DNA from: Candidatus Falkowbacteria bacterium
GTDB lineage: Bacteria > Patescibacteriota > Patescibacteriia > CAIXNZ01
Length of the DNA stretch: 64,000 nt
Reading direction: 5' to 3'
NCBI GenBank assembly: GCA_963774955.1
Contig: CAVZGV010000005.1
Coordinates: forward strand, 30,495-94,494
Shown here: positions 1 through 64,000 of the stretch, piece by piece
How the letters are laid out: the number at the start of each line of letters is the position of its first letter
How positions within the stretch are numbered: the first letter of the stretch is position 1
Program-made: the position numbers and the translations under genes
Notes under the pieces: generated by a model
What the model saw: only the letters and a program-made list of their open reading frames with translations
Told to the model about the DNA's origin: nothing
Databases searched by the model: none

Positions 1-38
1 TCGTCGTCACGTCCTCTCATTTTCTCCTCCTTGATTTT

Positions 39-722
39 TCAGACTTGTTTTTCCATGGACGTTACTTCGAACGCCCCCTTGTCACGATCAAATGCCACCA
101 ATAAAACTCTGGTACCGCTGGGTATTTCTTCGTTAGCTCCGGTAAAAGCCGGGTATTGCTGCAAATTGTCAAAATTATCGCGGACTCTGACAGTTCCGTT
201 CTTGCTGTCAATGGAATAAAGAGCTTCGCCTATCTGATTGACCAAATCTTCCTCCACATTGCAATAGGTGGAAGTTTTGGGCATTACCTTGGACACGATC
301 CGGGAGACAAAGCCCGTGACTGTGAAGCTGATAATCAAAGCCGCAAACATAGACAGCGGCAGAAAAAGCAAAGGGGTGCGTAAAAGCGGATGCAGTAAAG
401 AATTGAGAGTAAAGCCTGAGAAGCCCCAGACAAAGCAGAGAGTCATCAGGACAATGGATATAGGCACATGGCCAATACCCAAAACCGAAGTTGCTCTCCA
501 GAAAATACTGTCCTCGCTAGCCGAAGATTCAGCATCATGATCATGGTCAGCGTCATGGTCGGCGTCAGTATCAAGGTCATGGTCAAGATCATGATCAAAA
601 TCATGATCACCATCACCTGACAAGCCGAGTGTCTGAATCAGCAGAAACAGCAGTCCCCCGCAAAACGGGATCACAAAGACCAGATTCCACCATTCGAATA
701 ATAGTTTCGTTTCCATGATCAT
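39..722 (-). CDS. NfeD-like membrane protein with His/Asp-rich (DHD)n linker
   Basis: N-terminal hydrophobic helices, then a DGDHDFDHDLDHDLDTDADHDADHDHD tract. C-terminal ~60 aa (VRVRDNFDN...GTRVLLVAFDRDKGAFEV) resembles the NfeD OB-fold beta-barrel. Confidence 0.45.
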   Translation of the reverse strand: MIMETKLLFEWWNLVFVIPFCGGLLFLLIQTLGLSGDGDHDFDHDLDHDLDTDADHDADHDHDAESSASEDSIFWRATSVLGIGHVPISIVLMTLCFVWGFSGFTLNSLLHPLLRTPLLFLPLSMFAALIISFTVTGFVSRIVSKVMPKTSTYCNVEEDLVNQIGEALYSIDSKNGTVRVRDNFDNLQQYPAFTGANEEIPSGTRVLLVAFDRDKGAFEVTSMEKQV

Positions 723-728
723 ACCTCC

Positions 729-1121
729 TTAGCGATCATTCTTTTGAGTTGCCTGACTATCTTTATACCATCGATATCCGATTTCTATGGCCAGGAAAAT
801 GAATAAAGCAATGCAACCGCCCTGGAAACTGACATCGCTGGTAAAAAATAACAGCAAGCTTGCCAGAATCAGATAAAATACCCGTTCCGGGGTTTGACTG
901 AGACTCTTAATGAGCGGTTCAATTACCTGGCTGATTATCTTATAGCCCATAAAAACCAGGCCTAAAATAAACAGCATAAAAAGGAAAACTACTCCTATCT
1001 TGACCAATTGCTGATGTTCAGCCGAGACACCTTCCACCAGGAAGATGTTCATTAGCCGATTAGCCACTTCCAGCAGCCAATCGGTCAGTGACTTGAGTTG
1101 CTCAATTTTTTCTGCCCACAT
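729..1121 (-). CDS. hypothetical small membrane protein
   Basis: 130-aa ORF with 3-4 hydrophobic helices, immediately upstream of the NfeD-like gene. Confidence 0.4.
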   Translation of the reverse strand: MWAEKIEQLKSLTDWLLEVANRLMNIFLVEGVSAEHQQLVKIGVVFLFMLFILGLVFMGYKIISQVIEPLIKSLSQTPERVFYLILASLLLFFTSDVSFQGGCIALFIFLAIEIGYRWYKDSQATQKNDR

Positions 1122-1282
1122 TTTTTTGCCTCCTTTTCTGTAATTTTAGCTAAAATATAATTGTCAAAAAAACTATAAAATCCCCCTTTCAGGGGAACTT
1201 ATTACCTTAACATATTTACATCTTTTGTCAAGTAATTAGCTAAAAAAACCCCGCACTTCGAGTGGAAGTACGGGGTAAAATT

Positions 1283-2095
1283 TTAATCGTTTAGATAATG
1301 AGTTTTCTGACAATGAGGACATTCAGTGGTCGACAAATCCTCATTGCAGTAAGGGCACTGCTCTAGCCCTGAGGGAATTTTTTCTCCGCAATCAGGACAA
1401 GGCTCAAACAGCAATTTTTCATTGCAGCCGGGACAGGTATCCTGATCGATAAAAATTTCTGACTGACCGCACTTGGGGCAGTCATAGTGGACCAGAAGCT
1501 GGTCACACTGGGGACATTTATACTCCCCTTGAAAATCATCCGGTTCAGGATCAGTATCAATATACTGGTTACAGCGGGGACAGATCCAGAGGTCTGCATC
1601 ACAATACGGACAGTTGTCTTCGTATTGACTGACGAAAATCTGCCGGCCGCAATTGTGGCATTTGCTCACAGTTAACGGCTCCTGACATTCAGAGCAGACT
1701 TCAGAATCAGCCCAGATGTCTTTGCCGCAGTGCGGACAGGTCATGTTCCAAAAGCTTTTTTTGCAAATGGGACACATGTCCGAGTCGTCAGCATCAGGAT
1801 CTTCGCCAATTTCCTGCTGACAGCGCGGGCAAGTCCAGGTCTGATCTTCTTTTGTCATCTCCGGAACCGAATCTGGTGGGACAGAAACTCCTAAAGCAGA
1901 ATACTTCAGCTGATTTTCATAGCCCCTTCTATCATGACATGATCGGGAACCATGATTTTCAGAGCTGTTGAAATAATCATGTAAATAGCTGGCTACCTTG
2001 AGATACAACAGCAAGCCTAAAATAGTTATTATCGCCAACAGCCAAATACGATTTGTCCCGGCAATACCCAGATAATCCATAATTTCATTCAACAT
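1283..2095 (-). CDS. membrane-anchored multi-zinc-ribbon protein (~11 CxxC...CxxC units)
   Basis: One N-terminal TM helix, then a serial array of CPxC/CxxC pairs (CPRC, CPIC, CPHC, CSEC, CHNC, CPYC, CPRC, CPQC, CPKC, CPGC, CPDC, CPYC, CPHC) spaced like zinc ribbons. Confidence 0.6.
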   Translation of the reverse strand: MLNEIMDYLGIAGTNRIWLLAIITILGLLLYLKVASYLHDYFNSSENHGSRSCHDRRGYENQLKYSALGVSVPPDSVPEMTKEDQTWTCPRCQQEIGEDPDADDSDMCPICKKSFWNMTCPHCGKDIWADSEVCSECQEPLTVSKCHNCGRQIFVSQYEDNCPYCDADLWICPRCNQYIDTDPEPDDFQGEYKCPQCDQLLVHYDCPKCGQSEIFIDQDTCPGCNEKLLFEPCPDCGEKIPSGLEQCPYCNEDLSTTECPHCQKTHYLND

Positions 2096-2339
2096 CTTCT
2101 GCCTCCTTGGTTATTGTTTGTCAGATCTTATCAGACTTTATATCTTAACATTATTGTCTCCAAACGTCAACATCTTGCACTAGTAGTCACTCCTTGGTCT
2201 TCAACAATATCACCTTTTGTAATTTATACAAATTATCAAATACCAAACTTTTTATCTTGCGTTGTAAACTGACCCGACCAAGAGTATACTTACAAATAAT
2301 AAAGATAATCGACTTATTTAATTATTAAATACAAAAATT

Positions 2340-2588
2340 ATGGGAATTATTCTTTGGATCATCTTCGGGGGCTTGGTCGGCTGGATCGCCTCTATGATTA
2401 TGAAGACCAATGCCCAGCAAGGCCTGATTCTAAATATTATTATCGGTATTGTTGGCGCGGTTATAGGCGGTTTGATTATGAACTTGCTTGGTTTTGGCGG
2501 TGTTGGCGGTTTTACTTTATACGGCTTTTTAGTAGCTTTACTTGGAGCCATAGTTCTTATCGCCATTGTCAGGGCCATACGACGATAA
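2340..2588 (+). CDS. GlsB/YeaQ/YmgE family transglycosylase-associated membrane protein
   Basis: 82 aa, MGIILWIIFGGLVGWIASMIM...GIVGAVIGGLIMNLLGFGG is the typical Gly-rich two-helix signature of this family. Confidence 0.85.
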   Translation: MGIILWIIFGGLVGWIASMIMKTNAQQGLILNIIIGIVGAVIGGLIMNLLGFGGVGGFTLYGFLVALLGAIVLIAIVRAIRR

Positions 2589-2615
2589 AAGTAAACAAAC
2601 CGGATAAAACAAAAA

Positions 2616-2647
2616 ATCCTCTCCACATCGCGGAGGGGATTTTTTTA
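2616..2647 (+). terminator. rho-independent terminator after the GlsB-family gene
   Basis: atcctctcc-acatcg-cggaggggat stem-loop followed by a T7 run. Confidence 0.55.
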
Positions 2648-2668
2648 TCTCTGCAATTTTAATTTCAT

Positions 2669-2992
2669 TTATTTCTCAATATGGTTGGCAAGATGCGTCC
2701 ATGATTGCTGGGCTTCTTTGACCAGCTGTTTGGCCAGCTTGGCTGATATTTTTTTAGTCTTAGCATATTGCACTGCGGCTTTTTTCATAAATAGCTTATA
2801 TTCCTTTTCTCCCATTTTTTCAACCTTTTTTACCTTAGGCGAAATATCCTTATAAAAATCTGCCATGACATCTATAATATCATCTTTAACTATTTTCCCC
2901 TTCTTAAAACCCAAATAAACACTGGCGGCTACACCTAATGCGATCCCAATAACTGCTCCCTGCAAAAATTTAGTTGTATTACCTTTGGCCAT
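2669..2992 (-). CDS. hypothetical protein with N-terminal TM helix and Lys-rich helical region
   Basis: 107-aa ORF with its own promoter region, downstream of the groEL terminator. No confident family assignment (possibly YtxH-like). Confidence 0.4.
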   Translation of the reverse strand: MAKGNTTKFLQGAVIGIALGVAASVYLGFKKGKIVKDDIIDVMADFYKDISPKVKKVEKMGEKEYKLFMKKAAVQYAKTKKISAKLAKQLVKEAQQSWTHLANHIEK

Positions 2993-3043
2993 AATTTTTT
3001 GTTATTAGTTAATTATAACCTGATTATAGCATATAACAACTAC

Positions 3044-3083
3044 AACAAAAAATCCCTCACCGACTCACAGAAAGGGATTTTTA
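3044..3083. terminator. bidirectional terminator downstream of groEL
   Basis: ATCCCT-cacc..-AGGGAT hairpin flanked by an A-run on one side and a T-run on the other. Confidence 0.5.
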
Positions 3084-3137
3084 TTTCAAATACTTCTTCC
3101 TAAGTTCTGAGTTATTAGTTTTGAGTTTTTAGTTTTT

Positions 3138-4796
<1,659 letters not shown>

Positions 4797-4911
4797 TTAA
4801 TAATAAATAAAAAGTGTAAAGTGAGCTATAAGAGCTAAATGGGGATAGGATAATATGGGAATATGGGAAATTTTTCACTTTTACCCTTTTCCCCTATAGC
4901 TCTTTTAGCTC

Positions 4912-5205
4912 TTATTCCCCTATAACTGCCAAGATATCCTCTTCCCTTATAATCAACAAGTCCTTTTCACCAGGCAGTTCATCCGGAGAATATTTTTTAA
5001 AAATAACTTTGTCACCGACTTTGACTGACATTGGCGCTCTTTGACCGTTTTCTAAAAGTTTGCCGGATCCGATGGCCACCACTTCGCCCTTTTCCGGTTT
5101 TTCCTTATCAACCGTATCAGGCAAAATAATACCGGCCTTGGAAACTTCCTGACCATTGATGGGTTTGATTAGGACGTGATCGTTTAGAGGTTTGTAGTTT
5201 GGCAT
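4912..5205 (-). CDS. groES: co-chaperonin GroES
   Basis: 97 aa, LKPLNDHVLIKP...GEVVAIGSGK...VKVGDKVIFKKY matches GroES. It sits directly upstream of groEL. Confidence 0.9.
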   Translation of the reverse strand: MPNYKPLNDHVLIKPINGQEVSKAGIILPDTVDKEKPEKGEVVAIGSGKLLENGQRAPMSVKVGDKVIFKKYSPDELPGEKDLLIIREEDILAVIGE

Positions 5206-5319
5206 ATTTTTTATGATTTATACCCAACAATAGTGGGCTAATATTAGATTAAACAATCTTACAAAAATTTCTCAAATAAGTCAAGGAAAATATCCGACTG
5301 AAAGTAACGATTTTGGGGT

Positions 5320-5475
5320 CTCTTTAAGGCTAAGCCTTGAACGAACGGCAGACCCCCGGAATCCAAAGTCGTTCAGGAATCCAATTCCCAATTGGGAATT
5401 GGATTCCGAACCCCTGCAGTTGGATTCAATCATTTTCCCATTAGCCTTCACTTTAAGGCTTAGCCTTGAATGACT
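5320..5475. promoter_or_regulatory. palindrome-rich groESL upstream region (candidate heat-shock operator; no CIRCE)
   Basis: Perfect 32-bp palindrome GGAATCCAATTCCCAATTGGGAATTGGATTCC at 5366-5397. Two copies of the near-palindrome CTTTAAGGCT(A/T)AGCCTTGAA flank it at about 5322-5345 and 5449-5472. Confidence 0.35.
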
Positions 5476-5495
5476 AGCGCTTCTTCTAAAATAAA

Positions 5496-5526
5496 AAACG
5501 GCCCCTTTTTGAGACCGTTTTAATGT
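5496..5526 (-). terminator. terminator after the aminotransferase gene
   Basis: On the minus strand, AACGGTCTC-aaaaagg-GGCCGTT hairpin followed by TTTTTT. Confidence 0.45.
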
Positions 5527-5530
5527 TATT

Positions 5531-6676
5531 TTATTTGCCTAAAAATCTTGCTAAACGACTCAAGCCCTCGGCCAATTCTCCCGGTGATGCCGCAAAGCTG
5601 AGCCTGACCCAGCCGGGATAGCCAAAGGCCATGCCCGGGACCAAGCCGAGTTTTTCCTGTTCCAGCAGCTCTTCACAAAACTTGAGACAGTCAACATTGT
5701 CGCCTGGGATTTTGAAAAAAAGATAGAAGGCACCCTGGGGCGGCAAGATCTCCAAGCCGGTTGCTTGGACAAACGGCAGTATAATCGTATTCAGCCGCTG
5801 TTCATAGGCTGCTTTCATCGTGGCCACTTCAGCCGCTGATTTGGCCAGAGCTGCCAAAGCAGCGTACTGGGAAATCGAGCTGGCACAGCTGGAAATCTGG
5901 GACTTGAATTTGGCCATGGCTGCAATCACTTCTTTAGGCCCAAGCGCATAACCCAGCCGATAGCCGGTCATGGCAAAAGCCTTGGAAGCGCCATCCAGAA
6001 TGATGGTTTTGTCCAGCATGCCCGGAAACTGAGCCATGCTGACATGCTTATTTTCGCCGTAAACGATCGGCGAATAAATCTCATCCGAAATCACCCAGAT
6101 ATTCTGGTCAGCCAGAATTTCCGCCATCGCGGCCATAACTTCAGGCGCAATCACAATGCCGGAAGGATTACTGGGTGAATTCAGGATAATTGCCTTGATC
6201 TTGGAATTAGCCAAAACCGCTGTAAGTTTGTCTAAATCCTTATAATCAAGAAAATGCGGCTTGCCGCCGACCAGTTTAACCATTTCAGGATAACTGGTCC
6301 AGTAAGGCTTGATGATCAGAACTTCATCTCCGGGATTTACTACCGCTGCCAGGGCCAAAAAAATCCCTTCTTTACCGCCATTGGTAGTCAAAATCTGAGT
6401 TAAAGGATCATAATCCAGACCGCGGCTTTCGTTGATTGACCCGGAAATCGCCTTCAGCAAAGGCGCTATGCCTTTGACCGGAGTGTACTTGGTTTTACCG
6501 GTTTTAGCTGCTTCGGCCGTGGCCTCAATGACCGCCTTAGGCGGTGGAAAATCCGGCTCCCCTGCCGCCAGGATAATTGTGTCCGGGAATTTGGCCTTCA
6601 TGTCTTTGGCTTTTTTATCAAAAGCCATGGTCACTGATTCCTGAATTTCGCTGACGCGTTTCGCTAGTTCCATCAT
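5531..6676 (-). CDS. class I/II pyridoxal-phosphate-dependent aminotransferase (AspC/aromatic aminotransferase-like)
   Basis: 381 aa with an SKAFAMTGYRLGY PLP-lysine region and NPSNPSG-like motifs. Overlaps tyrA by 4 nt, suggesting an operon. Confidence 0.85.
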   Translation of the reverse strand: MMELAKRVSEIQESVTMAFDKKAKDMKAKFPDTIILAAGEPDFPPPKAVIEATAEAAKTGKTKYTPVKGIAPLLKAISGSINESRGLDYDPLTQILTTNGGKEGIFLALAAVVNPGDEVLIIKPYWTSYPEMVKLVGGKPHFLDYKDLDKLTAVLANSKIKAIILNSPSNPSGIVIAPEVMAAMAEILADQNIWVISDEIYSPIVYGENKHVSMAQFPGMLDKTIILDGASKAFAMTGYRLGYALGPKEVIAAMAKFKSQISSCASSISQYAALAALAKSAAEVATMKAAYEQRLNTIILPFVQATGLEILPPQGAFYLFFKIPGDNVDCLKFCEELLEQEKLGLVPGMAFGYPGWVRLSFAASPGELAEGLSRLARFLGK

Positions 6677-7410
6677 ACCCCTCCTTGATTTACTTTTTTA
6701 TCGACTTTATCCAAACTTTCAATGAACCTTTGCCGCGTTTCCCTGGCATACGGATTGAAATTCTGCATGTCAAGAAAAAGTTGCCAAGAATCATTGGTCA
6801 CGGTTTCCATTACTCTTAACAAACGTTCAAAACCTAACGTGGTAATTTGTTGATCTTTAAAACCTACTTCCTCGAGTCCCCGACCGATAAAATGCACCAG
6901 GGATAAACTTTTAGCTGCCTGCTGGTCATGATCTTCGGGCGTGGTTTCAATTATCTTAACTTCCAGTTTATTTAAAATCTCTTTAACTTCAGCTAATCTG
7001 ACGGGACTAATTCTTAATGGACATAAAACCCACTGCAAATCCTTGGTTCCGTTTTTGGCGCTGTCCGGACCGAACATGGGATGAGTAGCCATAATTTCAT
7101 TGTCAGCGGAAATATTTTCCCGTAACCATTGACTGGGAAAAAATTTAACTGAACAGACATCCATGACCAAAGAGCCTTTTTTCAGCAATGGTGCGATTTC
7201 CTTTATCTTTTCATCGGTTGCAGATATTGCCACTGACACAAAAACCCAGTCACACTGACAAACCTCCTCAAGTGTCGCCCATTTCAAACCTAATTCTTTA
7301 GCCTCGGCTGATTTATCTGAACGATTACAAACCAGAACCTCGGCGTAAGGCTTAAGTATCTTGGCTAAAAGTTGTCCGAACCGGCTAAAGCCGATAATTC
7401 CGATGGTCAT
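6673..7410 (-). CDS. tyrA: prephenate/arogenate dehydrogenase
   Basis: N-terminal Rossmann motif IGIIGFSRFGQ and the overall TyrA-like layout. Confidence 0.8.
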   Translation of the reverse strand: MTIGIIGFSRFGQLLAKILKPYAEVLVCNRSDKSAEAKELGLKWATLEEVCQCDWVFVSVAISATDEKIKEIAPLLKKGSLVMDVCSVKFFPSQWLRENISADNEIMATHPMFGPDSAKNGTKDLQWVLCPLRISPVRLAEVKEILNKLEVKIIETTPEDHDQQAAKSLSLVHFIGRGLEEVGFKDQQITTLGFERLLRVMETVTNDSWQLFLDMQNFNPYARETRQRFIESLDKVDKKVNQGGV

Positions 7411-7479
7411 AAATATTATTTAACATCCAATAATCAATAATCAACATCCAAACAAATTCTAATTTCTAATAACCAATAA

Positions 7480-7854
7480 CTAATCTTTTTTAATTTCAGA
7501 TTTTTTATTGATTATTGCGGTGAAAATTTTTAATAATTCGGTTGCCTCTCCAATTAAAAACGCTTGTTCGCTTTGTGCCTTTTGTTCTTCACCGGGATCT
7601 GACAATTTCAACCACAATCTGCTTTCTTTCACTTCTTTTCTGCAAATACGAATCCTGAAAATAAAATCCTTATCGCTTATTGCTTCGTTAGCTTCTATAT
7701 AATTTGCCGCAGTTGAGCCTGAAGATCTAATAAGCTGCTTAGAATATTCAAGATTGGCCTGGGTTTTGGGTATCAACTTAGTATAATCCCTGCACCTCCT
7801 AGCAAATTCATAAGTCCTATCCTCTAAATCAAATTGGACATATTTTTCCCCCAT
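7480..7854 (-). CDS. four-helix-bundle protein (TIGR02436 / 23S rRNA intervening-sequence protein family)
   Basis: 124 aa, ...SSGSTAANYIEANEA... signature of the family. Confidence 0.8.
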   Translation of the reverse strand: MGEKYVQFDLEDRTYEFARRCRDYTKLIPKTQANLEYSKQLIRSSGSTAANYIEANEAISDKDFIFRIRICRKEVKESRLWLKLSDPGEEQKAQSEQAFLIGEATELLKIFTAIINKKSEIKKD

Positions 7855-7912
7855 AGATTTATTTATTATTTATTGATTATTAATTATTGTTTGATTATTG
7901 GTGATTGATTAT

Positions 7913-8489
7913 TGGTTATTTAGCCTTTGTTACCGCTAAAAACGTCGTAAAATTAAACTTCAAATCCTGAATTCCTTCTTCCAAGTATTTCCATCCCATA
8001 CAACTTGGCCGCTCCTTTGGCCGCAATGGTCGCCGTATCAGGAGTTAATTTGCCTTCTGCTAAATCTTTAACTGCCTTGGCAGTATCTTCCCACTGGATA
8101 ATTTCCGCTTGGGGCCACATTCTCTTAATATACATTTTACATTGTTTTAAAGCCTGATCATGAGAAGCAATTTTTTTAATATCTTCTCTTTTAGTTCCCG
8201 GTTTAACAATCAAATTATGGCGAATATCAATTTCAAACAGATTTTCAATATTAAATAAATGTTTAGCCATGGCATAAACAGCTTCATAGACAATACCGCC
8301 ATTGGAATTTTCAATGGGAAAAACTCCCATATTGATTTCGCTCTTATCCAAAGCAGTCAGCACATTTTCCACGGAAATTAAGTACCTGAGTTCATAGTCG
8401 CTTAAAGCGTTTTTATAAACATAATATTCAGCTGCTTCCTCGGAAAAAGAGCCCTGGGCTCCGGAAACGCCGATGATGAGTTTAGGCAT
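7913..8489 (-). CDS. pheA: prephenate dehydratase (PDT domain only), with a +1 frameshift near the 3' end
   Basis: N-terminal GxxGSFSEEAA PDT signature. The track ORF ends at 7953 (..KLYGMEILGRRNSGFEV). Removing one G near 7991 restores the conserved ..ILEEGIQDLKFNFTTFLAV.. ending and a stop near 7913. Confidence 0.75.
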
Positions 8490-8877
8490 AGATTTTGGAT
8501 TTTAGATTTTAGGTTTTGGATTATAGTTAAGTTAAATTTATACAATTTTAGCGTAAAAGTCAAAAACCCGTTTTGACAGTGTGAGCATAGTCGAACCATG
8601 TCAGGAGATGCGTCACCCTTCGACTAGCTCAGGGTGAAGGAAGAAATTAGGCCGCAGACGTCGGACTCTACGAAGTAGCGAATGAAACCGATATACGAAA
8701 ACGCATAATGACATTATTATATTCGTAAAAATTCGAATTTCGTAGATAACTTACAGCCTTTACAGCACTTCTACCCATAAAATACTAGCTAATAGTTAGC
8801 CACTCTCAGTTATTGACATTTTTATAAAAACATGCTATACTATTATATTAAGATTTGTAATAGCTTTAGCGCTATTT

Positions 8878-8930
8878 CCTCATCCCAGGACGGGATAATT
8901 TCAAGTAAGTTATTTTGTCCTGAGATGAGG
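8878..8930 (+). promoter_or_regulatory. conserved hairpin element H1 (14-bp stem, 25-nt loop) upstream of ORF 8969
   Basis: CCTCATCCCAGGAC-GGGATAATTTCAAGTAAGTTATTTT-GTCCTGAGATGAGG. A near-identical copy (H2) is at 9403-9455. Confidence 0.5.
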
Positions 8931-8968
8931 ATGAGTTCATTTTAAAAAACAAACCAAGGAGAAATCCA

Positions 8969-9361
8969 ATGGCTGATAAAGCGATCGATAAAGTGATCAG
9001 GGCATACCAGGAACGGAACTGGACTTATTGCGTGCGACCGCTTGGCGATAATCCGCCGACTGAACAAGCAATCATTACCCCGTACGTCTCTGATTCCGAA
9101 GAAGCCAAATTCAGAGCCTTGTACGACGGCTTTTCCGGAAAGTTCATTTTCCAGGATCTTGAACTTCTCAGTGCTCAACTGGAACATCCGGAATTGGAGG
9201 TCTATGGCAATAATCCCGGGATCAAAGACATCTACTTACTTACCGAAGACTGGGAAGGCCACCAGAAAGACAAATTGGCCCTTGCCTTCTTCGTCAAAAC
9301 GGCCCAGGATAAGAAAGCCAATAACCACTCAATCAGCGTTCTCTGGCTGATCGAAGTCTAA
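8969..9361 (+). CDS. hypothetical protein (cassette ORF A)
   Basis: 130-aa ORF with a strong SD (AAGGAGA) 7 nt upstream. Visibly GC-richer than neighbouring DNA. Confidence 0.5.
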   Translation: MADKAIDKVIRAYQERNWTYCVRPLGDNPPTEQAIITPYVSDSEEAKFRALYDGFSGKFIFQDLELLSAQLEHPELEVYGNNPGIKDIYLLTEDWEGHQKDKLALAFFVKTAQDKKANNHSISVLWLIEV

Positions 9362-9371
9362 TTACAATTTA

Positions 9372-9401
9372 CCCGCCCAAGCTTCTCGAAAGCACGGCGG
9401 G
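9372..9401 (+). terminator. terminator-like hairpin T1 (CCCGCC...GGCGGG), paralogous to T2
   Basis: CCCGCC-caagcttctcgaaagcac-GGCGGG with a weak T tract, about 80% similar to the terminator at 9948-9987. Confidence 0.35.
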
Positions 9402-9402
9402 T

Positions 9403-9455
9403 CTTCATCCCAGGACGGGATAATTTCAAGTAAGTTATTTTGTCCTGGGACGAGG
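9403..9455 (+). promoter_or_regulatory. conserved hairpin element H2 upstream of ORF 9557
   Basis: CTTCATCCCAGGAC-GGGATAATTTCAAGTAAGTTATTTT-GTCCTGGGACGAGG; the loop is identical to H1. Confidence 0.5.
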
Positions 9456-9556
9456 ACAATGTCCCTTAGACTTTACAGGCTTAGCTGGTCTGCCCAGCTA
9501 TTAAAACGGCTCTCTTAGGAGAGTTTACTACCCTATTTCATAGGAAAGGAAAAAAA

Positions 9557-9937
9557 ATGAAAAATTTCGGAAAGAACCTTCTCAAGGCTATCGGCATTTT
9601 CTTCACCGTCACTTTCTGTCTCTTCTTCGCTGGAGTAGCGGCACTTTCTGACATGGCCGTCCGGCTGGACCCAGCCTACAATGAAATGGAGCTTCTCCCA
9701 GGAGACGGGCTGGCAATCATTACCTTAGCTAGCCTTCAAGACTCTGATGGCGACGGCAGAAACGATCTGTGGGACTGCGCCCCCCAAGACCCGAATGTTT
9801 GGGAGGTCAAAACCTTGATCGAAAAGAAAAACGATTCCACACAGACACTGCATATATTATGGTCGTTTGATGGAGAAGCCTATGATGCGTATTTAACTCC
9901 ACCCACGGACATGTATCCGACCGAGGGGAAAAAATAA
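9557..9937 (+). CDS. hypothetical secreted/membrane-anchored protein (cassette ORF B)
   Basis: 126 aa with an N-terminal hydrophobic signal/anchor, preceded by a GGAAAGGAAA RBS. Confidence 0.5.
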   Translation: MKNFGKNLLKAIGIFFTVTFCLFFAGVAALSDMAVRLDPAYNEMELLPGDGLAIITLASLQDSDGDGRNDLWDCAPQDPNVWEVKTLIEKKNDSTQTLHILWSFDGEAYDAYLTPPTDMYPTEGKK

Positions 9938-9947
9938 TTTCCTCAAA

Positions 9948-9987
9948 CCCCGCCAAAAGCTTCTTGAAGGCTCGGCGGGTTTTTTTA
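9948..9987 (+). terminator. rho-independent terminator T2
   Basis: CCCCGCC-aaaagcttcttgaaggctc-GGCGGG followed by T8. Confidence 0.7.
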
Positions 9988-10011
9988 TTTAATGCGAATT
10001 GGTCAGACTTA

Positions 10012-10047
10012 TTTTACGGATGGACACACTTCAGTGTGTTATGGCTC
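10012..10047. repeat. left 36-bp direct repeat with palindromic core ACACACTTCAGTGTGT
   Basis: ttttacggatggacacacttcagtgtgttatggctc. It overlaps the transposase stop. The second copy is at 10598-10633, with 2 mismatches. Confidence 0.7.
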
Positions 10048-10589
10048 CCCTCATCACTTGGCGGTGTAAAATCTATCACCGGATACAAGTCAAATCTTTC
10101 ATATACTGTTTCCTCCCCATATTTTTCAATATGTTCATTAAAATCAGACCATTTGTAGTCTTTCATTTTAGAAACATAACCATGTTTAACCGGATTATGA
10201 TGATTGTAATTTACATGGGTCAAATAATTTCTTTCACTATCTAAAATGGTATCCCAATATTGCTCCCAAACTTTCCGTCCTTGGCAATTATCATATTTAT
10301 TTATTTTCCTTGAACTACTGCCATTAACTTGTTTTATAAATAAAGGCAATGCTTTGGCATTCTCAATATCTAAAACTAGCTGATAATGATTATCCAAAAT
10401 TACCCAAGAATCGCAAGTATAACCAAATTTATTTATAGCATTCATTAAACAATCATATAGTAACTGCTTTTTAAAATCATTATTGAAAAAATGAAGCCAG
10501 TCGTATGTCCTGACGGCGATAAAATACTTACTATTATCAAGCAAAACATGAGGGGGTCTATGTATATTTCTATGTTTAGGATATTCCAT
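10014..10589 (-). mobile_element. REP-associated tyrosine transposase (RAYT) / IS200-like Y1 HuH transposase, HuH degenerated to HYQ
   Basis: ...VWEQYWDTILDSERNYLTHVNYNHHNPVKHGYVSKMKDYKWSDF matches the RAYT/TnpA_REP C-terminal signature. The HuH position reads NHYQLVL. The track ORF uses a GTG start at 10613; the first ATG is at 10589. Confidence 0.75.
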
Positions 10590-10597
10590 AAAAAATA

Positions 10598-10633
10598 TTT
10601 TACGGACGGACACACTTCAGTGTGTTACGGCTC
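10598..10633. repeat. right 36-bp direct repeat (REP-like hairpin)
   Basis: tttacggacggacacacttcagtgtgttacggctc, same orientation as the left copy, just upstream of the transposase start. Confidence 0.7.
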
Positions 10634-10687
10634 TTCCGTATCTCCAAACAGTCCCCTAACAGACTAAAGTCTGTCCTTCCGGGTTAT

Positions 10688-12076
10688 TTATCTTACCCAG
10701 CCAATAACCTTTACAAACATGCCCAAGCACAACCACCAAAGCATAATGCCGAAATATAGAGTCCAAAAATAATGGTCAAAAACCATGAGCACTAAAATTG
10801 CAATTAAAATTGCCGTAAAGCCCAAAAACCAAAAATATTTTTCACGGTAAAATTCATGGATATCGCTAAACTTGAATAAACCGAAAACCTGGAGCAAACT
10901 AATCTGTTCATCAATTTTATATGTCCAGATGCGTCGCATGGCTTCAATAATAATTAGAATCAAAACTATAAAGCCAAAAATCCCCAGTTCAGCCGCAACC
11001 AATAAATAAACATTATGTACCGGCTGATATGAATAGCTGGGAAATTTGCTTAAGTCTTTATTATATAAAGCTAGGGTATAATTGCCCAGGCCGACTCCTG
11101 TCAGCCAATTATTTTTCAATAATTCCTTGGCCTGATCCAAATATTGCGCCCGCTCTTGCTGCGACTTCACTTCAAGACGGTCCTGGCTATTGATTCTGGT
11201 AAATAGCGGGCCGCGATAAATAATGCCCAAAAAGCTAAAAGTAATAATACCAATCAAGACCAAGGCTCCTAATTTACGTAAGGCTGTCGCATCTCTGGAA
11301 AAGCCTATAAAAATGGCCAGAAAGAAAAAAGCAATCGACAAAGACAAAAAGGCGCCTTTGGAAAAAGTAAAAAAAAGGCCGATCAAAATAACAGGCGCAC
11401 AAACCCAAAGTATAATTTTTTCCCATTGATGCCGGGCCAAAATTAAACTCACAACCAGCAACAAAAAACTGATAACTAAAAAACCAGCTAAAATATTGGG
11501 ATGAGGCAAAGAACCATAAGCGCGCAAAAGTCTCGATCCGGCTGTTTCTACCACTGAAACTCCCAAGGTTTGAGGCAATTGTTCGGCCATGCCCAGCCAT
11601 TTACTGGCCCAGACCTGCTGAGTAAAAAACTGATAAATACCCAGACCTGATTGGATAGTGCCGGCCAGGATCAAAGCGCCGACCAGCTTCAGATATCTGA
11701 ATTTGAAATTTATAGCCAGACAAAGCAGGCCCAAACCTTCCAGCATTTTCAATAAATAATACCAGGCGGCATTCTGATCAGGACTAAAGAAAATACTGAT
11801 AGCGGCGACGATTAACAGCGCTAAAAACAGGATGTAAAAATCCAAAACTTTATAATTCAAAAAAACTATTTCCCAATCCCGATTTAGCAACTTATAAATT
11901 AAGGCTAAAATCAAAATTAAAACCAATAAAACCTCCGTGGCATAAAGACTAAAAGTCAGATACTGACTATCCCCGTCACCCAGCATCCCATAATGCCAAA
12001 TCCACCTGGTTTGCCAGGGCAAAAGGAAAATAAAAAGATAAAACAGATATTCAATAATTTTGGCTAATTTGGTCAT
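10688..12076 (-). CDS. O-antigen ligase/polymerase-like (Wzy_C family) polytopic membrane protein
   Basis: 462 aa, at least 10 TM helices, and a ...AYGSLPHPNILAGFL... region resembling the Wzy_C H-x-N motif. Confidence 0.55.
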   Translation of the reverse strand: MTKLAKIIEYLFYLFIFLLPWQTRWIWHYGMLGDGDSQYLTFSLYATEVLLVLILILALIYKLLNRDWEIVFLNYKVLDFYILFLALLIVAAISIFFSPDQNAAWYYLLKMLEGLGLLCLAINFKFRYLKLVGALILAGTIQSGLGIYQFFTQQVWASKWLGMAEQLPQTLGVSVVETAGSRLLRAYGSLPHPNILAGFLVISFLLLVVSLILARHQWEKIILWVCAPVILIGLFFTFSKGAFLSLSIAFFFLAIFIGFSRDATALRKLGALVLIGIITFSFLGIIYRGPLFTRINSQDRLEVKSQQERAQYLDQAKELLKNNWLTGVGLGNYTLALYNKDLSKFPSYSYQPVHNVYLLVAAELGIFGFIVLILIIIEAMRRIWTYKIDEQISLLQVFGLFKFSDIHEFYREKYFWFLGFTAILIAILVLMVFDHYFWTLYFGIMLWWLCLGMFVKVIGWVR

Positions 12077-12182
12077 ATATTTATTATATCTTAATTAATT
12101 TAAATTGGCTAAGCAGGCTTGACATTCACATATTACCATGATAAGCTGAACAATCGAGTACCTTACAAACAAAGGAGAAGAA

Positions 12183-13154
12183 ATGAAAAAATTTCCAGTC
12201 GGCTTGTGTCTAACGATTGCAGTTTTGGGACTTTGTGCCCCAAAAGCCAAGGCTGAAAATCGTCACATGCAACTTGAATTCAATGAGTATGACGGCATGG
12301 TTTTAGGCATCAATATGATATCAAACGGGATGATGGGAGGAACCGGTGCTTACCTGACCGCCCATCCAAATGCCAATATTACGGATTTCCCGAAAATGAT
12401 GCGCAGCGAAATTTACTGGCGTGGTTTTTTGCAGGGATCAATCGGCGGCAGCCTGGTCTATGCCGGTGAAAAAACCATGACCTTTCAGACTGACTATGAA
12501 TATTCCATTCTGACCGGTAAACATCTGTCCAACTTGGGAACTTCAATAACCTATTCCGCCAGTCAAAATGAAAACTGGCTGGCCAATCCCAGTTATATTT
12601 CCGATCTCGGACCTATAGTTTTTCACTGGAAAAAAAGTTATGGCTGGAAACCTGAAGTTTACATCCTGCCCCATTCGCTGGTTGTGACAATGTATAGTTT
12701 CAGCCAATATACCTTTGAATCCGAACTAAGTCTTAAAACAGGCCTTCTCGTTTTTTCTGGAAAACTCTCTCCAGATAGCACGATTTTTGGTGTCTGTGAA
12801 GCCAATATAATCACCATGGATACTAAGGCCATTGATGGCTGGGCTGATGAAAACTCTTCATATGTGACTGAGTTTGTGCTAAGCCATGAATCGATCCACA
12901 GCCGCTGGAACCACTTCCAGTATATGCCAATGGATGCAATTTATAATTACCAGATCAATAACTGGGCCGATTCAACTACCAGGGTAAATCTTAACTTCTT
13001 GAGATATGAAAATCAGCCTTTCCGCATAGGCGCCGACCTGACCAGCGGAGTTTTTTTCTGGTCAATAGCCAAATGGGAAGATGCCGGAGGAACACCGCAG
13101 TCTTTAACTCTGCATGAAATGGCATCATCTAAACTTTTTCAATATGTCGACTAA
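12183..13154 (+). CDS. hypothetical secreted protein
   Basis: Signal peptide MKKFPVGLCLTIAVLGLCAPKAKA with an AAAGGAGAAG RBS upstream. No recognisable domain. Confidence 0.5.
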   Translation: MKKFPVGLCLTIAVLGLCAPKAKAENRHMQLEFNEYDGMVLGINMISNGMMGGTGAYLTAHPNANITDFPKMMRSEIYWRGFLQGSIGGSLVYAGEKTMTFQTDYEYSILTGKHLSNLGTSITYSASQNENWLANPSYISDLGPIVFHWKKSYGWKPEVYILPHSLVVTMYSFSQYTFESELSLKTGLLVFSGKLSPDSTIFGVCEANIITMDTKAIDGWADENSSYVTEFVLSHESIHSRWNHFQYMPMDAIYNYQINNWADSTTRVNLNFLRYENQPFRIGADLTSGVFFWSIAKWEDAGGTPQSLTLHEMASSKLFQYVD

Positions 13155-13172
13155 CTTTTAAAATTCTGACAT

Positions 13173-13205
13173 CACAAAACCCCTCTGCCTTCAGAGGGGT
13201 TTTTC
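13173..13205. terminator. bidirectional terminator between convergent genes
   Basis: AAACCCCTCTG-cctt-CAGAGGGGTTTTT. Confidence 0.7.
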
Positions 13206-13217
13206 TTTTGCTGCAAA

Positions 13218-14180
13218 TTATTTTAATAATTCACTGCGTTTTTGTTCAAATTTTTCCAGGTATTCCAGCCTGCGGTCGCTTTCATGAAACTTTAACATTT
13301 TATCGTTAATAACTACTCGATTATCGCCCACAACCGCCAAATCTTTTTTCTTCTGGGACATTTTTTTCAGTTGCATCTTTTTGAATTTAGCTTCCAGCCA
13401 ATCACCGAATTTGCCCTGCCAGACGTATTCTTTGGTTTCGGCAATGGCTTTACTGGCAGAAGTATCCTCCACCCGCAGACGCGGACCCAACTCCTTGGGT
13501 AAAAAATTGGGGAAATATTTTTTCAGCCAGGCGTTTGCAGCTACTAATTTGGCATAGAAATTTTCACGCTGATAAATCGGCTGTAAAGTTGCCAGCCAAA
13601 AATCTAAATAAATATCATCCTTGGCGATTTTAATATCGGCTAAATCTAAATTTTCATCGGTCACGAAAAAACTCAAGCAAATCTTGTCTTTAACTTTGGC
13701 TTTAGGCGGTCGCAGTCCTAAAATAGTGATAATAAAGATCATGGCAAAACGAATCAGCCAGATCCGTCCGCTGGAGACGATAACAAAAAGATCAATATCG
13801 CTTTCTTCCTTGGCATTGCTGAAGGACAGGCTGTTACAAACAGCGACTAATTTTATAAAGGGTAAAAATTTAAATAATTTTATTGCCTTCAAGGCTAATT
13901 TATATTTTTTAGCGGCAATATTATAGCGCTGCAAACGAACATCAATAATTTCCTGTCTGCCTTTCAAAAAATAAAAACCGCGTTCAGCGGCCGTCAGTTT
14001 TTGCATAATATTACTATTTTTTAAACAATCCTCTATTTCTAATAAGCCGAAATCTCCGCCCTGCATGCCTTCAGAATAAAGATACTGCCAGATTTCCTGG
14101 CCAGTCAGCGGATAATCAAATAAGTCAAAATAAAGAATGGTATTAAGGATGAAGAGTTCGAGGTAATTTATGTTGAACAT
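13218..14180 (-). CDS. hypothetical protein (possible nucleotidyltransferase-like fold)
   Basis: 320 aa. A ...SNAKEESDIDLFVIV.. segment faintly resembles the NTase hG[GS]...DhD motif. Weak support. Confidence 0.35.
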   Translation of the reverse strand: MFNINYLELFILNTILYFDLFDYPLTGQEIWQYLYSEGMQGGDFGLLEIEDCLKNSNIMQKLTAAERGFYFLKGRQEIIDVRLQRYNIAAKKYKLALKAIKLFKFLPFIKLVAVCNSLSFSNAKEESDIDLFVIVSSGRIWLIRFAMIFIITILGLRPPKAKVKDKICLSFFVTDENLDLADIKIAKDDIYLDFWLATLQPIYQRENFYAKLVAANAWLKKYFPNFLPKELGPRLRVEDTSASKAIAETKEYVWQGKFGDWLEAKFKKMQLKKMSQKKKDLAVVGDNRVVINDKMLKFHESDRRLEYLEKFEQKRSELLK

Positions 14181-14328
14181 ATATATTAAGTGCTAAGTGT
14201 TAAGGTAAGGAAGCCAGTTAAGTGACCAGTGCTAAGTGTAATTTGAGATAAATACTTTTCACCTTTTACCTTACACCAAACCAACATCTTAACCCTGCCG
14301 GCAGACAAACCATTCACGATTCACTAAT

Positions 14329-14643
14329 TTACATTTCTTCAGTTACCACCGGTTCAGTACTTTCCAATTTATTAACCTCGGCAATTTTATTTATTGCTCC
14401 GGACTTAAATTTAACTACGGCATCATCAACCACCATATTATCCTCATCAAAACTAATAACCTGAGATTTATTTATTATTAAACTATCCTCAAATAAGCCG
14501 GGAATTAATTTCTTCGTACGAACATAATATTTCTCAATTATTCCGGTATCAGTTTCCAGCCCAAAATCTCGAATATAACCCAAAAACTGACCGCCTTGAG
14601 TTACAACCGTGACTTTCTTCAATTGTTTCAGGGAAATAATCAT
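14329..14643 (-). CDS. PRC-barrel domain protein
   Basis: 104 aa, LKKVTVVTQGGQFLGYIRDFGLETDTGII pattern. Confidence 0.6.
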   Translation of the reverse strand: MIISLKQLKKVTVVTQGGQFLGYIRDFGLETDTGIIEKYYVRTKKLIPGLFEDSLIINKSQVISFDEDNMVVDDAVVKFKSGAINKIAEVNKLESTEPVVTEEM

Positions 14644-14653
14644 AGCTGAGAAC

Positions 14654-15439
14654 TTATTTATTTAAGGTTGAAAATCCTTCCTTCGAAGTTTCACCTTCCA
14701 AATTGTCTTTTTTCTTCTTTTTAAACATCCAAACCTGCTGTAAGGCCATTAAAAGCGTAGTTAAAAACCAATATAGAGAAAGACCGGCCGGCAGGCTGAC
14801 GCCAATGATGACTGTAAACATCGGCATAAAATATACAATCTGTTTATTCATAATGGACATCATTTTTTCATCTGATGAGCCGGCAATTTCCTTGCCCTTA
14901 ATTAAGGGCGGATTTTTTGTCATCATCATTTTGCTTTGCCAAAACTGAGCCAGACCGGCCATAATTGCCAAGACAATACTTGGTTTGGATAAATCAATAA
15001 AACCTAGTGATATAGTATTGATGGTACCGGGATTTTGGATAAAGGCATACAGCATTTCCATGCTCTGGGATTGCAAACCATGAATAAAAACCTGATATAA
15101 AGCAATCAAAAACGGCAACTGGATCAGCAGCGGCAGACAAGAAGAAAATGGATTTACATTTTCACTCTTATAAAGAATCATCAGTTCCTTGGCCATCTTT
15201 TCCTGATCATCCTTATACTGTTTACGCAAAGCTTCAACTTTTGGCTGGATATCCTGCAAGGCTCGCTGCGATTTAATTGACTGGTAATAAAGCGGAAACA
15301 AAATCACCCTAATGACCAAAGTCAGAAAGATAATAGCCAAGCCAATATCATGACCGGGAATGGTATTGTAAAGCCAAACTAAAGCATTGAACAGCGGCTG
15401 ATAAAAAATCGTATTGTAAACTAATACTATATAGGACAT
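14654..15439 (-). CDS. yidC: membrane protein insertase YidC/Oxa1 family (short form)
   Basis: ...LAIIFLTLVIRVILFPL...SQRALQDIQPKVEALRKQYKDDQEKMAKELMILYKSENVNPFSSCLPLLIQLP.. matches YidC. Confidence 0.85.
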   Translation of the reverse strand: MSYIVLVYNTIFYQPLFNALVWLYNTIPGHDIGLAIIFLTLVIRVILFPLYYQSIKSQRALQDIQPKVEALRKQYKDDQEKMAKELMILYKSENVNPFSSCLPLLIQLPFLIALYQVFIHGLQSQSMEMLYAFIQNPGTINTISLGFIDLSKPSIVLAIMAGLAQFWQSKMMMTKNPPLIKGKEIAGSSDEKMMSIMNKQIVYFMPMFTVIIGVSLPAGLSLYWFLTTLLMALQQVWMFKKKKKDNLEGETSKEGFSTLNK

Positions 15440-15475
15440 TTTTTAATTTTAATTTTTAAATATAACTCCTGGAAA

Positions 15476-16900
15476 TTAATCCTGAGCTTTAACTTTTTTT
15501 TCTTTTTTAACCTTTTTCTCCTTTGGTTCCTTGGTTTTTTTAACCTTTTTTTCTGCCTTTTCTACCTTTTCTTCTTTAACTTCTTCAGCTGCTGTCTCTT
15601 TTATTGCTGCCTGCGCCGGCACCTCTTCGGCCACAGCAGCAGCGACTTCTTCCTTTTCACCGGTCGGAGTTTCCTTTAGAATATTAATTCTCCAGCCGGT
15701 CAATTTGGCTGCCAGACGGACATTCTGGCCTTCTTTACCAATAGCCAATGACAGCTGATCTTCAGCCACTGTCACTGAAGCCATTTTATCTGTTTCGTTA
15801 ATTTCTATACCCAAAACCTTGGCCGGAGACAAAGCATTACTGATAAACCTACGGGGATCTTCATTCCATTCAATAATATCAATTTTTTCTCCGCCGATTT
15901 CATTGATAATTGTTTGGATTCTGGAGCCTCTTTGTCCCACGCACGAGCCAATCGGATCAATACCCTCAGCGTTGCTTCTGACTGCAACTTTAGAACGGGC
16001 TCCGGCTTCGCGGGCAATGGCCATAATATCAATGGATTTATTGCCAATTTCAGGAATTTCATTCTCAAATAATTTACTGATTAATTCAGGGCTGGTGCGG
16101 GAAACAATGATTTCTGCGCCTTTGATCGTCATTTCCACCCGGGCAACATAAAATTTCAGACGATCACCTGGATTATATCGTTCTGACCTTATTTGTTCTT
16201 CCATCGGCATCAGGGCAGTTACTTTACCGAAATCAACCAAGACTCCGCGCATTTCTTTGCGTTGGACAGAACCGGTTAATAATTCGTGTTCTTTGGATTT
16301 AAATTCATTAAAGACATTTTCTCTTTCAGCTTCTCTGATTTTCTGAATAATAACCTGTTTAGCAGTCTGGGCAGCCATACGGCCAAAATCATCAGGAATC
16401 TCCAATGGAATTATTAATTCATCGCCGACTTTAATTGATTTCTTTATTTTCTTGGCATCATCTAATAGCAGCTCTACTTTGGGATTGAATTTAATAGCTT
16501 CCTGGGGCAATTCATTGTCATCGATATCCTCTACGGTCAAAATTTTAGTTGTCTCTTTTTCCTCAGTTTTATTGCCTTTTTCTTCGGCGACTGTTTCACC
16601 GGCTTCGGTTAAAGCCGGTTCTCCCGGAACTTTAACAAATTTCTTATCACGTCCCAAAACATCGATTTCAGCAATTATTTCTTCCGGAAAATCAACGACT
16701 ATTTTTTTATCATAAACCTTCATTTTTCCGCTTTCTAAATCAAATTCAAAAATAATATTCTGATTCTTGGTGCCAAAATCCTTGCGATAAGCCGCGGCCA
16801 AGGCTGAATTAATTGTTTCCATGATTGAGGCTTCGGATAAGCCTTTTTCAACGGCAATTTGTTTGATTGCCTGCTGAATTGTTTTCAAATCTAAATTCAT
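15476..16900 (-). CDS. nusA: transcription termination/antitermination factor NusA
   Basis: NusA N-domain, S1 and tandem KH regions (..VAVRSNAEGIDPIGSCVGQRGSRIQTIINEIGGEKIDII..AIGKEGQNVRLAAKLTGWRINI..) followed by a K/E-rich tail. Confidence 0.9.
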   Translation of the reverse strand: MNLDLKTIQQAIKQIAVEKGLSEASIMETINSALAAAYRKDFGTKNQNIIFEFDLESGKMKVYDKKIVVDFPEEIIAEIDVLGRDKKFVKVPGEPALTEAGETVAEEKGNKTEEKETTKILTVEDIDDNELPQEAIKFNPKVELLLDDAKKIKKSIKVGDELIIPLEIPDDFGRMAAQTAKQVIIQKIREAERENVFNEFKSKEHELLTGSVQRKEMRGVLVDFGKVTALMPMEEQIRSERYNPGDRLKFYVARVEMTIKGAEIIVSRTSPELISKLFENEIPEIGNKSIDIMAIAREAGARSKVAVRSNAEGIDPIGSCVGQRGSRIQTIINEIGGEKIDIIEWNEDPRRFISNALSPAKVLGIEINETDKMASVTVAEDQLSLAIGKEGQNVRLAAKLTGWRINILKETPTGEKEEVAAAVAEEVPAQAAIKETAAEEVKEEKVEKAEKKVKKTKEPKEKKVKKEKKVKAQD

Positions 16901-16910
16901 ATTTATTAAG

Positions 16911-16983
16911 TTACAAATCTACAAATATATTACAAATTACTACAAATTTGTAATTATTTGTAGCGTATTTGTATATTTGTAGC
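16911..16983. promoter_or_regulatory. array of CTACAAAT/ATTTGTAG half-sites including the palindrome TACAAATT-actac-AAATTTGTA, upstream of nusA
   Basis: Seen directly. 22-nt and 17-nt stretches are identical to a second array at 59531-59590. Confidence 0.5.
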
Positions 16984-17109
16984 ATAATTTTTAAAATAAA
17001 AACCAGTTTAAAATACATTAAACTAGTCTATTAGTATTATACATGTTTTAAAACCCGATGTCAAATTGAAAAAATTGCCTGAAATAACCGCGATTTTAAA
17101 ATAATTTTC

Positions 17110-17472
17110 TTACTCGGAAATATTTTTATGATGCCGGATTATCGCCTTACTCTCACTGCGATTAATCACAATGGCAATTATATCAAAACGGTAATTATCA
17201 TGATTAATCTGGGCTTTGGCCAAATATTGCCAGGCCGCCTGATGCATTTTTTCCTTTTTCCGGTCAGTCACGGCTTCTTCAGGTAAGCCATACTTGTCAG
17301 ATAAGCGGGTTTTAACTTCAATAAAAATTATTTGCCCGTCTTTTTGGGCGATCAGATCGATTTCACCCTGTCGGGTATAATAATTACTTTCTACAAGCTG
17401 ATAATTTCGTTGTTTTAAAAAATCGACAGCTAGTTTTTGACCATAGCTGCCGACTTTTATCTTGAAATTCAT
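17110..17472 (-). CDS. yraN: YraN family (UPF0102) endonuclease
   Basis: GEIDLIAQKDGQIIFIEVKTR...RFDIIAIV pattern. Confidence 0.8.
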   Translation of the reverse strand: MNFKIKVGSYGQKLAVDFLKQRNYQLVESNYYTRQGEIDLIAQKDGQIIFIEVKTRLSDKYGLPEEAVTDRKKEKMHQAAWQYLAKAQINHDNYRFDIIAIVINRSESKAIIRHHKNISE

Positions 17473-17901
17473 TTAATTTTTAACTAAGTACTTTTTTAAT
17501 TGGCGCTTCTGATCCAATTCCTTTTGCTTCTGAGGCATTTCTTTGAGATAAAATCTCAGCAAATAAAAAAACCAAATAAGCGCCATCAGCAGCCAGATCA
17601 TTATCCAAAAACGACCGCCCAAAACCGGAATTGCCTCATACCTAAAAAAGAAAATAAAGGTAAAAGAAACAGCCATAGTTAGAAAAAAACTGCCTGTTTT
17701 GTGCACAAAATTAGCTTTAATAAAGCTGCGCTTGGCAATCAGCTTTTTTTCGCTGAAATAACCGGCGCCATAACATGCATAGCAAACTAATAAAACCACC
17801 AGAAATATTTTCTCAAAGCGGTCAGAGAGTTCGCCTGGATTAACTTCCAGCCAAAAAGGCACGGAAAAAATTTTCCCCCAGTCAATTCCTAGAAATACCA
17901 T
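17473..17901 (-). CDS. hypothetical membrane protein
   Basis: 142 aa with 4 hydrophobic helices. Confidence 0.4.
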   Translation of the reverse strand: MVFLGIDWGKIFSVPFWLEVNPGELSDRFEKIFLVVLLVCYACYGAGYFSEKKLIAKRSFIKANFVHKTGSFFLTMAVSFTFIFFFRYEAIPVLGGRFWIMIWLLMALIWFFYLLRFYLKEMPQKQKELDQKRQLKKYLVKN

Positions 17902-17931
17902 ATTAACAAGAATTAAGTATTAATAATTATT

Positions 17932-18483
17932 TTAATTACGCTGTAAAATAAGACCCCAGAAATACTGGCCGAAATCAGTGTCTTCAATCAAACTTAGCCC
18001 GGCTTTACTGGCCAATATTTTAACTTGTTCCTTATCAACCCTTAATTCTGGAGGCGGTCCGAAAGGCGCCGAGATCTTTTTCCAATCAATCACAATCAGC
18101 TTACCGCCTTGCTTTAACAACCTGGCGGCTTCAGCCAAAAGCTCGCTTTGATTTTTATTCTGAAATAAAACATTCACCAAAAAAGCCACGTCTAAACTTG
18201 CAGCCGGGATATTGGTCATGCCTAGCTTTTCCAAATTTGACCAAACATACTCCATATTGGTCAAACCTTCCATTTTGGCCTTGTTTTTCACGGAATCTAA
18301 GGCTGCTTTCTGAATATCTACCGCATAAGCCTTGCCTTCCTTACCTATGATCTTAGCTGCCGGTAAAATAAAATAACCCAGGTTGCCGCAGCCCAAGCAG
18401 GCCACATTCATACCGACAATCAAGCCGGTCTTGTCAAAAATCTCCTGCTGTTTTAAAAATTGTAATCCCTCTGTTACTGGCAT
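17932..18483 (-). CDS. class I SAM-dependent methyltransferase
   Basis: Motif I VACLGCGNLGY and the overall Rossmann MTase layout. Confidence 0.8.
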   Translation of the reverse strand: MPVTEGLQFLKQQEIFDKTGLIVGMNVACLGCGNLGYFILPAAKIIGKEGKAYAVDIQKAALDSVKNKAKMEGLTNMEYVWSNLEKLGMTNIPAASLDVAFLVNVLFQNKNQSELLAEAARLLKQGGKLIVIDWKKISAPFGPPPELRVDKEQVKILASKAGLSLIEDTDFGQYFWGLILQRN

Positions 18484-18521
18484 ATATATTAAAATTAAAG
18501 ATTAAAAATAAAAAATTTTGG

Positions 18522-18767
18522 TTATTTGGGCAGAAGCGGACCCAAGGCCCAGAAGACAATACCGCCAAAAAGGTCTAACATCATAGTTAAGCCGATAAAA
18601 ATCATGATCAAACCTAAAAGTTTATAAAAAAATCTGGTACCGCCCGAAGTTGACAGATGCTCTTCGGCCCAGGCATTACGCCCGAAATTCTGAACAAACC
18701 ATTCAGTCTTTAAAACTAACCATGGCCCGACAGCGAATAAAATAAATCCGAAAATTTTGACAAACAT
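18522..18767 (-). CDS. small hypothetical membrane protein
   Basis: 81 aa with two hydrophobic helices. Confidence 0.35.
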   Translation of the reverse strand: MFVKIFGFILFAVGPWLVLKTEWFVQNFGRNAWAEEHLSTSGGTRFFYKLLGLIMIFIGLTMMLDLFGGIVFWALGPLLPK

Positions 18768-18979
18768 ATATAGATAGTGACTAGTGAATAGGTAAAGAAG
18801 CTAGTCTTGTGTTTAGTGTCTGGACTATAGTGTCTTAAGCTATAACCTAACCGCTATCCACTAAACCAGGATCATGACCTTTGACTTAACACTAATATAA
18901 TATCAAAATATCCGTATTCTGACAACCAAACTTGCCCCCAAACCGCCAAAATGCTAAAATTATTATATAACTTTCCACC

Positions 18980-19006
18980 AAAGGCGGATCCGCCTCTGGC
19001 GGAAAA
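18980..19006. repeat. GGATCC-containing palindromic repeat (copy 1)
   Basis: aaaggcGGATCCgcctctggcggaaaa. A 23-nt identical copy is at 57383-57405. Confidence 0.5.
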
Positions 19007-19030
19007 TCCTAAATCTGTAATCTAAATAAT

Positions 19031-19219
19031 ATGAAACCAGTAGTCAACCGAGAACTATGCATCGGCTGCGGCGCCTGTGAAGGCGTTTGCCCGGAAGTTT
19101 TTAAGCTTGATGACGGCAAAAGCGAAGTGATTAAACTTGATGATTATGCTCCATTTAAGGACAAAATCGACCAGGCGGTAGATTCTTGTCCGGTTCAAGC
19201 GATCAGCATTGAAGAATAA
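19031..19219 (+). CDS. ferredoxin (single [4Fe-4S]/[3Fe-4S] cluster type)
   Basis: 62 aa, CIGCGACEGVCP...CP cysteine pattern. Confidence 0.8.
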   Translation: MKPVVNRELCIGCGACEGVCPEVFKLDDGKSEVIKLDDYAPFKDKIDQAVDSCPVQAISIEE

Positions 19220-19292
19220 GACTTGACCAAAATCAAAAAATGTCGTAAAATTCAAATAGCATTTTTTGATTTTTTATTTGCCTGAGAGCTGA

Positions 19293-19376
19293 GCCGGGGT
19301 GGCGAAATTGGTACACGCACTACCTTGAGGTGGTAGCGACCGCAAGGCCATGGAGGTTCGAGTCCTCTCTCCGGCA
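19293..19376 (+). tRNA. tRNA-Leu (anticodon GAG), type II with long variable arm
   Basis: Folded by eye: acceptor GCCGGGG/CTCCGGC, anticodon stem CTACC/GGTAG, loop TTGAGGT, T-loop GGTTCGAGTCC. No encoded CCA. Confidence 0.8.
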
Positions 19377-19460
19377 AAATAAAACGATTAATAACGGCAA
19401 CAAAATTCGCTAAGCTCCTTCAAAAAGTTATTATTAAAGTTATAGTTATTAGTTATATAA

Positions 19461-19534
19461 GGGCGCTTAGCTCAGCTGGTTAGAGCGACTCGTTTACACC
19501 GAGTAGGTCGAGGGTTCGACTCCTTCAGCGCCCA
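19461..19534 (+). tRNA. tRNA-Val (anticodon TAC)
   Basis: Acceptor GGGCGCT/AGCGCCC, D-arm GCTCAGCTGGTTAGAGC, anticodon loop TTTACAC, T-loop GGTTCGACTCC. Confidence 0.8.
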
Positions 19535-19602
19535 CACTTCGCCTTTCTTGCTTAAGAAAAGGAAGCAAATCTTTAGAATTTGATTTGGCTTCGGTGGGCT
19601 TA

Positions 19603-19632
19603 GGCCCACAAAAAAATGACCTGATGGGTCAT
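19603..19632. terminator. bidirectional terminator after the tRNA pair and ORF 19667-20077
   Basis: A7-ATGACC-tgatgg-GGTCAT-T7, preceded by a second GTGGGC-ttag-GCCCAC hairpin. Confidence 0.65.
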
Positions 19633-19666
19633 TTTTTTATTTTTTATATAGATTGTGTCAAAATGT

Positions 19667-20077
19667 TTAGACAATATTCAATTCCGCCTTTACTTTTCCC
19701 AAGACCACATCATGCTCACGAATTATAACTTTCTGTTCGGCAACGTCATCATCTATTCTCTTCACCCATTGCGTGGTAAAAATACGCTCTTGATCAAGAC
19801 GCTTGACAATGGTAACAATTTCTTCAAGTGTTTCATTTACTTTACTAAATTCTCCGGCCATATATCTTTCTAAGCCATCGAATCTATTATCATGTTCCAA
19901 TAATTTATCAGTAATTCTGTCCAAACGCAGCTCATGCACATCAAGACGCTTATCAATACCCTCAAAGCGCTTATCCACCTGCTCAAAGCGCTTATCCACC
20001 TGCTCAAAACGTCTATCCAGCTTAACGAAAAGCAGATCATGCTGATTTAATTTATGTAATATTTTATCTCTGACCAT
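19667..20077 (-). CDS. hypothetical coiled-coil protein with RFEQVDK heptad repeats
   Basis: 136 aa. Three tandem 21-nt DNA repeats at about 19961-20023 encode RFEQVDK-RFEQVDK-RFEGIDK. Confidence 0.45.
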   Translation of the reverse strand: MVRDKILHKLNQHDLLFVKLDRRFEQVDKRFEQVDKRFEGIDKRLDVHELRLDRITDKLLEHDNRFDGLERYMAGEFSKVNETLEEIVTIVKRLDQERIFTTQWVKRIDDDVAEQKVIIREHDVVLGKVKAELNIV

Positions 20078-20443
20078 AAATTATATTTTTTAAGTGTTTT
20101 TATTATAACTTTATTTTTAGCAACCTGTCAAAAACCCTTGGCCTCATCAGTATTATTATAACAATCTCGATTTTTTAAACAATAATTTTTCGTTATAAAA
20201 ACAGTTATATTTCACTAACTGGATACATAAAAAACTAAAGAATCACGCATTTTTTAAGGCCCAAACCAAACAAAAAAGTGTTAAAAATCTCTAACACTTT
20301 TTTCCACAGAGTAAATTTTAAAAACGCCTCACTGACAAACGTATCGTCTGCCTCGTTACCATGACCCTGTACCGCTATCAAACCGGAGGCAACCTCATAT
20401 AACCTCATAAAACCTCATTCAACCTAATATAACCTATTCCTTA

Positions 20444-20518
20444 CTAACTTTAAATTCAATAATAAACTCGCTCCCCTTGCCCGCTCCGGCGCTTTCAGCC
20501 CGGATTTCGGCGTAAATC
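20444..20518 (-). pseudogene. remnant copy of a histidine-kinase 3' end (..AESAGAGKGSEFIIEFKV)
   Basis: The minus strand translates to IYAEIRAESAGAGKGSEFIIEFKV, paralogous to the C-terminus of the HK at 21935-24127 (..WAESEGNGKGSSFIIEFKV). The 22-nt aactttaaattcaataataaac is identical. Confidence 0.55.
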
Positions 20519-21496
20519 TTAACGAGCCAATTCAATTAACTTGTTTATTAATTTTTTATATGAAATCCCCATATCCACCATCAAAAGCGGATACATGGAA
20601 TTTTTGGTAAAGCCGGGCAAAGTATTTATCTCGCTTAAATAAACGGAGCTGTTTTTAAGCAAAAAATCCAAACGACTAAATCCCTTGCAGTCGCATAATT
20701 TATAAACTTTTTCTGCCATTTCTTTAATTTCATTAATTATTTTTTGCGGCAGTTTAGCCGGAATTATCATTTTCGTCTTGTTTAACTTATACTTGTCATC
20801 ATAATCATAAAAGTCATTATAAGGGATAACTTCGCCAGGCGCAGAAATTATCAGATTATTATTGCCTAAAATTGCAACCTCTATTTCGCGGGGCTTTTCT
20901 ATGCCCTGTTCAATTATTGCCTTGGAGTCATGCTTAAAAGCCTCTTTTATGGCCGAGCTAAGTTGCTTAAAATCTTTGATCTTGGAAATGCCGACAGATG
21001 AGCCAGAATTAGCAGGTTTAACAAATAGTGGTAATTTAAAATCTCGCCTAATGTTCTTAAGCTCGCTTGGGGAAATTATTTTATTGTAAATAATCCTAAA
21101 TTTAACCTGCCTTATTTTTTGTCCGGCCATAAAGGTTTTAAAAACCGCTTTATCCATGCATAAAGCCGAACTTAAAACTTTACAGCCGCTATACTTAAGT
21201 TTTTGGCTTTCTAAAATTGCCTGCAAAACCCCATCCTCGCCATATTTGCCATGAGTCATAAGCAAGGCAATGTCAAAATGTTTATTAAAGTCCTCTATTT
21301 TAATTTTTTTCCGGCTTTTAAACCGCTTAATGGACTCAATATTATTTAACTTAAAGAAATCACCTGTTTTATGCCAATAAATCAGGACTAATTTGTATTT
21401 TTTATAATCAAAATTTTGGATTATATTTCTGGCGGAAACTACTGAAACTTCATGTTCGTTACTTAAACCGCCAAAAATTAAAGCAACTCGCATCAT
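20519..21496 (-). CDS. ddl: D-alanine--D-alanine ligase
   Basis: ATP-grasp Ddl signature: N-terminal ..IFGGLSNEHEVSVVSA.., ..HGKYGEDGVLQAILE.., C-terminal ..SRLDFLL...YLSEINTLPGFT.. Confidence 0.9.
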   Translation of the reverse strand: MMRVALIFGGLSNEHEVSVVSARNIIQNFDYKKYKLVLIYWHKTGDFFKLNNIESIKRFKSRKKIKIEDFNKHFDIALLMTHGKYGEDGVLQAILESQKLKYSGCKVLSSALCMDKAVFKTFMAGQKIRQVKFRIIYNKIISPSELKNIRRDFKLPLFVKPANSGSSVGISKIKDFKQLSSAIKEAFKHDSKAIIEQGIEKPREIEVAILGNNNLIISAPGEVIPYNDFYDYDDKYKLNKTKMIIPAKLPQKIINEIKEMAEKVYKLCDCKGFSRLDFLLKNSSVYLSEINTLPGFTKNSMYPLLMVDMGISYKKLINKLIELAR

Positions 21497-21840
21497 AAAT
21501 TTACAGTTTTATCTTTAATTATTAAGAATTTCTCTTTAGGCTTTATACTCGTTGGTTTTTTATCTTTAGTTTCCTCATCCTCGCAGGTAGAATTTTGGCA
21601 AATCTCCGGACGATTTTCATAATCCTTGCATAATCCGGTATTATCATCAAAATTTTCACATTCATAAGCATTAAGCTTTATCCCATCAGGAGTATCTTCT
21701 GAAACAGCTCTGCCTAAATAATTCCACATTTTTTTACCTTCTTTATTGAGTGGGATTTTTTCTTCGGGAAAAAATCTTGATACTTTGACTGGATTGCAGC
21801 AAATTGAACATTTTTTCTCTAAACATGGAGCTTCTTTCAT
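21493..21840 (-). CDS. YkgJ-like cysteine-cluster protein
   Basis: 115 aa, N-terminal C-x4-C-x2-CC motif plus additional Cys. Overlaps ddl by 4 nt. Confidence 0.45.
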   Translation of the reverse strand: MKEAPCLEKKCSICCNPVKVSRFFPEEKIPLNKEGKKMWNYLGRAVSEDTPDGIKLNAYECENFDDNTGLCKDYENRPEICQNSTCEDEETKDKKPTSIKPKEKFLIIKDKTVNL

Positions 21841-21934
21841 TTTTATAAAAATTTTAATTATTAAACTAAAATCTATAATCTAAAATCTTAAATCGTAAAT
21901 CCCTAACTTCGGCCTTCGGCTTCATCCTTCGGCC

Positions 21935-24127
21935 TTAAACTTTAAATTCAATAATAAACGAACTGCCTTTGCCATTGCCTTCGCTTTCAGCCCAGATCTT
22001 GGCATGATGCTTTTGCATAATCTTTTTGGCAATATATAAGCCCAGGCCAGTGCCTTCTGTATGCACCAGCTGTACACCCTTGGCGCGGGAAAATTTCTGA
22101 AAAAGTTCCGGCATTTCATCAGGGGCAATACCGCGACCGCTATCTTTGACTGAGAAACGGACATGTCCGTCCAGCTTTTCCAGCTGCACAGTTACAAAGC
22201 CTTTCTCCGTATATTTAAGGGCATTATCCATCAGGTTCATAAAGACTTCCCTGACTTTATTGCGGTCCAATTTAAGCGCCGGAATCTTTTTAGTCGGCTT
22301 AACATAGGTGAATTGTAAGCCCCTGCTTTTAGCATGCTGTTCCAGCTCTTCAAAAACTTCTGTGGCCAAAGCATCGGGGTCCACCATTTCAAAATCGTAT
22401 TTCATTCTGCCTGATTCAATGCGGGAAACATTCAGCAAGTCTTCGACCAGGCCGATAATTCTCAAAGTGCTTTTAAAAACCTTATCCAAAGGATTTGCCA
22501 GTTTTTCAGGTACTTCGCCAAAATCCTTTTGCTGTATCATGGACAGATAGCCTTTGATAACTGTCAAAGGCGTACGCAGCTGATGGGAAGCAATGGAAAT
22601 AAATTCTGATTTGGCCACATCCAGTTTTTTCAGCTGGGCATTGGCGACTTTCAATTCCTTGGTCGCTTTATCTACTTCCTCTGTCAATTTAACCGCAAAA
22701 TTCTTCTGTTCCTGGTACAGACGCGCGTTCTGCATGGCCACGCCAGACTGGGAAGCAATGATCTGCAGCATTCTGATATCTTCATTGGAATAAACATCAC
22801 CTGATTTTTTATCGCCATAAAATAAAAGGCCGACCAGTTCGTTTTTAACATAAATCGGCACGATCAGATTAACCTCATACTTATCCATTTCAGCCAAAAG
22901 CGAATCCAGGACCTTATTCTGCATTTGCTCATTGGTTTTCCTTAATTCTTCACGGGCTATAATTTCTTTGTCCAGATTCTGACCGTGCAAAAAATTAAAA
23001 ACCCTGGCAAATAGCTCCTTATCAATAGTATTAGTCTGATTTTCGCCGTTAATACCGGCCATAGCTGCCTGCTTATAAACATTTTCATCTTTATCCAATA
23101 AAAACAAAGAAACACGCGTGCATTTAAACACCGACTCGGTTTTTTGAGTAATGAAATCAGTCAGGGTATTCAAATCCAACGTTGAAGACAAACGGTCGGA
23201 AAATTCAGCAATCACTTCCTGCGGTTTATATTCAGCCTTAAATAAAAAGCTGTCTGTAACTTCAGACAGCCATTTTTTCAATGGTTCAAAACCCAGAGCC
23301 ACCAAAATAGCCATAACAATACCGTTTAAGATCAAAGAGGAGACGCCAAAGATGTCAGTAAATACCAAACTAAGTATAAACGCTAAAATTGCATAGATTG
23401 CAGTGATTAAAAGGACTAAAGATGTGAATACAGCCGAACGTCTGATAATGACACGGATATCCATGAGACGGTAGCGAAGGATCGCATAAGTAGTAAACCC
23501 TATAAAAAACAACATGGATATGGGGCCTAGCAAACTATATTGAGATATGTTAAAGAATAGTAATACTAAATTTGTCGTTAAACCTAAAATGCTACTAATG
23601 CCCATCCCTAAAAAGATATAACGGATCTGGTTTCTAACCAAATTCATTGACTTTTTATACTTTTTTATTAATATGTAAAAAGCAAGAAATAAAAATACGA
23701 CATAATAAACCAGCAGAAAGAGATACAAAGGTCCAACAACTACTTCTGCGCCCCAACTTCTAAGTATAATTTTTTCTACATTCAAACTAGTTGGGGATAA
23801 AACTATAATAATCAGAGCTGGTATTACTAAAATTAATTTATATATTTTTTTAAAATCACCCTCGTCGGTTGGAAAAACTTTTGCAAAAAGTAAGAAAAAA
23901 TACACAATGAGCGACGGTCCTATTATGGCCATTTTATTCCAGAAAAGTGCAGGGTCATATTCTTTCACTGTATCGGCGAATAGTAAGGCAAATACCCATA
24001 AAAATATAGATAAAATAAAATATGAAAAATATCTATTTACCTTACTTGATGAATTTTTTCTATAAATAAAAATCCCCAAAATTATCAACAAAATTAGAAT
24101 GGGGATATATGTGATGTAGGCAATCAT
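21935..24127 (-). CDS. multi-TM sensor histidine kinase (GAF + HisKA + HATPase_c)
   Basis: About 8 N-terminal TM helices, a GAF-like region, H-box SHQLRTPLTVIKGY, N/G boxes (..DNALKYT.., ..GTGLGLYIAKKI..). No response regulator in the window. Confidence 0.85.
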   Translation of the reverse strand: MIAYITYIPILILLIILGIFIYRKNSSSKVNRYFSYFILSIFLWVFALLFADTVKEYDPALFWNKMAIIGPSLIVYFFLLFAKVFPTDEGDFKKIYKLILVIPALIIIVLSPTSLNVEKIILRSWGAEVVVGPLYLFLLVYYVVFLFLAFYILIKKYKKSMNLVRNQIRYIFLGMGISSILGLTTNLVLLFFNISQYSLLGPISMLFFIGFTTYAILRYRLMDIRVIIRRSAVFTSLVLLITAIYAILAFILSLVFTDIFGVSSLILNGIVMAILVALGFEPLKKWLSEVTDSFLFKAEYKPQEVIAEFSDRLSSTLDLNTLTDFITQKTESVFKCTRVSLFLLDKDENVYKQAAMAGINGENQTNTIDKELFARVFNFLHGQNLDKEIIAREELRKTNEQMQNKVLDSLLAEMDKYEVNLIVPIYVKNELVGLLFYGDKKSGDVYSNEDIRMLQIIASQSGVAMQNARLYQEQKNFAVKLTEEVDKATKELKVANAQLKKLDVAKSEFISIASHQLRTPLTVIKGYLSMIQQKDFGEVPEKLANPLDKVFKSTLRIIGLVEDLLNVSRIESGRMKYDFEMVDPDALATEVFEELEQHAKSRGLQFTYVKPTKKIPALKLDRNKVREVFMNLMDNALKYTEKGFVTVQLEKLDGHVRFSVKDSGRGIAPDEMPELFQKFSRAKGVQLVHTEGTGLGLYIAKKIMQKHHAKIWAESEGNGKGSSFIIEFKV

Positions 24128-24128
24128 A

Positions 24129-24944
24129 TTACTCTAATATTAATGTCATACACTTGATACTCCCACCTGATTTCAAGAATTCTGAAGTATTTAATGTATG
24201 TATATTATAATTATATTTTTTTAATTGCTCATGTGTCTGCGGACAATCTTTATTAATGATTATATTATCATTAACACTTATGGAGTTACAGGCATATTTA
24301 AAAGCCTCATCATCGTTAATTTCAATAATATTCTTAAATTCTGTTTTTATTAATTCACAAGACTCCGAGCTAAATGCCTTTGGATAATAAATCACAGTAT
24401 CCGCATAATCAAAATATGCCAGACAAGTATCCATGTGATAAAAATTGGGATTAATTAATTCCAAAGTAATCACCTCTTTTTCTAAAATACGGGACACCTC
24501 TTTGTGAGCGGCTAGACTCGATCTAAAGCCGTAACCCATAATAATTTTATCATCATGAAAAATTCGATCTGCCTCGCCTTCAAATTCTACATTAGGAGAT
24601 AAACGGATTACTTCATAACCGTTTTTTTTGAACCAATTTAAAAAATATGGTTCTTCTCCCCGTCTCTCCCTAAATTTAAACTGAGATGGTATAAAAACAT
24701 GACCATACACCAAGCCGGCATTGGCCGTAAAAACCATATCCGGTTGATTGGGCACAGGTTCAATTAGATCCACAATAGCTCCTAATTCAAGGTACTTATC
24801 ATAAAGCTGCTGCCATTGCTTTTGAGCTAGTATTTTATCAGGCTTGTTGTGAACGTTCATCCAGGGATTAATTTCATAATCCACGTCAAAATATTGAGGG
24901 GGACACATTAAAAATTTATGAGTTCTTTTGATTTGGTTGTTCAT
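24129..24944 (-). CDS. amidinotransferase-superfamily hydrolase (DDAH/arginine deiminase-like)
   Basis: ..FLMCPPQYFDVDYEINPWM.. and C-terminal ..SGGSIKCMTL (catalytic Cys motif, like DDAH ..GGVSCMSL). The track ORF starts at 25016; an internal Met at 24944 gives a plausible start with a small overlap to the upstream gene. Confidence 0.6.
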   Translation of the reverse strand: MNNQIKRTHKFLMCPPQYFDVDYEINPWMNVHNKPDKILAQKQWQQLYDKYLELGAIVDLIEPVPNQPDMVFTANAGLVYGHVFIPSQFKFRERRGEEPYFLNWFKKNGYEVIRLSPNVEFEGEADRIFHDDKIIMGYGFRSSLAAHKEVSRILEKEVITLELINPNFYHMDTCLAYFDYADTVIYYPKAFSSESCELIKTEFKNIIEINDDEAFKYACNSISVNDNIIINKDCPQTHEQLKKYNYNIHTLNTSEFLKSGGSIKCMTLILE

Positions 24945-26079
24945 CGATAAAATGGACTCTAGGCGGATCAAAGCCGTTAAATCTAGAGGCGTATGATAGT
25001 GTATAAGCTCCTGCATTAATTATATACAATTTATCGCCAACCGTTAAATCCTTGGGAAGATAATATTCCTTAAACATAGTATCCACGCTATCACAAGAAG
25101 GACCGGCAATTGTATATGGGATTAAATCATCCTTATGAGTCAAACCCGTCAATTCCTTTTCACTAACTATTTCATAGCTAAAACCCTCAATACTTTCCAT
25201 TAAACCATTAAAGACTCCCACATCAATATAAAGCCAATTTTCTGAACCTCTGGCGGCTTTTAAAATAACGGAAGTTACAAGATTGCCTGAATCGCCGATC
25301 ACAGCTCTGCCCGGCTCAATAAACAATTCCAAATCAGGATAATCGCCAAATCCATCCTTTAAAGTTTTTTCTATTTGATGTTTAATTTCTGAAATTAGTG
25401 GGGTTTTTTTAAGATGCTGTACTGGAATCCCTCCACCGAGATTGATAAGTTTAAGATTAATGCCATTTTTCTTGGCTAAATTAAAAATTTCAGCCGTTGT
25501 AATTAAAGCATTGGACCAATTTAATGGATTTAAGCATTGAGAGCCGACATGGAAAGTAATGCCATAGGGTATAACCTTGGAATTTTGAGCATATTTTAAT
25601 AAATCCAAAGCACGTGAAGAATCAGCTCCGAATTTTTTTGATAATGGCCAGTCACTGCCCGTATTATCAACAATAATACGCAGATAAACCTTTGCTCCCG
25701 GTGCATGTTCTGATATCTTATCTATTTCCTGCTCGCTATCGTAAGCGAAATATTCTACACCGGCTTCATGAGCCTTTTTAATAAATCCCGGAATTTTATT
25801 CGTGTTGCTGGTAATGATTTTCTTAGGATCAACACCTAAATTTAACAAATCCTGAAGTTCATTAACGGAAGCAATTTCAAAACCGCTATCCATATCTTTT
25901 AATAGCCTTAAAATATCTATCGTAGGATTTGATTTCATGGCATAAAAAACTTTAACGCCAGCAATACTATCCTTAATTTCCTGGTACTTTTTTCGGATAA
26001 TTTCCTTATCCAAAATTAAGGCTGGGGTTATAATTTCCGCCGAATTATGATGTTTTTTAAGCTTATTGATAGAAAGCAT
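24916..26079 (-). CDS. PLP-dependent Orn/Arg/Lys decarboxylase (eukaryote-type ODC fold, group IV)
   Basis: FYAMKSN (PLP Lys), GGGIPV, EPGRAV, GPSCDSVD...GAYT motifs. Confidence 0.8.
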   Translation of the reverse strand: MLSINKLKKHHNSAEIITPALILDKEIIRKKYQEIKDSIAGVKVFYAMKSNPTIDILRLLKDMDSGFEIASVNELQDLLNLGVDPKKIITSNTNKIPGFIKKAHEAGVEYFAYDSEQEIDKISEHAPGAKVYLRIIVDNTGSDWPLSKKFGADSSRALDLLKYAQNSKVIPYGITFHVGSQCLNPLNWSNALITTAEIFNLAKKNGINLKLINLGGGIPVQHLKKTPLISEIKHQIEKTLKDGFGDYPDLELFIEPGRAVIGDSGNLVTSVILKAARGSENWLYIDVGVFNGLMESIEGFSYEIVSEKELTGLTHKDDLIPYTIAGPSCDSVDTMFKEYYLPKDLTVGDKLYIINAGAYTLSYASRFNGFDPPRVHFIDEQPNQKNS

Positions 26080-26183
26080 AAAGATTTTGTTATATATTTT
26101 TTAGATACTATAATTTAGCATATAATAAGATTGCTGTCAACTGTTGTAAAATAAGCTTTCTTTGAATATTTGCTGTTAAATAC

Positions 26184-26218
26184 TTGACAAATACAACAAA
26201 AAAGTATATACTAAGACA
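26184..26218 (+). promoter_or_regulatory. sigma70-like promoter for ORF 26260
   Basis: TTGACA-17 nt-TATACT, then a TAAGGAGGA RBS. Confidence 0.55.
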
Positions 26219-26259
26219 ATCGAGAGTTTTTCATTCAATGGTTTAAGGAGGATTTCGTA

Positions 26260-26826
26260 ATGGAAGAAAGAGTTTTAAAAACACAGGTAATTTCTGATCC
26301 TGTCCTGCAGCTGAAAATCTGGGAGACCTACAAGAATTCATTTGCTAACACCGATGACTACTGCGCCCAAGATCAAATCTGTTATGATGAAAAAACGATG
26401 AAAGAGGCCCTACTTGACACTGACTACTGGAAATTCGTTCTTTTCTTAGGTGACGAGCCGATTGGTCTTTGCTTAATGACCAGTAATCTCGTCAAAGCTC
26501 GCATCGCCTACTGCAATGACCGCTTCCTGACGCGGAAATATCCCAACTATGTTTCCGCAGGACGGCTTTATTATGTCACTGCCATTTGTGTTCTGCCTGA
26601 CATGCAAAAAAGGGGCAAGGGCATTGAGCTACTGAAAACAGTTTGCCAACACATCTTTGATTACAAGGCCATGGTCGCCTATGACTACTCGGAAAACAAG
26701 AATTCCAGTTTAACTGGACTAATCACCTACGTGGGTAAAAAATTAGGCTGGGAGATCATTGAGGTTCCGCTTGACCGTCAATGTTATACTTCGCTCTACT
26801 ACCAGCATGATGGAAAGCCCTCATAA
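26260..26826 (+). CDS. hypothetical protein, possible GNAT-fold acetyltransferase
   Basis: ..VLPDMQKRGKGIELLK.. resembles GNAT motif A (Q/R-x-x-G-x-G/A). The only plus-strand gene in this stretch; GC-richer. Confidence 0.45.
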   Translation: MEERVLKTQVISDPVLQLKIWETYKNSFANTDDYCAQDQICYDEKTMKEALLDTDYWKFVLFLGDEPIGLCLMTSNLVKARIAYCNDRFLTRKYPNYVSAGRLYYVTAICVLPDMQKRGKGIELLKTVCQHIFDYKAMVAYDYSENKNSSLTGLITYVGKKLGWEIIEVPLDRQCYTSLYYQHDGKPS

Positions 26827-26845
26827 ATTACATATCTAGCAGGTG

Positions 26846-26878
26846 CCGCCTCGGCATCTGCTTTTTTATTTGCTAATA
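26846..26878 (+). terminator. rho-independent terminator after ORF 26260-26826
   Basis: GCAGGTGCCG-cc-CGGCATCTGC followed by T6. Confidence 0.65.
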
Positions 26879-26957
26879 TTGGTATAAATAAATATCAATG
26901 AACCTCTATTATTTATACCACATTTTTGACCTGTCAACAAGGGTTCGTCTAGAAACA

Positions 26958-26990
26958 AAAGAAAAAGACGTCTCACTCGGTGAGACGTCT
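26958..26990. terminator. hairpin terminator downstream of the LolA-like gene
   Basis: aaaGACGTCTCAC-tcg-GTGAGACGTCttt, a perfect 10-bp stem. Confidence 0.6.
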
Positions 26991-27011
26991 TTATATTTGT
27001 AGCCATTTTTT

Positions 27012-27833
27012 TTATGGCAAACTGCGTAAAATCGCCTGAAGATCCATTTCCAGGTACCTTTGAGAAAAAAAGTTCTCCGGAAATACAGGCTTGATCTTAC
27101 GTTCAGAAAAGGTTAGCACGGTCAGATGACGGGCCGACAAATTCTGAACTACCATCCGGTTGGACCGCCAATACTCGCCTACCCTGACAATATCCTGGTT
27201 AAGCTGAATCTTGGCCAATTGACCTTCCGGGTCATAATACTCCATTTTGAGGATGAAGTAGTTGTTTGGCTGCAGCCAGATTTTACGGCGGGAATAACCG
27301 AAATTACCAATGTCCTGACTGTCCCTTGGGCGGGCTTCGAGGACATAGCAATTCTGGCTGTTCAAAACCTCATCGGGCAATCGCAGGTACTCCCAGCGAT
27401 CCAGAACTTCAGGTTCCAGATCGCCAAAAGTGATGTCAGAAGCCATGAAGCGATCTGACTTTTTGCTGGACCCGATTATGCGGGTGCCGATTTCCGGTAA
27501 GTACAACTGCTGAAAAGTCTGACTGGCTGATTTTTGCACTGTCAGGACACCCATGCCCTGTAAAGTTGCCGGTGCCGAGACTTTGAGCAGACTGCTTTGC
27601 AGATTAGCCTGGTTGGCCAACCACATCTGCATGGTGATGACTCGATCAGGCTTGGCCTGATCATCAAGACCGGAAATCAAGGCCATGTGAATGACGAAAC
27701 TTTCACTGGCCGCATTGTAGAGCTTTTCTTCCTGGTCCATTATCTGTCTGGCCTGCATGGAATCGAAATCCTGAGACCAAACAGGCCAGGCCAGAAAACA
27801 AACCAGCAAAATCAAGAGCAATTTACCTTTCAT
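27012..27833 (-). CDS. LolA-like outer-membrane lipoprotein-sorting family protein (partner of RND/MMPL exporters)
   Basis: Signal peptide MKGKLLLILLVCFLAWPVWS. Length and position match the LolA-like proteins encoded next to COG1033 exporters. Overlaps the upstream RND gene by 11 nt. Confidence 0.5.
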   Translation of the reverse strand: MKGKLLLILLVCFLAWPVWSQDFDSMQARQIMDQEEKLYNAASESFVIHMALISGLDDQAKPDRVITMQMWLANQANLQSSLLKVSAPATLQGMGVLTVQKSASQTFQQLYLPEIGTRIIGSSKKSDRFMASDITFGDLEPEVLDRWEYLRLPDEVLNSQNCYVLEARPRDSQDIGNFGYSRRKIWLQPNNYFILKMEYYDPEGQLAKIQLNQDIVRVGEYWRSNRMVVQNLSARHLTVLTFSERKIKPVFPENFFSQRYLEMDLQAILRSLP

Positions 27834-30081
27834 TTATTTCCTCCTCTGAAAACTTGCCCAGAATAGGGGTTAGAAGCGGTAAAAAGACCAATGTTCCGAC
27901 CGAACAAACAACCATGGTCAGAACAATCAGCCAGCCAAAATCGCGAATCGGGGTAAAGCTGGAGAACAATAGCACCGTAAACCCCAGGATATTCGACAGC
28001 GCGTCAAAAAGTATGGGTTTGCCAGCCTGATAATTGGTCAGACTGATCATTTCCTGCAAAAACCGTTTGTCCGGTTTCTTTTCCAGCAAACGATTTAAGT
28101 AGTGAATGCTAAAGTCCACGCCGACCCCGACTGTGACTGAAGTAAGAATACAGCTGGCCAGATCAAGCCTGATCCCCAGCCAGCCCATTAACCCAAACAC
28201 CAGAATGGTGGAATAAGTTAAGGGCGCAATCGCCAAAACTCCCAGCCGCCAGGAACGGAAAACAAGAGCGCAGACCAGCCAGATAATGATGATCGAACAA
28301 ATGATATTCACTATTTTGCCGGTCACGATGTACTTGTTCTGGCTGATCCATTCCATGTTTTCGCCCCCGAATTTAGCTGTCAGTTCCGGAGGGAAATTCG
28401 TAGCCAGGTAATTTTTCATCTGCTCGTAATTCTGTTCAATTACCTGACTGTCGTCAATATTCATCCAGATGGTCACTTTCAGCTTTTGATGTGACCCGTC
28501 CAGATAAGTACCCAAATCCACGGTTGTGTCCATGGCGTAAAGCAACAGGTATTGTGAAACCAAGGCAAAAGACCTTGGCACACTCTCCTGCTGATTCAGG
28601 GTTTTGTTGATGTAAATCAAGGCGTCGATAATGGAATCAGTGTAGCCGACAGACGGCAAACCGGCAGCGTATTTCTGGAACTGCCAGATCTGCTCCAAAT
28701 TTTGCGGCTGGAGGACACAATCAGTGGTTTGACATTCAAACATCACTTCGATCACGCCTGTGCCCTTAAACTCCCGGTCAAATAATTCCGAAGTCAAACG
28801 AACAGGATGGTCAGCCGGGAAAAACTTGGTCGGATTCGAACCGACCTGCAACTGGCTCATGCCAACAAGCGCTAGAACCAACAAAATGCCGGAAACCAGC
28901 CAAACCAGCCGAGGATGTTGGATAATTTTCTTTATGCCAACCAGGCAAGACTCAGTCAATTGCTCAAAAAACCCAAGTCCTTTGCCTGGTTTTTGGGTTG
29001 GCGGCAAAACTGCCAATAAGGCCGGGCAAAATATCAGAATGTAAATCAGCATGAAGATAATGCCCAGAGCCGCAAACAAACCAAATTCCCGCAAAGAAAT
29101 TATTTTGAACACCGCCAGGGTGCCAAACCCAATCGCCGAAGTCAGCCCGGCCAAAGCAATTGGCTTGACGACCAAGCTTAGGGCCTGATTTCTTTGTTGG
29201 GGACTAACCGAAAAGTAACGTTCCAGTAAATGAATACCGTAGGACGAACCTAAGGCGATAATCATTACCGGAATAATGGAGGTAACCGTGCTGACCTTAT
29301 ACCCCAGCCAGCCCATGGCACCCATGGTAGAAACCACGGCCAAAAGCATGGCTATAAGCGGCAGGAAAACCGAACGCAGGTTAGCAAAGCAAAAAAAGAA
29401 TAAGAGACAAATGACCGCAATGGCCAAGGGAAAAAGAATAGACAGGTCATGATTAATACCGGCGTCAATCGCTTCATCAATGACCTGAAAACTGTAGACA
29501 AAAATTTTTTCAGGTCCCTGATATTGGGCGATCAGATCATTAGCCACCTGGTAGACCTCGTGTTCCGGCGTGGTTTTATCAACCGGAGCCTGAATCAAAG
29601 TCGTGGTCAAATCAGCAGAAATCAAACGCTGCCAGATCAAAGAGTTACTGCGCAGCACCTGTTCCAGCCGTTGTAATTCCTGACTGGTCTGAGGCACAGT
29701 AGACAGTAGCGGTTCGATCAGAAGACCGTCCGCTGAATTTTCCACTTGCGTAAAAGTCGCCAGGCTCAAAATCTGTTCTTTGTTGATGCCCGGGAAAGAG
29801 CGCAAGGCTTGTGAAAATTCTTTAAGTTTGACCAGGCTCGCAGAATTAAGCAGGCCGTTTTCATTGACAACGGCAAAAACCACATAGCTTTTGTCGCCGA
29901 AAACCTGCTTGAATTCATTATTGGTTTGGACGATCTGATCATTGTCAGGCAGCTCGCCCTCCAAGACCGACCGAATTTCCAGTTTGCCCAGGCCATAAGC
30001 CAGGAACAAAGTCAGACTCAGGCAGGCCGCGATGACCCACCATTTGTACTTGCCTACCAGGTTAAAAAATCGTTCCATCAC
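27823..30081 (-). CDS. RND-superfamily exporter (MMPL/COG1033 type, two 6-TM bundles)
   Basis: 752 aa, N-terminal TM + periplasmic domain + 5 TM, repeated. Typical MMPL-type motif regions. Confidence 0.8.
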   Translation of the reverse strand: MMERFFNLVGKYKWWVIAACLSLTLFLAYGLGKLEIRSVLEGELPDNDQIVQTNNEFKQVFGDKSYVVFAVVNENGLLNSASLVKLKEFSQALRSFPGINKEQILSLATFTQVENSADGLLIEPLLSTVPQTSQELQRLEQVLRSNSLIWQRLISADLTTTLIQAPVDKTTPEHEVYQVANDLIAQYQGPEKIFVYSFQVIDEAIDAGINHDLSILFPLAIAVICLLFFFCFANLRSVFLPLIAMLLAVVSTMGAMGWLGYKVSTVTSIIPVMIIALGSSYGIHLLERYFSVSPQQRNQALSLVVKPIALAGLTSAIGFGTLAVFKIISLREFGLFAALGIIFMLIYILIFCPALLAVLPPTQKPGKGLGFFEQLTESCLVGIKKIIQHPRLVWLVSGILLVLALVGMSQLQVGSNPTKFFPADHPVRLTSELFDREFKGTGVIEVMFECQTTDCVLQPQNLEQIWQFQKYAAGLPSVGYTDSIIDALIYINKTLNQQESVPRSFALVSQYLLLYAMDTTVDLGTYLDGSHQKLKVTIWMNIDDSQVIEQNYEQMKNYLATNFPPELTAKFGGENMEWISQNKYIVTGKIVNIICSIIIIWLVCALVFRSWRLGVLAIAPLTYSTILVFGLMGWLGIRLDLASCILTSVTVGVGVDFSIHYLNRLLEKKPDKRFLQEMISLTNYQAGKPILFDALSNILGFTVLLFSSFTPIRDFGWLIVLTMVVCSVGTLVFLPLLTPILGKFSEEEINER

Positions 30082-30230
30082 ATCCTCCTCTTGCAGCCGT
30101 TAGCTACGGTTTTTGTTTATTTTTTGAAGTTATAATACCTCTAAATTGTCAAAGTTCAGATACTTAAAGTTACCATAAAAAATGCAAGTTGTCAACGATT
30201 TAACAAAATAAAAAAGGGCATTGCTGCCCT

Positions 30231-31469
30231 TTAAAATTTATAGCTCAAACGGAAGATAAAACGCTGGTTTTGTTCCATGAATTCCCAGAAACTTTCTGTC
30301 TCGCCGCTAAAGTAATTGTACTCCAGCTGTAAGGACAGATTATTCTGAAAAGTATAGGCCAGGCTGGGAATTATAATCGTGCCCTCATTGGGAAAATTAT
30401 AAATCCCTTCAACCGCTGCTGAAAAGAAATCATCGCCAAAAATAATTTTGGCCGACGCTGCATTGGTGAAAAAATGCCTGATCCAATTGGGATCTTCTTG
30501 ACTCGGAGATTCGCCAATATACTGCATGGTCAGATAAAGATTATAATTGCCGGCCACCTGGCCGAAATTATAATCCCCGCCAACCACATACTGGCCATAA
30601 TCCTGATCCGGCATATCGGGGTAAACATAATAAGCACCTTCACCCCGCAAGACCAGCTGCCCGATGGAGTAGACAAATCCGCCGCCCAGAGCCTGCATCT
30701 GTTCATAGTGGTAAACCAAACGCAAATTCCAGGGATCAGACGCATCGACTTCAATGAACGGCAAGGCGTCATAGCCAGAATACAGCAGACTGACCAGCTG
30801 CAGATTTTCTTTTTGCCAGCTCAGCCGCAAACCAAACTGCCAGGGAGACTCATGCTGCTGCGGCAAGTCCTTATCAACCGGCAAATCAACCCCGTAATAA
30901 AAGTAACTATTTAGGGGCGGTAAACGGCTGGGAATAAAATACGGGACCACCACAGCTTCAATCTGCCAGTCAGCCGGGTAATAGGCAAAGGCCAGCAGAG
31001 GCAAACCGATTTTCCGGTCGTAAATCAAATCAGTCAGATCAACCGGGTTAATCAGATCGATCGGATTAAACCGATCAGTAATACCCCAGTTGATTTTCTT
31101 GATCCCCAGATACAAATCTGCCTGCGGCCAATAGCGCCGCAAATAGCATTCTTCCAGACTCAGATAAGGACGGTAATCCTGATTTTCAGCCAGGGCTCCC
31201 CGCTCCAAATCCAAATAATTGTATCTGGATTCCAATTCACTCTGCCATTGCCAGTCATCAGTCAGAAAGACTTTCAATTTCAAATTGACAATCCCCTCAG
31301 GGACATATGCCTGATCACGCTGACCAGCGGTCTGATCTTCGCCTGGCTGGGTATAGAAAAAGGAATTAAACTGTACATTGCCCTTGAGGCTAAAATCATC
31401 CTTTTCCAAAGCCAAAAGCTGACCGGGAAAAAGCAGAAGTAAAAGCATGATTATTATCTTTTTCATCAA
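30231..31469 (-). CDS. putative outer-membrane beta-barrel protein (DUF1302-like partner of COG1033 exporters)
   Basis: Signal peptide MMKKIIIMLLLLLFPGQLLA, alternating amphipathic strands rich in Y/G/N, C-terminal ..RLSYKF aromatic terminus. Confidence 0.5.
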   Translation of the reverse strand: MMKKIIIMLLLLLFPGQLLALEKDDFSLKGNVQFNSFFYTQPGEDQTAGQRDQAYVPEGIVNLKLKVFLTDDWQWQSELESRYNYLDLERGALAENQDYRPYLSLEECYLRRYWPQADLYLGIKKINWGITDRFNPIDLINPVDLTDLIYDRKIGLPLLAFAYYPADWQIEAVVVPYFIPSRLPPLNSYFYYGVDLPVDKDLPQQHESPWQFGLRLSWQKENLQLVSLLYSGYDALPFIEVDASDPWNLRLVYHYEQMQALGGGFVYSIGQLVLRGEGAYYVYPDMPDQDYGQYVVGGDYNFGQVAGNYNLYLTMQYIGESPSQEDPNWIRHFFTNAASAKIIFGDDFFSAAVEGIYNFPNEGTIIIPSLAYTFQNNLSLQLEYNYFSGETESFWEFMEQNQRFIFRLSYKF

Positions 31470-31545
31470 TTATCCTCCCTTGATATCAAAGAACTTTAAG
31501 ATTACTTAGATTATCAGAATAAACTAATTTTGTCAACATAAATTA

Positions 31546-31575
31546 AAAAGGGCAAACTATCAGTTCACCCTTTTG
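31546..31575 (-). terminator. terminator downstream of the GNAT gene 31664-32146
   Basis: On the minus strand, AAAAGGG-15 nt-CCCTTTTT. Confidence 0.45.
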
Positions 31576-31585
31576 GGGATTGCCA

Positions 31586-31640
31586 AATTTACTTAAAGAA
31601 CGAACGAATTTTTTGCCACAGTCTTTGACAGCACCAGCAA
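31586..31640. repeat. ~55-bp imperfect direct repeat (copy 1), remnant of a small-gene 3' end
   Basis: aaatttacttaaagaacgaacgaattttttgccacagtctttgacagcaccagcaa is about 88% identical to 36697-36753. The minus-strand translation gives ..CCQRLWQKIRSFFK* with no upstream ATG. Confidence 0.6.
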
Positions 31641-31663
31641 TTTTGCCAAATATTTATTCTATT

Positions 31664-32146
31664 TTAAATTTTCCTGACCATAACCAAGACTTCGGGCAAA
31701 TTTTTATTATTCGGATATTTTTTTATTTTTTTAGCTACAAAACCGCAATCTTTATAAGTATTAACTGCCTGTAAATTATCAGGCCTAACCTCCAGATATA
31801 TTTTCCCAATCTTTTTCCGCTTGGCTTTTGTCAGTAATATTTTGATGGCAGTTGTACCGATTCCCCTGCCCCAATACTTCTTTTCACCTATAACTATTTG
31901 GGTCTCATACCATCCGCCTTTCCTGGCAGCTAAAGTAATGTGACCGACTGTTTTCTTACCATATTCAATCATGAACTGCCAATTTTTCTTATCTTCCAGC
32001 ATGTCCAGAAAATATTTCCGCACTTCAAAATCAGACAGTATTTTAAAATTGCCGCTGGTTACACTGATAAGTCCCCTATCACGCCACCACTTGAAAAAGT
32101 ATTTAATATCAGATGCTTTTAATTTTCTTAAATGAATTACTGCCAT
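31664..32146 (-). CDS. GNAT family N-acetyltransferase
   Basis: ..IVIGEKKYWGRGIGTTAIKILL.. motif A. Confidence 0.8.
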   Translation of the reverse strand: MAVIHLRKLKASDIKYFFKWWRDRGLISVTSGNFKILSDFEVRKYFLDMLEDKKNWQFMIEYGKKTVGHITLAARKGGWYETQIVIGEKKYWGRGIGTTAIKILLTKAKRKKIGKIYLEVRPDNLQAVNTYKDCGFVAKKIKKYPNNKNLPEVLVMVRKI

Positions 32147-32150
32147 CTAC

Positions 32151-32768
32151 TTATTTTAAATTTATTATCTTTTCCAACTCCTTAACAAATTTTTTCGTTA
32201 AACTGCTTTTACGATATCGCATGGGCATTTTTCGCCACTTTTTTATTCCACGCTTAGCAAATAATTTTGCTTTGGCTTTGTTTCCCATTTGAATGTAAAG
32301 TGTTGCCAAAGCATAATCAGAGCCATAGTGTCCCCTAATATGCTTGTAGGCAAGAAGATAAAATTTTTCAGCATTTTTTAAATCGCCAAAATTCCGATAA
32401 CAATGTCCGATATACATATTATATGCCTTATCATTAGAAATCCTGATGTACTTTTTAGCCAGGGAAAATGCCCGCTTATCCTTTCGCCTGATTAAAAATC
32501 TAATCTTGCCAAAATAACCGCCGTTATATTTGGGATACTTGTTTATCAATCGGTCATAAATGTCTTCCGATTCCTTAAGATCAAGTTGATCTTTATTTTT
32601 CTGACCACGTTTGTCTAATAATTCACCGAGCATTGATAAAACATCCTTGTCATTAGGATATTTTTCTAACCATTGCCTTAAAAGTAATATACCGGGAGTA
32701 TAATTATCCTGATCGCGATAATGATTAAATTTTTGATGTAATTTTTTAGCTGCTAATTTTTTATTCAT
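32151..32768 (-). CDS. hypothetical basic protein with TPR-like helical repeats
   Basis: 205 aa, K/R-rich, with repeated helical hairpins (..AYNMYIGHCYRNFGDLKNAEKFYLLAY..). Confidence 0.35.
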   Translation of the reverse strand: MNKKLAAKKLHQKFNHYRDQDNYTPGILLLRQWLEKYPNDKDVLSMLGELLDKRGQKNKDQLDLKESEDIYDRLINKYPKYNGGYFGKIRFLIRRKDKRAFSLAKKYIRISNDKAYNMYIGHCYRNFGDLKNAEKFYLLAYKHIRGHYGSDYALATLYIQMGNKAKAKLFAKRGIKKWRKMPMRYRKSSLTKKFVKELEKIINLK

Positions 32769-32831
32769 ACAATAACTATTTTCTTAGAACTACTTATATG
32801 CTAACAAATATCAGGGTAAAGATAAACCATA

Positions 32832-33305
32832 TTACAACTTAATAATCGGGGTATAATTCCCGCCTTTTGAGGTAATCTTTGCCTTAAACGCCAGCCAAAT
32901 ACCCAGAGAGGCCTTATTATCTTTATGTATAGTACAAGATAAATATTTGAGGTTACTATTCTTAGCAATTTCCAATATCTGTTTAAAAGCTTGAGTTGTA
33001 ATCCCCATTCCCCAATACTTGCTGGCTAACCAGTAACCGACATTGGCTTTCTTTGTCCCTAAATTAATATGACTTAGGGAAATCATGCCAATGGCCCGGC
33101 TTTTCAACATAATCGTAAATATTTGAGCCCGGTTATTTTTTGCCCAAACAATATTTTTAGTCTTAAACTCTTGAGCAGTTATTTTTTTACCTTCACCACC
33201 TAAACTCTGATCTAATTTTTCATCAGTATTCAAAATACTGACAAATTGGTTTACCTGCCTGGCGTTAAGATCATGAACGGATTTTATCCGGATATATTTT
33301 AACAT
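32832..33305 (-). CDS. GNAT family N-acetyltransferase (RimJ/RimL-like)
   Basis: ..GYWLASKYWGMGITTQAFKQIL.. motif A. Confidence 0.8.
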   Translation of the reverse strand: MLKYIRIKSVHDLNARQVNQFVSILNTDEKLDQSLGGEGKKITAQEFKTKNIVWAKNNRAQIFTIMLKSRAIGMISLSHINLGTKKANVGYWLASKYWGMGITTQAFKQILEIAKNSNLKYLSCTIHKDNKASLGIWLAFKAKITSKGGNYTPIIKL

Positions 33306-33470
33306 ATTTGCTGCTAGTTATTGATTTAAGTATAATAATAAACCGGCCGAAAGAACAGACCGGGTTTGCTGACCATTATTAATCGGGAATGGTATATGAG
33401 TCAAGAATAGGATGAAACAGAGATAAAAAGCAAAAAAAGCACCGAGCCGAAGCCCGGTGCTTATAGATTA

Positions 33471-34304
33471 TTACCCGCCTATCTCAGCTAGTTTTTTTCG
33501 GTAAAACTCAGGGAAAACTTTCCGGAACGCAGGGTTAATGTCATCATTCCGAAAATAATTTTCCTGCAGATATACCAATGCTGCCATTCCTGGCTTGAAC
33601 TTTTCGAAAATGGCTCGATTGTTTACCCGAGGGCCGGTTGAAATTACGCGAGTCAATCCGTGTTTGCGCAGAACTTCAGCCTGGACATTCAAAGCCCGCC
33701 ACTCAGCGTCCCACCATTCCACCTGACAATCATATGAATTATATCCTTCCAATTCACACAACTTGAACCGCATGCCCGATTGGTGCTTGCCCATCCAGTC
33801 CTCAATGTGACGATTTTCATGCACCAAATATGAGGCCAAGAATCCTGGCCGCTCATTCTCAACGGAAAAATATTTGGGGTTAATGCCAAGGGCAAAATTT
33901 ATTCCGCTGAAAACCAGGGGACTGACATTTTCCTGACTCGTGTAAGCCGTTTTTAATTGCCTGGAACGAATCAAAGTAATTAAATTGGTTCTGGCGTCAT
34001 TATCAGGAATAGAATTGATAATTTCAACCAGCTTGTGCTGATCACTTTGCAACTCCTGGGCAGAATACAACCTCCCGACACTGGTGTCAGCCAGAATCAT
34101 CGTAAACTCATCGGAAGATAAATCTGCCACAGAATCATCAGAAACGGTCAGAACAAGGACAGAGCAGGCTGCCAGCAGAACCATTGACGTAAAGGCGATT
34201 GCCAGGCTCAACTTCTTTTTGGTCCACCAGCCTTGCTTATTCTCCGTGGCCATTGCCTTTTTGCCGGTCTTATTTTTACCCGACTTGATTCTCTTGCTCA
34301 TCAC
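33471..34304 (-). CDS. membrane-anchored protein with HExxH motif (putative zinc metallopeptidase)
   Basis: N-terminal K-rich stretch plus a TM helix, then LVHENRHIEDW (HExxH). GC-richer than neighbouring DNA. Confidence 0.4.
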   Translation of the reverse strand: MMSKRIKSGKNKTGKKAMATENKQGWWTKKKLSLAIAFTSMVLLAACSVLVLTVSDDSVADLSSDEFTMILADTSVGRLYSAQELQSDQHKLVEIINSIPDNDARTNLITLIRSRQLKTAYTSQENVSPLVFSGINFALGINPKYFSVENERPGFLASYLVHENRHIEDWMGKHQSGMRFKLCELEGYNSYDCQVEWWDAEWRALNVQAEVLRKHGLTRVISTGPRVNNRAIFEKFKPGMAALVYLQENYFRNDDINPAFRKVFPEFYRKKLAEIGG

Positions 34305-34424
34305 AACTACTCCTTTCGCCCGCTCGGGCTGCTATTTTGTTTTTGTAAAGAACTTTAACAAAGCGACGCTTACCTAATTAAACATTCAATAATATCAGGA
34401 ATTAAGACATTTGTCAATGGTAAA

Positions 34425-34455
34425 CAAAAAAAAGCCCCTTCTCAGAGGGGCTTTA
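34425..34455. terminator. bidirectional terminator
   Basis: A8-GCCCCTTCTCAGAGGGGC-TTT. Confidence 0.55.
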
Positions 34456-34458
34456 AAT

Positions 34459-34779
34459 TTAATCATTGTAAAGAGAAACGTAAGACCGAATCCTTTCCTC
34501 AGAAACCGGCATTTCGCGATCAATTAAGCAAGTAATTATCGCTTGCCGTAATTCCTGACCGACCAGCCGCTTTTCATCCGTCTCTTTGTAATTAATATCA
34601 GCGGCAATCTCATGGATCTCGGACAACACATTACCGCAATAAAAGTTTATCGGAGCTTCAGCTGTCGATACCATCGGCTTAAAGTTTTTGCAGCTGTCTT
34701 TGTTTTTAAAGACAACCCCCAAAATTAACCCAATGACCGATGCTAAAACTAAACTGGCCACCAATACGTTCCTTTTCAT
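34459..34779 (-). CDS. small secreted/membrane-anchored hypothetical protein
   Basis: 106 aa with an N-terminal hydrophobic segment. Confidence 0.4.
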   Translation of the reverse strand: MKRNVLVASLVLASVIGLILGVVFKNKDSCKNFKPMVSTAEAPINFYCGNVLSEIHEIAADINYKETDEKRLVGQELRQAIITCLIDREMPVSEERIRSYVSLYND

Positions 34780-35051
34780 CTTCCTTTCCTCCTTGCCCGC
34801 TTTTGTCGGGCTTTTGATTTTAAAGACCTATTATAATTATAAATTACCTAAAAATTGCGGCAATGATTTATAAGGCAAAAAAGTGTTAAAAATAAATAAC
34901 AAAAAAGAGCCAAAATGCATTTTGACTCTGAAAATATTACTATATCCTCTGCGAATTCATGCAAACAATCGCTAACAAAGATATACACATAGCCTTTTTG
35001 TTTAGCTAAATAAAAAAACTGACATCAAGAGCAGAGCTGGTTAAAAATATA

Positions 35052-35657
35052 TTATTCGGTATAATTTTTCAATAAGCCCTCCAATCTTCTAAACTCGTCA
35101 TCCTCCCCCTTAATCGTCCAGTCAACATTTTCCGCCAAACGAGAGCATAACTTTAAAAACTCTTCCCGGCCAGCCAACACCGGCACGCCTAAATCATCGG
35201 CAATATTATGCAAAACTTTCAGAGTTACCTCAAGTTCACTTTTAGCCGTGATCTTTTCTATTTCCAAATAAGCCACGTCTTTAGCTTTGATCAGAGAAGC
35301 AATAATATCGCCGTCATAGGAAAAATTATAGCTTTCCCGTTCGCCTACCCGCACGTCATCAAAATCAAGGAGTAAAAATAATTTCACGAATCCTATAAAA
35401 TCCTGAGCGCTAATCGGCTGGTTTATTTCCACCCGATCTGCCGCATGCCAGTCTCCCTTTTTAACGGCAATTTCAGCCTGACCGTTAGTAATTCTGATTC
35501 TGACATCCACTTCCCCGTTGGCAGTTTTACCGAAAAACATAACAGACAGCCGTTTGGTTTTGGAAAGTAAAGGCCGTGACGCTGACAACTTCTCCAAGAC
35601 TTTTTCAAAATCACCCGACACATCCGCCCTAATTTCACATTCAATATTTTTCTCCAT
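35052..35657 (-). CDS. CYTH-like domain protein (triphosphate tunnel metalloenzyme; CyaB/ThTPase fold)
   Basis: N-terminal MEKNIECEIRADV (ExExK-like) and C-terminal ..VAYLEIEKI.. acidic strands typical of CYTH. Confidence 0.5.
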   Translation of the reverse strand: MEKNIECEIRADVSGDFEKVLEKLSASRPLLSKTKRLSVMFFGKTANGEVDVRIRITNGQAEIAVKKGDWHAADRVEINQPISAQDFIGFVKLFLLLDFDDVRVGERESYNFSYDGDIIASLIKAKDVAYLEIEKITAKSELEVTLKVLHNIADDLGVPVLAGREEFLKLCSRLAENVDWTIKGEDDEFRRLEGLLKNYTE

Positions 35658-35667
35658 ATTTATAAAT

Positions 35668-36096
35668 TTAATTTATCCGCAGCTTTAATTCCTTAACACA
35701 CAATTTCAAATAAGCCGCAGTTTTATAAGATCTTAGCTGATTCAGATTAACCCATGCATATTCACTGTGTTCCTTAGGGTTAACTTTAATATTTTTTTTA
35801 TCCGTCTTAGCCAGGAAAATTAAAGTGAAAAATTGTTTCTTCTTTTTTCTGTCGATGTTTGAATAACAATAAAAAAGCTTCGGATTCTTCAGCTTCAAAC
35901 CGGATTCTTCAAGCGCTTCCCGCACCACCCCATTTTCCGGGATTTCACCATCCTCAAGCGTTCCTCCGGGCAAATCCCACCGACCTTCCAAAAATACGCC
36001 TTTGGCTCTTTTTAATATCAAAAGCTTATTATTATTTATAAACGCAACATGGACAATAATTCCTTTATGCATATAATTGATAATAATTATTTTCAA
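35668..36096 (-). CDS. NUDIX hydrolase
   Basis: Nudix box [24 protein letters not shown]. Confidence 0.85.
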
Positions 36097-36172
36097 TTTT
36101 ATATTTTTATAATATCACACTTTTTAACTTTAAAATAATATCAGATTACTACTTTTCTGCTATAATACCTTT

Positions 36173-36676
36173 ATGAATAAACGCCTACAAAAACAAATTC
36201 TTAAAATGGTTGCCAAGGATCAGGCTATGCGCTTTTTCGGGGTTTGGAATCCCAGGATAGACCATAAAAATACCAATGCCTTAAAAAATATTATTAAAAA
36301 GTATGGCTGGCCTGATATTCCCTTAGTTGGTAAGAAAGCGAGCCTGGGCGCCTTTCTTTTGGCCCAGCATGCTGATAAAGATTTAAAATTTCAAAAGCTA
36401 TGCCTGAAAATAATTACTGAAAAATTTAAAGAGCATAAAATGGAGCCGCAAAGCGTTGCTTACTTAACTGACCGCGTTCTAGTAAATTCCGGACAAAAAC
36501 AAATCTACGGCACTCAATTTTATTTTAATAAAAAGACCAAAAAGTTTGGACCGCGTCCAATCAATGATCGAAAAAATCTTTTTAAGCGCCGTCGCCAAAT
36601 GAAACTTGGTTCATTTTGGGCAAACTACAAACTGCTGCTCAAAAGGCACAGGGAGATACAAATAAAAAAAAGGTAA
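36173..36676 (+). CDS. hypothetical protein
   Basis: 167-aa ORF. A TATAAT box sits 7 nt upstream of the ATG, suggesting a leaderless transcript. Confidence 0.4.
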   Translation: MNKRLQKQILKMVAKDQAMRFFGVWNPRIDHKNTNALKNIIKKYGWPDIPLVGKKASLGAFLLAQHADKDLKFQKLCLKIITEKFKEHKMEPQSVAYLTDRVLVNSGQKQIYGTQFYFNKKTKKFGPRPINDRKNLFKRRRQMKLGSFWANYKLLLKRHREIQIKKR

Positions 36677-36696
36677 ATCAATGGTTTACCCTTTTT

Positions 36697-36753
36697 AAAT
36701 TTACTTATTAAAGAACGAGCAGATTTTTTGCCACAGTCTTTGGCACCACGAAG
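36697..36753. repeat. ~55-bp imperfect direct repeat (copy 2), overlapping the 3' end of ORF 36701-36910
   Basis: aaatttacttattaaagaacgagcagattttttgccacagtctttggcaccacg. It encodes ..WCQRLWQKICSFFNK*. Confidence 0.6.
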
Positions 36754-36910
36754 GCTTGGGTTCTTCCTTTTCATCCGGGTCCTTGTCTTCATGACTTGAG
36801 CCACTGCCATAATAGCCCATGCGCTCGCGCCAGTGTGGCGCAGGATTTTCATTTACCCATCCGGTAATCGGATCATAATCCCTGGAGCAACCATCATCAA
36901 AATCACGCAT
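36701..36910 (-). CDS. small hypothetical protein (W/H/G-rich), last gene of the ATP-grasp operon
   Basis: 69-aa ORF, GC-richer, 36 nt downstream of the HExxH gene. Confidence 0.35.
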   Translation of the reverse strand: MRDFDDGCSRDYDPITGWVNENPAPHWRERMGYYGSGSSHEDKDPDEKEEPKPSWCQRLWQKICSFFNK

Positions 36911-36946
36911 GACGACACCTCCTTTTTAAAACTCTTAAAGACGCCG

Positions 36947-37603
36947 CTAAACCTTTGACCTGGTTTGGTCTGCCAATTTATCAACCAATTGATAAATATT
37001 TTTATTCTTCAGCCAGATATTTTTGATAGTTGTTCTCAACTGCGAATGTTCCTCATACCCTTTATCAGCACATTCCATTAAATTAAAAAAATCCTGATTC
37101 AAAATTTCGGTTAAAGATTCCTTGATGTCATAATATTGCTTCAAATTTAACTCCTTATTAAAGCCCTCACCAAAAGCATACCAGGTATAAAAATGCCATA
37201 ATTCATGCATAACCACCATTTTGGGCCGATCTGAATCTAAGCTGACAAAAAATAAATTATCTATCAATGAATAACCGCAACGGTCATTGGACGTTAGATA
37301 GGCGGTAATTTTATCTACCGGCAAGCTGATCTCAAAAATCTCATCAGCCCGTTTAAAAAATTGATTCTGAACTTTATCCCATTCAGTCTGGAATTTGGCC
37401 AGCTGGGCTTGAGGGTCAATTTTATTAATATCCAAATAATTTTTTATAAATTCCTGCAATAACACGTCATCCAACTCTTCCCCGTAAGTCTGCTGATAAA
37501 TAAAATGCTGACGAGAGGGTTTGCCGCCATGACCCAAAGATTTGGCAGCAATATGAAAATTGAGAATATCTTTTGATAAATTGTATTCAAATTGTATGGT
37601 CAT
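36947..37603 (-). CDS. HExxH-motif protein (putative zinc peptidase; candidate leader peptidase)
   Basis: ..VVMHELWHFYTWYAFGEG.. HExxH+E-like motif. A 6-nt gap to the upstream MTase gene suggests the same operon. Confidence 0.45.
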   Translation of the reverse strand: MTIQFEYNLSKDILNFHIAAKSLGHGGKPSRQHFIYQQTYGEELDDVLLQEFIKNYLDINKIDPQAQLAKFQTEWDKVQNQFFKRADEIFEISLPVDKITAYLTSNDRCGYSLIDNLFFVSLDSDRPKMVVMHELWHFYTWYAFGEGFNKELNLKQYYDIKESLTEILNQDFFNLMECADKGYEEHSQLRTTIKNIWLKNKNIYQLVDKLADQTRSKV

Positions 37604-37609
37604 AAAGAT

Positions 37610-38212
37610 TTACCTATTTTTTTGAGCAATCATTCTGACAACTCCATGTTGATGAGAATCTTCATAGCCTGCATGACCAGGATCAGCAACAACCAATTCT
37701 CTATAAAAAATTAAATCGTAATCACTAAACAAACTTTTAAGCTCTTCGGCTTCAAAGTAGGTCTTATTAGCATTATTTTGATATGAAGGATCTTTGGTCG
37801 TAAATGCGGCAATAATCACATAGCCGCCTGATTGTAACCCGTTTTTTATATTTTCAATTAAGTTGTATCCGTCCGTCTTTGGGAGAAACTGCAGAATATT
37901 AAACGCGTTAATGATGGCAAATTTATTTTTCTCAATTAAATAACTAGAAACATTGCCACAAATAGCCTTTATAGTTTTGAGCCCCGATTCCACGGACTTG
38001 TCTTTAAGCTTTTTTACTCCCTCCTGAGATTGATCAACGGCCGTAACCTTAAAGCCCTGTTTGGCCATAAATGCAGAGTCACGCCCCTGGCCGCAACCCA
38101 AGTCTAAAAACTCAGCCCCCGGCCTAACTTTTTTCCAAACCATGCCTAATAGTTGATTACGCTGATTACCCCAAACATCGACGGTTTTTTTATAAATTTT
38201 ATTGTAGTCCAT
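37610..38212 (-). CDS. class I SAM-dependent methyltransferase (TehB-like)
   Basis: Motif I FLDLGCGQGRDS, 200 aa, 4-nt gap to the upstream gene. Confidence 0.8.
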   Translation of the reverse strand: MDYNKIYKKTVDVWGNQRNQLLGMVWKKVRPGAEFLDLGCGQGRDSAFMAKQGFKVTAVDQSQEGVKKLKDKSVESGLKTIKAICGNVSSYLIEKNKFAIINAFNILQFLPKTDGYNLIENIKNGLQSGGYVIIAAFTTKDPSYQNNANKTYFEAEELKSLFSDYDLIFYRELVVADPGHAGYEDSHQHGVVRMIAQKNR

Positions 38213-38216
38213 AAAA

Positions 38217-38645
38217 TTAAAATCTATCTATTTTCCTTGGATCCATTCCAATTTCATTTTCAATTTCAGAATAAATCTCTTCTTTGCTTTTACCCCAATT
38301 CTGCCGCTCAAAATAGGTATCGTAAAATCCCCATTTTTCTTTACCGCCCAGCTCGCGGTATTTTTTTATTAATTTATAGGCCAATTTAAAATAATCCAAT
38401 CGTCCTACATTGATTAAAATATTAGCAGCATAATAATAATCGTCCCTATTTTCCAACGCCTCATTCTCAATTAAAAAATAAACGATTCTAGCTCTTTCTT
38501 CGCACTCACCTTTAAACACATAAAACGGCAATTTATCTTCAGCTTCCACCAATTTGGGGGTGCCTTGTTGTTTTATAATTTCCTGACGTCTTTGCTGATC
38601 AAATTCATGAAAATTTTTTAAAAGTGTTGAAATAATTTTAGTCAT
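38217..38645 (-). CDS. hypothetical protein within the graspetide operon
   Basis: 142-aa ORF, 55 nt downstream of the ATP-grasp gene. No recognisable family. Confidence 0.4.
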   Translation of the reverse strand: MTKIISTLLKNFHEFDQQRRQEIIKQQGTPKLVEAEDKLPFYVFKGECEERARIVYFLIENEALENRDDYYYAANILINVGRLDYFKLAYKLIKKYRELGGKEKWGFYDTYFERQNWGKSKEEIYSEIENEIGMDPRKIDRF

Positions 38646-38700
38646 ATATTTAAAATTAAAAAGGGATACTAAGCTTTGGCTTTTCTCCCTAAGTATACTT

Positions 38701-39663
38701 TCAGACTAGCAATTCGGCAATGGCCTGTGCGATCTGAAGTTCTGTTTTTAGTTGCACAAAATACCACTGCCCATTGGGATTAATCTCTAAAAAGATATAA
38801 TCCCCGTTCGGAGTGACAATCATGTCAATGCAGCCGAATTTCAAGCCAAGTGCTTTCATGTAGCCATGAATTTGTTCCTCAATCTGGACGGGCAAAATCA
38901 TCGGCTCCATTTTCACGTCAAAATCATTAAGCTGGGGCTTGCGGCGCCAATCCAAGGAAGTTGCCTCATCTTGTTGAGACAAGATTTTTACCGCGAATAT
39001 TTTTTCGCCTACCACTGTAATCCTAAGTTCATAAGCCTTAGGCACAATTTCCTGAAAAATTGACGGCGACATCTTTACGGAATCAATCTCTCTCATTTGT
39101 TCAGCTGTCACCAGATTTGTATAAATGACCCGGTTAAGCATGGGACTGGAAGCAAGTATTTTAACTATAATCCTGCCACCATGCTTGTCATAAAACTCAC
39201 GAACCTTTTCAGGATCTGAAGTAATACAGGTGCTTGGCACCATAAAACCATTTTTGACGGCTTGATCAAGTTGAAAAATTTTATTCTCAGCTATTTGTAT
39301 GGCCCAGGGATCGTTCAGCCATTTTTTATCACGACAAACACTCCAAATTGCCTGTCTTAAAATATGGAACTGACGATCAATGAACTGCCGGTGCTCCACG
39401 GGATTATAATTCAATAATTCCCTGGGCAGATGCGGCTTCATGTACCAGACAGCGGAAAATTCACTTAGGTCAAATGACTGACCGTCAATGACTAGTCCGA
39501 ACTTTTGCCTGCCATCAATAATTTCAAAATTCAAATACTCGCCAAGCAAGCATTTATCCTGCTTAAAAAGTTTTGCGGACGCACCAAGCTTTTCTAAGGC
39601 AGAAAAAACCGCTTGAAACGCTTTTACTTCATAAACGCCAGAGTTACCAATTGCTAAAATCAT
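38701..39663 (-). CDS. ATP-grasp ribosomal-peptide maturase, MdnC/MvdD (microviridin/graspetide) family
   Basis: 320 aa. ..SAVWYMKP.., ..ELRITVVGEKIFAVKILSQQDEATSLDWRR.., ..GCIDMIVTPNGDYIFLEINPNGQWYF..IAQAIAELLV are collinear with recalled MdnC motifs (SAVWYRR, ELRITIVGEQIFTAAI, YDWRK, AIDMIVTP..YIFLEINPVGEFF, ISQAIAEILV). GGAGG RBS 7 nt upstream. Confidence 0.8.
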   Translation of the reverse strand: MILAIGNSGVYEVKAFQAVFSALEKLGASAKLFKQDKCLLGEYLNFEIIDGRQKFGLVIDGQSFDLSEFSAVWYMKPHLPRELLNYNPVEHRQFIDRQFHILRQAIWSVCRDKKWLNDPWAIQIAENKIFQLDQAVKNGFMVPSTCITSDPEKVREFYDKHGGRIIVKILASSPMLNRVIYTNLVTAEQMREIDSVKMSPSIFQEIVPKAYELRITVVGEKIFAVKILSQQDEATSLDWRRKPQLNDFDVKMEPMILPVQIEEQIHGYMKALGLKFGCIDMIVTPNGDYIFLEINPNGQWYFVQLKTELQIAQAIAELLV

Positions 39664-39676
39664 CCGCTAACCTCCT

Positions 39677-39706
39677 ATTTAAAACAGGGGGCAAATATTT
39701 GCCCCC
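39677..39706 (-). terminator. intra-operon attenuator hairpin between the precursor and the ATP-grasp gene
   Basis: Perfect palindrome GGGGGCAAATATTTGCCCCC, followed on the minus strand by tgtttt. Confidence 0.5.
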
Positions 39707-39726
39707 TGGCTGGGTTGGAGCTGATC

Positions 39727-39825
39727 CTATGAAGCATCAGCACCGTCAATGTCATCCCAAGCGCCACTGGTTGTGGGGCTTACCGCTCCTTCACGCACTT
39801 CAAGAAACATGAGAATGAACGGCAT
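39727..39825 (-). CDS. graspetide precursor peptide (32 aa): MPFILMFLEVREGAVSPTTSGAWDDIDGADAS
   Basis: Translated by hand. An ATG lies 7 nt after GGAGGT, giving 32 codons before TAG. The leader PFILMFL resembles the microviridin PFFARFL recognition helix; the core has TTS and four Asp. Not in the ORF track (below the 60-aa cutoff). Confidence 0.6.
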   Translation of the reverse strand: MPFILMFLEVREGAVSPTTSGAWDDIDGADAS

Positions 39826-40048
39826 GGCAGGTACCTCCTTTCTTAGAATTTTAAAGACCTACATGTATCATAAAACATCAGTATAATACAGCAAGGAAAT
39901 TAAATCATAAAATTTGATAATATTTTGTAACAAAATTAATGTAAATCCTTTTAAACCATTAAAACACAGGTTTTAACTGAACAAAAAACTGTTAAAAATC
40001 ACTAACAAAAATATCCACAGCCCCTTGTAATTTCAACTGCCATTCATT

Positions 40049-40080
40049 GACAAAGTCGCTTATTTTTGATAATCTGAATC
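40049..40080 (+). promoter_or_regulatory. putative sigma70 promoter of the MFS gene
   Basis: TTGACA..(15-17 nt)..GATAAT/TAATCT, followed by an AAAGGAGAAG RBS. Confidence 0.4.
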
Positions 40081-40114
40081 ATTAACCAGTTCTTTAGACA
40101 AAGGAGAAGATATA

Positions 40115-41287
40115 ATGAAAAAATCAAAAACCATGGTAATCATCGGCCTTGTGATTATGGAGCTTTTGGCTAGCATTGATACCACCGGAGTTACGGTCAT
40201 GGTGCCGACTTTGCAAGCATATTTTAAAATCCCGCCGGAAATAGCCGGTTGGATTTTAATGGCCTATCTGATTCCCTTTTCTGTTTGCCTGGTGCCCATG
40301 GGCTATCTGGCTGACAGAATCGGCAAACCGGAAAAAGTCATTGTCTGGGGTATTTTAACTTTTGCCCTGGCTTCAGGGCTGTGCGGACTGGCAGTTAACG
40401 AATACATGCTGATCGCCTGCCGAATTGTCAAAGGCATGGCTGCGGCCGGCATGTTTGCCTGCGAATTTGCCATTATCCTTAAATACTGGCAGGAACCGCG
40501 ACGCATCGTAGAAATCATCATGATCGGTCTGGCAGTCGGCGTTTTAATCGGTCCCATCTGCGGCGGCTTATTTTCCAGTCCCGAAACCTGGCGTTACTTT
40601 TTTCTGATCGGAACAGTTTTAGCCCTGATAGGCTTTATCGCCTACCAATGGATTAAAAATCTGGAACCGATAAAACGCGAAGCAGACACCCTAACAGTCC
40701 AACCGCAAACCTTCAGCCAAAAAGCTAAACTGCTGATAAAAATCATGTTCTGGGGCATGATCCTTGATTTCATAATTTCAGCGGCCACCCAGGGCGCCAA
40801 TCTGCTTATCACTTTGCAGGTTCAAGAAAATCTGCACAAAACTCCGCTTTATAACGGCATGATTCTACTGGTAATCGCTCTGGGCATGATCCTGGCCAAT
40901 ACTTTGGGCCTAAGCAGTAAACTGTTTAAGGAAATCCGCTATGCAGTCATGGCCAGCGGATCCGCCTTTGCCCTAATGCTCGTTTTAACCGCTTTGCTGA
41001 CTGACTGGACAGGAATTTTGGCCTTTGGCTTTTACTTTATCATGGGTATAAGTCTGGGCATTATTCTGGCCACAGTCGAACTTATGGTTTTGACCCCATT
41101 GCCCACCCAACAACTGGCTCAAGGCAACGGCTGGATTGTCAGTTCCATGCAGGCCGGTTATGGTCTGGCTTCGGCCCTGATTCCCTGGCTGTTTTTAAGG
41201 ACAGGTATAACCATGGCCGCGTGCATTTTGGCCGGACTGGTTTACCTGGCTCTTGGTTCTTTCTTTATTTTCCAAAAACGAAAGTAA
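40115..41287 (+). CDS. MFS transporter (12 TM; DHA-like efflux), divergent from the graspetide operon
   Basis: 390 aa with 12 predicted helices and a ..GYLADRIGKPEK.. loop-2/3 motif. Confidence 0.85.
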   Translation: MKKSKTMVIIGLVIMELLASIDTTGVTVMVPTLQAYFKIPPEIAGWILMAYLIPFSVCLVPMGYLADRIGKPEKVIVWGILTFALASGLCGLAVNEYMLIACRIVKGMAAAGMFACEFAIILKYWQEPRRIVEIIMIGLAVGVLIGPICGGLFSSPETWRYFFLIGTVLALIGFIAYQWIKNLEPIKREADTLTVQPQTFSQKAKLLIKIMFWGMILDFIISAATQGANLLITLQVQENLHKTPLYNGMILLVIALGMILANTLGLSSKLFKEIRYAVMASGSAFALMLVLTALLTDWTGILAFGFYFIMGISLGIILATVELMVLTPLPTQQLAQGNGWIVSSMQAGYGLASALIPWLFLRTGITMAACILAGLVYLALGSFFIFQKRK

Positions 41288-41296
41288 ATTTTAAAA

Positions 41297-41327
41297 CTCT
41301 CCCGAATCGCGGGAGAGTTTTTCTTTT
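41297..41327 (+). terminator. rho-independent terminator of the MFS gene
   Basis: CTCTCCC-gaatcgc-GGGAGAG followed by TTTTTCTTTT. Confidence 0.7.
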
Positions 41328-41388
41328 CCAATTTTTATATAAAAGAAAAAAGGACTTCGCGTTCGAAGTCCTTGGGGTGGTTATTTTG

Positions 41389-41460
41389 GGGTGGACGAAG
41401 GGATTTGAACCCTCAACCCCTAGGGCCACAACCTAGTGCTCTACCATTGAGCTACGTCCA
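41389..41460 (-). tRNA. tRNA-His (anticodon GTG), followed by a hairpin terminator
   Basis: On the minus strand GTGGACG TA GCTC AATGGTA GAGC A CTAGG TTGTGGC CCTAG .. GAGGG TTCAAAT CCCTT CGTCCAC C. The downstream GGACTTCG-cgtt-CGAAGTCC plus T-run (41353-41372) acts as the terminator. Confidence 0.8.
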
Positions 41461-41543
41461 CATCCCTAGGTAACCTTTAAGGTTTATATCGCAACTTAAC
41501 ATATAACATTTTAGATGTCAAGTCACTCAAAACCGTTACCTGA

Positions 41544-42908
41544 TTATTTCTCGGTCAGCCGTTCGATCACCTCGTCAACAGTAAGTAACTCCTGCTTCTT
41601 TGTTTCCAAAGCTTTCAGGGTCACTTTGTTGTCTTTGGCTTCATTGGCTCCGTAGATAATCAAATATGGAACGCCGCGGTTAAGTGTGTAGATCAGCTGT
41701 CCTTTCAGGGTCAGCTCATAGCCCAGATAAATTTCGGTTTTAATGCCGGCGGCACGCAGCTTGCTGGCAATGACCAAAATGTCGTTTTGCAGCGTGGCAT
41801 CAATATTGGCGATCATTACCTTGGCCGTGGCTTTTTCCCTGGGTAAAATTCCCAGCTGATCCATGGCCGCGATCAGACGGTCAACGCCGACTGAAGCACC
41901 CACTGCCGGAACTTTTTCCCCGGTATAGCGCATGACCAGATCGTCGAAACGTCCGCCGGAAAAGACCGAACCGATTTGCGGCAGGTCAGTCAGCGTGGTT
42001 TCGAAAACCGGACCGGTGTAATAGCCCAAGCCTCTGGCAATGGACAGGTCAAACTTCCAGTTGGCTTGCGGGATACCAAGCAGTTGAAGGTTGGCGATGA
42101 TTTGTTCGCATTCGCTGACACCTTCTTCGGCTACGGCAACGCCGGCAAAAAAACTTTTCAGCCCGTTGATCAGGCTTAATGAATCAATATTGCCTTCTGA
42201 CAAGGCTAAAAATTCCTTGATCTTTTCGACACTGGCATCATCCAGAGCCAAGGCAGACTCGTCATACTGGTTATCGGGCTGGCGCTGCAGTTCTTTGACT
42301 ACTTCGTCCAGACCGATCTTATCCAGTTTATCCAAGATGCGAAAAACATCAGCTGAACGTTCAGGCGCAAACCCGGCCACTGCAGGCAGACCATTGAGAA
42401 TTTTGCGGTTGTTGAAACGGATGACGTAATTTTTGAGGCCCAAGTTGCGCAGAGTTTCGTACATCAGCTGAATGATTTCCGTGTCGGAAAGAATCGAGTT
42501 GCTGCCGACAATGTCAGCATCAAACTGGGCAAATTCACGGAATCTGCCGGCCTGAGGTTTTTCATGACGCCAGACCATCCCGTACTGATAGCGCTTAAAC
42601 GGCTTAAGTATATCCGGATAAGCCGCGACCACTCGAGATAAGGGCACTGTCAGATCGAACCTGAGTGTAACGTCCTGGTCTCCGGACTGAAAGCGATAGA
42701 CTTCCATTTTGAATTCATCACGATCTGTGCCCAAAACAGAAGAACGCTCCAGACCGGGTGTATCCAAAGGCACAAAGCCAAAGCTTTCAAAAGTCTCCCG
42801 AATTTTGGCAATGATTTTCTGCCGGGGGATCATAACCTCCGGCAAATAATCGCGAAAACCGCCCAAAAGGTCCGGTTTCAAACGTGTTTTTGTTTCCTTG
42901 TCGCTCAT
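41544..42908 (-). CDS. hisS: histidyl-tRNA synthetase
   Basis: Class II motifs (..RFDLTVP.., ..GGRFDDL.., ..GLGYYTG..) and a C-terminal anticodon-binding domain. Adjacent to tRNA-His. Confidence 0.85.
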   Translation of the reverse strand: MSDKETKTRLKPDLLGGFRDYLPEVMIPRQKIIAKIRETFESFGFVPLDTPGLERSSVLGTDRDEFKMEVYRFQSGDQDVTLRFDLTVPLSRVVAAYPDILKPFKRYQYGMVWRHEKPQAGRFREFAQFDADIVGSNSILSDTEIIQLMYETLRNLGLKNYVIRFNNRKILNGLPAVAGFAPERSADVFRILDKLDKIGLDEVVKELQRQPDNQYDESALALDDASVEKIKEFLALSEGNIDSLSLINGLKSFFAGVAVAEEGVSECEQIIANLQLLGIPQANWKFDLSIARGLGYYTGPVFETTLTDLPQIGSVFSGGRFDDLVMRYTGEKVPAVGASVGVDRLIAAMDQLGILPREKATAKVMIANIDATLQNDILVIASKLRAAGIKTEIYLGYELTLKGQLIYTLNRGVPYLIIYGANEAKDNKVTLKALETKKQELLTVDEVIERLTEK

Positions 42909-43090
42909 AGAAATAACCTCCTTAAAAATTTACGAATATCTAATTATTACCACAAATCCTATTTGCTGGCAATAGCCAAAAACCAAATTGACAAAGAACA
43001 GAGTTCATTTCAACTTAGCATAAAAACTTAATTATTGTCAAGTATTAAAAATGACCAAGATTTCTTATCTTGGTCATTAGCTGATAGTCG

Positions 43091-44359
43091 TCAGACAACA
43101 CAATATTCTCTCAAAATCAGCTCGTAGATCTGAGCTGAGAAAATCAGGCTTTCAATGGTAACATGTTCCGTAGCCTGATGGGAGATTGCTTGTGGAGCCG
43201 GCCCCAAAGCAATACACTTTGTGCCAAAAGCCTGATTGAGCATCTGAGCGTCATAATAGCCTACTCGGCTAATCTGGCTATAAGCATCTTTACCTGTGAC
43301 TCTTAACAACGCTCTTTCAACAGGCTTCAATGATTCACGCGCGGTAAAAAGACAAGCTTTATCATGCCGGATGATCAAACTCTCAGGTGGCAGATTACCG
43401 CCTCCTTTTTTAATCAGCTGACTGAAATGATTGGTCAAGGTTTTTGCTGAAACACCAGGCTCGGCAATCCGTGATTCTATGACAACTTCCGCATAGTCCG
43501 GGACATTGTTACCATTACGACCGATTTCAAAACCTTGATCCTGACTAGACGGTTTATATAAACCGCCATTAATTGCCGCCAAATTAAAAACATTTGGCCC
43601 CAATTCAGGATGATTATACTGGCCGAATTTCAGTTTTAAATCGTTAAAAGCTGAAACTGCCAATAAAATCGCATTAAGCGAATTTTCTGGAACAGAAGCG
43701 TGACCTGTTCTCCCTTTAACGGCCGAACGAAATTCTGCCAGACCGCGACAACCATTAATAATCTGCAAATCAGTCGGTTCGCAGAAAATTGCCAATGGCG
43801 CTTGGTACAATGGCAAGGGTTCTTCGATCAGAGCTTCCATGCCCAAAAAATCATACTCTTCATCGCAATAAAAAACCAAAGCCACATTTTGAAGCAGTCT
43901 TGTCAGTTTAACAACCGCTGCTAAAAGAGCGGCAGTTCCGCCCTTCATGTCAACGCTGCCTAATCCATAAATGGAAGTATCATCTTGTCTGATGACGATT
44001 TTACCATCGACCAGTTGTCCCTCCTTAGGCTCAACCGTGTCCAAGTGGCAGAAAAAAATAAGCCTTGGCACCCTGCCTGGACAATCAGTGGCAATCAGAT
44101 TGAATCGCCGTCCTGTTTTTTCAGTTTTACCGGCTACATCGGGTATCACCTGGCGACTGAAAGAAAAATTTGGGCAACGCTGCTGTAAAAATTTTTCGAT
44201 AAAAAGAGCCAATTCTCCTTCATTGTTGCCATTACCCACAAAACTAGGAATAGCAACCAGATCCTTCAATATACCTACGACATCAGACATGACCTTATCC
44301 TCCTTTAAACTCTGACTTAATGATTGATTAAATTTAACAGCCTCAATTATAACTGTCAA
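43091..44359 (-). CDS. M20 family metallopeptidase (ArgE/DapE-like deacylase)
   Basis: ..FFCHLDTV.., ..GLGSVDMKGG.. and a C-terminal dimerisation region. An internal Met (MSDVVGIL..) is a plausible true start. Confidence 0.8.
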   Translation of the reverse strand: MTVIIEAVKFNQSLSQSLKEDKVMSDVVGILKDLVAIPSFVGNGNNEGELALFIEKFLQQRCPNFSFSRQVIPDVAGKTEKTGRRFNLIATDCPGRVPRLIFFCHLDTVEPKEGQLVDGKIVIRQDDTSIYGLGSVDMKGGTAALLAAVVKLTRLLQNVALVFYCDEEYDFLGMEALIEEPLPLYQAPLAIFCEPTDLQIINGCRGLAEFRSAVKGRTGHASVPENSLNAILLAVSAFNDLKLKFGQYNHPELGPNVFNLAAINGGLYKPSSQDQGFEIGRNGNNVPDYAEVVIESRIAEPGVSAKTLTNHFSQLIKKGGGNLPPESLIIRHDKACLFTARESLKPVERALLRVTGKDAYSQISRVGYYDAQMLNQAFGTKCIALGPAPQAISHQATEHVTIESLIFSAQIYELILREYCVV

Positions 44360-44399
44360 GTTAACATAATCTTTTGTTATATAAAAAACCGGCTAAGGA

Positions 44400-45293
44400 T
44401 TACTTAGCCGGTAAGTTGGTTAAGAGACATTTAAGCTCTTCAACAAAGCCGGTGCCGTCTTTGGGCAAACGAAATACTTTGCGCTCCAAATCGGAACAAA
44501 GTACTTGCCGCCCGCTGACAGCCCCGATGGCTTCAAAAAGCTTAATGGTCTGCCCCAAAAAGAAGCGCGAGCAGGCAAGCTGGTCCTTATCCGGAATACT
44601 TGCCCAATCATTTGGTTTGCCTAAGGGCAAAAGATAAGGAATGCCGGTATTTTGGCCGTGGACCAAGGTCATCCCGGAAAATGGGACTCCGGGATAAAAA
44701 TCACGCTCGCAAATTTCATCGATAACGTCATCATAACGGCGAACGCAGATTACCTTAACCTTTTCTTTTTCCACGACATCGATACCGCTCTTGATTCCAA
44801 TGCCGCAGCAAACAACTCGCACTTTGACATTGATGTCTTTAAGACGGTTTATAGCTTTGACTGCGCCTTTACCGAAATAAACGACATCATCGATCAAAAC
44901 AGCCTCCCTGATTCCAGCCGCTTTGATTTCATCCAAGCCCCAGTTTTCATTAGGCGTGCCATCACGGTAACCATAACCGACTCTTTCCAAATCTTCATCG
45001 TACAGTCTGGAGCTGTCAATACGAAAATTCGGCTCACTGTAAACTCTGTCAATGGAAATCGTCGGTAAATTTTGCTGAGTCATAATTTCAGCAATGCCTG
45101 TTTGCAGCGTTTCCTCTCCGACCAATTCAAATTGCGGGAAAATACCAGACATGAATCGAATTGATTCTTGTCTGATGGCCGCGAAAAAATGCGCTGGCGG
45201 CAAATTGAAACCTCTGGTTGCAGCCCATTGTTTGAGCAACAGGTAAATATCCGCGGAAACGACGTATTTCTTGTTCATCACCTCTCCTCTCAA
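44400..45293 (-). CDS. phosphoribosyltransferase (PRTase)-like protein, paralog 1 of 3
   Basis: PRPP-loop-like AVLIDDVVYFGKGAV, and C-terminal ..ERDFYPGVPFSG...IPYLLPLGKPNDWASIP.. shared with ORFs 48725-49750 and 49894-50994. Confidence 0.45.
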   Translation of the reverse strand: MRGEVMNKKYVVSADIYLLLKQWAATRGFNLPPAHFFAAIRQESIRFMSGIFPQFELVGEETLQTGIAEIMTQQNLPTISIDRVYSEPNFRIDSSRLYDEDLERVGYGYRDGTPNENWGLDEIKAAGIREAVLIDDVVYFGKGAVKAINRLKDINVKVRVVCCGIGIKSGIDVVEKEKVKVICVRRYDDVIDEICERDFYPGVPFSGMTLVHGQNTGIPYLLPLGKPNDWASIPDKDQLACSRFFLGQTIKLFEAIGAVSGRQVLCSDLERKVFRLPKDGTGFVEELKCLLTNLPAK

Positions 45294-45588
45294 TATCCTT
45301 AAAGTTAAGGACGGCTATAAAATGCTCCGATTTTTCTTTTTTCCAAAGGACACTTTAGCTTATAACAAAAAAATCCCTTTGACAAGGGACTGATCGTTTT
45401 TTCCTAAAAACTTAGACTAATTAGGCAGAAAATCAAATCAAACCAATCCCTTAAGAAAGAGATGGGTGTGATGGTGTAAAACTGATAAATTGAATCTAAG
45501 TTTCATGCTCATATTATAGCAAACCCAAATTATCAGTGTCAAATATAAAAGGTCGCCCTTGAAAAGGCGACCTCTTGAATGAATATTT

Positions 45589-46383
45589 TTATAAACTCGA
45601 AATCCAGAGCAAGCATTCTGCCACACCTTCAGTATAAGTCCTTTGAGACACGAATCCTGAGTGTTTCTTCAAGGCCTCCGAGGCATTAGCAACAGCGCAA
45701 TGAATTACCGCTTCATCGGCGATAATATCAATATCGCCATCGCCGATCATGAAGAATTTGTAATCAGGAAAAACAGCTTTTAGTTTATGATAGCCATCGG
45801 TTTTACTGACTCCTTGGACATTGAGTGTGGCAAAACCATAGCTGTGATTATAGTCTATGGGATTCAATCCTTCGGGGACAGGAATCTTACTGACAATGTC
45901 CAGGCACTCTTTGCTCCAGACGTCATTAATCTGCGGCAAACCACTGCTGTCCGTGACCATAAAATAAAAGCCGATTGTCTGTTGGCGCAAACCGTCAATG
46001 ATAATCATTTTTCTGTTGGGCTCAAAATGTTTTTTTTCTCTGATCCAGGTGGCGGAATCGCCAACCATGGGCACCGCGTCGCGGGCAGTAAAAGCCTCTT
46101 TGAGCTGAAAAATGAAATCCTGGATGCCGAGAATATTTCTCGGAAAGATCGTTTTGTCTTCGATTACCACCACGGCACCTTTTTCGCCCACAATAACTTC
46201 CGGGGCAAAACCCAACATCTTTTGGAAGTTGTATTTCAGTCTGGCAATTGGTGTATCCGAATTAGGCACAATCACGACACCTGCCTGTATCAACTCTTGA
46301 AGTAAAGCAGTGATATCAGCAGTGACCTGGTACTGTCGGTTACAGATGGTACCGTCCTGATCAAGCATGATCAATTTCTTCAT
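45589..46383 (-). CDS. HAD-superfamily hydrolase, Cof-like (IIB)
   Basis: LDQDGTI (motif I) and ..MIGDGDIDI.. (motif IV). Confidence 0.8.
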   Translation of the reverse strand: MKKLIMLDQDGTICNRQYQVTADITALLQELIQAGVVIVPNSDTPIARLKYNFQKMLGFAPEVIVGEKGAVVVIEDKTIFPRNILGIQDFIFQLKEAFTARDAVPMVGDSATWIREKKHFEPNRKMIIIDGLRQQTIGFYFMVTDSSGLPQINDVWSKECLDIVSKIPVPEGLNPIDYNHSYGFATLNVQGVSKTDGYHKLKAVFPDYKFFMIGDGDIDIIADEAVIHCAVANASEALKKHSGFVSQRTYTEGVAECLLWISSL

Positions 46384-46412
46384 TCTCCAACCCTCCGTTT
46401 TGCTGACTGCGA

Positions 46413-47400
46413 TTATTTTAAACCGTCTAGGAATTTTTTTGACCTGAGTTCAAATTCTGCCCCCATGGCCTGATAAAGCCACAGCCTTTCAGGCGAAGTG
46501 CAATAATCGCATTTACAGGCCAAATAAACTGACAGCCAATACAAAAGACTGAGCTCCAGCAACGCATGACTGAAAATCCGGTCTTGCTCATACTTGGCAA
46601 TTTCTCTAGTTATGGTATATTTCAACATTTCTAAGGAAATAGCCTCATTCTTTCTCTGTAACTCCAGCTCTTTGCGCCAAATCGAAGTGTAGTAGCCAGC
46701 CAGGTCAAAAACGACATTACCAATCGCTGCAGACTCTTCCAGATACGGCAGGGCCTGTCTAGGATCAATGAATTTAACGGACTGATCACTTATCAGCAAT
46801 GATAATATTGCCGACTGTCAGATCCTTATGGGCTAGCGATAAAATCGAATTACGGGTAAATATCTTGGCCTTAGTTTGGATTTTTTCCAGTAGCAACTGG
46901 TTGCTCTGATTATCCAAACCGGCTCTTAATATATTCACCTTCAAAGCTCCGAGTAATTCTTCAAAGAAGTCTGACGATTTCAGCTGGCCCGTCTTACCAT
47001 TTATCATGCTCTCAAGAAAAATCAACCTGATTTTATGTAGAATTTCCAGATTGATTTTAACCAGAGTCTCCAATTGCTGTTTGCTACCGTTAAATTCTAA
47101 GACTGTGGTTTCCATGTCCTTCTGGCCTACGTCTTCTATCTCCCAAATAGCCAGGTCTGAGTCCTGGTAAACCAATTCAACCCGCGGGAATACCTCCCGG
47201 TATGATTTCAAGACTGATTGAAATTTGCCATAATTAGCCAGTTCTCTCTGCGCTTCTGAAACAGATCCAACCTTGAATATCCGGTCATTGACCCTGAAGA
47301 CCTCGGTCGAAGATGATCCAGCCAGTTTAATGATTGTAAAAGTGCTACCAATGATGGCCTTGACCCTCAACTTCGCTTGTAGAAAATCCTTAAACTCCAT
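46413..47400 (-). CDS. APH/choline-kinase-like phosphotransferase, interrupted by a frameshift near 46790
   Basis: The two overlapping ORFs 46786-47400 and 46413-46799 join as ..SLAHKDLTVGNIIIADK / SVKFIDPRQAL.., i.e. the kinase catalytic loop HxDLxxxN plus the (I/V)D motif. Confidence 0.6.
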
Positions 47401-47420
47401 AGCTATCTCCTTTCTGCGGC

Positions 47421-48095
47421 TTAAACCAATATTTTGTCTATATCTAAAATTATTTTAACATTAAAATCGGCGACCTTGGATCTTTTTTTATTATTCACAA
47501 AAATAGTTTTAATCCCTAATTTTTTTGCTGGGATTATGTCGGTTTCTTCCTGATCGCCTATTACCACACAATTGGCTGGTTTTATATTATAAGCTTTAAT
47601 TATCTCCTGAAAATAATTACCAAATCCCTTACGTAAATCGGCTTCGCCGGAAAAAATTCGATTTTTAAATATATCATTAATTTTCAATTCCTGCAAGACC
47701 CTGGATATCCAAATCATTGGCGCGTCGGAAACTACAACTAAACCATAGTTCGACCTTAATTTTAATAATAACTTTCTCAAACCTGAATTTGGCTTAATAT
47801 ATTTTTCAGCTGGGATATTCCAGACCTCTTTAAAATACTGATAACGGTCAAACCCAAAATTTTTCTCCAGGGCAATACTAATATCCTCACCATATTGTTT
47901 ATTTATCTCCTCTAAAATTTTAACGGCTTCAGCTTTTGTTTTATGTAGCTTCTTCATCACATATTTAAGAGCATTAGCCAGAACTTTTTTCTGCAAACCT
48001 GAATTTTTAAAGGAACCCTCTACAAAATTATAGAGGGTGCCGTCCATATCAAAAATGATTAATTTTTTTCTGACAATTTTATTTTTTGCTTTCAT
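47421..48095 (-). CDS. HAD-superfamily hydrolase (subfamily IA)
   Basis: LIIFDMDGTL (motif I) and ..VIGDQEETDI.. (motif IV). Confidence 0.8.
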   Translation of the reverse strand: MKAKNKIVRKKLIIFDMDGTLYNFVEGSFKNSGLQKKVLANALKYVMKKLHKTKAEAVKILEEINKQYGEDISIALEKNFGFDRYQYFKEVWNIPAEKYIKPNSGLRKLLLKLRSNYGLVVVSDAPMIWISRVLQELKINDIFKNRIFSGEADLRKGFGNYFQEIIKAYNIKPANCVVIGDQEETDIIPAKKLGIKTIFVNNKKRSKVADFNVKIILDIDKILV

Positions 48096-48630
48096 ATTCT
48101 TTAATTAACTCTAAAATCTTGGCCACAGCCTCCTCGGGATTATTAGCCCCAATGGCTTTCATGCGCTGACGCGAATCAAAATATTTATCCGCCATTTCTT
48201 CAGCCCAACCGCCGGTGCCTTTAATGACTACAATCGGAATATTCAGCTGATAAGCGACCAGCATTTCGGTCATCGTGCCTGAACCTCCGGAAACAGCAAT
48301 TATACCGTCGCAACTGTTAACCAAAACAAACTCGCGGCCACCCCCTCTTTCCAGTCCGCTGCAGATTAAAACATCAGTATTGGCTTCTTTATCCCAAATA
48401 TCCTTACCCTTACCATAAGTCACACCGACTGTCAGCCCCTTGGCTTTCTTGGCCCCGCGGGCAGCAGCGGTTGATAAGGAATCATAATCCTTTTCCGCGC
48501 CATAAACCGTAATATTACCGCTTTGAGCGATTAAGCCGCCAACTTCTTCAGCAATTTTTTCAATTTCTTCAGTGTATTTAGTATCAGCAGCCGAACCCAT
48601 TACTCCGATTTGATATTTTCTTTTGGACAT
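48079..48630 (-). CDS. TIGR00725/LOG-family (SLOG) Rossmann-fold nucleotide-binding protein
   Basis: ..VLVNSCDGIIAVSGGSGTMTEMLVAYQL.. with the GGxGT-x-E LOG signature. Confidence 0.75.
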   Translation of the reverse strand: MSKRKYQIGVMGSAADTKYTEEIEKIAEEVGGLIAQSGNITVYGAEKDYDSLSTAAARGAKKAKGLTVGVTYGKGKDIWDKEANTDVLICSGLERGGGREFVLVNSCDGIIAVSGGSGTMTEMLVAYQLNIPIVVIKGTGGWAEEMADKYFDSRQRMKAIGANNPEEAVAKILELIKEYESKK

Positions 48631-48724
48631 AATAATGAAAAATTAATGACTAAATTTACTTTAAAAATACCATATATTTATGAAAATTAAAAGTCCGCTT
48701 CCGAAGAAGCGGACTTGTAGGAAC

Positions 48725-49750
48725 TCAGCTGAGTTCGATACAGCACTCGGACAGAAAATCTGTGACTTTCGTGTCCAAATGCGGGAACGTGTTTTGGCCG
48801 ACGCTGATCGGCACACAAACCCTCATTCTGCTCTGCATCAGATCACCGAGCAAGATTTTCTTGTCCGGATTCAGAGCTTCGATCCTCTGAAAAAGGGTCA
48901 GCATCTGCTGCAGGCAAAAGAGCGACAGCTCATTATGTTTGGCCTTGGGAATGCTGGCCCAGACATCCATTTCCTTACAAAACGGCAGAATGTAGGGCAC
49001 ACTGTAGGCAGTACCGTCAAAGCAGTAAAAAGGATAATTTACGCCTTTGACCGATACCCCGAAAACCCTGCCGCTGTTAGGAATAAACGGATAGAAATCA
49101 TGATCCGGCATCCAGTCCAAGAGATTGGTCAGACCGTTTTTGACGATGATGTCACCGTCATAAACAGACCTGAGAACCTCCATGGCTTTGGGAAATACAA
49201 AGCCGATGACAATGGCCGCGATCTTGATCTGGGCATCCTGGAATTTTTCAATGACATAAGCCATTGTCTGTCCGGAAAAAGAACCGTCCTCAACCAAAAT
49301 GACTGACTGATCCGCCAGAATGGACTTGATACCCATGATCTGATCGGCCAAAGGCAGATAGCCAGGACGAGGTCCCAAGCCCAGAATCTGGCCGTTTTCA
49401 TCGATCAGACGATTGATCTGCAGGGCATAACCGCCACCGGTCAGAACAATCTCGGGACAAGTGGAAATGACCATAGCATCCCGCAACAGTTTGCGACGTT
49501 CGTAGGCGATGGAAAGAATTGAGCTGGCCAGATCCTCCATGTCAATCAGTTCAATCTTCGCCTCGGGCAAAATCTCATCCAGCTTGCCTTTAAGAGCGAA
49601 AATTGTCTGTTCGTAAATAGGATCACTGGCTCCGGGGATTTTAAATCCCAAATTACGAAACTGTTTGACCTTTGCCTGAAGATCAGTCGTTAAGATGAAC
49701 GTCTTATGATGATGCTCATCCACCTCATTCTTCTTGTCTGTTTCTACCAT
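48725..49750 (-). CDS. PRTase-like protein, paralog 2 of 3
   Basis: ..VILVEDGSFSGQTMAYV.. (PRPP-loop-like) and ..DHDFYPFIPNSG..YILPF...WASIP.. shared with its paralogs. Confidence 0.45.
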   Translation of the reverse strand: MVETDKKNEVDEHHHKTFILTTDLQAKVKQFRNLGFKIPGASDPIYEQTIFALKGKLDEILPEAKIELIDMEDLASSILSIAYERRKLLRDAMVISTCPEIVLTGGGYALQINRLIDENGQILGLGPRPGYLPLADQIMGIKSILADQSVILVEDGSFSGQTMAYVIEKFQDAQIKIAAIVIGFVFPKAMEVLRSVYDGDIIVKNGLTNLLDWMPDHDFYPFIPNSGRVFGVSVKGVNYPFYCFDGTAYSVPYILPFCKEMDVWASIPKAKHNELSLFCLQQMLTLFQRIEALNPDKKILLGDLMQSRMRVCVPISVGQNTFPHLDTKVTDFLSECCIELS

Positions 49751-49893
49751 CGAATTTCTCCTTTATCTGTAAAAATTTGTTAACCTGAAACCGATTCTGA
49801 CTCCGGATGTATCTAAACCCTCAATTTTAAGGGACAAGTTTTATAATTCACCTTAGCACATTGGCAGAAAAAAAGTCAAGATGCCGGAGGAAT

Positions 49894-50994
49894 TTATTTA
49901 GTGGTAAATCCCTCGCCATAAAGCAATGAATGACTGACCGCACAATCAGTCTTTGCGTCAGCCAAAAATTCTATCACCTTTGTATCCAGAGCCGGAAATT
50001 CACCGCCCCAAATACCGATCGGGATAGAAACCGCAACGTTTTTTTTCTGGCTGGCATTAAGGCCAATCAGATCTCCGATGGTTAATTGCCTGCGGTTGAG
50101 TCTAGCCAGTTCCTCAAAAAGAAAAATTGTTTCTTGCAGGCAAAAATCAGACAGCCAGATGCTCTTCTCTTTGGGGATATTGGCCCAATCATAGATCGGC
50201 CCAAAAGGAAGGATGTATGGCACAGTGTAAAACGCCTGGTTGAAAACGAACGGATAATAATTTTTTCTGACTTTCGTACCTACCATGCGTCCGCAATTTG
50301 GTACAAAAGGGAAAAAATCATGATCAGCTACCCAGTCGACCGGAGACTCAATTTCATTAATGACAATTAAATCCCCGTCAAGTTCACGAAGCAGTCTGGC
50401 TTTGGCCTCGGCAAAAATAAAGCCAACAACTACGGCTTTAATCTGCAGACCGTTGGCTTTAAACTCTTTAAGTACCTTACTTAAAGTGCGGCCGGAATAT
50501 GAACCGTCCTCAACAATGATGATCGGGCGATGAGTCTTGCCATAGACTGAACGAATGATCTCAATCTGGTCATCAATGGTCAGATGACCCGGCCGCGGAC
50601 CGATCCCCAACATCTTACCCTGAAAATTAACGATGCGGTTGATTTCCAAAGTACGGCCGATGTTAATATCGGTATTGACGGCAATTTCCGGACAGCTGCT
50701 AATCACGATTGCATCCTTAAGTTCGGTACTCTTGGCATAAGCCCGGTCAATGATATTTGCCGCCAGTTGCTCCATGTTAAGAGCAATGACGCGGACACCG
50801 CCCAAAGCCTGACCGATTTTAGACGCTAATTCAGTTTCGATTTCCTGAAATAACTTGCTATTTGGTCCTGGAACCTTCAACCCCAGATTGGCAAAATAGC
50901 TGATCTTCTGTCCCAGGTCGCAGGTCAAAATATAATTTTTCCCCGCATGACCGCTGATTGCTCCTTCATCACTTGCGATAATTTTCATGTTCAA
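49894..50994 (-). CDS. PRTase-like protein, paralog 3 of 3
   Basis: ..IIIVEDGSYSGRTLSKV.. and ..DHDFFPFVPNCG..YILPF..WANIP... Confidence 0.45.
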   Translation of the reverse strand: MNMKIIASDEGAISGHAGKNYILTCDLGQKISYFANLGLKVPGPNSKLFQEIETELASKIGQALGGVRVIALNMEQLAANIIDRAYAKSTELKDAIVISSCPEIAVNTDINIGRTLEINRIVNFQGKMLGIGPRPGHLTIDDQIEIIRSVYGKTHRPIIIVEDGSYSGRTLSKVLKEFKANGLQIKAVVVGFIFAEAKARLLRELDGDLIVINEIESPVDWVADHDFFPFVPNCGRMVGTKVRKNYYPFVFNQAFYTVPYILPFGPIYDWANIPKEKSIWLSDFCLQETIFLFEELARLNRRQLTIGDLIGLNASQKKNVAVSIPIGIWGGEFPALDTKVIEFLADAKTDCAVSHSLLYGEGFTTK

Positions 50995-51130
50995 TACCTC
51001 CGTTATTGGTTACAAGTTTTGTCTTTGGTTTTACTGATTTCAAAGGGCAGCCTACTTCTACTATTATTTAATCTCATATAGTAAATTATGACTAAGGAAA
51101 AATAAGGACAAACTATCGACCTAATTTGAA

Positions 51131-51160
51131 AAGCTCCCCGCTTGGCGGGGAGCTCTTAGC
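51131..51160 (-). terminator. terminator after ORF 51163-51390
   Basis: AGCTCCCCGC-ttg-GCGGGGAGCT perfect hairpin, followed on the minus strand by TTTTC. Confidence 0.55.
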
Positions 51161-51162
51161 CG

Positions 51163-51390
51163 TTAAACTGTGATCGGTTCGCAGTAAAAAGGCTCTTTTT
51201 TGAGGGCATAACTGTTCAAAGACGCTTGTCCCTGCTCAGAGATTTTGGCCGTGGCCAATAAAATGTCCAGGCATTCATCGGGCTTAAGCAGGGTCAGGGG
51301 CATACCCTGTTCATAGCCTCCCGCCCAGGCGCATCCGATTTCCGTACACTGTCCAGAGGTCCACACCATGATCCGAGTTTTCATCTTCAT
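51163..51390 (-). CDS. small Cys-containing hypothetical protein
   Basis: 75 aa, 4 Cys, GC-richer than surroundings. Upstream direct repeats CGTAA(A/T)ACGGTTA x2-3. Confidence 0.35.
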   Translation of the reverse strand: MKMKTRIMVWTSGQCTEIGCAWAGGYEQGMPLTLLKPDECLDILLATAKISEQGQASLNSYALKKEPFYCEPITV

Positions 51391-51518
51391 CGCGTACCTC
51401 CTTTTTGTTTTCGTCTTGCGTAAAACGGTTACGAAGCTCGTTTCGTAATACGGTTATGTATTACGGCTATAAAAACCACTTAACCTTTAGACGCTAAACG
51501 ATACGGGCATCGTTGCCC

Positions 51519-53243
51519 TTAACCCTTAACCCACTTCAACAGCTTATCCAACTCCCAGGAGTTGATCACATCGGCACGGGTTGCCCAGCCTCTCCTGGCA
51601 GTGGCAATACCGTATTTGACCAAATCCAGATGTTCCAGGGCATGAGCATCGGAATCAATACAAAATTTACAGCCGTAAGTCAAAGCGTCTTTAATTAAAG
51701 TATCTTTCAAATCTAAACGTTCAGGAAAAGAATTAATTTCCAGGGCCACCTTATATTTGGCACAGGCCTTAAATATTTCAGGCCAATCAACATCATAACC
51801 ATGACGGTGCCCGAGTAAACGTCCGGAAGGATGACCAAAGATTTTAATGCCTGACTTGATACCTGATAAAATCCTTTTAGTCATGGCTGCTTCATCCTGA
51901 TTAAAGGCTGAATGCACTGAGCCAATGCCATAATCAAGTTTTTTTAAAGTGGCTGCTGAAATATCCAATTGGCCCTTGGCATTGATATTTATTTCCGCGC
52001 CGGCCAAAATTCGCAAATCTTTAAATTTTTTATTTACTTTCTGAATTTCAATTTTATGTTTCAAAAGTTCCCTGTCATTTAAACCCGAAGCCACGCCCAG
52101 ACCGACAGTATGGTCTGAGATACCCAGGTATTTGTATTTTAGGCTTAAAGCTTTAGCTGCCAATTCGCTAATGGTATTAGAACCATCGCTTGATTTTGTA
52201 TGGCAGTGCAAATCACCCTTAATTTCTCCGTAATTAATCAGCTTAGGCAGTTGGTGCGCTAAAGCCGCCTCGATCTCACCCCGATCTTCTCGCAATTCCG
52301 GCACTATATAATCCATCCCCAAAAATTTATATAAACTTTGCTCGTCTTTGAAATGATTAACCTTGCCGTTTTTGGTAATGCCGTATTCTGATATTTTTAA
52401 TCCTTTAGCCGAAGCCCAGGTGCGTAAGGCTACATTATGTTCTTTAGATCCGGTAAAATGCTGAAGTAAAGAACCGTATGTACTGGCCGGCAAAATTTCC
52501 AAATCAACTCTGACATTTTGCCTGTGAGTAATCGAAATTTTCGTCGCACCTTTGGCTAAAATATTTTTAACAAAGGGCGCCGTGGCAAAATATTCAATAA
52601 TCTTTTTTGAATCCGGTGTAGCCACAACAATATCAATATCACCGATAGTTTCTTTCATCCGACGCAAAGAGCCAACCACATCGCAACGATTAACAGCTTT
52701 ATTTTTCCGCAAAAATCTCAGAATCTCATCGGCAATGGGACCGGCTGTGGTCAAAACCATTCTGTTGCGCTCCTTGGTTCTGGTCTGAAACTGCTGGATG
52801 CCCCGCAGAATATTTAAAGCTGACTGTTTTTTAAAATGAGGTAATTGGGCAATCACGCCTGACTTGGCAGCTTTGGCCAGCTTATCAATGCTGTCAATTT
52901 TTAATTTTTTATACAAAACTTCCGCTGTCTTGGGCCCAATTCCTGGCACCTCGGTTAAAATTAACATTTTTTCCGGGAATTCCTTAGTCAGCTGAGTATA
53001 AGCCTTTAATTTTCCGGTTTTTAAAAGTTCCACTATTTTTTCCGCAATACTAACACCAACTCCGGGCACTTCTTCCAGGGCTTTAATTCCGCCTTCCTTG
53101 TAAATATTGCCCAGCTCCTTGGTCAGATTAGCAATCACATCAGCGGCACGTTCATAAGCAATCACCCGAAACCGGCTGTCATTTTTCAATTCCAAAATCG
53201 TAGAGATATTCTTGAATATTTTGGCGATTTGTTGATTATCCAT
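51519..53243 (-). CDS. polX: DNA polymerase X family protein with C-terminal PHP domain
   Basis: N-terminal HhH/8-kDa and polymerase-beta-like palm (..GSLRRMKETIGDIDIVVAT..) plus a C-terminal PHP domain (..GDLHCHTKSSDG.., ..SDAHALEHL..). Confidence 0.85.
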   Translation of the reverse strand: MDNQQIAKIFKNISTILELKNDSRFRVIAYERAADVIANLTKELGNIYKEGGIKALEEVPGVGVSIAEKIVELLKTGKLKAYTQLTKEFPEKMLILTEVPGIGPKTAEVLYKKLKIDSIDKLAKAAKSGVIAQLPHFKKQSALNILRGIQQFQTRTKERNRMVLTTAGPIADEILRFLRKNKAVNRCDVVGSLRRMKETIGDIDIVVATPDSKKIIEYFATAPFVKNILAKGATKISITHRQNVRVDLEILPASTYGSLLQHFTGSKEHNVALRTWASAKGLKISEYGITKNGKVNHFKDEQSLYKFLGMDYIVPELREDRGEIEAALAHQLPKLINYGEIKGDLHCHTKSSDGSNTISELAAKALSLKYKYLGISDHTVGLGVASGLNDRELLKHKIEIQKVNKKFKDLRILAGAEININAKGQLDISAATLKKLDYGIGSVHSAFNQDEAAMTKRILSGIKSGIKIFGHPSGRLLGHRHGYDVDWPEIFKACAKYKVALEINSFPERLDLKDTLIKDALTYGCKFCIDSDAHALEHLDLVKYGIATARRGWATRADVINSWELDKLLKWVKG

Positions 53244-53315
53244 GTTTATATTTTATCAAAAAAAATAGAATAAAAAAAGCCCCGCACATTTTACTGTACG
53301 AGGCTTATTAGCTGT

Positions 53316-54959
53316 TTAAGCCTGACGCTGACCCTTAAGAATTGTTACTTCATAAAGATCTAAAAGCGCTATGGCAGAAGCCTTGATGATATTGCGGGAA
53401 ACCGCAGCCGTATCCTCAAAGCCAAATGGTGTTTTGCCGGTAATGGAAACCCGCACTCTGGACGCCGTGCCTTTGCCGTTGCCGTTGATAATGCGGACTT
53501 TGAACCCGACCAGCTCCACCGCCTGCAAAACAGGATAGACATTGGCCAGAACGGGTTTCAGCGCATTTTTAATGGCATCAACCGGTCCGTCATCGCCTCT
53601 TTCCCAGGGTTTGACCACGCTGCCGTTCGGAAAATTGACTTCGATCGAAGATTCCGACCGGTGCTTTTTGGGCGCACCGTTTTCCCAGACCAGGGTCGAA
53701 TGTGATTTGATCAGCCTGATCTGAAACGGTCGAACGTAATTTTCCAGCTGACGCAGGGCAATCAGGGCAAAGGTGCCTGGTGCGGATTCCAGATTGAAAC
53801 CCTGCTTATCAAGGCTGCGAATCTGGCCGAGGATTTTGTAAACCGCTGGATCATCACGTTCAATTGGCACTCCCAATTCGTTTAAAGCCGCAACCACCGC
53901 GTTGCGCCCGGCCTCGCCGGAAATCGGCAAACGTCTTTTGGCTCCCACCAGGTTAGGATTGATGTGCTCCTGCAAAGTCGGATCAAGTCTGGCTCCCAGC
54001 TGATGCGAAGCGGCTTTGTGGGTAAAGGCCCAGGACCCGACGTAAGGCTGATTGTTGGACAAGGCCTGGTTGTTTTTTTCAGCCACAAACTCGGCCAAAG
54101 CTTTCAAGCCCTTCGTGGAATCAATGCCCTGACACTTGATGCCTTTTTTGTGAATCAAAGTCGGTAGCAGGCTGGTCAGCTTGGGCATGCCCACTCGTTC
54201 GCTTTCACCGTTGACCGTACACTGCGCAAAAGTGGCGCCCAAATTAATGGCGCTCAGGGTATTGGCCAGGGCAAATTCACCGTCGTCATGCATATGCACA
54301 CCCCAGGCCTGATTATCCAAAAGGTCTGACATCTCGTGGATAACCATTTCCACCTGTTCGGGCAGCATGCCGCCGTTGGTGTCGCAGAGGATAATCACGT
54401 CGGCTCCGCCGGCAATGGCCGCCTCCATGGTTTTGTAGGCATAGTCCGGATCTTCCAGATAACCGTCAAAAAAATGCTCGGCATCATAAAAGACCGTACC
54501 GCCCTGCTTTTTCAGGAATTTAACCGAATCCTCAATCATGCGCAGGTTTTCCTTGAGGCTGGTTTTCAGAACTTCAAAGACATGACGTTTGGAACTTTTA
54601 CCGAAAATGGCAAAATTCTTCAGCCCGGTTTTAACCAAGGCTTTTAAACGTTTGCTGTCTTTGGCCTCGACATCTTTTTCACCGGTCGAGCCGAAAACCA
54701 CCAATCTCTCTCTGCCCTTAAACTCCGATTGAGTGACGAGCTGATAAAACTCCAAAGCCTTTTGCAGGGCTTCCTTTTCCTCGTCTTCTTTGACTTCTTG
54801 TTCCGGAACCGGCCAAGGACACTCAATCCAAGGCACTCCAAACTCCAGTAACTTTTCCGCAATTGCCACCATGTCCTGAGGCGTAAAACTGCTCCCCATT
54901 GATTGTCCGCCTTCGCGCAACGTCGTATCACAGATCAACACGCCTGTCTTCTCGGTCAT
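53316..54959 (-). CDS. 2-isopropylmalate synthase / (R)-citramalate synthase family (LeuA/CimA)
   Basis: DTTLREGGQ (DTTLRDGEQ-like) at the N-terminus, HMHDDGEFALANTLSAI (HxH metal site), and a C-terminal LeuA-dimer regulatory domain. The track ORF starts 53 codons earlier; the Met before ..EKTGVLICDTTLREGGQ at 54959 is the likely start. Markedly GC-rich. Confidence 0.8.
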   Translation of the reverse strand: MTEKTGVLICDTTLREGGQSMGSSFTPQDMVAIAEKLLEFGVPWIECPWPVPEQEVKEDEEKEALQKALEFYQLVTQSEFKGRERLVVFGSTGEKDVEAKDSKRLKALVKTGLKNFAIFGKSSKRHVFEVLKTSLKENLRMIEDSVKFLKKQGGTVFYDAEHFFDGYLEDPDYAYKTMEAAIAGGADVIILCDTNGGMLPEQVEMVIHEMSDLLDNQAWGVHMHDDGEFALANTLSAINLGATFAQCTVNGESERVGMPKLTSLLPTLIHKKGIKCQGIDSTKGLKALAEFVAEKNNQALSNNQPYVGSWAFTHKAASHQLGARLDPTLQEHINPNLVGAKRRLPISGEAGRNAVVAALNELGVPIERDDPAVYKILGQIRSLDKQGFNLESAPGTFALIALRQLENYVRPFQIRLIKSHSTLVWENGAPKKHRSESSIEVNFPNGSVVKPWERGDDGPVDAIKNALKPVLANVYPVLQAVELVGFKVRIINGNGKGTASRVRVSITGKTPFGFEDTAAVSRNIIKASAIALLDLYEVTILKGQRQA

Positions 54960-55283
54960 AAGCCCCTCCTTATTTACCCGGTTGGAAACGGGTTTAACTG
55001 GAAACAAAACCATCCTGACAACACTGATTATATGTAAAGAACATTCCTTTATATAAAAAATTCCAGCCCCCTTATGGAAGGCCGGAACTTTGTTATCAAT
55101 AATTGAAATTTTTAACAATGTAAAAGCCTTCCATTTAATGCTGGAATAATAATGTTAATAATAATGGCGATTGTTCTGTAGTAATTCATATTTTTCATTT
55201 TATACTGGCAGTTTAGCAAAATATTGTGTTAATGTCAAGTCTAATTGAAAGATGGCATCTGGCCATAAGCTATTAGCTATACG

Positions 55284-55514
55284 CTATAAGCCGAGTTCCT
55301 TATCAATAGCCGCCTTATCAAAGCCGACAATAATTTTACCTTCTATATCCAAAACCGGTACGCCCATTTGTCCGGATTTATCAATCATGATTTGAGCGTT
55401 TTTGGCATCAGTAACATCCAAGTCAGTGTAAGCGATTTTTTGAGAATCAAGATACTCCTTGGCCTGATGACAAAACGGGCAGGTCGGCGTCGAATAAATA
55501 GTAATTTTTTTCAT
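55284..55514 (-). CDS. glutaredoxin (CPFC active site; NrdH/Grx-like)
   Basis: 76 aa, ..IYSTPTCPFCHQAKEYL.. ..GVPVLDIEGKII.. Confidence 0.8.
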   Translation of the reverse strand: MKKITIYSTPTCPFCHQAKEYLDSQKIAYTDLDVTDAKNAQIMIDKSGQMGVPVLDIEGKIIVGFDKAAIDKELGL

Positions 55515-55537
55515 AAAATATTGCTTAATATTTAAAT

Positions 55538-55867
55538 TTATCGATTATCGCCGTTTCCCTGCAAAACTCCGCGGTCTTTGCGGGAAAATAATTTTTCAAT
55601 ATTTTTCAAAGCCACCTGATCAAGGTCTAAACCAAGTTCAGTAGCAATTTGCGCCACATACCACAAAACATCTCCCAGCTCTTTCTGAATTTCAGTTTTC
55701 GTATCATCATCAATAATACCGCCTTTATCGCGCAGAACTTTTTTTATTTTTTCCGCGACTTCGCCGGCTTCCCCGCTTAAGCCTAAAGTCGGATAAATAA
55801 AATTATTATCGCGATTGGGATAAAGCGCAGTCTCCCGTGATTTAATTTGATATTCTTTAAAATCCAT
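55538..55867 (-). CDS. MazG-like nucleotide pyrophosphohydrolase
   Basis: ..GLSGEAGEVAEKIKK.. ..ELGDVLWYVAQIA.. EExxE/D motifs. Confidence 0.8.
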   Translation of the reverse strand: MDFKEYQIKSRETALYPNRDNNFIYPTLGLSGEAGEVAEKIKKVLRDKGGIIDDDTKTEIQKELGDVLWYVAQIATELGLDLDQVALKNIEKLFSRKDRGVLQGNGDNR

Positions 55868-55882
55868 AAAGTTAAAAATAAT

Positions 55883-56590
55883 TTAATGGCCAAAACGGCG
55901 CTGTCTTTTTTTATAAATATTTACTATATTTTTAAGATCTCTTTCGGAAAAATCCGGCCAATGTTTTTTCAGAAAAACCAATTCGGAATAAACCGACTGC
56001 CAGGTCAAAAAGTTTGACAGGCGCTGTTCTCCGGAAGTTCTGACAATTATATCCGGATCAGGCAAATCATTAAATAGATACTGTCGAAATAATTCCGGAC
56101 TTAGCTTGCCGGCTGAAATTTTCTTTTTGCGTATTTTTTTAAACGCCTCTAAAATTTCCTGACGGCCACCGTAATTAAAACAAATATTCAAAATCAACTT
56201 CTGATTGTTACGGGTTAATTTTTCAGTCTCGGTTATGAGGGCGGCCAAATCCTGGTCTAAATTATTTCTAAAACCGCTGACTAATATTTTCACTCCGTTA
56301 TCGTTGAATTCACGCCTGTGCTTTTTAAAAATCAGTCTGGCCAGCTTCATCAGATAGGAAACTTCGGCCTTGGACCGGTTCCAATTCTCGGTCGAAAAGG
56401 CATAAACTGTAATAATCCTGATTTTGGCCTTAATCGCCCAACCAGTCAAAGCTAAAACCTTTTCATAACCGCGATAATGACCCTGGTAAGTGGGCAGTCC
56501 CCGCTGTCTGGCCCAGCGCCGGTTGCCGTCCATGATAATGGCCAAGTGGTTTAATTCAGTCATAAGCCTAAATCGAGACTGGCTAACCAA
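55883..56590 (-). CDS. uppS: undecaprenyl diphosphate synthase (cis-IPTase)
   Basis: ..HLAIIMDGNRRWA.. ..YAFSTENWNR.. ..RTSGEQRLSNFLTWQ.. Confidence 0.9.
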   Translation of the reverse strand: MVSQSRFRLMTELNHLAIIMDGNRRWARQRGLPTYQGHYRGYEKVLALTGWAIKAKIRIITVYAFSTENWNRSKAEVSYLMKLARLIFKKHRREFNDNGVKILVSGFRNNLDQDLAALITETEKLTRNNQKLILNICFNYGGRQEILEAFKKIRKKKISAGKLSPELFRQYLFNDLPDPDIIVRTSGEQRLSNFLTWQSVYSELVFLKKHWPDFSERDLKNIVNIYKKRQRRFGH

Positions 56591-57069
56591 GTCTTAACCT
56601 GTACTCTGACAGTATCCTTATTTTGATTAACTTTGTTGAAATATTTTTCGCTGACAATATCAGCGTCTTTAATTGCCCGTCTTAAACTATTAAAAACCTG
56701 TTCAGCTCCCATGCTTTCTTGAGTACAGAAAAGAACTACCTTTCTATTGTCCCAATATTTCTGGCTTATAAAAGTTCTGATGGCCGGTGGGATATTGGCG
56801 GCCCAATTAGGGCAGCCGATAAAAATCAAATCATAATTATTAAGCTCAATATAATAGTCCTCCAGCTTGGTCAGTTTACTCATTAAGGAATCAAACCCGC
56901 CCCAAAAATATCCCCAAATTCCCTTGCGGCTCTTTTTATCTTTCAAAGGCGCCAAATCCGCCCGTAAACTATTAGCGATTTCTTCAGCCACAAATCTGGT
57001 ATTTCCAGATCTGGAGTAAAATACCACAATAGCTTTTTTAAATAATTTTGTCTGTCCTTCATCTGTCAT
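56560..57069 (-). CDS. flavodoxin-like protein
   Basis: ..AIVVFYSRSGNTRFVAEEIA.. flavodoxin phosphate-binding signature. Confidence 0.7.
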   Translation of the reverse strand: MTDEGQTKLFKKAIVVFYSRSGNTRFVAEEIANSLRADLAPLKDKKSRKGIWGYFWGGFDSLMSKLTKLEDYYIELNNYDLIFIGCPNWAANIPPAIRTFISQKYWDNRKVVLFCTQESMGAEQVFNSLRRAIKDADIVSEKYFNKVNQNKDTVRVQVKTWLASLDLGL

Positions 57070-57070
57070 A

Positions 57071-57367
57071 TTATTTTTTTAATTTATTTTTTGTTCTTTT
57101 GGGCACAAATAGCAAAAGCTTATCGAAAGTATCTTTGATATTGCTGACTTTAATAGCGATTAGGAAGGCGGAGAATGAACACAGGAAAAAAGCAACTACA
57201 AATAATATCTGCAAAATCTGCGGATAAAATAAAATTGCCGCAGCCAAAATAAAAAATAACACCCCGATAAGTACCAGATGCGTAATAATGCCGTTTAACT
57301 TGGCATTGACTAATTTTAAAATTTCCCCCGTGATCATAATAAATAAAATTAAAAAATTAAAAGTCAA
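57071..57367 (-). CDS. small hypothetical membrane protein
   Basis: 98 aa with 3 hydrophobic helices. Confidence 0.35.
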   Translation of the reverse strand: MTFNFLILFIMITGEILKLVNAKLNGIITHLVLIGVLFFILAAAILFYPQILQILFVVAFFLCSFSAFLIAIKVSNIKDTFDKLLLFVPKRTKNKLKK

Positions 57368-57382
57368 AAATTATCCGCCGAA

Positions 57383-57405
57383 AGCGGATCCGCCTCTGGC
57401 GGAAA
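57383..57405. repeat. GGATCC-containing repeat (copy 2)
   Basis: gcGGATCCgcctctggcggaaaa, identical to 18984-19006. Contains the CCGCC-tct-GGCGG mini-hairpin. Confidence 0.5.
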
Positions 57406-57417
57406 AGTTTTGTAATA

Positions 57418-57831
57418 TTAGTTAAAGTCCTTCCTGGCCTTTTCATCAAGCATAGCCTCTTCGAACTCCGGAAACAGCGGATTAGCCTGCCTGATTTTTT
57501 CATGTCTCAATCTTTCAGCTTTTGTAAATGTATCTTCATGGGGCTCCTTTGATTTTTCAACGGGTTCCAAATGTTTTCCCACTGGCACTTCAACTGCCTC
57601 TTTTTCCCATCTCTTAAGATCGGCATGCGTTTTTATATATTTCCCGATTTTACTCATCAAGGTTTTAACCTGGGATTCCGGGATACCTTTTCTATTTGCT
57701 AAAATCTTTACAGCATCAATAAAAGTCTTACCCTTTCCTTTCTCAGGATACATCAATTTCAATACTTCCTTGCTGTATTCCCTGATTGGATCTATTTGTT
57801 CAGATTTTGTTTTAAATGATTCCGGTTTCAT
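57418..57831 (-). CDS. hypothetical protein
   Basis: 137-aa charged/helical ORF. Confidence 0.4.
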   Translation of the reverse strand: MKPESFKTKSEQIDPIREYSKEVLKLMYPEKGKGKTFIDAVKILANRKGIPESQVKTLMSKIGKYIKTHADLKRWEKEAVEVPVGKHLEPVEKSKEPHEDTFTKAERLRHEKIRQANPLFPEFEEAMLDEKARKDFN

Positions 57832-57937
57832 ATAGATATAGATAAATAATTTGAGTGCTCAGCTGAAACTTCGTATTCTAAAATTCATTTTTTAAATTTT
57901 GTCAGAATTATATGCGCAAAAAATCCGTTGTTGGCAC

Positions 57938-59449
57938 CTATTCCAGGTCCTCCTTTTTCTCTTTAAAAAACGCCAGCCACTCTTCTACCCCCTGTAAAAT
58001 AATTTTCAACGGTGCTTCAATCAAAAAATCTAAAATAAAAACAAAAATATTAATTTTGGAAAAATTCAAAGATAAGAATCGGCCCATTCTGACAAAGGGC
58101 AGGGTAAAAAAGTCAAAAATTTCACCCGGAATATTTTCCTTTTTTCTAAGCACGTTCAATTCCCTGGCTGAACGGCGAATACGCACCCCGAAAAAGCTGA
58201 CAATACTGAAAAACACCACAAACAAGAGAATACTTAAGACGCTAAATTTAATATAATTCAAAAAATAAATAATCAGGCCGAAAGGAATAACAAATGATAG
58301 CAAATACAAAAAGTGTAACAGACTCCAGACAAACCAATTACGCTTTTTGGTTTCACGCACATAAACGGTTTCTCCGTCACTGTTCAATATTTCGTTAATG
58401 CCTTTAACCATGGCATTGGTATTTTTCTCACTGGGAGTTCTGATTGTAGCCGCAATCAAAATCATTAAAAACGGGGGAAAAGCGACATTGACCGCCGCGG
58501 CAATCCAGGAAAATGTATGCAGTAGATACATATCAAAAGGAATTTCCACAATCATTGCAATTAACATTTTGGTTAGAAAAACATAAATAATTGCCCGGAA
58601 AATCTGGGTTTTCAAACGTCTTTTGGTCTCACTATATTTGGTCTGACAAACCTCCCTGATTTTGGACTCCAATAATTTTGGATCGTCCGCCAAATTCTCG
58701 GCATTGCGGATGTCCTCATAAATGACATCGCGTAGAATTATAATCATCATGGCATAACGACGGCAGGCCTGCAGCAGCTTATTGGCCAGGCGATGATTAA
58801 TCTGACTGTTAATTGCCTGTTTGATGACAAAAATCTGATCTATAAACTGAGGTAAAAATAAATGGTAATCGTTTTTCCAGTCAGCATACCACAGCTTTAA
58901 AATTAAATATTCCAACATGGGTTTGTCTGACTTGACCAAACTGCGATTCACCGCCAGAAATAATTGCAAACTTTTTTCTTCTTCCGAAAGCTCATTGTGG
59001 CTGACAATTTCAATCCGTGCTTTAACTTCATCAAACATAAAACGTACCAAAGCTTTCATTTTATTGGCCGGTACCAGAGTCTCTTCAAGCTCGCAGGCAG
59101 CTAAATTTACAATCCAGTCATACAAGCCTAAAGCCGACTGAAAGCCTTTTTGGTTTTCTACGCCGGTATAAAGCAGATCGTATTTTTCAATAACTTGGGC
59201 AACTTCAATTATTTTGCTTTCCGGGACTTTATTATTTTCCAGATATCTGGCGGAAATCAATTCCTTAATCACGTTTTCCCCGATTTTATAATAATCACCG
59301 CCTTCCAAAAATCTTCTTTTTAAAATGCGAAAAATTGCGCTTTTGCGTAATAAGTGATCTTCATTATAGTCAACTATGGTCCTGAGCCTCTCATACATAA
59401 AAGCAATGGCGCTGGTCATAATACTGACCTTGATCGGTTTCTTCACCAT
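57938..59449 (-). CDS. hypothetical protein with N-terminal soluble domain and C-terminal 4-5 TM helices
   Basis: The long ORF uses a GTG start in the track at 59482. The first ATG (MVKKP..) is at 59449. Confidence 0.45.
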   Translation of the reverse strand: MVKKPIKVSIMTSAIAFMYERLRTIVDYNEDHLLRKSAIFRILKRRFLEGGDYYKIGENVIKELISARYLENNKVPESKIIEVAQVIEKYDLLYTGVENQKGFQSALGLYDWIVNLAACELEETLVPANKMKALVRFMFDEVKARIEIVSHNELSEEEKSLQLFLAVNRSLVKSDKPMLEYLILKLWYADWKNDYHLFLPQFIDQIFVIKQAINSQINHRLANKLLQACRRYAMMIIILRDVIYEDIRNAENLADDPKLLESKIREVCQTKYSETKRRLKTQIFRAIIYVFLTKMLIAMIVEIPFDMYLLHTFSWIAAAVNVAFPPFLMILIAATIRTPSEKNTNAMVKGINEILNSDGETVYVRETKKRNWFVWSLLHFLYLLSFVIPFGLIIYFLNYIKFSVLSILLFVVFFSIVSFFGVRIRRSARELNVLRKKENIPGEIFDFFTLPFVRMGRFLSLNFSKINIFVFILDFLIEAPLKIILQGVEEWLAFFKEKKEDLE

Positions 59450-59530
59450 CCTTTTTGACAATTCTATCCTTGGCTTCAGCACTGTATAAATTGTCTAATA
59501 AATTTGCTAATTTTTGCATAAGGTTACTAA

Positions 59531-59590
59531 TCTACAAATTAATTACAAATTACTACAAATTTGTCTTAATTTGTAGCGTATTTGTCTGCT
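59531..59590. promoter_or_regulatory. second CTACAAAT/ATTTGTAG operator array including the palindrome TTACAAATTACTACAAATTTGT
   Basis: 22 of 22 and 17 of 17 nt identical to the nusA-upstream array at 16931-16977. Lies upstream of gene 57938-59449. Confidence 0.5.
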
Positions 59591-59754
59591 TATATCTAAT
59601 ACAATCTTAGCAAATTTAGCTAAAAAATAAAAGAGCGCCCTTAAAGCGCGCTCTTTTACTAAAAACCTTCTTACCTCCCTTGCTCTTCTTTCCCTTCAAG
59701 TCTAGTATTGTAAAATAGTCTTCATTTTCTTGGTTTCACTGTATTTATGAGAAA

Positions 59755-61053
59755 TTATTTTTTGAATATTATAAGTTCCAAATTTTGGCGCCTCCATAAA
59801 GCCTTCCATGGCTGCTTCAGCAAACCAGCCTGAATCCAGCCAGTCATAAAGCCACTGGTCAGTATAGCGCACATCTTCAGCTGATCAGTACCGGAAGCAA
59901 TAGTTAGCAGCCATTTGCGGTTAAACTCTTCCTGAGAACCAAGAGGCGGAGTCATAATAATCGGCAAACCCAAAGCTGTATAAAAAGATAATTCACTCGG
60001 CTTGGTCCAGAGAATATCAGTCGTTCTCAACATTACATTAAATTTTCTAAAATAATCCTCTTTATTGCTGGCAAATATAATCTTAATATTTTTATCTAAA
60101 CATCCGGCCAGCCCAAATCCTTAATACTATCTTTAAAATAGCTGGCCACCTCGTTACGAATACCTGCAACTAAATTTATTCTAATCTGACCTTTTATTAA
60201 TTTACGCCGTAAACTCTTAACAATGTCTACGCCGTATTCTCGCTGAGCTCCGGCACCACCGACAGCAAAAGTCAGAGTCAAAGGATGATGTGTCTTTTGG
60301 GAAAATTCGCACTGACCAAGCTGCTCGCAGATTGTATCTTTATAGGCATTGATGTATTTTCTTTTGGGATCCAGATTATATAAACGATGCCCCAAGTCTT
60401 ATTTTAAAACTTTCAAATCCGGGCCGCCCAAATTTTCCAGGGGCATGGGAAAGCCGGTTAAAAATATTTTTTCCGGCCTGACACCGTATAATTTCAATCT
60501 CTGTTCGACGCGATAATTTGGCGCAAAATAATTAATGCGGCTTTGGCTGGGATGCATACCAGCCCAGGTTCGGGAAATATCAGTATCTGTGGCCAGACAA
60601 TAAATTTCCTGACTGTAATTAAAATACTCAGCCATATAGGCAATCACAAAAAAAGTAGTGACTAACGGCATTGGTTTTTTTTCTAATTTAGCAATCAAAT
60701 CCTTACCCCAATTTTTATGCTTAATCAGGCGCATAAAATATCTAAGCTGATTATTCGGGCTTGGATAAATCGCGTTTGGGATAAAAATTGGGAATGGCCT
60801 GAAATGTATCAAAAAATTTCCAAACCCAGTCACCGATTACCGGAACTTTTTTAAATCTGGAAATCCATTCATACAATTCCCGGCTCTTGTGCCAGATATC
60901 CCGATCACGTTTTGGTATGCCCGGGTAATTATTTGCATTAATTACCTTCCCCTTGTAGGCAATACCTCTTAGCGGATCAGCTGCGCGCTGATGACCATAA
61001 CCCATATCCACTGCCACCACCCAAGCCTTTTGGTGATTTTTATTCAACTTCAT
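59755..61053 (-). CDS. GT-B glycosyltransferase (MGDG-synthase/UgtP-like diacylglycerol glycosyltransferase), fragmented into 4 ORFs by frameshifts
   Basis: Fragments 60751-61053 (..VAVDMGYGHQRAADPL.. N-terminus), 60399-60833, 60096-60395 and 59755-60033 (..LWTKPSELSFYTALGLPIIMTPPLGSQEEFN.. C-terminal GT1 motif) are collinear with a single ~430-aa enzyme. Confidence 0.6.
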
Positions 61054-61158
61054 ATTTTTATAATTAAATTATGAAATTATACATGTTTACAGTATACCAA
61101 AAATAAGCCCGAATGACGAGCTTATTTGGGGATTATTTTTTTAATTCAAAATAAAGGC

Positions 61159-62223
61159 TTAAACCGATTTTGACGGCTGCTGCTTTTTCCAAGAGAATAA
61201 ATAAAAAACCAAGCCGGCCAATAAAATTAATACCACATACCAATAAGCAATAATCAGGCTAGATAATACTGTAAAGATTAGACCGACTAACATACAAACC
61301 ATAAACAATCCGCTTTTACCAATATTACCCAAAAATGGGATAGCATCAAGTACTAACAATATCGGCCCCAGCAAAGAATAGAGCCCTAAACCGAATAAAA
61401 CCAAGGTTAAAAGTTTAAAAATCCACCAAGTTGTTTTCTCTGATGATTCTAAAGATTGAACTAAAACATCATTGCTGGAATTGGTTATGATAAAAGGATT
61501 GCCGCTGCTGATTTCATTATTGCCAAGACTGCCCACCACAATCAGGTCATCTGCCGGTAATACAGCGCTAACTGTGTCCCTGACCTTTTCTTCTGACATT
61601 GAATACACTTTGTTAAGATTCAATAATTGTTTAGAACCATCTGGTTTGATTGAAATTTTATTGTCTAAGACTAAATCTGCCCAGCGAACATCATCTGTTT
61701 TTACCACCCACTTTGGTCGTTCCACTTCCCTTTCAATTGTTTGTTCAACATCCTGACCATCTCGGGTAATTACCTTGGTTTCAGTTTCGGTTTCTGTGAC
61801 CATTTCTAATTCTTCTCTGACATGATGATAATAAATAACGTCCTGATTGGCTAACGGCGCTTTAATCGGCGCTGAAGTTACCTTGCCTTGGACTTTTACC
61901 AAATCGGCCTGACCTACTGCCTGTTCAACTGTTAATACCGGCAACTCCGCGACCGTGGCAGCTGATTTATTCAAATTTTCAGAATACCAAACAACAATAA
62001 AAGAAGCCAGAATTAAAATGATACCCAGGCCAATTCCGCTAAATCGGCTGGAAATCTGCTTACCGGCATTACGGCCAAAACGCGCTATAGGATTGGAACT
62101 GCCCAAAACTTTCTCCGAGACTACCCTTTCGCTGATTATTCGTTCCTTCATAGGCTGATTCGGATTCGAAACAGTACCCACGCCTTTTGCCTGTGCACCC
62201 TGCAAAGAATTATTTTCAGTCAT
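61159..62223 (-). CDS. hypothetical membrane protein (N-terminal anchor, extracytoplasmic domain, C-terminal 3-TM cluster)
   Basis: 354 aa. The topology resembles the TMEM43/DUF1625-like layout. Weak support. Confidence 0.4.
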   Translation of the reverse strand: MTENNSLQGAQAKGVGTVSNPNQPMKERIISERVVSEKVLGSSNPIARFGRNAGKQISSRFSGIGLGIILILASFIVVWYSENLNKSAATVAELPVLTVEQAVGQADLVKVQGKVTSAPIKAPLANQDVIYYHHVREELEMVTETETETKVITRDGQDVEQTIEREVERPKWVVKTDDVRWADLVLDNKISIKPDGSKQLLNLNKVYSMSEEKVRDTVSAVLPADDLIVVGSLGNNEISSGNPFIITNSSNDVLVQSLESSEKTTWWIFKLLTLVLFGLGLYSLLGPILLVLDAIPFLGNIGKSGLFMVCMLVGLIFTVLSSLIIAYWYVVLILLAGLVFYLFSWKKQQPSKSV

Positions 62224-62247
62224 AAACTTATATCAATTATTAAAAAT

Positions 62248-62736
62248 TTATATTCGGGATAAAAAAGGCTTAATGCTTTCCAGCGGATAAATTTTACCAG
62301 CCAAATAATCTTTAATCTGCGGCAGGATAGTAACAGTGCGAAGCTTAGCCTTCATCTTTTCCAATTCTTCGTAAGTAAACCATTGAGCATCCAATATTTC
62401 GTCTTGGGGAAAATTTAATTCCAGATTTAACGGTTTAGCGGCAAAAATTATTCTGACCGGATGATTTATTCTATAGCCTTGATCTTTACAACTGGCGTAT
62501 ATACCTAAAAATCCGGTTATTTCAACATCTAAACCTGTTTCTTCTTTAGTTTCCCTTTTGGCGCCGTCTATTAAATCCTCATTCAAATCCAGCCAACCGG
62601 CAGGTATATTCCATTCCCCAATATCAACCTTGCCTTCCTGAACTAAAAGAAATTTACCCTCCTTTTCCAAAATCACTCCCACAACAATATATGGCTGGGT
62701 AAATATTTTATTTGCTATCGGAATAGCTTTACTCAT
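62248..62736 (-). CDS. NUDIX hydrolase
   Basis: Nudix box ..GAKRETKEETGLDVEI... Confidence 0.85.
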   Translation of the reverse strand: MSKAIPIANKIFTQPYIVVGVILEKEGKFLLVQEGKVDIGEWNIPAGWLDLNEDLIDGAKRETKEETGLDVEITGFLGIYASCKDQGYRINHPVRIIFAAKPLNLELNFPQDEILDAQWFTYEELEKMKAKLRTVTILPQIKDYLAGKIYPLESIKPFLSRI

Positions 62737-62804
62737 ATTAGTAGATTATTAGCCAATTCGTCCCGCCGAAGCGGGATGCCGCTCCGCGGCGTAGCTTAGT
62801 AACA

Positions 62805-64000
62805 TTACCAGGTTTTATCAATAATCTGAACATTCCCATTCAAACCTCCATAATGCAAGACCGTATATAAATCTCCGCAATCATTACTGCCGTCAAAATA
62901 AAAACCGACACCGACATGAGTCAGATGATCATGCATAATGGTCTGATAATGAATGCCGTTACTGGCTTCTTCACTCATATAAAAATCAAACAAATCATCC
63001 ATTGAATTCATCACCGACTCATTAATGCCTTGTGAACGGCTGTAACTACCACCGCCGATATTTTCATACAACCAGCCCCAGTCTTCCTTGAAACCGATTT
63101 TAAAATTCTGCCAGACCCATTCGCGGGCAATCATATTGACCGGCAAACGGGTATGAGTCATTTGCACCCTGCTTATACATTTCCTCCGCCCAAACCGAAG
63201 CCGTATCAGTCATTCTCTGATCAGAAACAATGGCTGGTTTACCGCGTTTAGTTCTTTCATAATTAATCCTGTCCAAAATATGCTGATTTACCATTTTATA
63301 ATTAAAACCGCTAGGCACGCTGCCTTTTTGGAAACTGCCGTCGCCTGCCAACAAAGATCCGGAAGAAATAAATCCGGCCGCGCTAAAAGTTTCATTAATT
63401 GTATTATTAACCGGGATGGAAACATCAATCACCGCGGTATCATCATTATTAGTCGAAGCTGCAGCAGGTTTCAGCACCAATTCTGACGCTGCCAGTTTAC
63501 TTAAATCAGCATTGGTAATACCAAGGCCCAAGTAGCGCATTATTTCATATGCTGCTGCCCCGTCTTTCATATAAATGCGGCGACAATTTTTTGGATAAAT
63601 ATAAAAGGCTTCGCCATTGCGCTGAACCTCAATTAATATTTTGCCCTTGAGCTTATTAGCCAAGGAATTAGTCGCACAAACGCTGGAAGAGCCTTTCATC
63701 ATCATAGTATTTTCAACGTCAGGAATTTTATACAGGTCAGCATCAGTAATACCCAGACCAAAAGATCTCATCATTTCATAGGCAATAGCTCCGTCTTTCA
63801 TGTAATAACGCTTGAATGTAACCGGATCAACATACCAGGCTTCACCATTATTTTGCACCTGCAATAAAATATAACCCTTGGTATGAGCTAATGATGTTGA
63901 GCTATATGTTGGATTCGTAACTTGCGTCGTTGTTGGTGTTGTCGTTGTAGTTGGCGTGGTTGTCGTTGTTGGAGTTGAAGTAGTCACAGGTTTCGAAGTT
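62805..64000 (-). CDS. CAP/SCP-domain extracellular protein with Thr/Pro-rich linker and two ~48-aa tandem repeats; frameshift near 63100-63167; 5' end outside the window
   Basis: The C-terminal fragment 62805-63167 has ..HYQTIMHDHLTHVGVGFYF..LYTVLHYG (CAP motifs). The upstream fragment 63100-63987 has TTSTPTTTTTPTTTTTPTTT and two repeats of (L/I)LxVQxNGEA(W/F)Y..P...RxYMKDGAxAYExMRxxGLGITxADL. The ORF is open to the window end. Confidence 0.55.

Follow-up and report, generated by a model that had tools for sequence, protein, structure and literature searches.

A chain of zinc ribbons encoded beside NfeD-like and flotillin genes in Patescibacteria

The window, by which we mean the whole stretch of 64,000 nucleotides of DNA that was analyzed, encodes a membrane-anchored protein of 270 residues that is predicted to be a chain of structural-type Cys4 zinc ribbons, and whose gene lies next to genes for an NfeD/YqiJ-like protein and a flotillin. 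The architecture and the synteny are clear; the function is read from the gene context, and we give about an even chance to the reading in which the zinc-ribbon array is a component of a Patescibacteria-specific flotillin module (some CPR), composed of the array, an NfeD/YqiJ-like protein and flotillin. Its domains place the protein in the DZR/zinc-ribbon superfamily. What would be new is the modular array with a terminal half-site as an accessory of an SPFH scaffold.

Flotillin and other SPFH proteins organize membrane microdomains in all domains of life. To our knowledge, the binding partners of bacterial SPFH cages are largely unknown, the known bacterial partner being the NfeD protein. If our reading is correct, the array would be a conserved, lineage-specific third component beside flotillin and NfeD, present in minimal-genome organisms, in which the genes that are kept tend to matter. 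Its length-variable modular organization and conserved half-site would then be handles on how a flotillin scaffold recruits its partners. If, on the other hand, this is a multi-ribbon protein of the ordinary kind, linked to flotillin by synteny alone, the finding is of little consequence.

The ORF is a real gene: it is preceded by a promoter-like site and a strong ribosome-binding site, is followed by a terminator (Table 1), and has identical copies elsewhere. Hairpins equivalent to its terminator lie 3' of the orthologues in loci L001, L002, L003, L007, L010, and L012. An assembly artifact is excluded, the exact 270-aa protein being present in NCBI/ENA and in two independent Logan assemblies as well. 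These further copies matter, given that three frameshifts disrupt the groEL gene of the window. Control of the gene by a riboswitch was considered and dropped, nothing in Rfam being above threshold.

Table 1. Features of the zinc-ribbon gene, its product and the neighboring flotillin unit (window coordinates)
Feature	Coordinates	Strand	Details
ORF, zinc-ribbon array protein	1283..2095	-	270 aa, complete; stop codon 1283-1285; from the ORF list
Shine-Dalgarno AAGGAGG	2102..2108	-	6 nt 5' of ATG; read from the sequence
Candidate sigma-70-like promoter	2142..2170	-	TTGACG, 17-nt spacer, TAAGAT, TG upstream; consensus scan; pattern match only, such matches not being enriched relative to shuffled sequence
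Intrinsic terminator of the zinc-ribbon gene	1241..1276	-	12-bp stem, 7 G-C pairs, then T7 tail; hairpin plus tail 1276..1248
N-terminal TM helix	1979..2047	-	residues ~17-39; hydrophobicity scan; AF2 helix 16-45, pLDDT ~90
Flexible tether	1841..1960	-	residues 46-85; poorly conserved
Three-ribbon module 1	1589..1840	-	residues 86-169; knuckles 89/108, 120/134, 146/162
Three-ribbon module 2	1331..1588	-	residues 170-255; knuckles 172/194, 206/221, 233/247
C-terminal orphan knuckle (half-ribbon)	1286..1330	-	CPHC, residues 259-262, then tail QKTHYLND
Small membrane protein, 130 aa	729..1121	-	first gene of the NfeD-flotillin unit in the window's sub-type
YqiJ/NfeD-like membrane protein, 227 aa	39..722	-	Pfam YqiJ_N, E = 7e-10; His/Asp-rich loop
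Flotillin (Band_7) gene, first 20 nt	1..20	-	ATG 20-18; continues beyond the left edge of the window

Architecture of the zinc-ribbon array

The layout of the protein bears out much of the original prediction, which had given the correct coordinates for the ORF and had described a single TM helix followed by a membrane-tethered tandem of four-Cys zinc ribbons. The helix is recovered both as a hydrophobic segment and in the AF2 model. The tether that comes after it (~45 residues) has AF2 pLDDT values below 50 at residues 47-71 and 76-81, and its residues are unalignable among homologues. Almost all of the 27 Cys of the protein (10%) belong to the array, 26 of them sitting in 13 CxxC motifs, or knuckles, that start at residues 89, 108, 120, 134, 146, 162, 172, 194, 206, 221, 233, 247, and 259 and are separated by spacers of 15, 8, 10, 8, 12, 6, 18, 8, 11, 8, 10, and 8 residues. 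The motif is CPxC in 11 of the 13 knuckles, the remaining two being CSEC and CHNC. Paired as we infer below, these knuckles would make six complete Cys4 sites and one orphan, i.e., 6.5 ribbons instead of the ~11 units first counted, a figure that was probably the number of CPxC motifs.

Alignment of the first half of the array (residues 86-169) with the second (residues 170-255) scores 162.5, compared with 13.4 +/- 11.9 for shuffled sequences, and the halves have 34 identities in common, 22 of which are at non-Cys positions. Judging from this alignment, the array is an internal duplication in which a three-ribbon module of ~83 aa occurs twice. Both this half-versus-half score and the conservation of the Cys put the regularity of the array far beyond chance. 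The array is also strongly acidic, with 12 K/R versus 36 D/E in 185 residues (net charge -24).

As for the ribbons, sequence families, conservation and the predicted fold all point the same way. The Pfam model DZR (PF12773) matches the protein in four stretches with 67.4 bits (cut-off 27.3, E = 1.2e-18), the best stretch being residues 120-165 in module 1, while Zn_ribbon_3 (PF13248) matches residues 119-141 with 31.1 bits (cut-off 27) and Zn_Ribbon_1 (PF13240) matches residues 233-251 in module 2. In family alignments of 15 and 20 sequences, with a mean column identity of 42 and 25%, respectively, each of the 26 Cys in the knuckles is either invariant or conserved to 90% or more. Since AF2 gave a poor model from the single sequence (pLDDT 52.7), we used a model based on the 20-sequence alignment, which has a mean pLDDT of 80.3 and a pTM of 0.57, with pLDDT values of 85-96 in the array. 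According to DSSP, a β residue or strand flanks every knuckle on both sides in this model. Foldseek returned nothing at E <= 1e-3 against the PDB, and hence no global relative of the array, and, in BFVD, local matches to DZANK-type and "double zinc ribbon" proteins (probability 0.99-1.0). The suggested check by structure prediction and homology search thus found β-flanked knuckles and conserved Cys, rather than an array with no ribbons and unconserved Cys. Together, these data indicate that the protein is, as modeled, a chain of structural-type Cys4 ribbons that is predicted to bind zinc.

The knuckle motifs and their spacing are the same as in Pfam DZR, Zn_ribbon_3 and Zn_Ribbon_1 (CPxCG, ~10 residues, CxxC, xxL). 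However, while typical members of these families have one or two ribbons, the window protein has six and a conserved terminal half-site, and its ribbons are fused by fixed junctions of 6-8 residues into a repeated module.

Which knuckle is the orphan depends on the register in which the others are paired. We prefer the long-spacer register, in which the orphan would be the C-terminal knuckle, because the 10-residue pairs 120/134 and 233/247 are matched by stand-alone single-ribbon Pfam models, because the long spacers tolerate insertions (13-18 residues) and the junctions are fixed at 6 or 8, and because P0040, a long form, has no orphan knuckle if it is read in this way. A short-spacer pairing, prompted by the 8-residue spacer of Nop10, would instead make the N-terminal knuckle the orphan, and we judge it less likely since Nop10 itself matches only with E = 0.26-0.57. 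Conservation reaches 90% or more for C259, C262 and Y267 in the 15- and 20-sequence alignments, and nearly all of the close family members have an odd number of knuckles (13, 15 or 21). The AF2 model places a β-hairpin (residues 256-258/265-267, pLDDT 84-91) around the orphan knuckle. As a ligand in cis, C53/H54 of the linker was considered and rejected because it is not conserved, and the neighboring proteins contain no CxxC motif that would complete the site. Our hypothesis is that the orphan knuckle probably completes a zinc site in trans, via a homodimer or a partner. The concept, and the concept only, is that of the Rad50 zinc hook, in which a lone CxxC half-site binds zinc with a second half-site in trans; the two proteins have no sequence or fold relation, the window protein is without a coiled coil, and its completion in trans is hypothetical.

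Family members and their genomic link to flotillin

The zinc-ribbon-array family appears to be small and sharply bounded. When 1.84 billion representatives were searched exhaustively with the profile, 21 clusters scored E <= 1e-30, and the E-values at the edge of the family fall from about 1e-29 to about 1e-15. Wherever the source names an organism, the context is Patescibacteria (CPR), one distant member being named as Candidatus Falkowbacteria. DUF5671 is present in several of the family loci. Among GTDB representative genomes, the family profile matched only a single protein, a distant archaeal DZR protein, the genome of the window apparently being absent from that collection. No NCBIfam model above threshold names the family, and we found no paper that describes it or its link to flotillin. 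A reading as part of a defense system was dropped, nothing being above threshold in PADLOC.

Across the family, the number of modules goes from 2 to ~7 or more: the window protein has 2, P0017 has 3, and P0040, with 873 aa and 46 knuckles, has ~7 complete modules and some partial ones. The N terminus of most members is a soluble domain of ~110 aa, to which no Pfam family matches, and these members are without a TM helix or signal peptide. The helix was found in 3 of the ~35 members examined (the window protein, P0002 and P0187), and the membrane anchor that the original prediction had described therefore holds for the window protein and not as a trait of the family. That the helix takes the place of the N-terminal domain suggests that this domain serves to recruit the array to the membrane complex. 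All the flotillin-linked members that were checked are acidic, with a net charge of -12 to -43, whereas some of the long forms are basic, which counts against the adaptor role that we propose below.

In the window, the gene for the 130-aa membrane protein comes 161 nt after the zinc-ribbon gene. Its product belongs to no Pfam family and is 79-83% identical to the products of two adjacent ORFs in L001. The 227-aa YqiJ/NfeD-like protein encoded after it is 85% identical to its L001 orthologue, and the start of the flotillin gene encodes MRGRDD, the N terminus of the L001 flotillin being MRGRDED. On other contigs that encode the identical zinc-ribbon protein, the YqiJ-like gene is followed by a gene for a 667-aa Band_7 protein. 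The co-occurrence with an NfeD-like neighbor, which had been put forward as a point to check, is thus real, and it extends to the flotillin gene: in 9 of 11 loci (the window, L001, L002, L007/L008, a 41.7-kb JGI contig, L011, L012, L015, and L016), an NfeD/YqiJ-like gene and then a Band_7/Flot gene lie directly downstream of the zinc-ribbon gene, in the same orientation. The mutual identity of the zinc-ribbon proteins of these nine loci is 30-55%, and the outer flanking genes are unrelated in all nine. The middle proteins (~190-225 aa) are related to one another within sub-types, and these downstream proteins show weak matches to the NfeD C-terminal domain (E = 4e-4, below the Pfam cut-off). 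A Pro_CA_2 protein is encoded after the flotillin gene in five of the flotillin-linked loci; the sub-type of the window has no such match.

The link takes another form in L009, where a flotillin operon lies 2.5 kb upstream of a three-module zinc-ribbon gene and where the latter is followed by a gene for an 869-aa protein with an MVP-shoulder domain. The fold of this domain is SPFH-like. P0188 and its paralogue, the distant long forms of L013/L014, are encoded between MscS channel and Na+/H+ exchanger genes with no flotillin gene nearby, which counts against the proposed adaptor role. When we scanned JGI metagenomes from the flotillin side, 0 of 80 related loci from other bacteria, whose flotillins are 28-57% identical to the family-linked ones and the closest inspected of which (L017-L020) looked non-CPR, contained a family member or an ORF with at least six CxxC motifs. 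Flotillin in general therefore does without a zinc-ribbon array, which makes the array a lineage-specific addition.

In all seven loci examined, the zinc-ribbon gene is set apart from the NfeD-flotillin genes by a strong terminator hairpin, together with a conserved TTGACA(A/T)A box. These signals indicate that the two are adjacent transcription units and not demonstrably one operon, although read-through is possible.

Proposed role and alternative explanations

By description and gene order (zinc-ribbon protein, membrane protein, SPFH protein), the arrangement resembles that of SamG/YdjG in the pspA-ydjGHI, or samGHI, operon of Bacillus subtilis. YdjG, which spans the membrane and contains a zinc ribbon, is encoded together with YdjH and with YdjI, an SPFH protein (PMC9239133), and YdjG/H are required to hold YdjI at the membrane (PMC8581546; bioRxiv 10.64898/2026.02.06.704340). 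SamI (YdjI) also has a zinc finger at its C terminus. The two systems also differ. SamG/YdjG has a single TF_Zn_Ribbon domain according to these papers, compared with six ribbons and a half-site here; the SPFH partner is a soluble Band_7_1 protein in B. subtilis, whereas here it is a membrane-inserted flotillin (Band_7 + Flot); and no pspA gene is present in any family locus examined. The window protein has the YdjG-like trait of being a membrane protein with zinc ribbons, while most of its relatives are soluble. Among the weak matches to the window protein (E = 1e-2 to 4e-4) are two fusions of SPFH and zinc-ribbon domains, P0039 and P0034 (Band_7_1 + DZR, YdjI-like). Although these have 2-3 ribbons at the C terminus of the SPFH protein, whereas the ribbons form a separate and much longer protein here, their fused domains hint that SPFH scaffolds and ribbons cooperate. 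As for the rest of the unit, a YqiJ_N/NfeD-like gene directly upstream of flotillin is what is seen in the NfeD-SPFH operons of Escherichia coli (yqiJK, ybbJ-qmcA) and B. subtilis (yuaF-floT). We know of no zinc-ribbon-array gene in these classical operons.

From its genomic context, the zinc-ribbon protein is probably an accessory part of the flotillin scaffold rather than a metal or DNA binder, and our best reading is that it would be a lineage-specific structural adaptor of the flotillin-NfeD scaffold, comparable to SamG/YdjG. The single N-terminal helix would anchor the protein in the membrane, the tether coming next, and the compact, very acidic chain of six Cys4 ribbons with its fixed 6-8-residue junctions would lie in the cytoplasm. 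The array must be cytoplasmic, since most homologues lack both a TM helix and a signal peptide; the topology of the window form would be N-out/C-in, the charge bias around its TM helix being weak. At the cytoplasmic face, which is the site of the flotillin SPFH/coiled-coil assembly and of the NfeD OB domain, the array might serve, in line with its net negative charge, as a protein-protein adaptor or scaffold, docking onto or organizing the flotillin-NfeD assembly much as SamG/YdjG, with SamH, holds SamI. Targeting would be the task of the soluble N-terminal domain in most family members and of the membrane helix in its stead in the sub-type of the window, and the zinc site of the orphan C-terminal knuckle would be finished in trans by a homodimer or a partner. 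A bolder version, which we consider quite unlikely, is that arrays of variable length (2 to ~7+ modules) are an unrecognized third subunit class of prokaryotic SPFH-fold cages in Patescibacteria, the cages being those of flotillin and, in one locus, of an MVP-like protein. The arrays would then be rigid acidic rods, targeted by the N-terminal domain or the helix and joined by zinc shared between two C-terminal half-sites, so that zinc availability would control the assembly or spacing of the scaffold.

The foremost alternative is that the function has nothing to do with flotillin: the adjacency would be synteny inherited within a single lineage, and the protein would be a DZR membrane protein of a generic kind. 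This could explain why the zinc-ribbon gene has its own promoter-like site and terminator and why long-form relatives are found outside the flotillin context; moreover, since every locus belongs to a single superphylum, the observations are only partly independent of one another. We nevertheless regard it as unlikely, because the three-gene block alone is kept while the outer flanks differ and the identity of the protein goes down to 30%, because one variant (L009) has moved beside another protein with an SPFH-like fold (the MVP shoulder), and because SPFH-DZR fusions exist. The other alternatives concern the biochemistry of the ribbons. That they bind nucleic acids had been suggested in the original prediction; a protein that tethers DNA or RNA to the membrane would be one example. 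Many DNA- and RNA-binding proteins do contain zinc ribbons, and the weak PDB matches of the array are to Rpo12, Nop10, Rpb9, and the zinc fingers of PolD DP2. These matches are not significant, though, the best sequence E-value being 4.7e-4, over a Cys pattern, and no Foldseek hit reaching E = 1e-3. The excess of acidic residues, to which each Zn(Cys)4 site adds more negative charge, is kept in all the flotillin-linked members checked, which makes nucleic-acid binding highly improbable.

Metal sensing or sequestration, also put forward originally, is without specific support, the sites being of the structural ribbon type and not metallothionein-type clusters. At its most explicit, this explanation has the 26 knuckle Cys hold exchangeable metal for the buffering, storage or sensing of zinc or another thiophilic metal at the membrane, with neighboring proteins using or sensing it. 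Its attractions are the high Cys content, which could provide each chain with 6-7 metal sites, a loop rich in His and Asp (DGDHDFDHDLDHDLDTDADHDADHDHD) in the YqiJ-like neighbor, and the Pro_CA_2 protein that ends many of the related operons and keeps the CxDxR and HxxC zinc-ligand motifs of β-carbonic anhydrases. However, regular CxxC knuckles fit structural zinc-ribbon families rather than the CxC/CC clusters of metallothioneins, the confident β-hairpin prediction suggests a folded scaffold, the Pro_CA_2 match is absent from the window's own sub-type, and no metal transporter or regulator is conserved nearby across the loci. We find this explanation distinctly improbable. A metallothionein-like store in particular was rejected, given that dense CxC/CC clusters are absent and β-hairpins are confidently predicted. 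So was a zinc-binding anti-sigma factor (ZAS), which has HxxxCxxC in an N-terminal cytoplasmic domain: the TM helix of the window protein is N-terminal to the Cys region, and the nearest genes on either side do not encode ECF sigma factors.

More doubtful still is a thiol redox or envelope-stress switch, or a holdase, acting in the manner of Hsp33 or the zinc domain of DnaJ, in which oxidation would free zinc and unfold the array, thereby altering a flotillin microdomain or exposing chaperone surfaces. The many Zn-thiolate sites on a membrane tether would suit such a role, as would the stress genes found nearby in the window, in L009 and in L015, but the DnaJ-type CxxCxGxG motif fits none of the 13 knuckles, Pfam matches to Hsp33 or DnaJ (DnaJ_CXXCXGXG) are absent, and the stress-gene neighbors vary between loci, only the NfeD-flotillin pair being conserved. 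The genes in question are groES/groEL (3138-5205) and a Transgly_assoc (GlsB/YeaQ/YmgE) gene (2340-2588) in the window, a PspC gene that adjoins the L009 homologue, and genes for ClpB and HtrA-like proteases in L015. The GroES encoded in the window falls into a 90%-identity cluster with Candidatus Buchananbacteria RBG_13_39_9, which belongs to the Parcubacteria group of Patescibacteria.

Spacers, leaders and a membrane protein around the NfeD-like gene

The spacer that separates the zinc-ribbon gene from the gene for a 130-aa membrane protein contains two terminator-like hairpins (1276..1248 and 1200..1178), as well as two TTGACA boxes. Its elements follow the same order, a terminator, a TTGACAAAA box, the second hairpin and a TTGACAAT box, in the window and in L001, another locus with a zinc-ribbon family member. 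No Rfam family matched. This arrangement of hairpins and boxes could correspond to an attenuator or a small RNA. At three further zinc-ribbon loci (L002, L003 and L012), the NfeD-like gene is preceded by a long 5' leader, in which an additional AGGAGG stands ahead of a tiny reading frame, 5-13 codons long, exemplified in L003 by MYSRSFQNLITRI and a stop. This reading frame may encode a leader peptide. As for the 130-aa membrane protein, it matches two neighbouring ORFs of 36 and 85 aa in L001, with 79-83% identity, the gene there being either frameshift-split or truncated.

Coordinates of the features in the window and at other loci
Feature	Position	Strand	Remark
His/Asp-rich loop DGDHDFDHDLDHDLDTDADHDADHDHD	window 531-617	-	within YqiJ-like gene 39-722
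130-aa membrane protein	window 729-1121		counterpart ORFs: L001 2509-2907
Spacer 3' of zinc-ribbon gene	window 1122-1282	-	counterpart: L001 2218-2508
Transgly_assoc (GlsB/YeaQ/YmgE-type) small membrane protein	window 2340-2588	+	upstream of, and divergent from, zinc-ribbon gene
107-aa protein	window 2669-2992	-	weak YtxH/RPW8-like matches; adjoins Transgly_assoc gene
groEL segments	window 3138-4784	-	
groES	window 4912-5205		intact
Long 5' leader of NfeD-like gene	L002 2319-2505; L003 2632-2822; L012 2731-2892		
Gene following flotillin	L007 11243-11854; L012 4989-5636; L009 3307-3813; L015 10400-11071		
869-aa bacterial protein, MVP-shoulder domain and faint Vault_3 match	L009 7305-9914		major-vault-protein-like
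Two long-form zinc-ribbon family paralogues, 715 and 522 aa	L013 5784-12718		adjacent
Protein with single N-terminal zinc ribbon MFCHKCGAQVDDQAAFCDKCGAAL	L019 1654-2289; L020 1428-2111		

Candidate metal-binding features near flotillin

In the NfeD/YqiJ-like protein, the His/Asp-rich loop is situated between TM helices 1 and 2 and may bind metal. Similar acidic loops, some of them also His-rich, are found in orthologues at other loci.

The gene following flotillin at four zinc-ribbon loci encodes a protein of ~170-220 aa, in most cases with an N-terminal coiled coil and then a Pro_CA_2 domain; in L007, the coiled coil gives weak DivIVA and V-ATPase-E matches. The Pro_CA_2 domain retains the zinc-ligand motifs of beta-carbonic anhydrases (HCSDPRF and HEDC). 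A carbonic-anhydrase-like enzyme would in that case be linked to a flotillin operon.

Stress-type genes and other neighbours

Near the zinc-ribbon gene, the Transgly_assoc gene, the gene for the 107-aa protein and groES/groEL form a stress-type gene cluster. Three frameshifts break groEL into four reading-frame segments, one beginning MSKQ, which fall in different frames. These reflect either assembly indel errors or a pseudogene.

At L019 and L020, among the closest flotillin loci inspected that appear to lie outside the Patescibacteria (CPR), the single-ribbon gene precedes the NfeD-like and flotillin genes by ~2.5 kb, a proximity that may be coincidental. In L009, the gene for the MVP-shoulder protein is directly downstream of that for the three-module zinc-ribbon homologue P0017, with a PspC-domain gene immediately upstream of the pair. 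The long-form paralogues of L013, of which the 715-aa protein accounts for 48 index blocks (23 contigs carrying it were examined), are flanked by genes for an MscS-type mechanosensitive channel and a Na+/H+ exchanger/TrkA_N protein.

Follow-up and report, generated by a model that had tools for sequence, protein, structure and literature searches.

A conserved hairpin repeated ahead of unrelated small genes in Parcubacteria, possibly an RNA punctuation element of a cassette array

The window, that is, the whole 64-kb stretch of DNA that was analyzed, contains a short array in which two small open reading frames (ORFs) are each preceded by a copy of one conserved hairpin, H, and followed by a GC-rich hairpin. 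The order is promoter, small hairpin, H1, leader, ORF1, T1, H2, leader, ORF2, and T2 with a U-run, as follows.

8813 to 8841, + strand: sigma-70-type array promoter, TTGACA, 17-nt spacer, TG-extended TATACT; 11/12 consensus positions, extended -10
8859 to 8876, + strand: small AU-rich hairpin of the AUAGCU...AGCUAU type, 0 nt before H1 in the fold of 8848-8975
8877 to 8931, + strand: H1, with 8-bp outer stem, C.A mismatch, 16-bp inner stem with tandem G.U pairs, and loop CAAGU; 79 bits against covariance model R1
8932 to 8968, + strand: leader 1, with Shine-Dalgarno AAGGAGA at 8956-8962 (read, as is leader 2, from the sequence)
8969 to 9361, + strand: ORF1, 130-aa cassette gene, no family match, two distant homologues
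9372 to 9401, + strand: T1, T_A-type GC-rich hairpin lacking a U-run; the 3' foot abuts H2
9402 to 9456, + strand: H2, second conserved hairpin copy; 74 bits against covariance model R1
9457 to 9556, + strand: leader 2, with further small hairpins and the ribosome-binding site GGAAAGGA
9557 to 9937, + strand: ORF2, 126-aa cassette gene; hydrophobic segment at the N terminus, DSDGDGRND motif
9948 to 9990, + strand: T2, T_A-type hairpin (9948-9979) plus U-run (9980-9990), the intrinsic terminator closing the array

Searches of Pfam, NCBIfam, PADLOC, PHROG, and PDB returned no family match for ORF1. Two homologues of the same length were found, P0003 (E = 1e-18, 36% identity) and P0004, and an AF2 model built from the 3-sequence alignment was unusable (pLDDT 40). 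For ORF2, a search across 5.8 billion proteins returned ORF2 itself alone, and there was no match in Pfam, NCBIfam, PADLOC, PHROG, or PDB. The two ORFs are unrelated, as the preliminary description of the locus had held: they cannot be aligned with each other (BLASTP E = 0.23), and their DNA identity is at background. The ~25 cassette ORFs found across all arrays fall into roughly 20 unrelated ORFan families. That description had named a simple tandem duplication, with a motif unique to this locus and alignable ORFs, as the outcome that would overturn it; this was ruled out by the unalignable ORFs and by the occurrence of the same H beside ~20 ORF families in other genomes.

H1 and H2 are 55-nt direct repeats with an identity of 52/55, so the two related hairpins noticed earlier are indeed present. 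Each folds into a stem of ~25 bp closed by the 5-nt loop CAAGU, more stably on the ORF strand, with folding energies of -33.3 and -38.4 kcal/mol, respectively (z about -6.7 compared to shuffles). The two had been credited with an identical 25-nt loop and with compensatory changes in their stems, and neither point held. Of the 25 nt in question, 20 are paired, G.U pairs included, and the true loop is CAAGU; the three substitutions between H1 and H2 (C-G to U.G, C.A to C-G, and A-U to A.C) are all one-sided, and none is compensatory. The 25-mer itself, GGGATAATTTCAAGTAAGTTATTTT, occurs exactly twice in the 64 kb, where 0 occurrences are expected, and an exhaustive covariance-model scan of the window gave no third copy of H. 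Further copies in related genomes place the motif beyond this locus. One frame is open across H, but a translated peptide was dismissed because the upstream frames are not conserved.

Covariation is seen only in the comparison with other genomes. Seventeen distinct H copies align gap-free with a mean column identity of 88%, and RNAalifold independently predicts the same fold, a single unbranched hairpin. The inner 16-bp helix is essentially 100% paired in the alignment; overall, 89% of cells are paired, compared to 42 to 51% when the partner is slid by 1 to 3 columns, and the observed covariation score was reached in 0/500 shuffles. Pairs 26-34 (C-G in 11, U-A in 5) and 23-37 show double changes. 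No variation is seen at the tandem G.U pairs 18-42 and 19-41, and five further pairs alternate G.U with A-U or G-C. In 20/21 copies, the + strand gives a more stable fold than the - strand, the bottom strand having A.C mismatches at 3 to 5 inner pairs, and the orientation of H is always the same as that of the ORFs. The outer stem carries conserved mismatches, C.A at 11-49 and A.C at 8-52, rather than bulged bases; because these two become G.U on the opposite strand, the strand signal stands at 8 pairs to 2 and is not unanimous. H has a 14-nt 5' arm (TCATCCCAGGACGG) that is invariant, as well as a conserved loop, whereas the adjacent hairpin drifts freely. The H family is shallow, and so part of this invariance may reflect recency. 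In one copy (L127, 1567-1665; related loci are given here by L numbers), a 40-nt extra hairpin is inserted in the 3' arm, with both helices of H retained.

Altogether, 21 distinct copies of H were recovered from about a dozen contigs of related Parcubacteria, and a GTDB scan gave one H locus per genome. As judged by these searches, H appears to be confined to a small group of uncultured Parcubacteria. Most H loci share one slot, between the genes for prephenate dehydratase and the Wzy_C ligase, and in one lineage H lies between rpoC and hup. Arrays in the slot hold one to three modules each, and their content differs between genomes in the same chromosomal position; the expectation that other genomes would carry different ORFs between the same H elements was therefore borne out at the related loci. 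Copies of H within one array are more alike than copies between genomes. Between genomes, H is conserved to 85 to 92%, compared to 85 to 93% for the neighboring pheA coding DNA, and the flanking intergenic DNA cannot be aligned.

H matches no described RNA or repeat family. Rfam 15 scans, using both gathering and E-value thresholds, gave no match at H in the window or at 12 related loci, and the best subthreshold match (26.7 bits; threshold, 84) is to a plant miRNA precursor and reflects a generic long hairpin. In the viral contigs of IMG/VR, the 25-mer is absent, a 14-mer gave chance matches only, and matches to a two-arm pattern failed the covariance model; blastn against INPHARED phages and PLSDB plasmids gave no matches. 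A phage or plasmid origin was rejected on these searches. The start codon lies 37 nt after H1 and 100 nt after H2, and across loci the distance from H ranges from 37 to >350 nt to the start codon and from 25 to >350 nt to the ribosome-binding site. This variable spacing, together with the plain long hairpin, the lack of an Rfam match, and the unrelated downstream genes, makes a riboswitch platform unlikely, as had been argued from the window.

The array promoter has counterparts elsewhere, with a TTGAC-N17-TGCTATAMT box also upstream of the arrays in L001, L125, L127, L131, L132, L137, and L139; the segment from 8777 to 8931 is 79% identical in alignment to 5590-5745 of L001. No promoters were seen inside the arrays. 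Seventeen of the 17 copies of H that do not follow a promoter are preceded by a GC hairpin, T' (-9 to -23 kcal/mol), that ends 0 to 2 nt before H. The sequence of T' varies between arrays, and none of the 17 leads into a U-run; what comes next is YUCAUCCC, from the 5' arm of H. Only the last gene of an array has a U-run after it. The AU-rich hairpin at 8859-8876 is the promoter-proximal counterpart of T', and L001, L127, and L131 have a comparable weak hairpin ahead of their first H. The arrays of L125 and L137 lack an H before the promoter-proximal gene, and H is therefore dispensable for expression.

T1 and T2 had been described as related terminators. They are related, and their T_A hairpin type occurs nowhere else in the window, but the terminator role applies to T2 only. 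T1 has no U-run and lies 0 to 1 nt from H2 and is therefore not an intrinsic terminator. T2 has the stem (9948-9979) followed by TTTTTTT (9980-9986) of an intrinsic (Rho-independent) terminator; it was not listed by the consensus terminator scan because its loop exceeds 8 nt. The T2 hairpin with TTTTTTTATTT also closes the arrays in L001 and L137. The parts of a module occur in different combinations at different loci. ORF1 and its homologue in L001 share only 36% identity, yet T1 is identical at 31/31 positions to the hairpin that follows that homologue, where a U-run rather than H comes next. The ~25 nt before the ORF1 ATG resemble the region upstream of the same homologue, and DNA comparison showed no similarity between leader 1 and leader 2. 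L001 and L128 are 97% identical over H and an 85-nt leader but differ in the upstream T' and the downstream ORF. The T_A unit overlaps the last codons of unrelated ORFs by ~20 nt.

The structure, conservation, and covariation of H, its strand bias, its fixed position relative to the promoter, T', and the ORFs, and the variability of the cargo are the observations to be accommodated. We tentatively propose, at somewhat less than an even chance, that H is a new RNA element that punctuates a polycistronic cassette array on the sense strand, and probably a site of processing or stability control by a double-strand-specific RNase, with conserved ends that allow cassette exchange. H would be the conserved core of a modular element in a small cassette-array mRNA. 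The one strong promoter (8813-8841) would give a single transcript across both modules, in which each sense-strand H carries a second hairpin stacked 5' of it, T' between cistrons and the weaker AU hairpin after the promoter. An RNase III-type double-strand-specific endoribonuclease would cut H or, failing that, H would be bound as a defined duplex. Cleavage would separate the cistrons, leaving the U-less GC hairpin T' on the upstream message as a barrier to 3' exonucleases and giving every downstream gene the same defined 5' end regardless of the sequence upstream. The common left end (H plus leader) and the common right end (last codons plus T) could then serve as homology for the gain, loss, and swapping of unrelated ORFs, and such end-mediated exchange may have produced the hypervariable slot between the prephenate dehydratase and Wzy_C genes in this Parcubacteria lineage. 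What we infer from the arrangement is that the genes are co-transcribed, that H is cleaved, that T' is protective, and that exchange proceeds by homologous recombination. A duplex of at least 25 bp is of sufficient length for RNase III, and the duplex of H (16 plus 8 to 9 sense-strand bp interrupted by one or two mismatches, conserved in 21 copies) has the ~20 bp or more of near-continuous pairing that an RNase III processing site calls for. However, RNase III has little primary-sequence requirement, and yet the arm and loop of H are invariant, which points to a sequence-specific partner, protein or nucleic acid, that the cleavage model does not name.

The same modularity could be read at the level of DNA, with T'|H or H alone as an integron-like recombination site in the role of attC or attI, the recombinase being encoded elsewhere in the genome and recognizing the site as duplex or single-stranded DNA, and modules being inserted and excised precisely. 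We regard this as unlikely but worth keeping in view. As in integron arrays, including sedentary integrons and CALINs, small co-oriented promoterless ORFs that vary in number and identity between related genomes lie in one slot behind one promoter, a Pc equivalent; an imperfect palindrome is repeated between them and is homogeneous within each array, as attC is in sedentary integrons, and the 3' ends of some ORFs run into the repeat unit. Compared with L001, module 2 of the window lies exactly between GGCGGGT and TTTTTTATTT, and the breakpoints lie at T'|H and immediately ahead of the ATG. The strong primary-sequence conservation of H, and not of T', would suit a sequence-specific protein, every mismatch is a transition-type one (G.T or A.C), the covarying pair 26-34 is C.A in one copy (L128_a), as would be expected of a hybrid site, and the GC content of the cargo is above that of the flanks in L001, L125, and L132. 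However, the arrays have no conserved recombinase gene beside them: within 5 to 10 kb, no integrase or recombinase was found in the window, L001, L126, L137, or L149 (by precomputed Pfam annotation over 5 to 10 kb for L001 and L149), apart from a nonconserved gene for a RAYT-type Y1 transposase in the window. The genes within ~9 kb in the window are GroEL fragments, an aminotransferase, PDH, IVP, PDT, RAYT, Wzy_C, YidC, and NusA. R''/R' boxes (RYYYAAC/GTTRRRY) at a spacing of 40 to 135 nt were found in 0/20 composites of T' and H on either strand. In attC, it is the bottom strand that is folded and recombined, with extrahelical bases (PMC2727003, PMC5027507), whereas the G.U pattern and the folding energies of H favor the top (sense) strand. 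H also differs in that it lies upstream of its ORF with a long leader and is itself conserved across genomes next to a variable hairpin, and a 40-nt insertion in one of its arms is tolerated. An integron attC array was rejected for the lack of intI and R boxes. The cassette-like modularity suspected in the preliminary description stands, and the attC family named there is not supported, though an attC-like DNA role keeps some probability. A rather unlikely variant is that T'|H is the attachment site of a previously unknown, integron-independent cassette system of these Candidate Phyla Radiation (CPR) bacteria, with H doubling as mRNA punctuation. Its partner recombinase or nuclease, encoded elsewhere, would recognize the invariant sequence of H and add or remove ORF modules at a fixed expression site with one promoter and one terminator. 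Since T1/T2 and the copies of H are direct repeats, homologous recombination explains module gain and loss equally well, and since neither T' nor the leader stays linked to an ORF between L001 and L128, the data fit no one cassette boundary. Between a processing site and a DNA recombination site, the G.U pairing, the strand asymmetry, and the co-orientation with the ORFs speak for the former. Least probable of all, and very unlikely, is that H is a selfish REP/MITE-like palindrome or an IS200/IS605-type end mobilized by the neighboring RAYT, with no role in expression. Directly oriented hairpins in top-strand DNA are the substrates of HUH/Y1 enzymes, and the window does have short intergenic direct hairpins beside such a gene (10014-10613), which lies 27 nt past T2 (NCBIfam NF047646, 89 bits against a cutoff of 80). 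However, this gene lies outside the H/T modules, is flanked by its own unrelated 38-nt repeats (10010-10047 and 10596-10633), and is missing from all other H loci, syntenic ones included, so that H was rejected as its REP. The copies of H bracket ORFans, whereas the subterminal hairpins of an IS200/IS605-type element enclose a tnpA (Y1) gene in one mobile unit. A REP-type boundary, also raised at the outset, is further contradicted by the lack of dispersal of H (each genome has one locus, the 64 kb contain 2 copies, and H always precedes an ORF in a single orientation) and by its conservation across genomes at the level of coding DNA.

Two other readings also have H act in the RNA, and both appear improbable. 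One is that H, the adjacent small hairpin, and a downstream boxA-like sequence load a factor onto RNA polymerase for read-through, like nut/rrn or put. Antiterminator sites follow promoters in lambda, and HK022 put consists of two abutting hairpins. H similarly lies ~30 nt downstream of the start site, recurs in the operon after each hairpin, and with its adjoining hairpin recalls put, and its invariant 5' arm and loop would suit a sequence-specific partner. Antiterminator sites recur in the rrn leader and spacer (PMC2724277), and put and EAR act as RNA elements (PMC11658703). Eight homologous leaders have a small hairpin 14 to 17 nt after H with UGCUCUUUA or a variant matching at 7 to 8 of 9 positions (exact in L131); UGCUCUUUA is the rrn boxA sequence, and boxA takes the forms UGCUCUUUA or CGCUCUUA (PMC2724277). 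A boxA score of at least 7/9 is reached in 9/21 leaders, compared to 10% of background windows. However, the boxA-like motif is limited to one homologous leader subfamily, is half buried in the hairpin, and may be the U-rich side of a weak terminator, and it is missing or weak in the window, where both leaders reach only a 6/9 match. H is much longer than boxB and has no Rfam family match, and the first genes in L125 and L137 do without it. The internal T' hairpins have no U-run, so there are no terminators to overcome and nothing to antiterminate. The other reading makes H an uncleaved stabilizer or insulator of the 5' untranslated region of each cistron or an operator for an RNA-binding regulator. 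It draws on the same structural and positional evidence as processing does; H and leader are retained as a unit before different ORFs, and the outer stem pairs an anti-SD-like CCUC with GAGG. However, 5' stabilizers act at the extreme 5' end, and most copies of H are internal to the transcript. The wide range of distances to the ribosome-binding site also counts against this reading, and it leaves the obligatory U-less GC hairpin directly upstream unexplained.

For the proposed RNA punctuation, one likeness is the early mRNA of phage T7, which has conserved intercistronic RNase III hairpins. There, too, several conserved hairpins of ~50 to 60 nt with an internal mismatch lie between cistrons, and cleavage, putative in the case of H, leaves a protective 3' hairpin on the upstream message. 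In contrast to T7, H is found on a CPR chromosome with no phage context and has an extra obligatory GC hairpin on its 5' side. In Neisseria, RNase III binds or cleaves the RNA hairpins of Correia elements carried in transcripts, altering expression (PMC2649163). They resemble H as inverted repeats in transcripts with neighboring genes, co-transcription being inferred for H. However, Correia elements are dispersed, mobile, and present in many copies per genome with target duplications, whereas H forms one array per genome, always co-oriented with the ORFs. The rAID-1 orphan-immunity arrays of Bacteroidales, whose repetitive intergenic sequences have been called reminiscent of integrons (10.1101/471110), are also arrays of small diverse genes with skewed GC content. 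They have a conserved XerD-family recombinase and recognizable immunity cargo, whereas the H arrays have no recombinase and all-ORFan cargo, belong to another phylum, and share no sequence similarity with them.

CPR bacteria such as Parcubacteria have very small genomes with few recognizable mobile elements and a large share of ORFans, and little is understood of the way in which accessory genes are gained and expressed in them. The locus described here is a defined chromosomal expression slot, with one promoter, one terminator, and two-hairpin punctuation, in which unrelated small genes are exchanged among close relatives. Should H act in RNA processing or insulation, a phylum with almost no characterized RNA biology would gain a new RNA motif, one that is a natural counterpart of the synthetic insulator hairpins used for context-independent cistrons. 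If it is instead a recombination site, it would define a new cassette system outside the integron paradigm. In either case, covariance model R1 offers a handle for finding such arrays and their cargo in metagenomes.

The unit had also been called compositionally foreign to its surroundings, which is weakly true in the window and overstated. The GC content of the array (0.467) is at the 91st percentile of 1.1-kb windows (mean, 0.401; maximum, 0.535), but that of the adjacent housekeeping aminotransferase gene is higher (0.498). The contrast is sharper in L001, L125, and L132, and L137 does not show it. Sequence searches with 10 further cassette proteins were empty in Pfam, NCBIfam, PADLOC, PHROGs, and PDB, with the exception of L132_254, which has a subthreshold HNH-like zinc ribbon. 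Many of the cassette products are membrane or secreted proteins.

The window holds two modules with a conserved hairpin, as the preliminary description had stated. The hairpins, H1 and H2, are direct repeats with 52/55 identity and a spacing of 525 nt. The array and the adjoining REP-associated tyrosine transposase (RAYT) gene comprise the following features.

8813-8841: array promoter, near-consensus TTGACA-17-TG-TATACT
8859-8876: small AU hairpin, abutting H1 in the same way as T1 abuts H2
8877-8931, + strand: H1, 55-nt direct repeat, folds as a hairpin
8969-9361: ORF1, cassette ORF
9372-9401: T1, hairpin without a U-run, its stem directly abutting H2
9402-9456, + strand: H2, 55-nt direct repeat, folds as a hairpin
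9557-9937: ORF2, cassette ORF
9948-9979: T2, hairpin followed by TTTTTTT
10014-10613, - strand: RAYT/IS200-like Y1 transposase gene, within a unit at 10010-10676

The 25-mer first read as a loop has two exact occurrences in the 64-kb window, compared with 0 expected. It actually forms 10 further pairs (G.U, G.U, G.U, A-U, U-A, A-U, A-U, U.G, U-A, U-A) closing a 5-nt loop, CAAGU, and the + strands of H1 and H2 fold into hairpins of ~25 bp (-33.3 and -38.4 kcal/mol in 71-nt windows; z ~ -6.7). The compensatory stem changes reported earlier were not borne out, as the three differences between H1 and H2 are each one-sided within the pair. ORF1 and ORF2 are indeed unrelated (BLASTP E = 0.23; DNA identity at background). 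T1 and T2 are related hairpins of a CCCGCC/GGCGGG type (T_A) confined to these two sites within the window, but the label of terminator suits only T2, with its TTTTTTT. The array is high in GC (0.467, 91st percentile); however, this value is still inside the window range (maximum, 0.535), so that the unit is less foreign than had been proposed.

No close relatives of ORF1 and ORF2 were found among 5.8 billion proteins. An exhaustive HMMER search yielded two distant homologues of ORF1 that match it in length, one of them on JAPLYC010000059.1 (L001), from a Candidatus Parcubacteria MAG of Lac Pavin sediment, in a syntenic slot. This slot is flanked by aminotransferase, prephenate dehydrogenase, and prephenate dehydratase genes on one side and a Wzy_C-type ligase gene on the other. 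Within it are three modules, each comprising H, a further unrelated ORF (144, 108, and 98 aa, respectively), and a GC hairpin, as well as a separate operon in which the ORF1 homologue has no upstream H. The hairpin after this homologue is identical to T1 at 31/31 positions but has a U-run.

Further copies were sought with a two-arm pattern derived from the five H copies then known. The GTDB genomes gave L001 and CAYNWH010000018.1 (L125), and the JGI metagenomes gave 11 true contigs and 4 chance matches. A covariance model of H, R1, contributed two diverged copies, and even an unfiltered R1 scan of the window detected no third one. H had no match in Rfam or among viral contigs, phage genomes, and plasmids. 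The pheA-to-Wzy_C slot was the site of H on every contig with enough flank, except in one lineage (contigs L132, L149, and L150), where H lies within a GC-rich island of ~5 kb between rpoC and hup. L125 was deposited as an uncultured Gammaproteobacteria MAG, and its array is identical to those of two JGI contigs. Because L125 is syntenic with the Parcubacteria loci (PDT and Wzy_C protein identity, 59-85%), its label probably reflects mis-binning. The hairpin family has so far been found in one Parcubacteria lineage only.

The 17 distinct H copies aligned without gaps, with a mean identity of 88%. The 5' arm, TCATCCCAGGACGG, hardly varies, and the inner 16-bp helix is paired in essentially all sequences. 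Covariation analysis, suggested earlier as a check, was positive: pairs 26-34 (C-G in 11, U-A in 5) and 23-37 covary, and no shuffle matched the score. Five more pairs are G.U in some copies and Watson-Crick in others, the tandem pairs 18-42 and 19-41 are G.U in every copy, and the outer stem is marked by a C.A mismatch at 11-49 (16/17) and by A.C or A-U at 8-52. Pairing held in 89% of cells, compared with 42-51% with slid partners, and RNAalifold returned the same fold. The sense-strand fold was more stable in 20 of the 21 copies compared; the strand signal is nevertheless mixed, as the opposite strand would form G.U pairs at both mismatches of the outer stem. One diverged copy carries a 40-nt hairpin inserted in the 3' arm. 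Between genomes, H is 85-92% conserved, compared with 85-93% for the adjoining pheA coding DNA, while neighboring intergenic DNA is unalignable, indicating that H is under constraint.

Different ORFs between shared H elements, another check suggested earlier, were found in related genomes. The arrays carry ~25 cassette ORFs of roughly 20 unrelated families, with only five pairs of homologues shared between arrays. ORF1, ORF2, and 10 other cassette proteins had no match in Pfam, NCBIfam, PADLOC, PHROG, or PDB. Several of the proteins have N-terminal hydrophobic or lipoprotein-like segments. L001 and a second Parcubacteria contig (L128) have homologous ORF144/145 ends followed by GC hairpins of different types, while H and its 85-nt leader, up to the ribosome-binding site, are 97% identical and precede wholly different ORFs. 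The protein identity of ORF1 to its L001 homologue is 36%, yet the DNA identity over the final ~20 nt of the gene together with T is 89%. In comparison with L001, module 2 (H2 to T2) is placed precisely between GGCGGGT and TTTTTTATTT, consistent with either insertion there or loss via recombination between the two T copies. H copies are closer to one another within an array than to those of other genomes, pointing to local duplication or gene conversion. Two cassette-associated proteins have several CxxC pairs (254 aa, L132 reverse-complemented 6279-7043; 272 aa, L139 1832-2650). The former has sub-threshold HNH-endonuclease matches (Pfam HNH_5, E = 1e-3; phrog_2214, E = 9.5e-5), a weak hint of a putative nuclease in the larger H-bearing islands.

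All 17 non-promoter H copies are preceded by a GC-rich hairpin without a U-run that ends 0-2 nt before H. These hairpins (T') are of several unrelated types, such as CCCGCC...GGCGGG, CCCCGCCGG...CCGGCGGG, and GGGGATC...GATCCCC. At the four promoter-proximal copies, a weaker AU hairpin replaces the GC hairpin, and array ends have a hairpin plus U-run. The T_A unit begins ~20 nt 5' of its hairpin (RTCGARGNCTAA; window 9340-9371 and 9915-9947, L001 5375-5406 and 7195-7221) and overlaps the terminal codons of four unrelated ORFs, which therefore share their final two or three codons and stop region. Some leaders (L131 [444-452], L127, L132, L137, L138, and L150) have a small hairpin at +14 to +17 after H that contains UGCUCUUUA, identical to the boxA of E. 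coli rrn, or variants with 7-8/9 matches, then UUGAAA. The motif is exact in L131 and reaches only 6/9 in the window leaders; it could be a Nus-factor site or simply a weak terminator.

H is best fit by a sense-strand RNA element, given the pattern of G.U pairs, the difference in energy between the strands, the constant co-orientation with the ORFs, the tolerated inserted branch, and the association with leader and ribosome-binding site. Its constant position after the promoter or a U-less hairpin and the confinement of U-runs to array ends imply that the array would be transcribed as one polycistronic unit punctuated by T'-H. Double-strand-specific endoribonucleases typically act on duplexes of this kind, 25 bp long with a conserved internal mismatch, and the cistrons of phage T7 early mRNA are separated by such hairpin processing, each cut leaving the upstream message with a protective 3' hairpin. 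We tentatively propose, with somewhat less than even confidence, that H is an endoribonuclease processing site punctuating the cassette mRNA, similar in its mode of working to T7-type intercistronic sites. Cleavage of H would separate the cistrons, and the U-less hairpin would then serve as a 3' exonuclease barrier, which may be why a stable one is always kept directly 5' of H. RNase III also binds or cuts the Correia elements present in transcripts of Neisseria (PMC2649163). The strong conservation of the H primary sequence while T' drifts freely points to a partner with sequence specificity, which RNase III alone would not explain.

The arrays resemble integron and rAID-1 arrays: a single promoter precedes co-oriented ORFan cassettes, palindromic units recur in the intergenic spaces, and the content varies (PMC2727003, PMC5027507, 10.1101/471110). 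However, they have no integrase nearby and no R boxes, and the favored strand is the opposite one, which places them outside these families and makes it unlikely that H is a DNA-level attC-like site for a recombinase encoded elsewhere. That the arrays form a new cassette-recombination system in CPR bacteria is rather doubtful. A nut/put-like antitermination signal would agree with the boxA-like motif that one subfamily of leaders has 14-17 nt after H, but the window copies match this motif only weakly and the arrays have no internal terminators to overcome, so we regard this role as improbable, and we give a similarly low rating to an uncleaved stabilizer or operator. H shares no sequence with curated families. 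What is new here is the conserved hairpin family and the two-hairpin punctuation of a hypervariable cassette slot.

It is highly improbable that H is the REP of the neighboring RAYT, which has repeats of its own and is absent from other H loci. Two direct repeats of 38 nt bracket the RAYT gene (10010-10047 and 10596-10633) and share 95% identity and the hairpin core GGACACAC-TTCA-GTGTGTTA; a third copy, diverged and inverted, lies at 10657-10676. The syntenic loci lack this whole unit, which suggests that it was inserted recently, directly beyond the array terminator.

Other repeats and structured stretches were also observed. The rpoC-hup island and L139 have a common structured leader of ~170 nt directly after the promoter (GTTAACAGG...GGGGGTAGTAG...CCTCCAT...CTGTTAA), and L132 also has a GC-rich, ORF-poor stretch of ~2 kb with four copies of the hairpin CCTTCTAAGCCCATAAAGNAATTTGTGGTTTTAGAAGGG (L132 reverse-complemented 4450-4650 and 7050-9100; L139 200-400). 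Neither the leader nor this hairpin matched Rfam. Two window repeat families, a 77-nt TACAAAT-rich repeat (16905-16981/59518-59594, 84% identical) and a GC hairpin, CCGCC..GGCGGATCCGCC..GGCGG (18969-19006/57369-57406, 87% identical), are unrelated to H or T. A stretch of ~210 nt (8565-8776) that separates the region upstream of pheA from the array promoter lacks a counterpart in L001 and the other loci compared, and it folds strongly (-30 kcal/mol for 136 nt). Three successive ORFs (3138-3842, 3769-4257, and 4365-4784) make up the window GroEL (Cpn60) gene (- strand, 3138-4784), which is intact (548 aa) in the related locus L137; the split reflects frameshifts, a pseudogene, or assembly errors. 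A gene for a 23S-rRNA-intervening-sequence protein (PF05635; 7480-7854, - strand) lies between the prephenate dehydrogenase and dehydratase genes, likewise in L126 and L133, and this position is empty in L001 and L137. The gene is a second small presence/absence polymorphism beside the array.

Follow-up and report, generated by a model that had tools for sequence, protein, structure and literature searches.

No other domesticated transposase that coexists with non-autonomous elements has been studied as thoroughly as the REP-associated tyrosine transposases (RAYTs) with their REPINs. To our knowledge, this association has been characterized almost exclusively in Proteobacteria, with GTAG-tagged REPs. 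In Escherichia coli, the active site of TnpA_REP comprises Y115, H59-M60-H61, N119, H123, and E161, the second histidine of the HUH motif being a metal ligand, and both binding and cleavage need the GTAG tag and a bulge in the stem (PMC3479197). RAYTs as a class are marked by a catalytic tyrosine in Y---NP context, and the descriptor applied in the largest REP survey required a GTAG or GTGG tag together with a GC-rich stem base (PMC6006769). Single copies and vertical inheritance are the behavior of RAYTs rather than of insertion sequences, and for RAYTs of Groups 1 and 4, 12-14 occurrences were reported (PMC5581495). A glutamine in place of the second histidine is known from another branch of the superfamily, the Rep class (motif III YxxK, often helicase-fused): duck circovirus Rep, an active Rep, holds Mn2+ by His52 and Gln54 of its HUQ motif (PMC9973303), HUQ is conserved in Replitron transposases (PMC10288648), and glutamine coordinates Mn2+ in HUQ Reps and Replitrons (PMC9973303; PMC10288648). 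In the literature searched, the coverage of which was incomplete, no description of HUQ in a Y1 transposase or RAYT was found, nor did that literature yield a RAYT in combination with Patescibacteria or the candidate phyla radiation (CPR).

The locus described here belongs to a 64-kb stretch of DNA (hereafter, the window) and centers on a single RAYT gene, the only copy in the window, which is located on the minus strand at positions 10014..10589 and codes for a TnpA_REP-like Y1 tyrosine transposase of 191 amino acids plus stop, as indicated by the list of open reading frames (ORFs), family models and fold. The ORF is real and extends over 10014-10613 (-); its start was set at the ATG at 10589 by alignment with homologues. 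An earlier note, made from the letters alone, had proposed a RAYT-type Y1 protein, and this assignment held up. The protein reaches 89.4 bits (cut-off 80, E = 1.9e-25) with NCBIfam NF047646, the equivalog model of REP-associated tyrosine transposases, and 28.2 bits (cut-off 23) with Pfam Y1_Tnp (PF01797), and it does not pass the NCBIfam IS200 model NF033573 (17.5 bits, cut-off 55). E. coli TnpA_REP (4ER8) is its sole significant sequence match in the PDB (E = 4.8e-7). The AlphaFold model (pLDDT 86.4, pTM 0.80) has 4er8_A as the top Foldseek match (E = 7.9e-11, TM 0.66/0.76, 178 columns), which outranks every IS200/IS605 TnpA (ranks 2-31), at a sequence identity of only about 15% in the fold alignment. 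The Y1 HUH fold and, presumably, the recognition of single-stranded DNA hairpins are common to this protein and the TnpA proteins of IS200/IS605 elements such as IS608 and ISDra2, and in these elements, as in the window, two hairpins in direct orientation surround the gene. In contrast to IS200/IS605 TnpA, the window protein shows no passing match to the IS200 model, carries Y---NP instead of Y---Q, possesses a RAYT-type C-terminal extension, and is encoded by a gene that is not multi-copy and is syntenic between genomes. At the C terminus, the last eight codons (NTLKCVHP) are the downstream repeat itself in translation, and disorder (pLDDT < 50) is predicted for the tail that the repeat encodes, residues 178-191; the final approximately 14 residues are a non-native tail that arises by reading through the downstream REP.

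The earlier note had described two 36-bp direct repeats at the ends of the gene. Their direct orientation, the two mismatches and the palindrome in each were recovered, while their length was corrected to 38 nt (10010-10047 and 10596-10633; 95% identity, two transitions). Each copy contains ACACACTTCAGTGTGT with the palindrome ACACAC-TTCA-GTGTGT. The core of the left copy is REP-A1 (GGATGGACACACTTCAGTGTGTTA; 10018..10041, plus strand; 42.2 bits with the covariance model described below), whose repeat overlaps the last RAYT codons and the stop codon (10014-10016), as had already been noticed; as DNA, it folds into a hairpin of -4.4 kcal/mol (z = -2.7). The core of the right copy, REP-A2 (GGACGGACACACTTCAGTGTGTTA; 10604..10627, plus strand; 40.8 bits), is situated 14 nt upstream of the RAYT ATG and folds with -5.7 kcal/mol (z = -3.6). 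Both copies of the two-repeat arrangement are real, but a third copy had been missed: REP-B (GGAAGGACAGACTTTAGTCTGTTA; 10657..10680, minus strand; 42.8 bits) is inverted relative to the A copies and differs in its stem by a swap of the central pair from C:G to G:C, a compensatory change. The 98 nt that separate a wzy-like gene from the RAYT gene contain REP-A2 and REP-B as a REPIN-like doublet (10604..10680), arranged tail to tail around a spacer of 29 nt. On both strands, the stretch 10596-10690 is predicted to adopt a single extended, imperfect hairpin (-14.8 and -17.4 kcal/mol, z = -3.6 and -4.6). In gene orientation, the architecture reads REP-B forward, REP-A reverse, ATG to stop codon, and REP-A reverse. 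Since the upstream element is a REPIN-like doublet and the downstream one a single REP, an inverted pair brackets the gene, as in other REPtrons.

Three matches to the repeat were found in a 20-mer search, with 0.00 expected from shuffled sequences. Likewise, when 25 distinct REP copies were used to build a covariance model, the only REPs that it identified in the 64-kb window were the three at the RAYT gene (40.8-42.8 bits); the runner-up reached 11.8 bits (E = 0.83). A hairpin-like match at 7378 (-) was considered as a fourth REP and rejected, as it has no GGA tag and scores below the noise of the covariance model; it falls in the GxGxxG-coding part of a prephenate dehydrogenase gene. A scan of 9500-11000 for promoters and terminators returned no more sites than shuffled sequences did.

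The 24-nt REP consensus, GGA-W-S-G ACASAC TTYA GTSTGT TA, consists of a GGA tag (G1, G2, and A3 are invariant), two to three nucleotides, a perfect 6-bp stem closed by a G.T wobble (seven pairs including the basal G.T), and a TTYA loop. Stem variants are compensatory, with 98.9% of cells paired and double changes at three pairs. The covariation score was reached by none of 500 shuffles and collapses once the partners are slid against each other, with the reservation that the instances were partly gathered by sequence patterns, which biases them towards the consensus. Unbiased support for compensatory evolution of the stem comes from sequences in metagenomes, where the pattern GGACASACTTYAGTSTGTTA allowed four S/S combinations and all matches (29/29) exhibited the two complementary ones. 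A REP of E. coli carries GTAG and a longer, bulged stem; here, GGA lies two to three nucleotides from a perfect stem of 6 bp plus G.T. The REP has neither a 5' GTAG (or CGTC) tag nor an imperfect stem. Consequently, recognition must differ from that by E. coli TnpA_REP, and the REP would fail the descriptor of the largest survey.

The host is a CPR bacterium, judging from the best named matches of the NusA protein encoded in the window, which belong to Candidatus Parcubacteria (90% and 73%), Falkowbacteria, Buchananbacteria, and metagenome-assembled genomes (MAGs) labeled "Patescibacteria group". An 8-kb MAG contig labeled "Gammaproteobacteria" (L002) is collinear with the window over 10.0-16.9 kb, including the adjacent wzy-like gene (462 aa, Wzy_C). 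Because the neighbors are as diverged as the RAYT (73% for the RAYT, 60% for a 320-aa gene, 70% for YidC, and 75% for NusA), the RAYT gene has stayed in place while diverging at the pace of housekeeping genes. Judged by sequence comparison, the RAYT/REP system of this Parcubacteria genome is single-copy, as far as the 64 kb show, and vertically inherited. More distant RAYT orthologues are found in other gene contexts. Two closer relatives offered no orthologous site, as one contig (L044, NusA 90%) breaks before the RAYT locus and the other (L046, 81%) is rearranged there.

The RAYTs of the loci used for comparison are 73-74% (L002), 70% (L016), 69% (L017), 68.5% (L036), 56% (L018), 54% (L042/L043), and 44% (L041) identical to the window protein. 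Every orthologous locus with available DNA has a forward hairpin repeat just upstream of the ATG and a reverse one at the stop codon, either overlapping it or at a distance of 0-10 nt. At six of them (L002, L016, L017, L018, L036, and L042), REPs occupy these two places, and the repeat ends with the TAA stop codon itself in three (L017, L018, and L042). The same hairpin accompanies every examined orthologue of at least 54% identity, and a different one, again in two subtypes, is present at the 44% locus. Flanking copies at orthologues always differ in subtype, for example ACAGAC in the forward and ACACAC or ACGCAC in the reverse copy. The tag drifts with protein distance as well, being GGAAGG or GGAACG at 68-75% protein identity; at 54-56%, GGCATG is found together with an ACAGTC stem. 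This drift fits co-evolution of the protein with its hairpin. Copy number varies between loci: eight REPs are present at L036, and the collinear loci of the window (three) and L002 (at least 12) differ, indicating gain or loss of REPs since these lineages split.

REPs also occur away from the RAYT gene. On another contig of the MAG that contains L002, an array lies between two unrelated genes (L008), and in a Parcubacteria MAG a doublet lies between ligA and hpf (L004). Among 19 metagenome loci with a REP (GC 31-54%), one encodes a RAYT and 18 do not, and REP doublets are dispersed on RAYT-free, Patescibacteria-like contigs. Dispersed REPs typically come as a doublet of 51 nt, a very compact REPIN in which one ACAGAC and one ACACAC copy are invariably joined tail to tail across 3 nt. 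With the hairpin flanking orthologues down to 54% identity and dispersed in related genomes, the proposal that the flanking hairpins are REPs of a REPtron-like unit was substantiated, and the locus can be accepted as a true RAYT/REP unit. No REP was found in 25 kb from the closer relatives L044 and L046; together with the lack of REPs elsewhere in the window, this suggests that the REP copy number in this genome may be very low and that mobility may have ceased. Hairpins of the type GGGGACACACTTCAGTGTGTCCCC in an Acidobacteria MAG of 66% GC share the core and not the flanks, no homologue of the window RAYT is encoded nearby, and we considered them unrelated or a product of convergence. Compact REPINs were also observed within an outer inverted repeat, GGGCGAAAACGCCC ... 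GGGCGTTTTCGCCC, and may be located preferentially inside such outer terminator-like inverted repeats; in the window, the corresponding motif GGCGAAAACGCC is not enriched (six matches, 5.0 expected).

In several respects, this organization resembles the E. coli REPtron, in which a single-copy gene is likewise bracketed by two opposite REP subtypes (compare Y and Z REPs and BIMEs) and REPs also occur away from the gene, as they do here in related genomes. It differs from the latter in its CPR host and in the very few copies per 64 kb. RAYT/REPIN systems of the Pseudomonas fluorescens type (Bertels and Rainey; Groups 2 and 3) also exhibit inverted doublets that can form one long hairpin, and their RAYTs are, as here, single-copy, vertically inherited and diverging at about the rate of neighboring housekeeping genes (PMC5581495). 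Compared with their REPINs, however, the Patescibacteria doublets are much smaller (51 nt with a 3-nt spacer) and always combine ACAGAC with ACACAC. The REP copy number appears low, and nearer to that of Group 1 and Group 4 RAYTs than to that of Groups 2 and 3.

The active site sets the protein apart. Like E. coli TnpA_REP, it carries the catalytic tyrosine in a Y---NP helix, with asparagine at +4 and histidine at +8: the class-2 (RAYT) segment Y128-N-H-H-N132-P-V-K-H136, assigned by alignment with homologues, is encoded at 10182..10208 (-). In the pairwise alignment, this segment is placed opposite YIYINPVKH, and Y128, N132, and H136 correspond to Y115, N119, and H123 of TnpA_REP. The E. coli protein has HMH, with isoleucine after the tyrosine; the window protein has HYQ and asparagine. 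The motif H68-Y69-Q70 (10380..10388, minus strand; CAT TAT CAG) aligns with H59-M60-H61, so that glutamine occupies the place of the second histidine of HUH. Alignment to RAYTs upheld the H-Y-Q reading of the earlier note, as no placement of gaps restores the second histidine. Since the two-histidine HUH motif is absent, the locus is not a plain member of the RAYTs. The same replacement, histidine-hydrophobic-glutamine for HUH, characterizes the Reps of circoviruses and other CRESS-DNA viruses and the Replitron transposases. As there is no detectable sequence relationship to these proteins, the HYQ substitution would have arisen independently.

A word-indexed search of 5.8 billion proteins identified 16 relatives of the window protein, of which the 12 closest (44-99% identity) all have HYQ and the next four (39-43%) HYH. 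When 1.84 billion cluster representatives were scanned in full with HMMER, 23,976 matches were obtained, the best 150 of which were aligned together with the first set of relatives. In this alignment, HYQ is confined to 14 sequences (the window protein, P0001-P0012, and P0059); none of the other 153 relatives exhibits it, 148 of them having histidine and five a gap at the Q70 position. Asparagine at the residue after the tyrosine is present in all 14 HuQ sequences and in no other, the remainder having isoleucine, valine, leucine, or similar. Within this alignment, Asn129 is specific to the HuQ clade and co-varies perfectly with HYQ. In the alignment with the first set of relatives, Y128, N132, P133, and H136 are invariant. 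The 14 HuQ sequences form one split of a neighbor-joining tree of 143 near-full-length sequences, calculated without bootstrap and with a short branch at this split. One member of the clade was deposited as a Patescibacteria protein. Both CAG and CAA are used for Gln70 within the clade, and comparison of the window gene with each of four orthologues gives dN/dS values of 0.09 to 0.25, which are only rough because dS is saturated (> 1). On this evidence, the histidine-to-glutamine exchange looks like a character that is fixed in a small lineage and under selection, rather than like a recent lesion, and the HYQ RAYT is probably a working variant and no dead copy. The suggestion that the missing histidine marks an inactive copy was not borne out, given HYQ in 14/14 clade members, the asparagine at Tyr+1, the invariant ligands and the low dN/dS. 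By analogy with the HUQ proteins, we lean towards a protein that works like other RAYTs, with Gln70 standing in for the second histidine. Independently of this, it should be mentioned that glutamine at this position could weaken or abolish metal binding in a RAYT scaffold.

By homology with E. coli TnpA_REP, the window protein would bind a small single-stranded DNA hairpin, the GGA-tagged REP, and would cut and rejoin single-stranded DNA via a covalent Tyr128-DNA intermediate. A divalent metal would be held by His68, Gln70, Asn132, and His136, probably with the addition of a C-terminal acidic residue. REPs and REPINs would in this way spread into intergenic DNA while the RAYT gene itself stays put. 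The explanation as a whole, that is, a vertically inherited, single-copy REPtron in which a HUQ RAYT acts on REPs, is given a probability of roughly 0.6. That the HUQ site is catalytically competent, where the protein would cleave, and whether REPs in this genome still move are matters of inference. A more far-reaching proposal, for which the odds seem to us about even, is that a monophyletic lineage of Patescibacteria RAYTs underwent the transition from HUH to HUQ with a coupled change from isoleucine to asparagine next to the tyrosine and is still active, mobilizing a small, GGA-tagged REPIN of two subtypes.

The most serious competitor of this explanation is a catalytically dead RAYT that is kept as a REP-binding protein, serving autoregulation, regulation of neighboring genes or hairpin protection, with the dispersed REPs as relics. 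The loss of a residue that is a metal ligand in TnpA_REP (PMC3479197) would agree with it, as would the scarcity of REPs, with all three of the 64-kb window located at the RAYT gene, and their placement in the 5' leader and at the stop codon at every locus would suit autoregulation. Nevertheless, we regard a dead binder as unlikely: Tyr128, Asn132, and His136 are invariant down to 44% identity, which is unexpected after a loss of catalysis, and HUQ Reps show that glutamine can serve as a metal ligand. Moreover, the difference in copy number between the window and L002 (three against at least 12), together with near-identical doublets at unrelated loci, indicates turnover of REPs after the HuQ clade had arisen.

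Far less probable still is a minimal autonomous insertion sequence of the IS200/IS605 type, in which the hairpins at 10018-10041 and 10604-10627 would be the ends of a transposing unit of about 620 bp. Such ends do carry subterminal hairpins on the same strand, comparable to the direct, 95% identical 38-nt repeats, and the protein does match Pfam Y1_Tnp; yet it scores 17.5 bits against the cut-off of 55 of the NCBIfam IS200 model while passing the RAYT model, its tyrosine context is Y---NP and not Y---Q, and the single copy in the window occupies the same position beside the wzy-like gene as in L002, whose RAYT is 73% identical. In the other orthologues, the flanking REPs are inverted rather than direct, and the hairpin is dispersed without the gene. 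The non-canonical motif residue and the C-terminal tail that reads through the repeat could also be taken as signs of a decaying pseudogene flanked by repeats that arose by chance, but this reading is highly improbable and already refuted by the conservation data: the ORF is intact, the model is confident (pLDDT 86.4), the clade is conserved with low dN/dS, and the repeat, expected 0.00 times by chance, recurs around all orthologues.

The picture of what RAYTs are is unchanged by the locus. The vertically inherited REPtron described here indicates that the RAYT/REP pair also persists in CPR bacteria with their tiny genomes, and that rule-based REP searches needing GTAG or GTGG tags and GC-rich stem bases would miss the Patescibacteria REP. 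A natural HUH-to-HUQ variant with a candidate compensatory residue in a Y1 scaffold provides a clean test case for ligand exchange, and, with a recognition hairpin of 24 nt, the RAYT could become a candidate for a small, orthogonal HUH-tag. If the HUQ RAYT is active, it would represent an independent transition from HUH to HUQ in the Y1 branch, parallel to those of CRESS-virus Reps and Replitrons, and an unusually small REPIN would be mobilized in ultra-small, streamlined genomes.

An outer inverted repeat of 9–13 matched bases encloses each of the seven compact REPIN doublets that have a 3-nt spacer, the doublet lying 5–13 nt inside it. These doublets are located in the DNA loci L004:1290-1410, L020:470-590, L031:7010-7135, L033:3205-3330, L035:1830-1955 and, as two instances, L034:1-125 and L034:1275-1400. 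In four loci the arms read GGGCGAAAACGCCC ... GGGCGTTTTCGCCC, while those of the remaining loci differ in sequence, yet are of similar A-tract/GC make-up. The observed match of the outer arms was equalled by only 0–3 of 200 flank shuffles. No outer inverted repeat was found around the REPIN doublets with a 10-nt spacer (n = 2) or the window REPs. The arrangement points either to REPIN insertion into the loops of terminator-like hairpins or to a mobile unit that is longer than the doublet itself.

The window exhibits an imperfect palindrome at 9401-9457 (26-nt arms, 77% complementary, 5-nt loop), which is situated between two ORFs without Pfam match (8969-9361 and 9557-9937) and bears no sequence relation to the window REP. 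A longer palindrome, GGGGACACACTTCAGTGTGTCCCC, is repeated across eight contigs of a single Acidobacteria-labelled MAG, JACRBC01 (64–68% GC; L001, L003, L005, L006, L007, L010, L012 and L013), with L011 and L015 as further loci. In this MAG it is mostly found directly 3' of a stop-codon-like context. Its hairpin core is identical to that of the window REP and its flanks are different; no homologue of the window RAYT was detected in the 8-kb loci around it.

The database copy of the window RAYT (P0001, 176 aa) is called from an internal TTG (MLDNSKY..., window 10014-10544). Since all homologues back the upstream ATG (MEYPKHRNIHRPPH..., window 10014-10589), this public gene call seems to lack the first 15 residues. 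Many close HYH relatives are far longer (up to 342 aa; P0023, P0032, P0048, P0084, P0100 and others). They align to the profile as two to three separate stretches, which, together with their greater length, implies large insertions within the RAYT domain; in five of the long relatives the HuH column is absent from the profile alignment.

The MAG of the RAYT-bearing locus L002 (CAZPVP010000035.1) and the REP array L008 (CAZPVP010000012.1) is labelled “uncultured Gammaproteobacteria bacterium.” L002 has 33% GC and is collinear with the Parcubacteria window over ~7 kb at 60–76% protein identity. The MAG is probably mislabelled.

A different RAYT-like gene, with the motifs HYH and GYIAGNPFKHG, is located 3.4 kb from nusA in a Parcubacteria relative (L046:1470-2200) whose NusA is 81% identical to that of the window. 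The hairpin repeats flanking it, CCAGGGCTTTAGCCCTG and GCTCCTAAAGGAGC, are other than the window's REP, and several RAYT/REP pairs therefore exist in the phylum.

Follow-up and report, generated by a model that had tools for sequence, protein, structure and literature searches.

How did the 3' end of a small gene come to stand a second time beyond a run of accessory genes, and did the genes between the two copies arrive as one insertion? The initial annotation of the window, by which we mean the whole 64-kb stretch of DNA analysed, had described a 5.1-kb accessory block bracketed by imperfect direct repeats of about 55 bp and derived from a gene 3' end. We compared the locus with its closest relative, L001 (GCA_026395755.1, JAPLYC010000046.1, a 7.9-kb contig), and with short related contigs including L092 (ERZ27248036 k141_4052994) and L093 (ERZ23498388 scaffold_607253). 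The distal repeat, copy A, is a real recombination scar, a feature of an ordinary kind. The proximal repeat, copy B, is the end of the small gene, called S here. The features of the two copies and their surroundings are as follows.

31510 to 31536, minus strand: promoter-like TTGACA-N15-GATAAT before the DUF1302-MMPL-LolA-like operon, weak, seen by eye and not flagged by the consensus scan
31546 to 31574, minus strand: terminator A, GGGUGAAC-UGAUA-GUUUGCCC then UUUUU, 13 pairs, from the terminator scan
31580 to 31588 and 31643 to 31651, minus strand: 9-nt direct repeat ATTTGGCAA, bracketing coding relic A, its only two occurrences in the window
31589 to 31639, minus strand: coding relic of copy A, CWCCQRLWQKIRSFFK, about 16 codons and a TAA stop, without a start codon
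31608 to 31627 and 36723 to 36742: identical core of A and B, 20 nt, the longest exact match and a candidate crossover or conversion tract
36667 to 36697, minus strand: terminator B, hairpin and U-tract, common to convergent S (minus) and the DUF6624 gene (plus)
36667 to 36751, minus strand: copy B, whole homologous segment from alignments, with 16 codons, stop, short spacer and terminator hairpin
36701 to 36910, minus strand: small orphan gene S, 69 aa, an ORF with a strong ribosome-binding site AAGGAGGT, whose last 16 codons and stop are copy B
36947 to 37603, minus strand: p218, carrying a HELWH motif; it precedes S as a conserved partner in the window, in L001 and in L092

Both copies were recovered at the positions first reported. 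Within the window, gapped blastn aligned 31585-31634 with 36697-36749 (84.9% over 53 columns, E=2.3e-11), and the ungapped match between 31593-31634 and 36708-36749 covered 42 nt at 88%. The 19-mer TTTTTTGCCACAGTCTTTG occurred exactly twice in the 64 kb, and two matches were obtained in 0 of 100 shuffles. The existence of the repeat was thus confirmed but its length of about 55 bp was not, as alignments extended the homology to about 95 nt with indels (A 31545-31639, B 36667-36751), through the spacer and the terminator hairpin. Although the repeat is short and was taken from a metagenome assembly, the E value (2e-11) and the shuffles speak against chance. A separately assembled Logan contig (run ERR12035938, 9,373 nt) has the same gene order over both junctions, so misassembly is unlikely, and a 20-nt exact repeat is shorter than the usual assembly k-mers. 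A chance similarity, or an artefact joining strain variants, is effectively refuted, and we give it next to no probability. Two matches to the 19-mer core in viral contigs were rejected as chance, consisting of the 19-mer alone in unrelated high-GC DNA.

The source of the repeat is a genuine gene. The translation of S ends in ..PSWCQRLWQKICSFFNK*, and its family has three members only in 1.84 billion representative proteins, the homologues being those of L001 (65 aa) and L092 (68 aa). Between S and the L092 homologue, differences at codon positions 1, 2 and 3 numbered 13, 12 and 29, an excess at the third position that indicates coding constraint. Matches of S to long repetitive proteins among the representatives were low-complexity artefacts. 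The segment alignable in all four sequences (A, B, L001 and L092) comprises coding part, spacer and hairpin, and the coding part is the best conserved, which agrees with the earlier view that the repeat stems from a gene 3' end and not merely from a shared terminator.

Copy A follows directly on the stop codon of GNAT160 and immediately precedes the promoter-like stretch of the conserved DUF1302-MMPL-LolA-like operon. Its translation ends in ..NCWCCQRLWQKIRSFFK*, ATG, GTG and TTG are all absent from it, and its two 3-nt indels keep the reading frame, so that its description as a start-less, frame-preserved remnant stands. Between the genes of the array no other gene relic was found. A supposed p142-tail relic upstream of the MTase gene in L093 was rejected, the similarity being AT-richness only.

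Copy A also retains its hairpin: a GC-rich stem-loop with a U-tract, downstream on the transcribed strand, as in Rho-independent terminators. It folded at -14.8 kcal/mol (z = -2.4); for terminator B, the scan listed a plus-strand site at 36672-36690 and the minus-strand RNA folded at -11.9 kcal/mol (z = -2.7). Relative to B and L001, the stem of A carries two substitutions (U-A to U-G and A-U to G-U) that keep pairing, while the loop has changed. The hairpin is thus predicted, from sequence, probably to serve now as terminator of the GNAT157-TPR-GNAT160 unit, and the promoter-like TTGACA-N15-GATAAT lies just downstream of it. Expression of copy A itself, either as a C-terminal extension of GNAT160 by read-through of TAA or as an independent micro-peptide, was also considered. 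After the GNAT160 stop there are 24 in-frame sense codons (..VRKI*NRINIWQNCWCCQRLWQKIRSFFK*), and the frame is preserved by the two 3-nt indels. However, the frames would agree by chance in one case out of three, termination at TAA is efficient, GNAT160 and its homologues end at the same point, and the tail is absent from every other GNAT160 homologue in related contigs; an independent ORF would have neither start codon nor ribosome-binding site. We therefore hold expression of copy A to be highly improbable.

The genes between the copies were largely as first annotated: GNAT, TPR, GNAT, a membrane protein with HExxH, a small secreted-like protein with a signal-peptide-like N terminus, CYTH and Nudix; the gene listed as unknown proved to be DUF6624.

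31664 to 32146, minus strand: GNAT160 acetyltransferase (Pfam E=1e-14), TAA stop in frame with relic A
32151 to 33305, minus strand: TPR205 and GNAT157 (Pfam), one transcription unit with GNAT160
33471 to 34779, minus strand: p277 (membrane, HExxH motif) and p106, each with promoter-like site and terminator
35052 to 36096, minus strand: Nudix-CYTH pair (Pfam), no L001 counterpart, GNAT160-pep208 there instead
36173 to 36676, plus strand: DUF6624 gene (Pfam E=7e-20), convergent with S, position same in L001

The array is built of separate units that each carry a promoter-like site and a terminator, and related genomes arrange these units in different orders. Reading away from S, the window has DUF6624(-), Nudix, CYTH, p106, p277, GNAT157, TPR and GNAT160, the minus marking the strand opposite to S. 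In L001 a single S is followed by DUF6624(-), GNAT160, pep208, p106 and p277. The MFS-ATP-grasp side is common to both and the contents downstream of S differ. Genes p277 and p106 are syntenic with L001 at 86% nt identity, and Nudix-CYTH takes the place that GNAT160-pep208 has in L001, flanked by the DUF6624 promoter region on one side and by the terminator upstream of p106 on the other. Block genes at about 75-86% nt identity, differently ordered, were found in L001, L084, L085, L086, L093 and L094, and GNAT160 homologues (73-79% identity) stand in other gene orders in related contigs. The TPR-GNAT160 adjacency recurs in L093. In L092, S and its terminator are followed by an unrelated gene, so that synteny breaks right after the S terminator. 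Related genomes thus carry different cassette combinations, the same chromosomal position being established for L001 alone. The reordering in six related contigs, together with the break in L092, bears out the suggestion that this is a recombination-prone accessory region. Defence-system annotation gave a single match, of Nudix to PADLOC PDC-S07.

The reading of the 5.1 kb as one inserted unit was not borne out, since DUF6624, GNAT160, p106 and p277 adjoin S in L001. No tyrosine or serine recombinase was detected by Pfam in the block, its flanks or the larger ORFs elsewhere in the window; the only recombinase-related match was a weak IS200-like Y1 domain at 10014-10613. GC per gene was 32-45% in the block and 30-50% in the remaining window, and GC3 varied likewise gene by gene, so the suggested comparison of block and flanks did not single out the block. 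A low-GC stretch spans 31.5-40 kb and runs past copy B. Composition was accordingly uninformative as evidence for insertion. The 5.1 kb do not form a self-contained mobile insertion: they have no integrase and no distinct composition, and four of their eight genes stand beside S in L001.

It had been expected that relatives would carry a single intact small gene, and that two full paralogues, or a similarity confined to the terminator, would speak against the proposal. L001 has a single intact S on its 7.9-kb contig and no second full paralogue, and the likeness between the copies extends beyond the terminator; the expectation is supported as far as this contig reaches, as it ends before the expected site of the distal relic. 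Among the recovered relatives, which were short contigs or too distant, neither an intact second copy of S nor an empty site was found. A search for the empty site by way of the DUF1302-like protein gave seven homologues (54-58% aa identity), in which the operon was kept and the upstream neighbours were unrelated.

Differences between A and B are unevenly spread. None fell in the 20-26 positions of the core, compared with 11 of 44 downstream (Fisher p = 0.005-0.013, about 70 nt in total). Within the core, A and B differ at 0/18 positions, while each differs at 5/18 from L001 and from L092. At the IxSFF codons A and B differ at 3/15 and A and L092 at 0/15, and A keeps the IRSFF codons and a spacer identical to that of L092, both lost in B. 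In the hairpin there are 8/29 differences between A and B and 3/29 between B and L001. Relative to L001 and L092, A and B have in common a derived 'RLWQ' core and 'AAGTAAATTT'. Identity in the core, combined with a downstream divergence of A from B that exceeds that of B from L001, points to crossover or gene conversion between two old copies.

This mosaic bears on two further explanations. One is a short, recent local copy, in which the tail of about 95 nt with its terminator was duplicated behind GNAT160 by template switching or illegitimate recombination and selected as a terminator, so that a second gene never existed. It accounts for the presence of the tail alone and for the derived core features common to A and B, and the 9-nt ATTTGGCAA repeat that brackets the coding relic could be junction microhomology; the same 9-mer also occurs in L092, within the spacer after the S stop codon. 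But a recent copy should match B uniformly, which is at odds with 8/29 differences in the hairpin and 3/15 in IxSFF against 0/20 in the core, and it should not have IRSFF codons and an L092-identical spacer that B has lost. We consider such a copy unlikely. The other holds that site-specific recombination placed an island with an integrase in the 3' end of S, together with a replacement tail, B being attL and A being attR with the displaced original tail, the integrase having since been lost. The geometry fits, with one direct repeat forming part of the intact target gene and the other, a start-less 3' relic, adjoining the conserved operon. The 20-nt identical core, the grouping of the downstream part of B with L001 while that of A is older, and the synteny break in L092 right after the S terminator would also follow, and repeats of part of the target gene are tell-tale marks described for additive genomic islands (PMC4898812). 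Against this stand the lack of a tyrosine or serine recombinase in block or window, the ordinary composition of the block, the presence of half of its genes beside S in L001 in another order, and the failure to observe an empty site among the recovered relatives, and we rate site-specific integration as quite unlikely.

The explanation we favour, and regard as somewhat probable, is that A is what remains of a second S tail: recombination within a flexible region that shuffles cassettes left it behind, and its use as a terminator preserved it. Recombination at the S 3' end would have left copy A at the distal edge of a modular accessory array; of the second copy, the surviving part would be the 16 terminal codons with their stop, the spacer and its own Rho-independent terminator. 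Two S-type tails of different age, paralogous or derived from a related strain, may have undergone crossover or gene conversion where their cores are identical. The second copy may never have had its upstream part, if DNA carrying the S tail only entered by a single, Campbell-type crossover, or it may have lost that part later by deletion. In L093 an MTase200-like gene comes after GNAT160, which hints at the deletion route; the window may formerly have had MTase200-p218-S behind GNAT160 too. The relic would persist because its hairpin and U-tract end the GNAT157-TPR-GNAT160 transcript, insulating the DUF1302-MMPL-LolA-like operon. Being direct repeats, A and B could serve as a substrate for deletion of the 5.1-kb block. 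The relic marks one concrete breakpoint where small accessory genes reshuffle between related uncultured bacteria, and would be an example of a gene fragment retained for its useful terminator. It opens no new question unless a further idea is true, which we consider very unlikely: the S tail and terminator would act as an integrase-free attachment site, where recombination excises circles with one hybrid tail and cassettes that re-enter S-bearing related genomes by a single crossover in the core of about 20-26 nt. Cassettes would then be captured by homology, with a fast-evolving orphan gene at the centre of the system.

The arrangement can be compared with known systems. As in attL/attR islands at tRNA, tmRNA or protein-coding 3' ends, a direct repeat from a gene 3' end has an identical core, one copy completes an intact gene, a start-less remnant lies beyond variable accessory cargo, and cassette content differs between relatives. 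Unlike those islands, the target here is a 69-aa orphan protein gene and not a tRNA, there is no integrase, the repeats are about 85% identical with indels, and the cargo is compositionally ordinary and partly common to the nearest relative. The repeated 3' part comes from a protein-coding gene and not from a tRNA or tmRNA hotspot; a tRNA-targeted island was examined and rejected, the 3' end of tRNA-His (41387-41461) not being repeated anywhere in the window. Remnants of segmental duplication with partial deletion of a paralogue likewise consist of a 3' fragment with original frame and terminator beside a breakpoint, but no recovered relative has an intact second copy, and the mosaic divergence requires a further event of crossover or conversion. 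Replacement flexible genomic islands, as PMC4033161 outlines them, are diversified by homologous recombination in conserved flanks, and gene sets are similarly swapped between conserved flanks here; in contrast to surface-glycan clusters, the genes are small and of unrelated function, and their order changes too. Integron cassette arrays also hold small, mostly co-oriented accessory genes in an order variable among relatives. The present array differs in having no IntI integrase, one gene on the opposite strand, and units with their own promoter-like site and GC-stem U-tract terminator in place of attC, the intergenic hairpins being judged terminator-like by the scan.

Gene S lies four genes downstream of the ATP-grasp maturase of the graspetide locus and is the fastest-evolving gene of that locus (69% nt identity to L001). 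A precursor would be a short peptide adjoining the maturase and co-conserved with it, a description that S does not fit, and S has no obvious place in the graspetide system. Judged by sequence comparison, the likely precursor is instead the 32-aa ORF at 39727-39825, directly upstream of the maturase, which is 100% identical in L001 with 6/6 differences synonymous. The local annotation is corrected in that p142 and p218 are not dedicated graspetide genes. With p218 as anchor in GTDB genomes (79 loci), S, the ATP-grasp gene or the block was found in none but L001 (= L002), and the ATP-grasp anchor in metagenome contigs yielded no more than one contig of 1 kb and one relative at 29% identity. Elsewhere p218 is a stand-alone gene, its 79 loci being mostly on contigs labelled Patescibacteria. 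The nearest public records to the locus were labelled Parcubacteria or Patescibacteria.

Two direct copies of a short sequence, copy A near 31.6 kb and copy B near 36.7 kb, bracket a 5.1-kb block of accessory genes, and copy B is the 3' end of S, a 69-aa orphan ORF. The repeat finder paired 31593-31634 with 36708-36749 (42 nt, 88% identity) and gapped blastn within the window paired 31585-31634 with 36697-36749 (84.9% over 53 columns, E=2.3e-11), confirming both copies where the initial annotation had placed them. The longest exact match between them was 20 nt (31608-31627 = 36723-36742), and the 19-mer TTTTTTGCCACAGTCTTTG occurred exactly twice in the 64 kb, two matches being found in 0/100 shuffles. 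The translation of S ends ..PSWCQRLWQKICSFFNK, while copy A, on the minus strand, reads ..NCWCCQRLWQKIRSFFK, and the stretch bounded by its flanking stops contains no ATG, GTG or TTG, in agreement with the start-less remnant described earlier. The repeat itself stood, but not its length of about 55 nt, since the homology continued with indels past the stop codon, the spacer and a hairpin with its U-tract, for about 95 nt in total.

31545-31639, copy A, full homologous segment
36667-36751, copy B, full homologous segment
36701-36910, minus strand, S

The 9-mer ATTTGGCAA had only two occurrences in the window, 31580-31588 and 31643-31651 (minus strand), which bracket the coding relic of copy A. 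It was also present in the related contig L092, in the spacer past the S stop codon. The pair may be a junction microhomology.

S has a strong ribosome-binding site. A word-indexed search of 5.8 billion proteins matched S only to itself, and an exhaustive phmmer run over 1.84 billion representatives yielded two real homologues, a 68-aa protein (67% identity) and the orthologue in the related contig L001 (65 aa, 60% identity); the remaining phmmer matches were repetitive artefacts. Differences at codon positions 1/2/3 were 13/12/29 against L092 and 17/14/28 against L001, a pattern pointing to a real though fast-evolving gene. In all three genomes (window, L001 and L092) S was preceded by p218, which has an HELWH motif.

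Among GTDB species representatives the one close relative was L001, a contig of 7.9 kb from a MAG with the label Candidatus Parcubacteria. The nearest public records to the window are labelled Parcubacteria or Patescibacteria. Window and L001 were collinear from the MFS gene through DUF6624.

Nucleotide identity between window and L001
MFS, 74-80%
precursor ORF, 94%
ATP-grasp, 84.5%
p142, 86.5%
p218, 76%
S, 69%
DUF6624, 79%

Downstream of DUF6624 the order was GNAT160-like, pep208, p106, p277 in L001 and Nudix, CYTH, p106, p277, GNAT157, TPR, GNAT160 in the window. The methyltransferase gene MTase200 was absent from the 7.9-kb contig, which carried one copy of the S tail, matching both window copies. 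When 36106-40656 was compared with L001, ATP-grasp, p142, p106 and p277 stood at 84-86%, and p218, S and DUF6624 at 69-79%. This difference in identity by module suggests separate histories for the modules.

Further contigs were recruited through GNAT160 homologues (73-79% identity).

Gene order in the recruited contigs
L084: p218-like, pepMA, DUF6624 (minus strand), GNAT160, p142, GNAT157
L085: GNAT160, p142, GNAT157
L086: GNAT160, pepMA, DUF6624 (minus strand)
L093, 1-1147: TPR205, GNAT160, MTase200-like
L094: GNAT160, pep208

Nucleotide homology of the modules stopped near gene borders, and in L092 S and its terminator were followed by an unrelated gene. Together with the differing gene orders, these features indicate that the region behaves as a cassette-shuffling flexible region, of which the S end with its terminator is one breakpoint. 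The proposal of a recombination-prone accessory region with a scar at a gene 3' end was supported. The methyltransferase follows GNAT160 in L093 and lies between p142 and p218 in the window. Neither p142 nor p218 is specific to the graspetide locus: p142 (38217-38645) sits between GNAT160 and GNAT157 in L084 and L085 with no ATP-grasp nearby, and p218 (36947-37603), which belongs to no Pfam family, stands alone in 79 GTDB loci, most of which carry the labels Patescibacteria, Paceibacterota or Saccharibacteria. In the distant relative L089, whose DUF1302 protein is 54% identical (aa) to that of the window, p277-like, two MFS, TPR205-like (66% aa) and ATP-grasp (33% aa) genes lie at 12190-17672, a few kb downstream of the DUF1302-MMPL-LolA operon, so the wider lineage too has these gene families close to that operon.

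The evidence did not support one discrete insertion of 5.1 kb. Pfam scans covering the block, both flanks and the larger ORFs elsewhere in the window revealed no recombinase or transposase gene, except for a weak IS200-like match at 10 kb; four of the eight block genes lie beside S in L001; and the 3' end of the tRNA-His near the block was not repeated. Nor was the block set apart in composition, since low GC spans 31.5-40 kb, past copy B, and GC and GC3 vary between 30% and 50% from one gene to the next over the whole window. The IS200-like ORF (10014-10613, minus strand, 32% GC, Y1 transposase domain, E=2e-6) is the sole mobility-related match in the window. A 234-aa ORF at 3138-3842 (minus strand) aligns with Cpn60/GroEL only over the C-terminal end of the profile (positions 331-488 of 490) and is perhaps a further gene fragment.

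Divergence between A and B was uneven along the repeat.

Nucleotide differences along the repeat
18-nt QRLWQK core: A-B 0/18; B-L001 5/18; A-L001 5/18; A-L092 5/18; B-L092 5/18
next 15 nt (IxSFF): A-B 3/15; B-L001 2/15; A-L092 0/15
29-nt hairpin: A-B 8/29; B-L001 3/29

The ATTTGGCAA spacer is kept in A, present in L092 and absent in B. With 0 A-B differences in a core of 20-26 nt versus 11/44 downstream (Fisher p = 0.005-0.013), the core groups A with B, whereas the downstream part groups B with L001 and leaves A outside. A crossover or a gene-conversion tract between two S-type tails that differ in age would be expected to leave such a conflict. Compared with the other three sequences, A has an extra TGT and lacks an AAT; both indels being 3 nt, this is mild evidence that A was for a while part of a functional gene.

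We lean, at somewhat better than even confidence, towards a reading in which copy A is all that is left of a second S copy, namely the tail and the terminator. In this reading A would have been made by recombination at the S 3' end and retained as the terminator of GNAT157-TPR-GNAT160 upstream of the DUF1302 operon. It could have arisen by single-crossover (Campbell-type) entry of DNA carrying only an S tail and cassettes, in which case A would be the displaced resident tail and the B tail the incoming, L001-like one. Alternatively, a full second MTase200-p218-S unit could once have stood behind GNAT160 and later been deleted down to its tail, a route hinted at by L093, where GNAT160 and MTase200 are adjacent. 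A recent short local copy is rather unlikely, as a single recent copy followed by drift would not yield the grouping conflict.

A true integrase-borne island that afterwards lost its integrase is unlikely given the lack of a recombinase gene in block or flanks, and a capture of cassettes via the S tail that needs no integrase is quite improbable. The relic (31589-31663) shares its reading frame with the TAA stop of GNAT160 (31664-31666), so that read-through would add NRINIWQNCWCCQRLWQKIRSFFK; the shared frame has a 1 in 3 chance and is probably coincidence, and an expressed extension of GNAT160 would be very improbable. Chance or an assembly artefact is hardly credible in view of the shuffles and of a separately assembled Logan contig (run ERR12035938, 9,373 nt) with the window's gene order from the methyltransferase through both copies to the MMPL gene, which makes a chimeric assembly across A and B unlikely.

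The closest pattern on record is seen at additive flexible genomic islands, beside which the 3' part of a target gene is directly repeated (PMC4898812); in a more general way the arrangement resembles the attL/attR repeats of integrative elements. The A/B geometry and the variation of cassette content between relatives are shared with these systems. Unlike them, this case has an orphan protein-coding gene as its target and no integrase, its repeats are diverged and mosaic, and its cargo does not stand out in composition. The array is not an integron, as no IntI was found and the hairpins between genes are terminators of the ordinary kind.

Between the copies lie GNAT160, TPR205, GNAT157, p277 (an HExxH-containing membrane protein), p106 (signal-peptide-like N terminus), CYTH, Nudix and DUF6624. 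The array is divided into separate transcription units, with terminator-like hairpins after CYTH, p106, p277 and relic A, and promoter-like sites after three of these four. The predicted terminator A (minus-strand RNA GGGUGAAC-UGAUA-GUUUGCCC-UUUUU, -14.8 kcal/mol, z = -2.4) folds in the manner of its counterparts in B, L001 and L092; when A is compared with B and L001, its two stem substitutions produce G-U wobble pairs and its loop has diverged. About 10 nt downstream of hairpin A is a TTGACA-N15-GATAAT match, seen by eye and not flagged by the promoter scan, and next comes the ribosome-binding site of the DUF1302-like gene. The block Nudix gene (35668-36096, minus strand), beside the CYTH-domain gene, matches the PADLOC candidate defence family PDC-S07 (E=3.5e-18); a second Nudix gene lies at 62248-62736 (minus strand).

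Automated gene calls missed a 32-aa ORF, MPFILMFLEVREGAVSPTTSGAWDDIDGADAS, at 39727-39825 (minus strand), whose ribosome-binding site is AAGGAGGT. It lies immediately upstream of the ATP-grasp maturase (TIGR04185/04187, E about 1e-63), and a GC-rich hairpin (39685-39708) comes after it. The ORF is 100% identical in L001, all six nucleotide differences being synonymous, and is likely the graspetide precursor. The window also encodes an aminotransferase, prephenate dehydrogenase and prephenate dehydratase (aromatic amino-acid biosynthesis) and a LeuA-like enzyme (5531-8489 and 53316-55118), as well as the DUF1302-MMPL-LolA-like operon, a set that is unusual for Patescibacteria.
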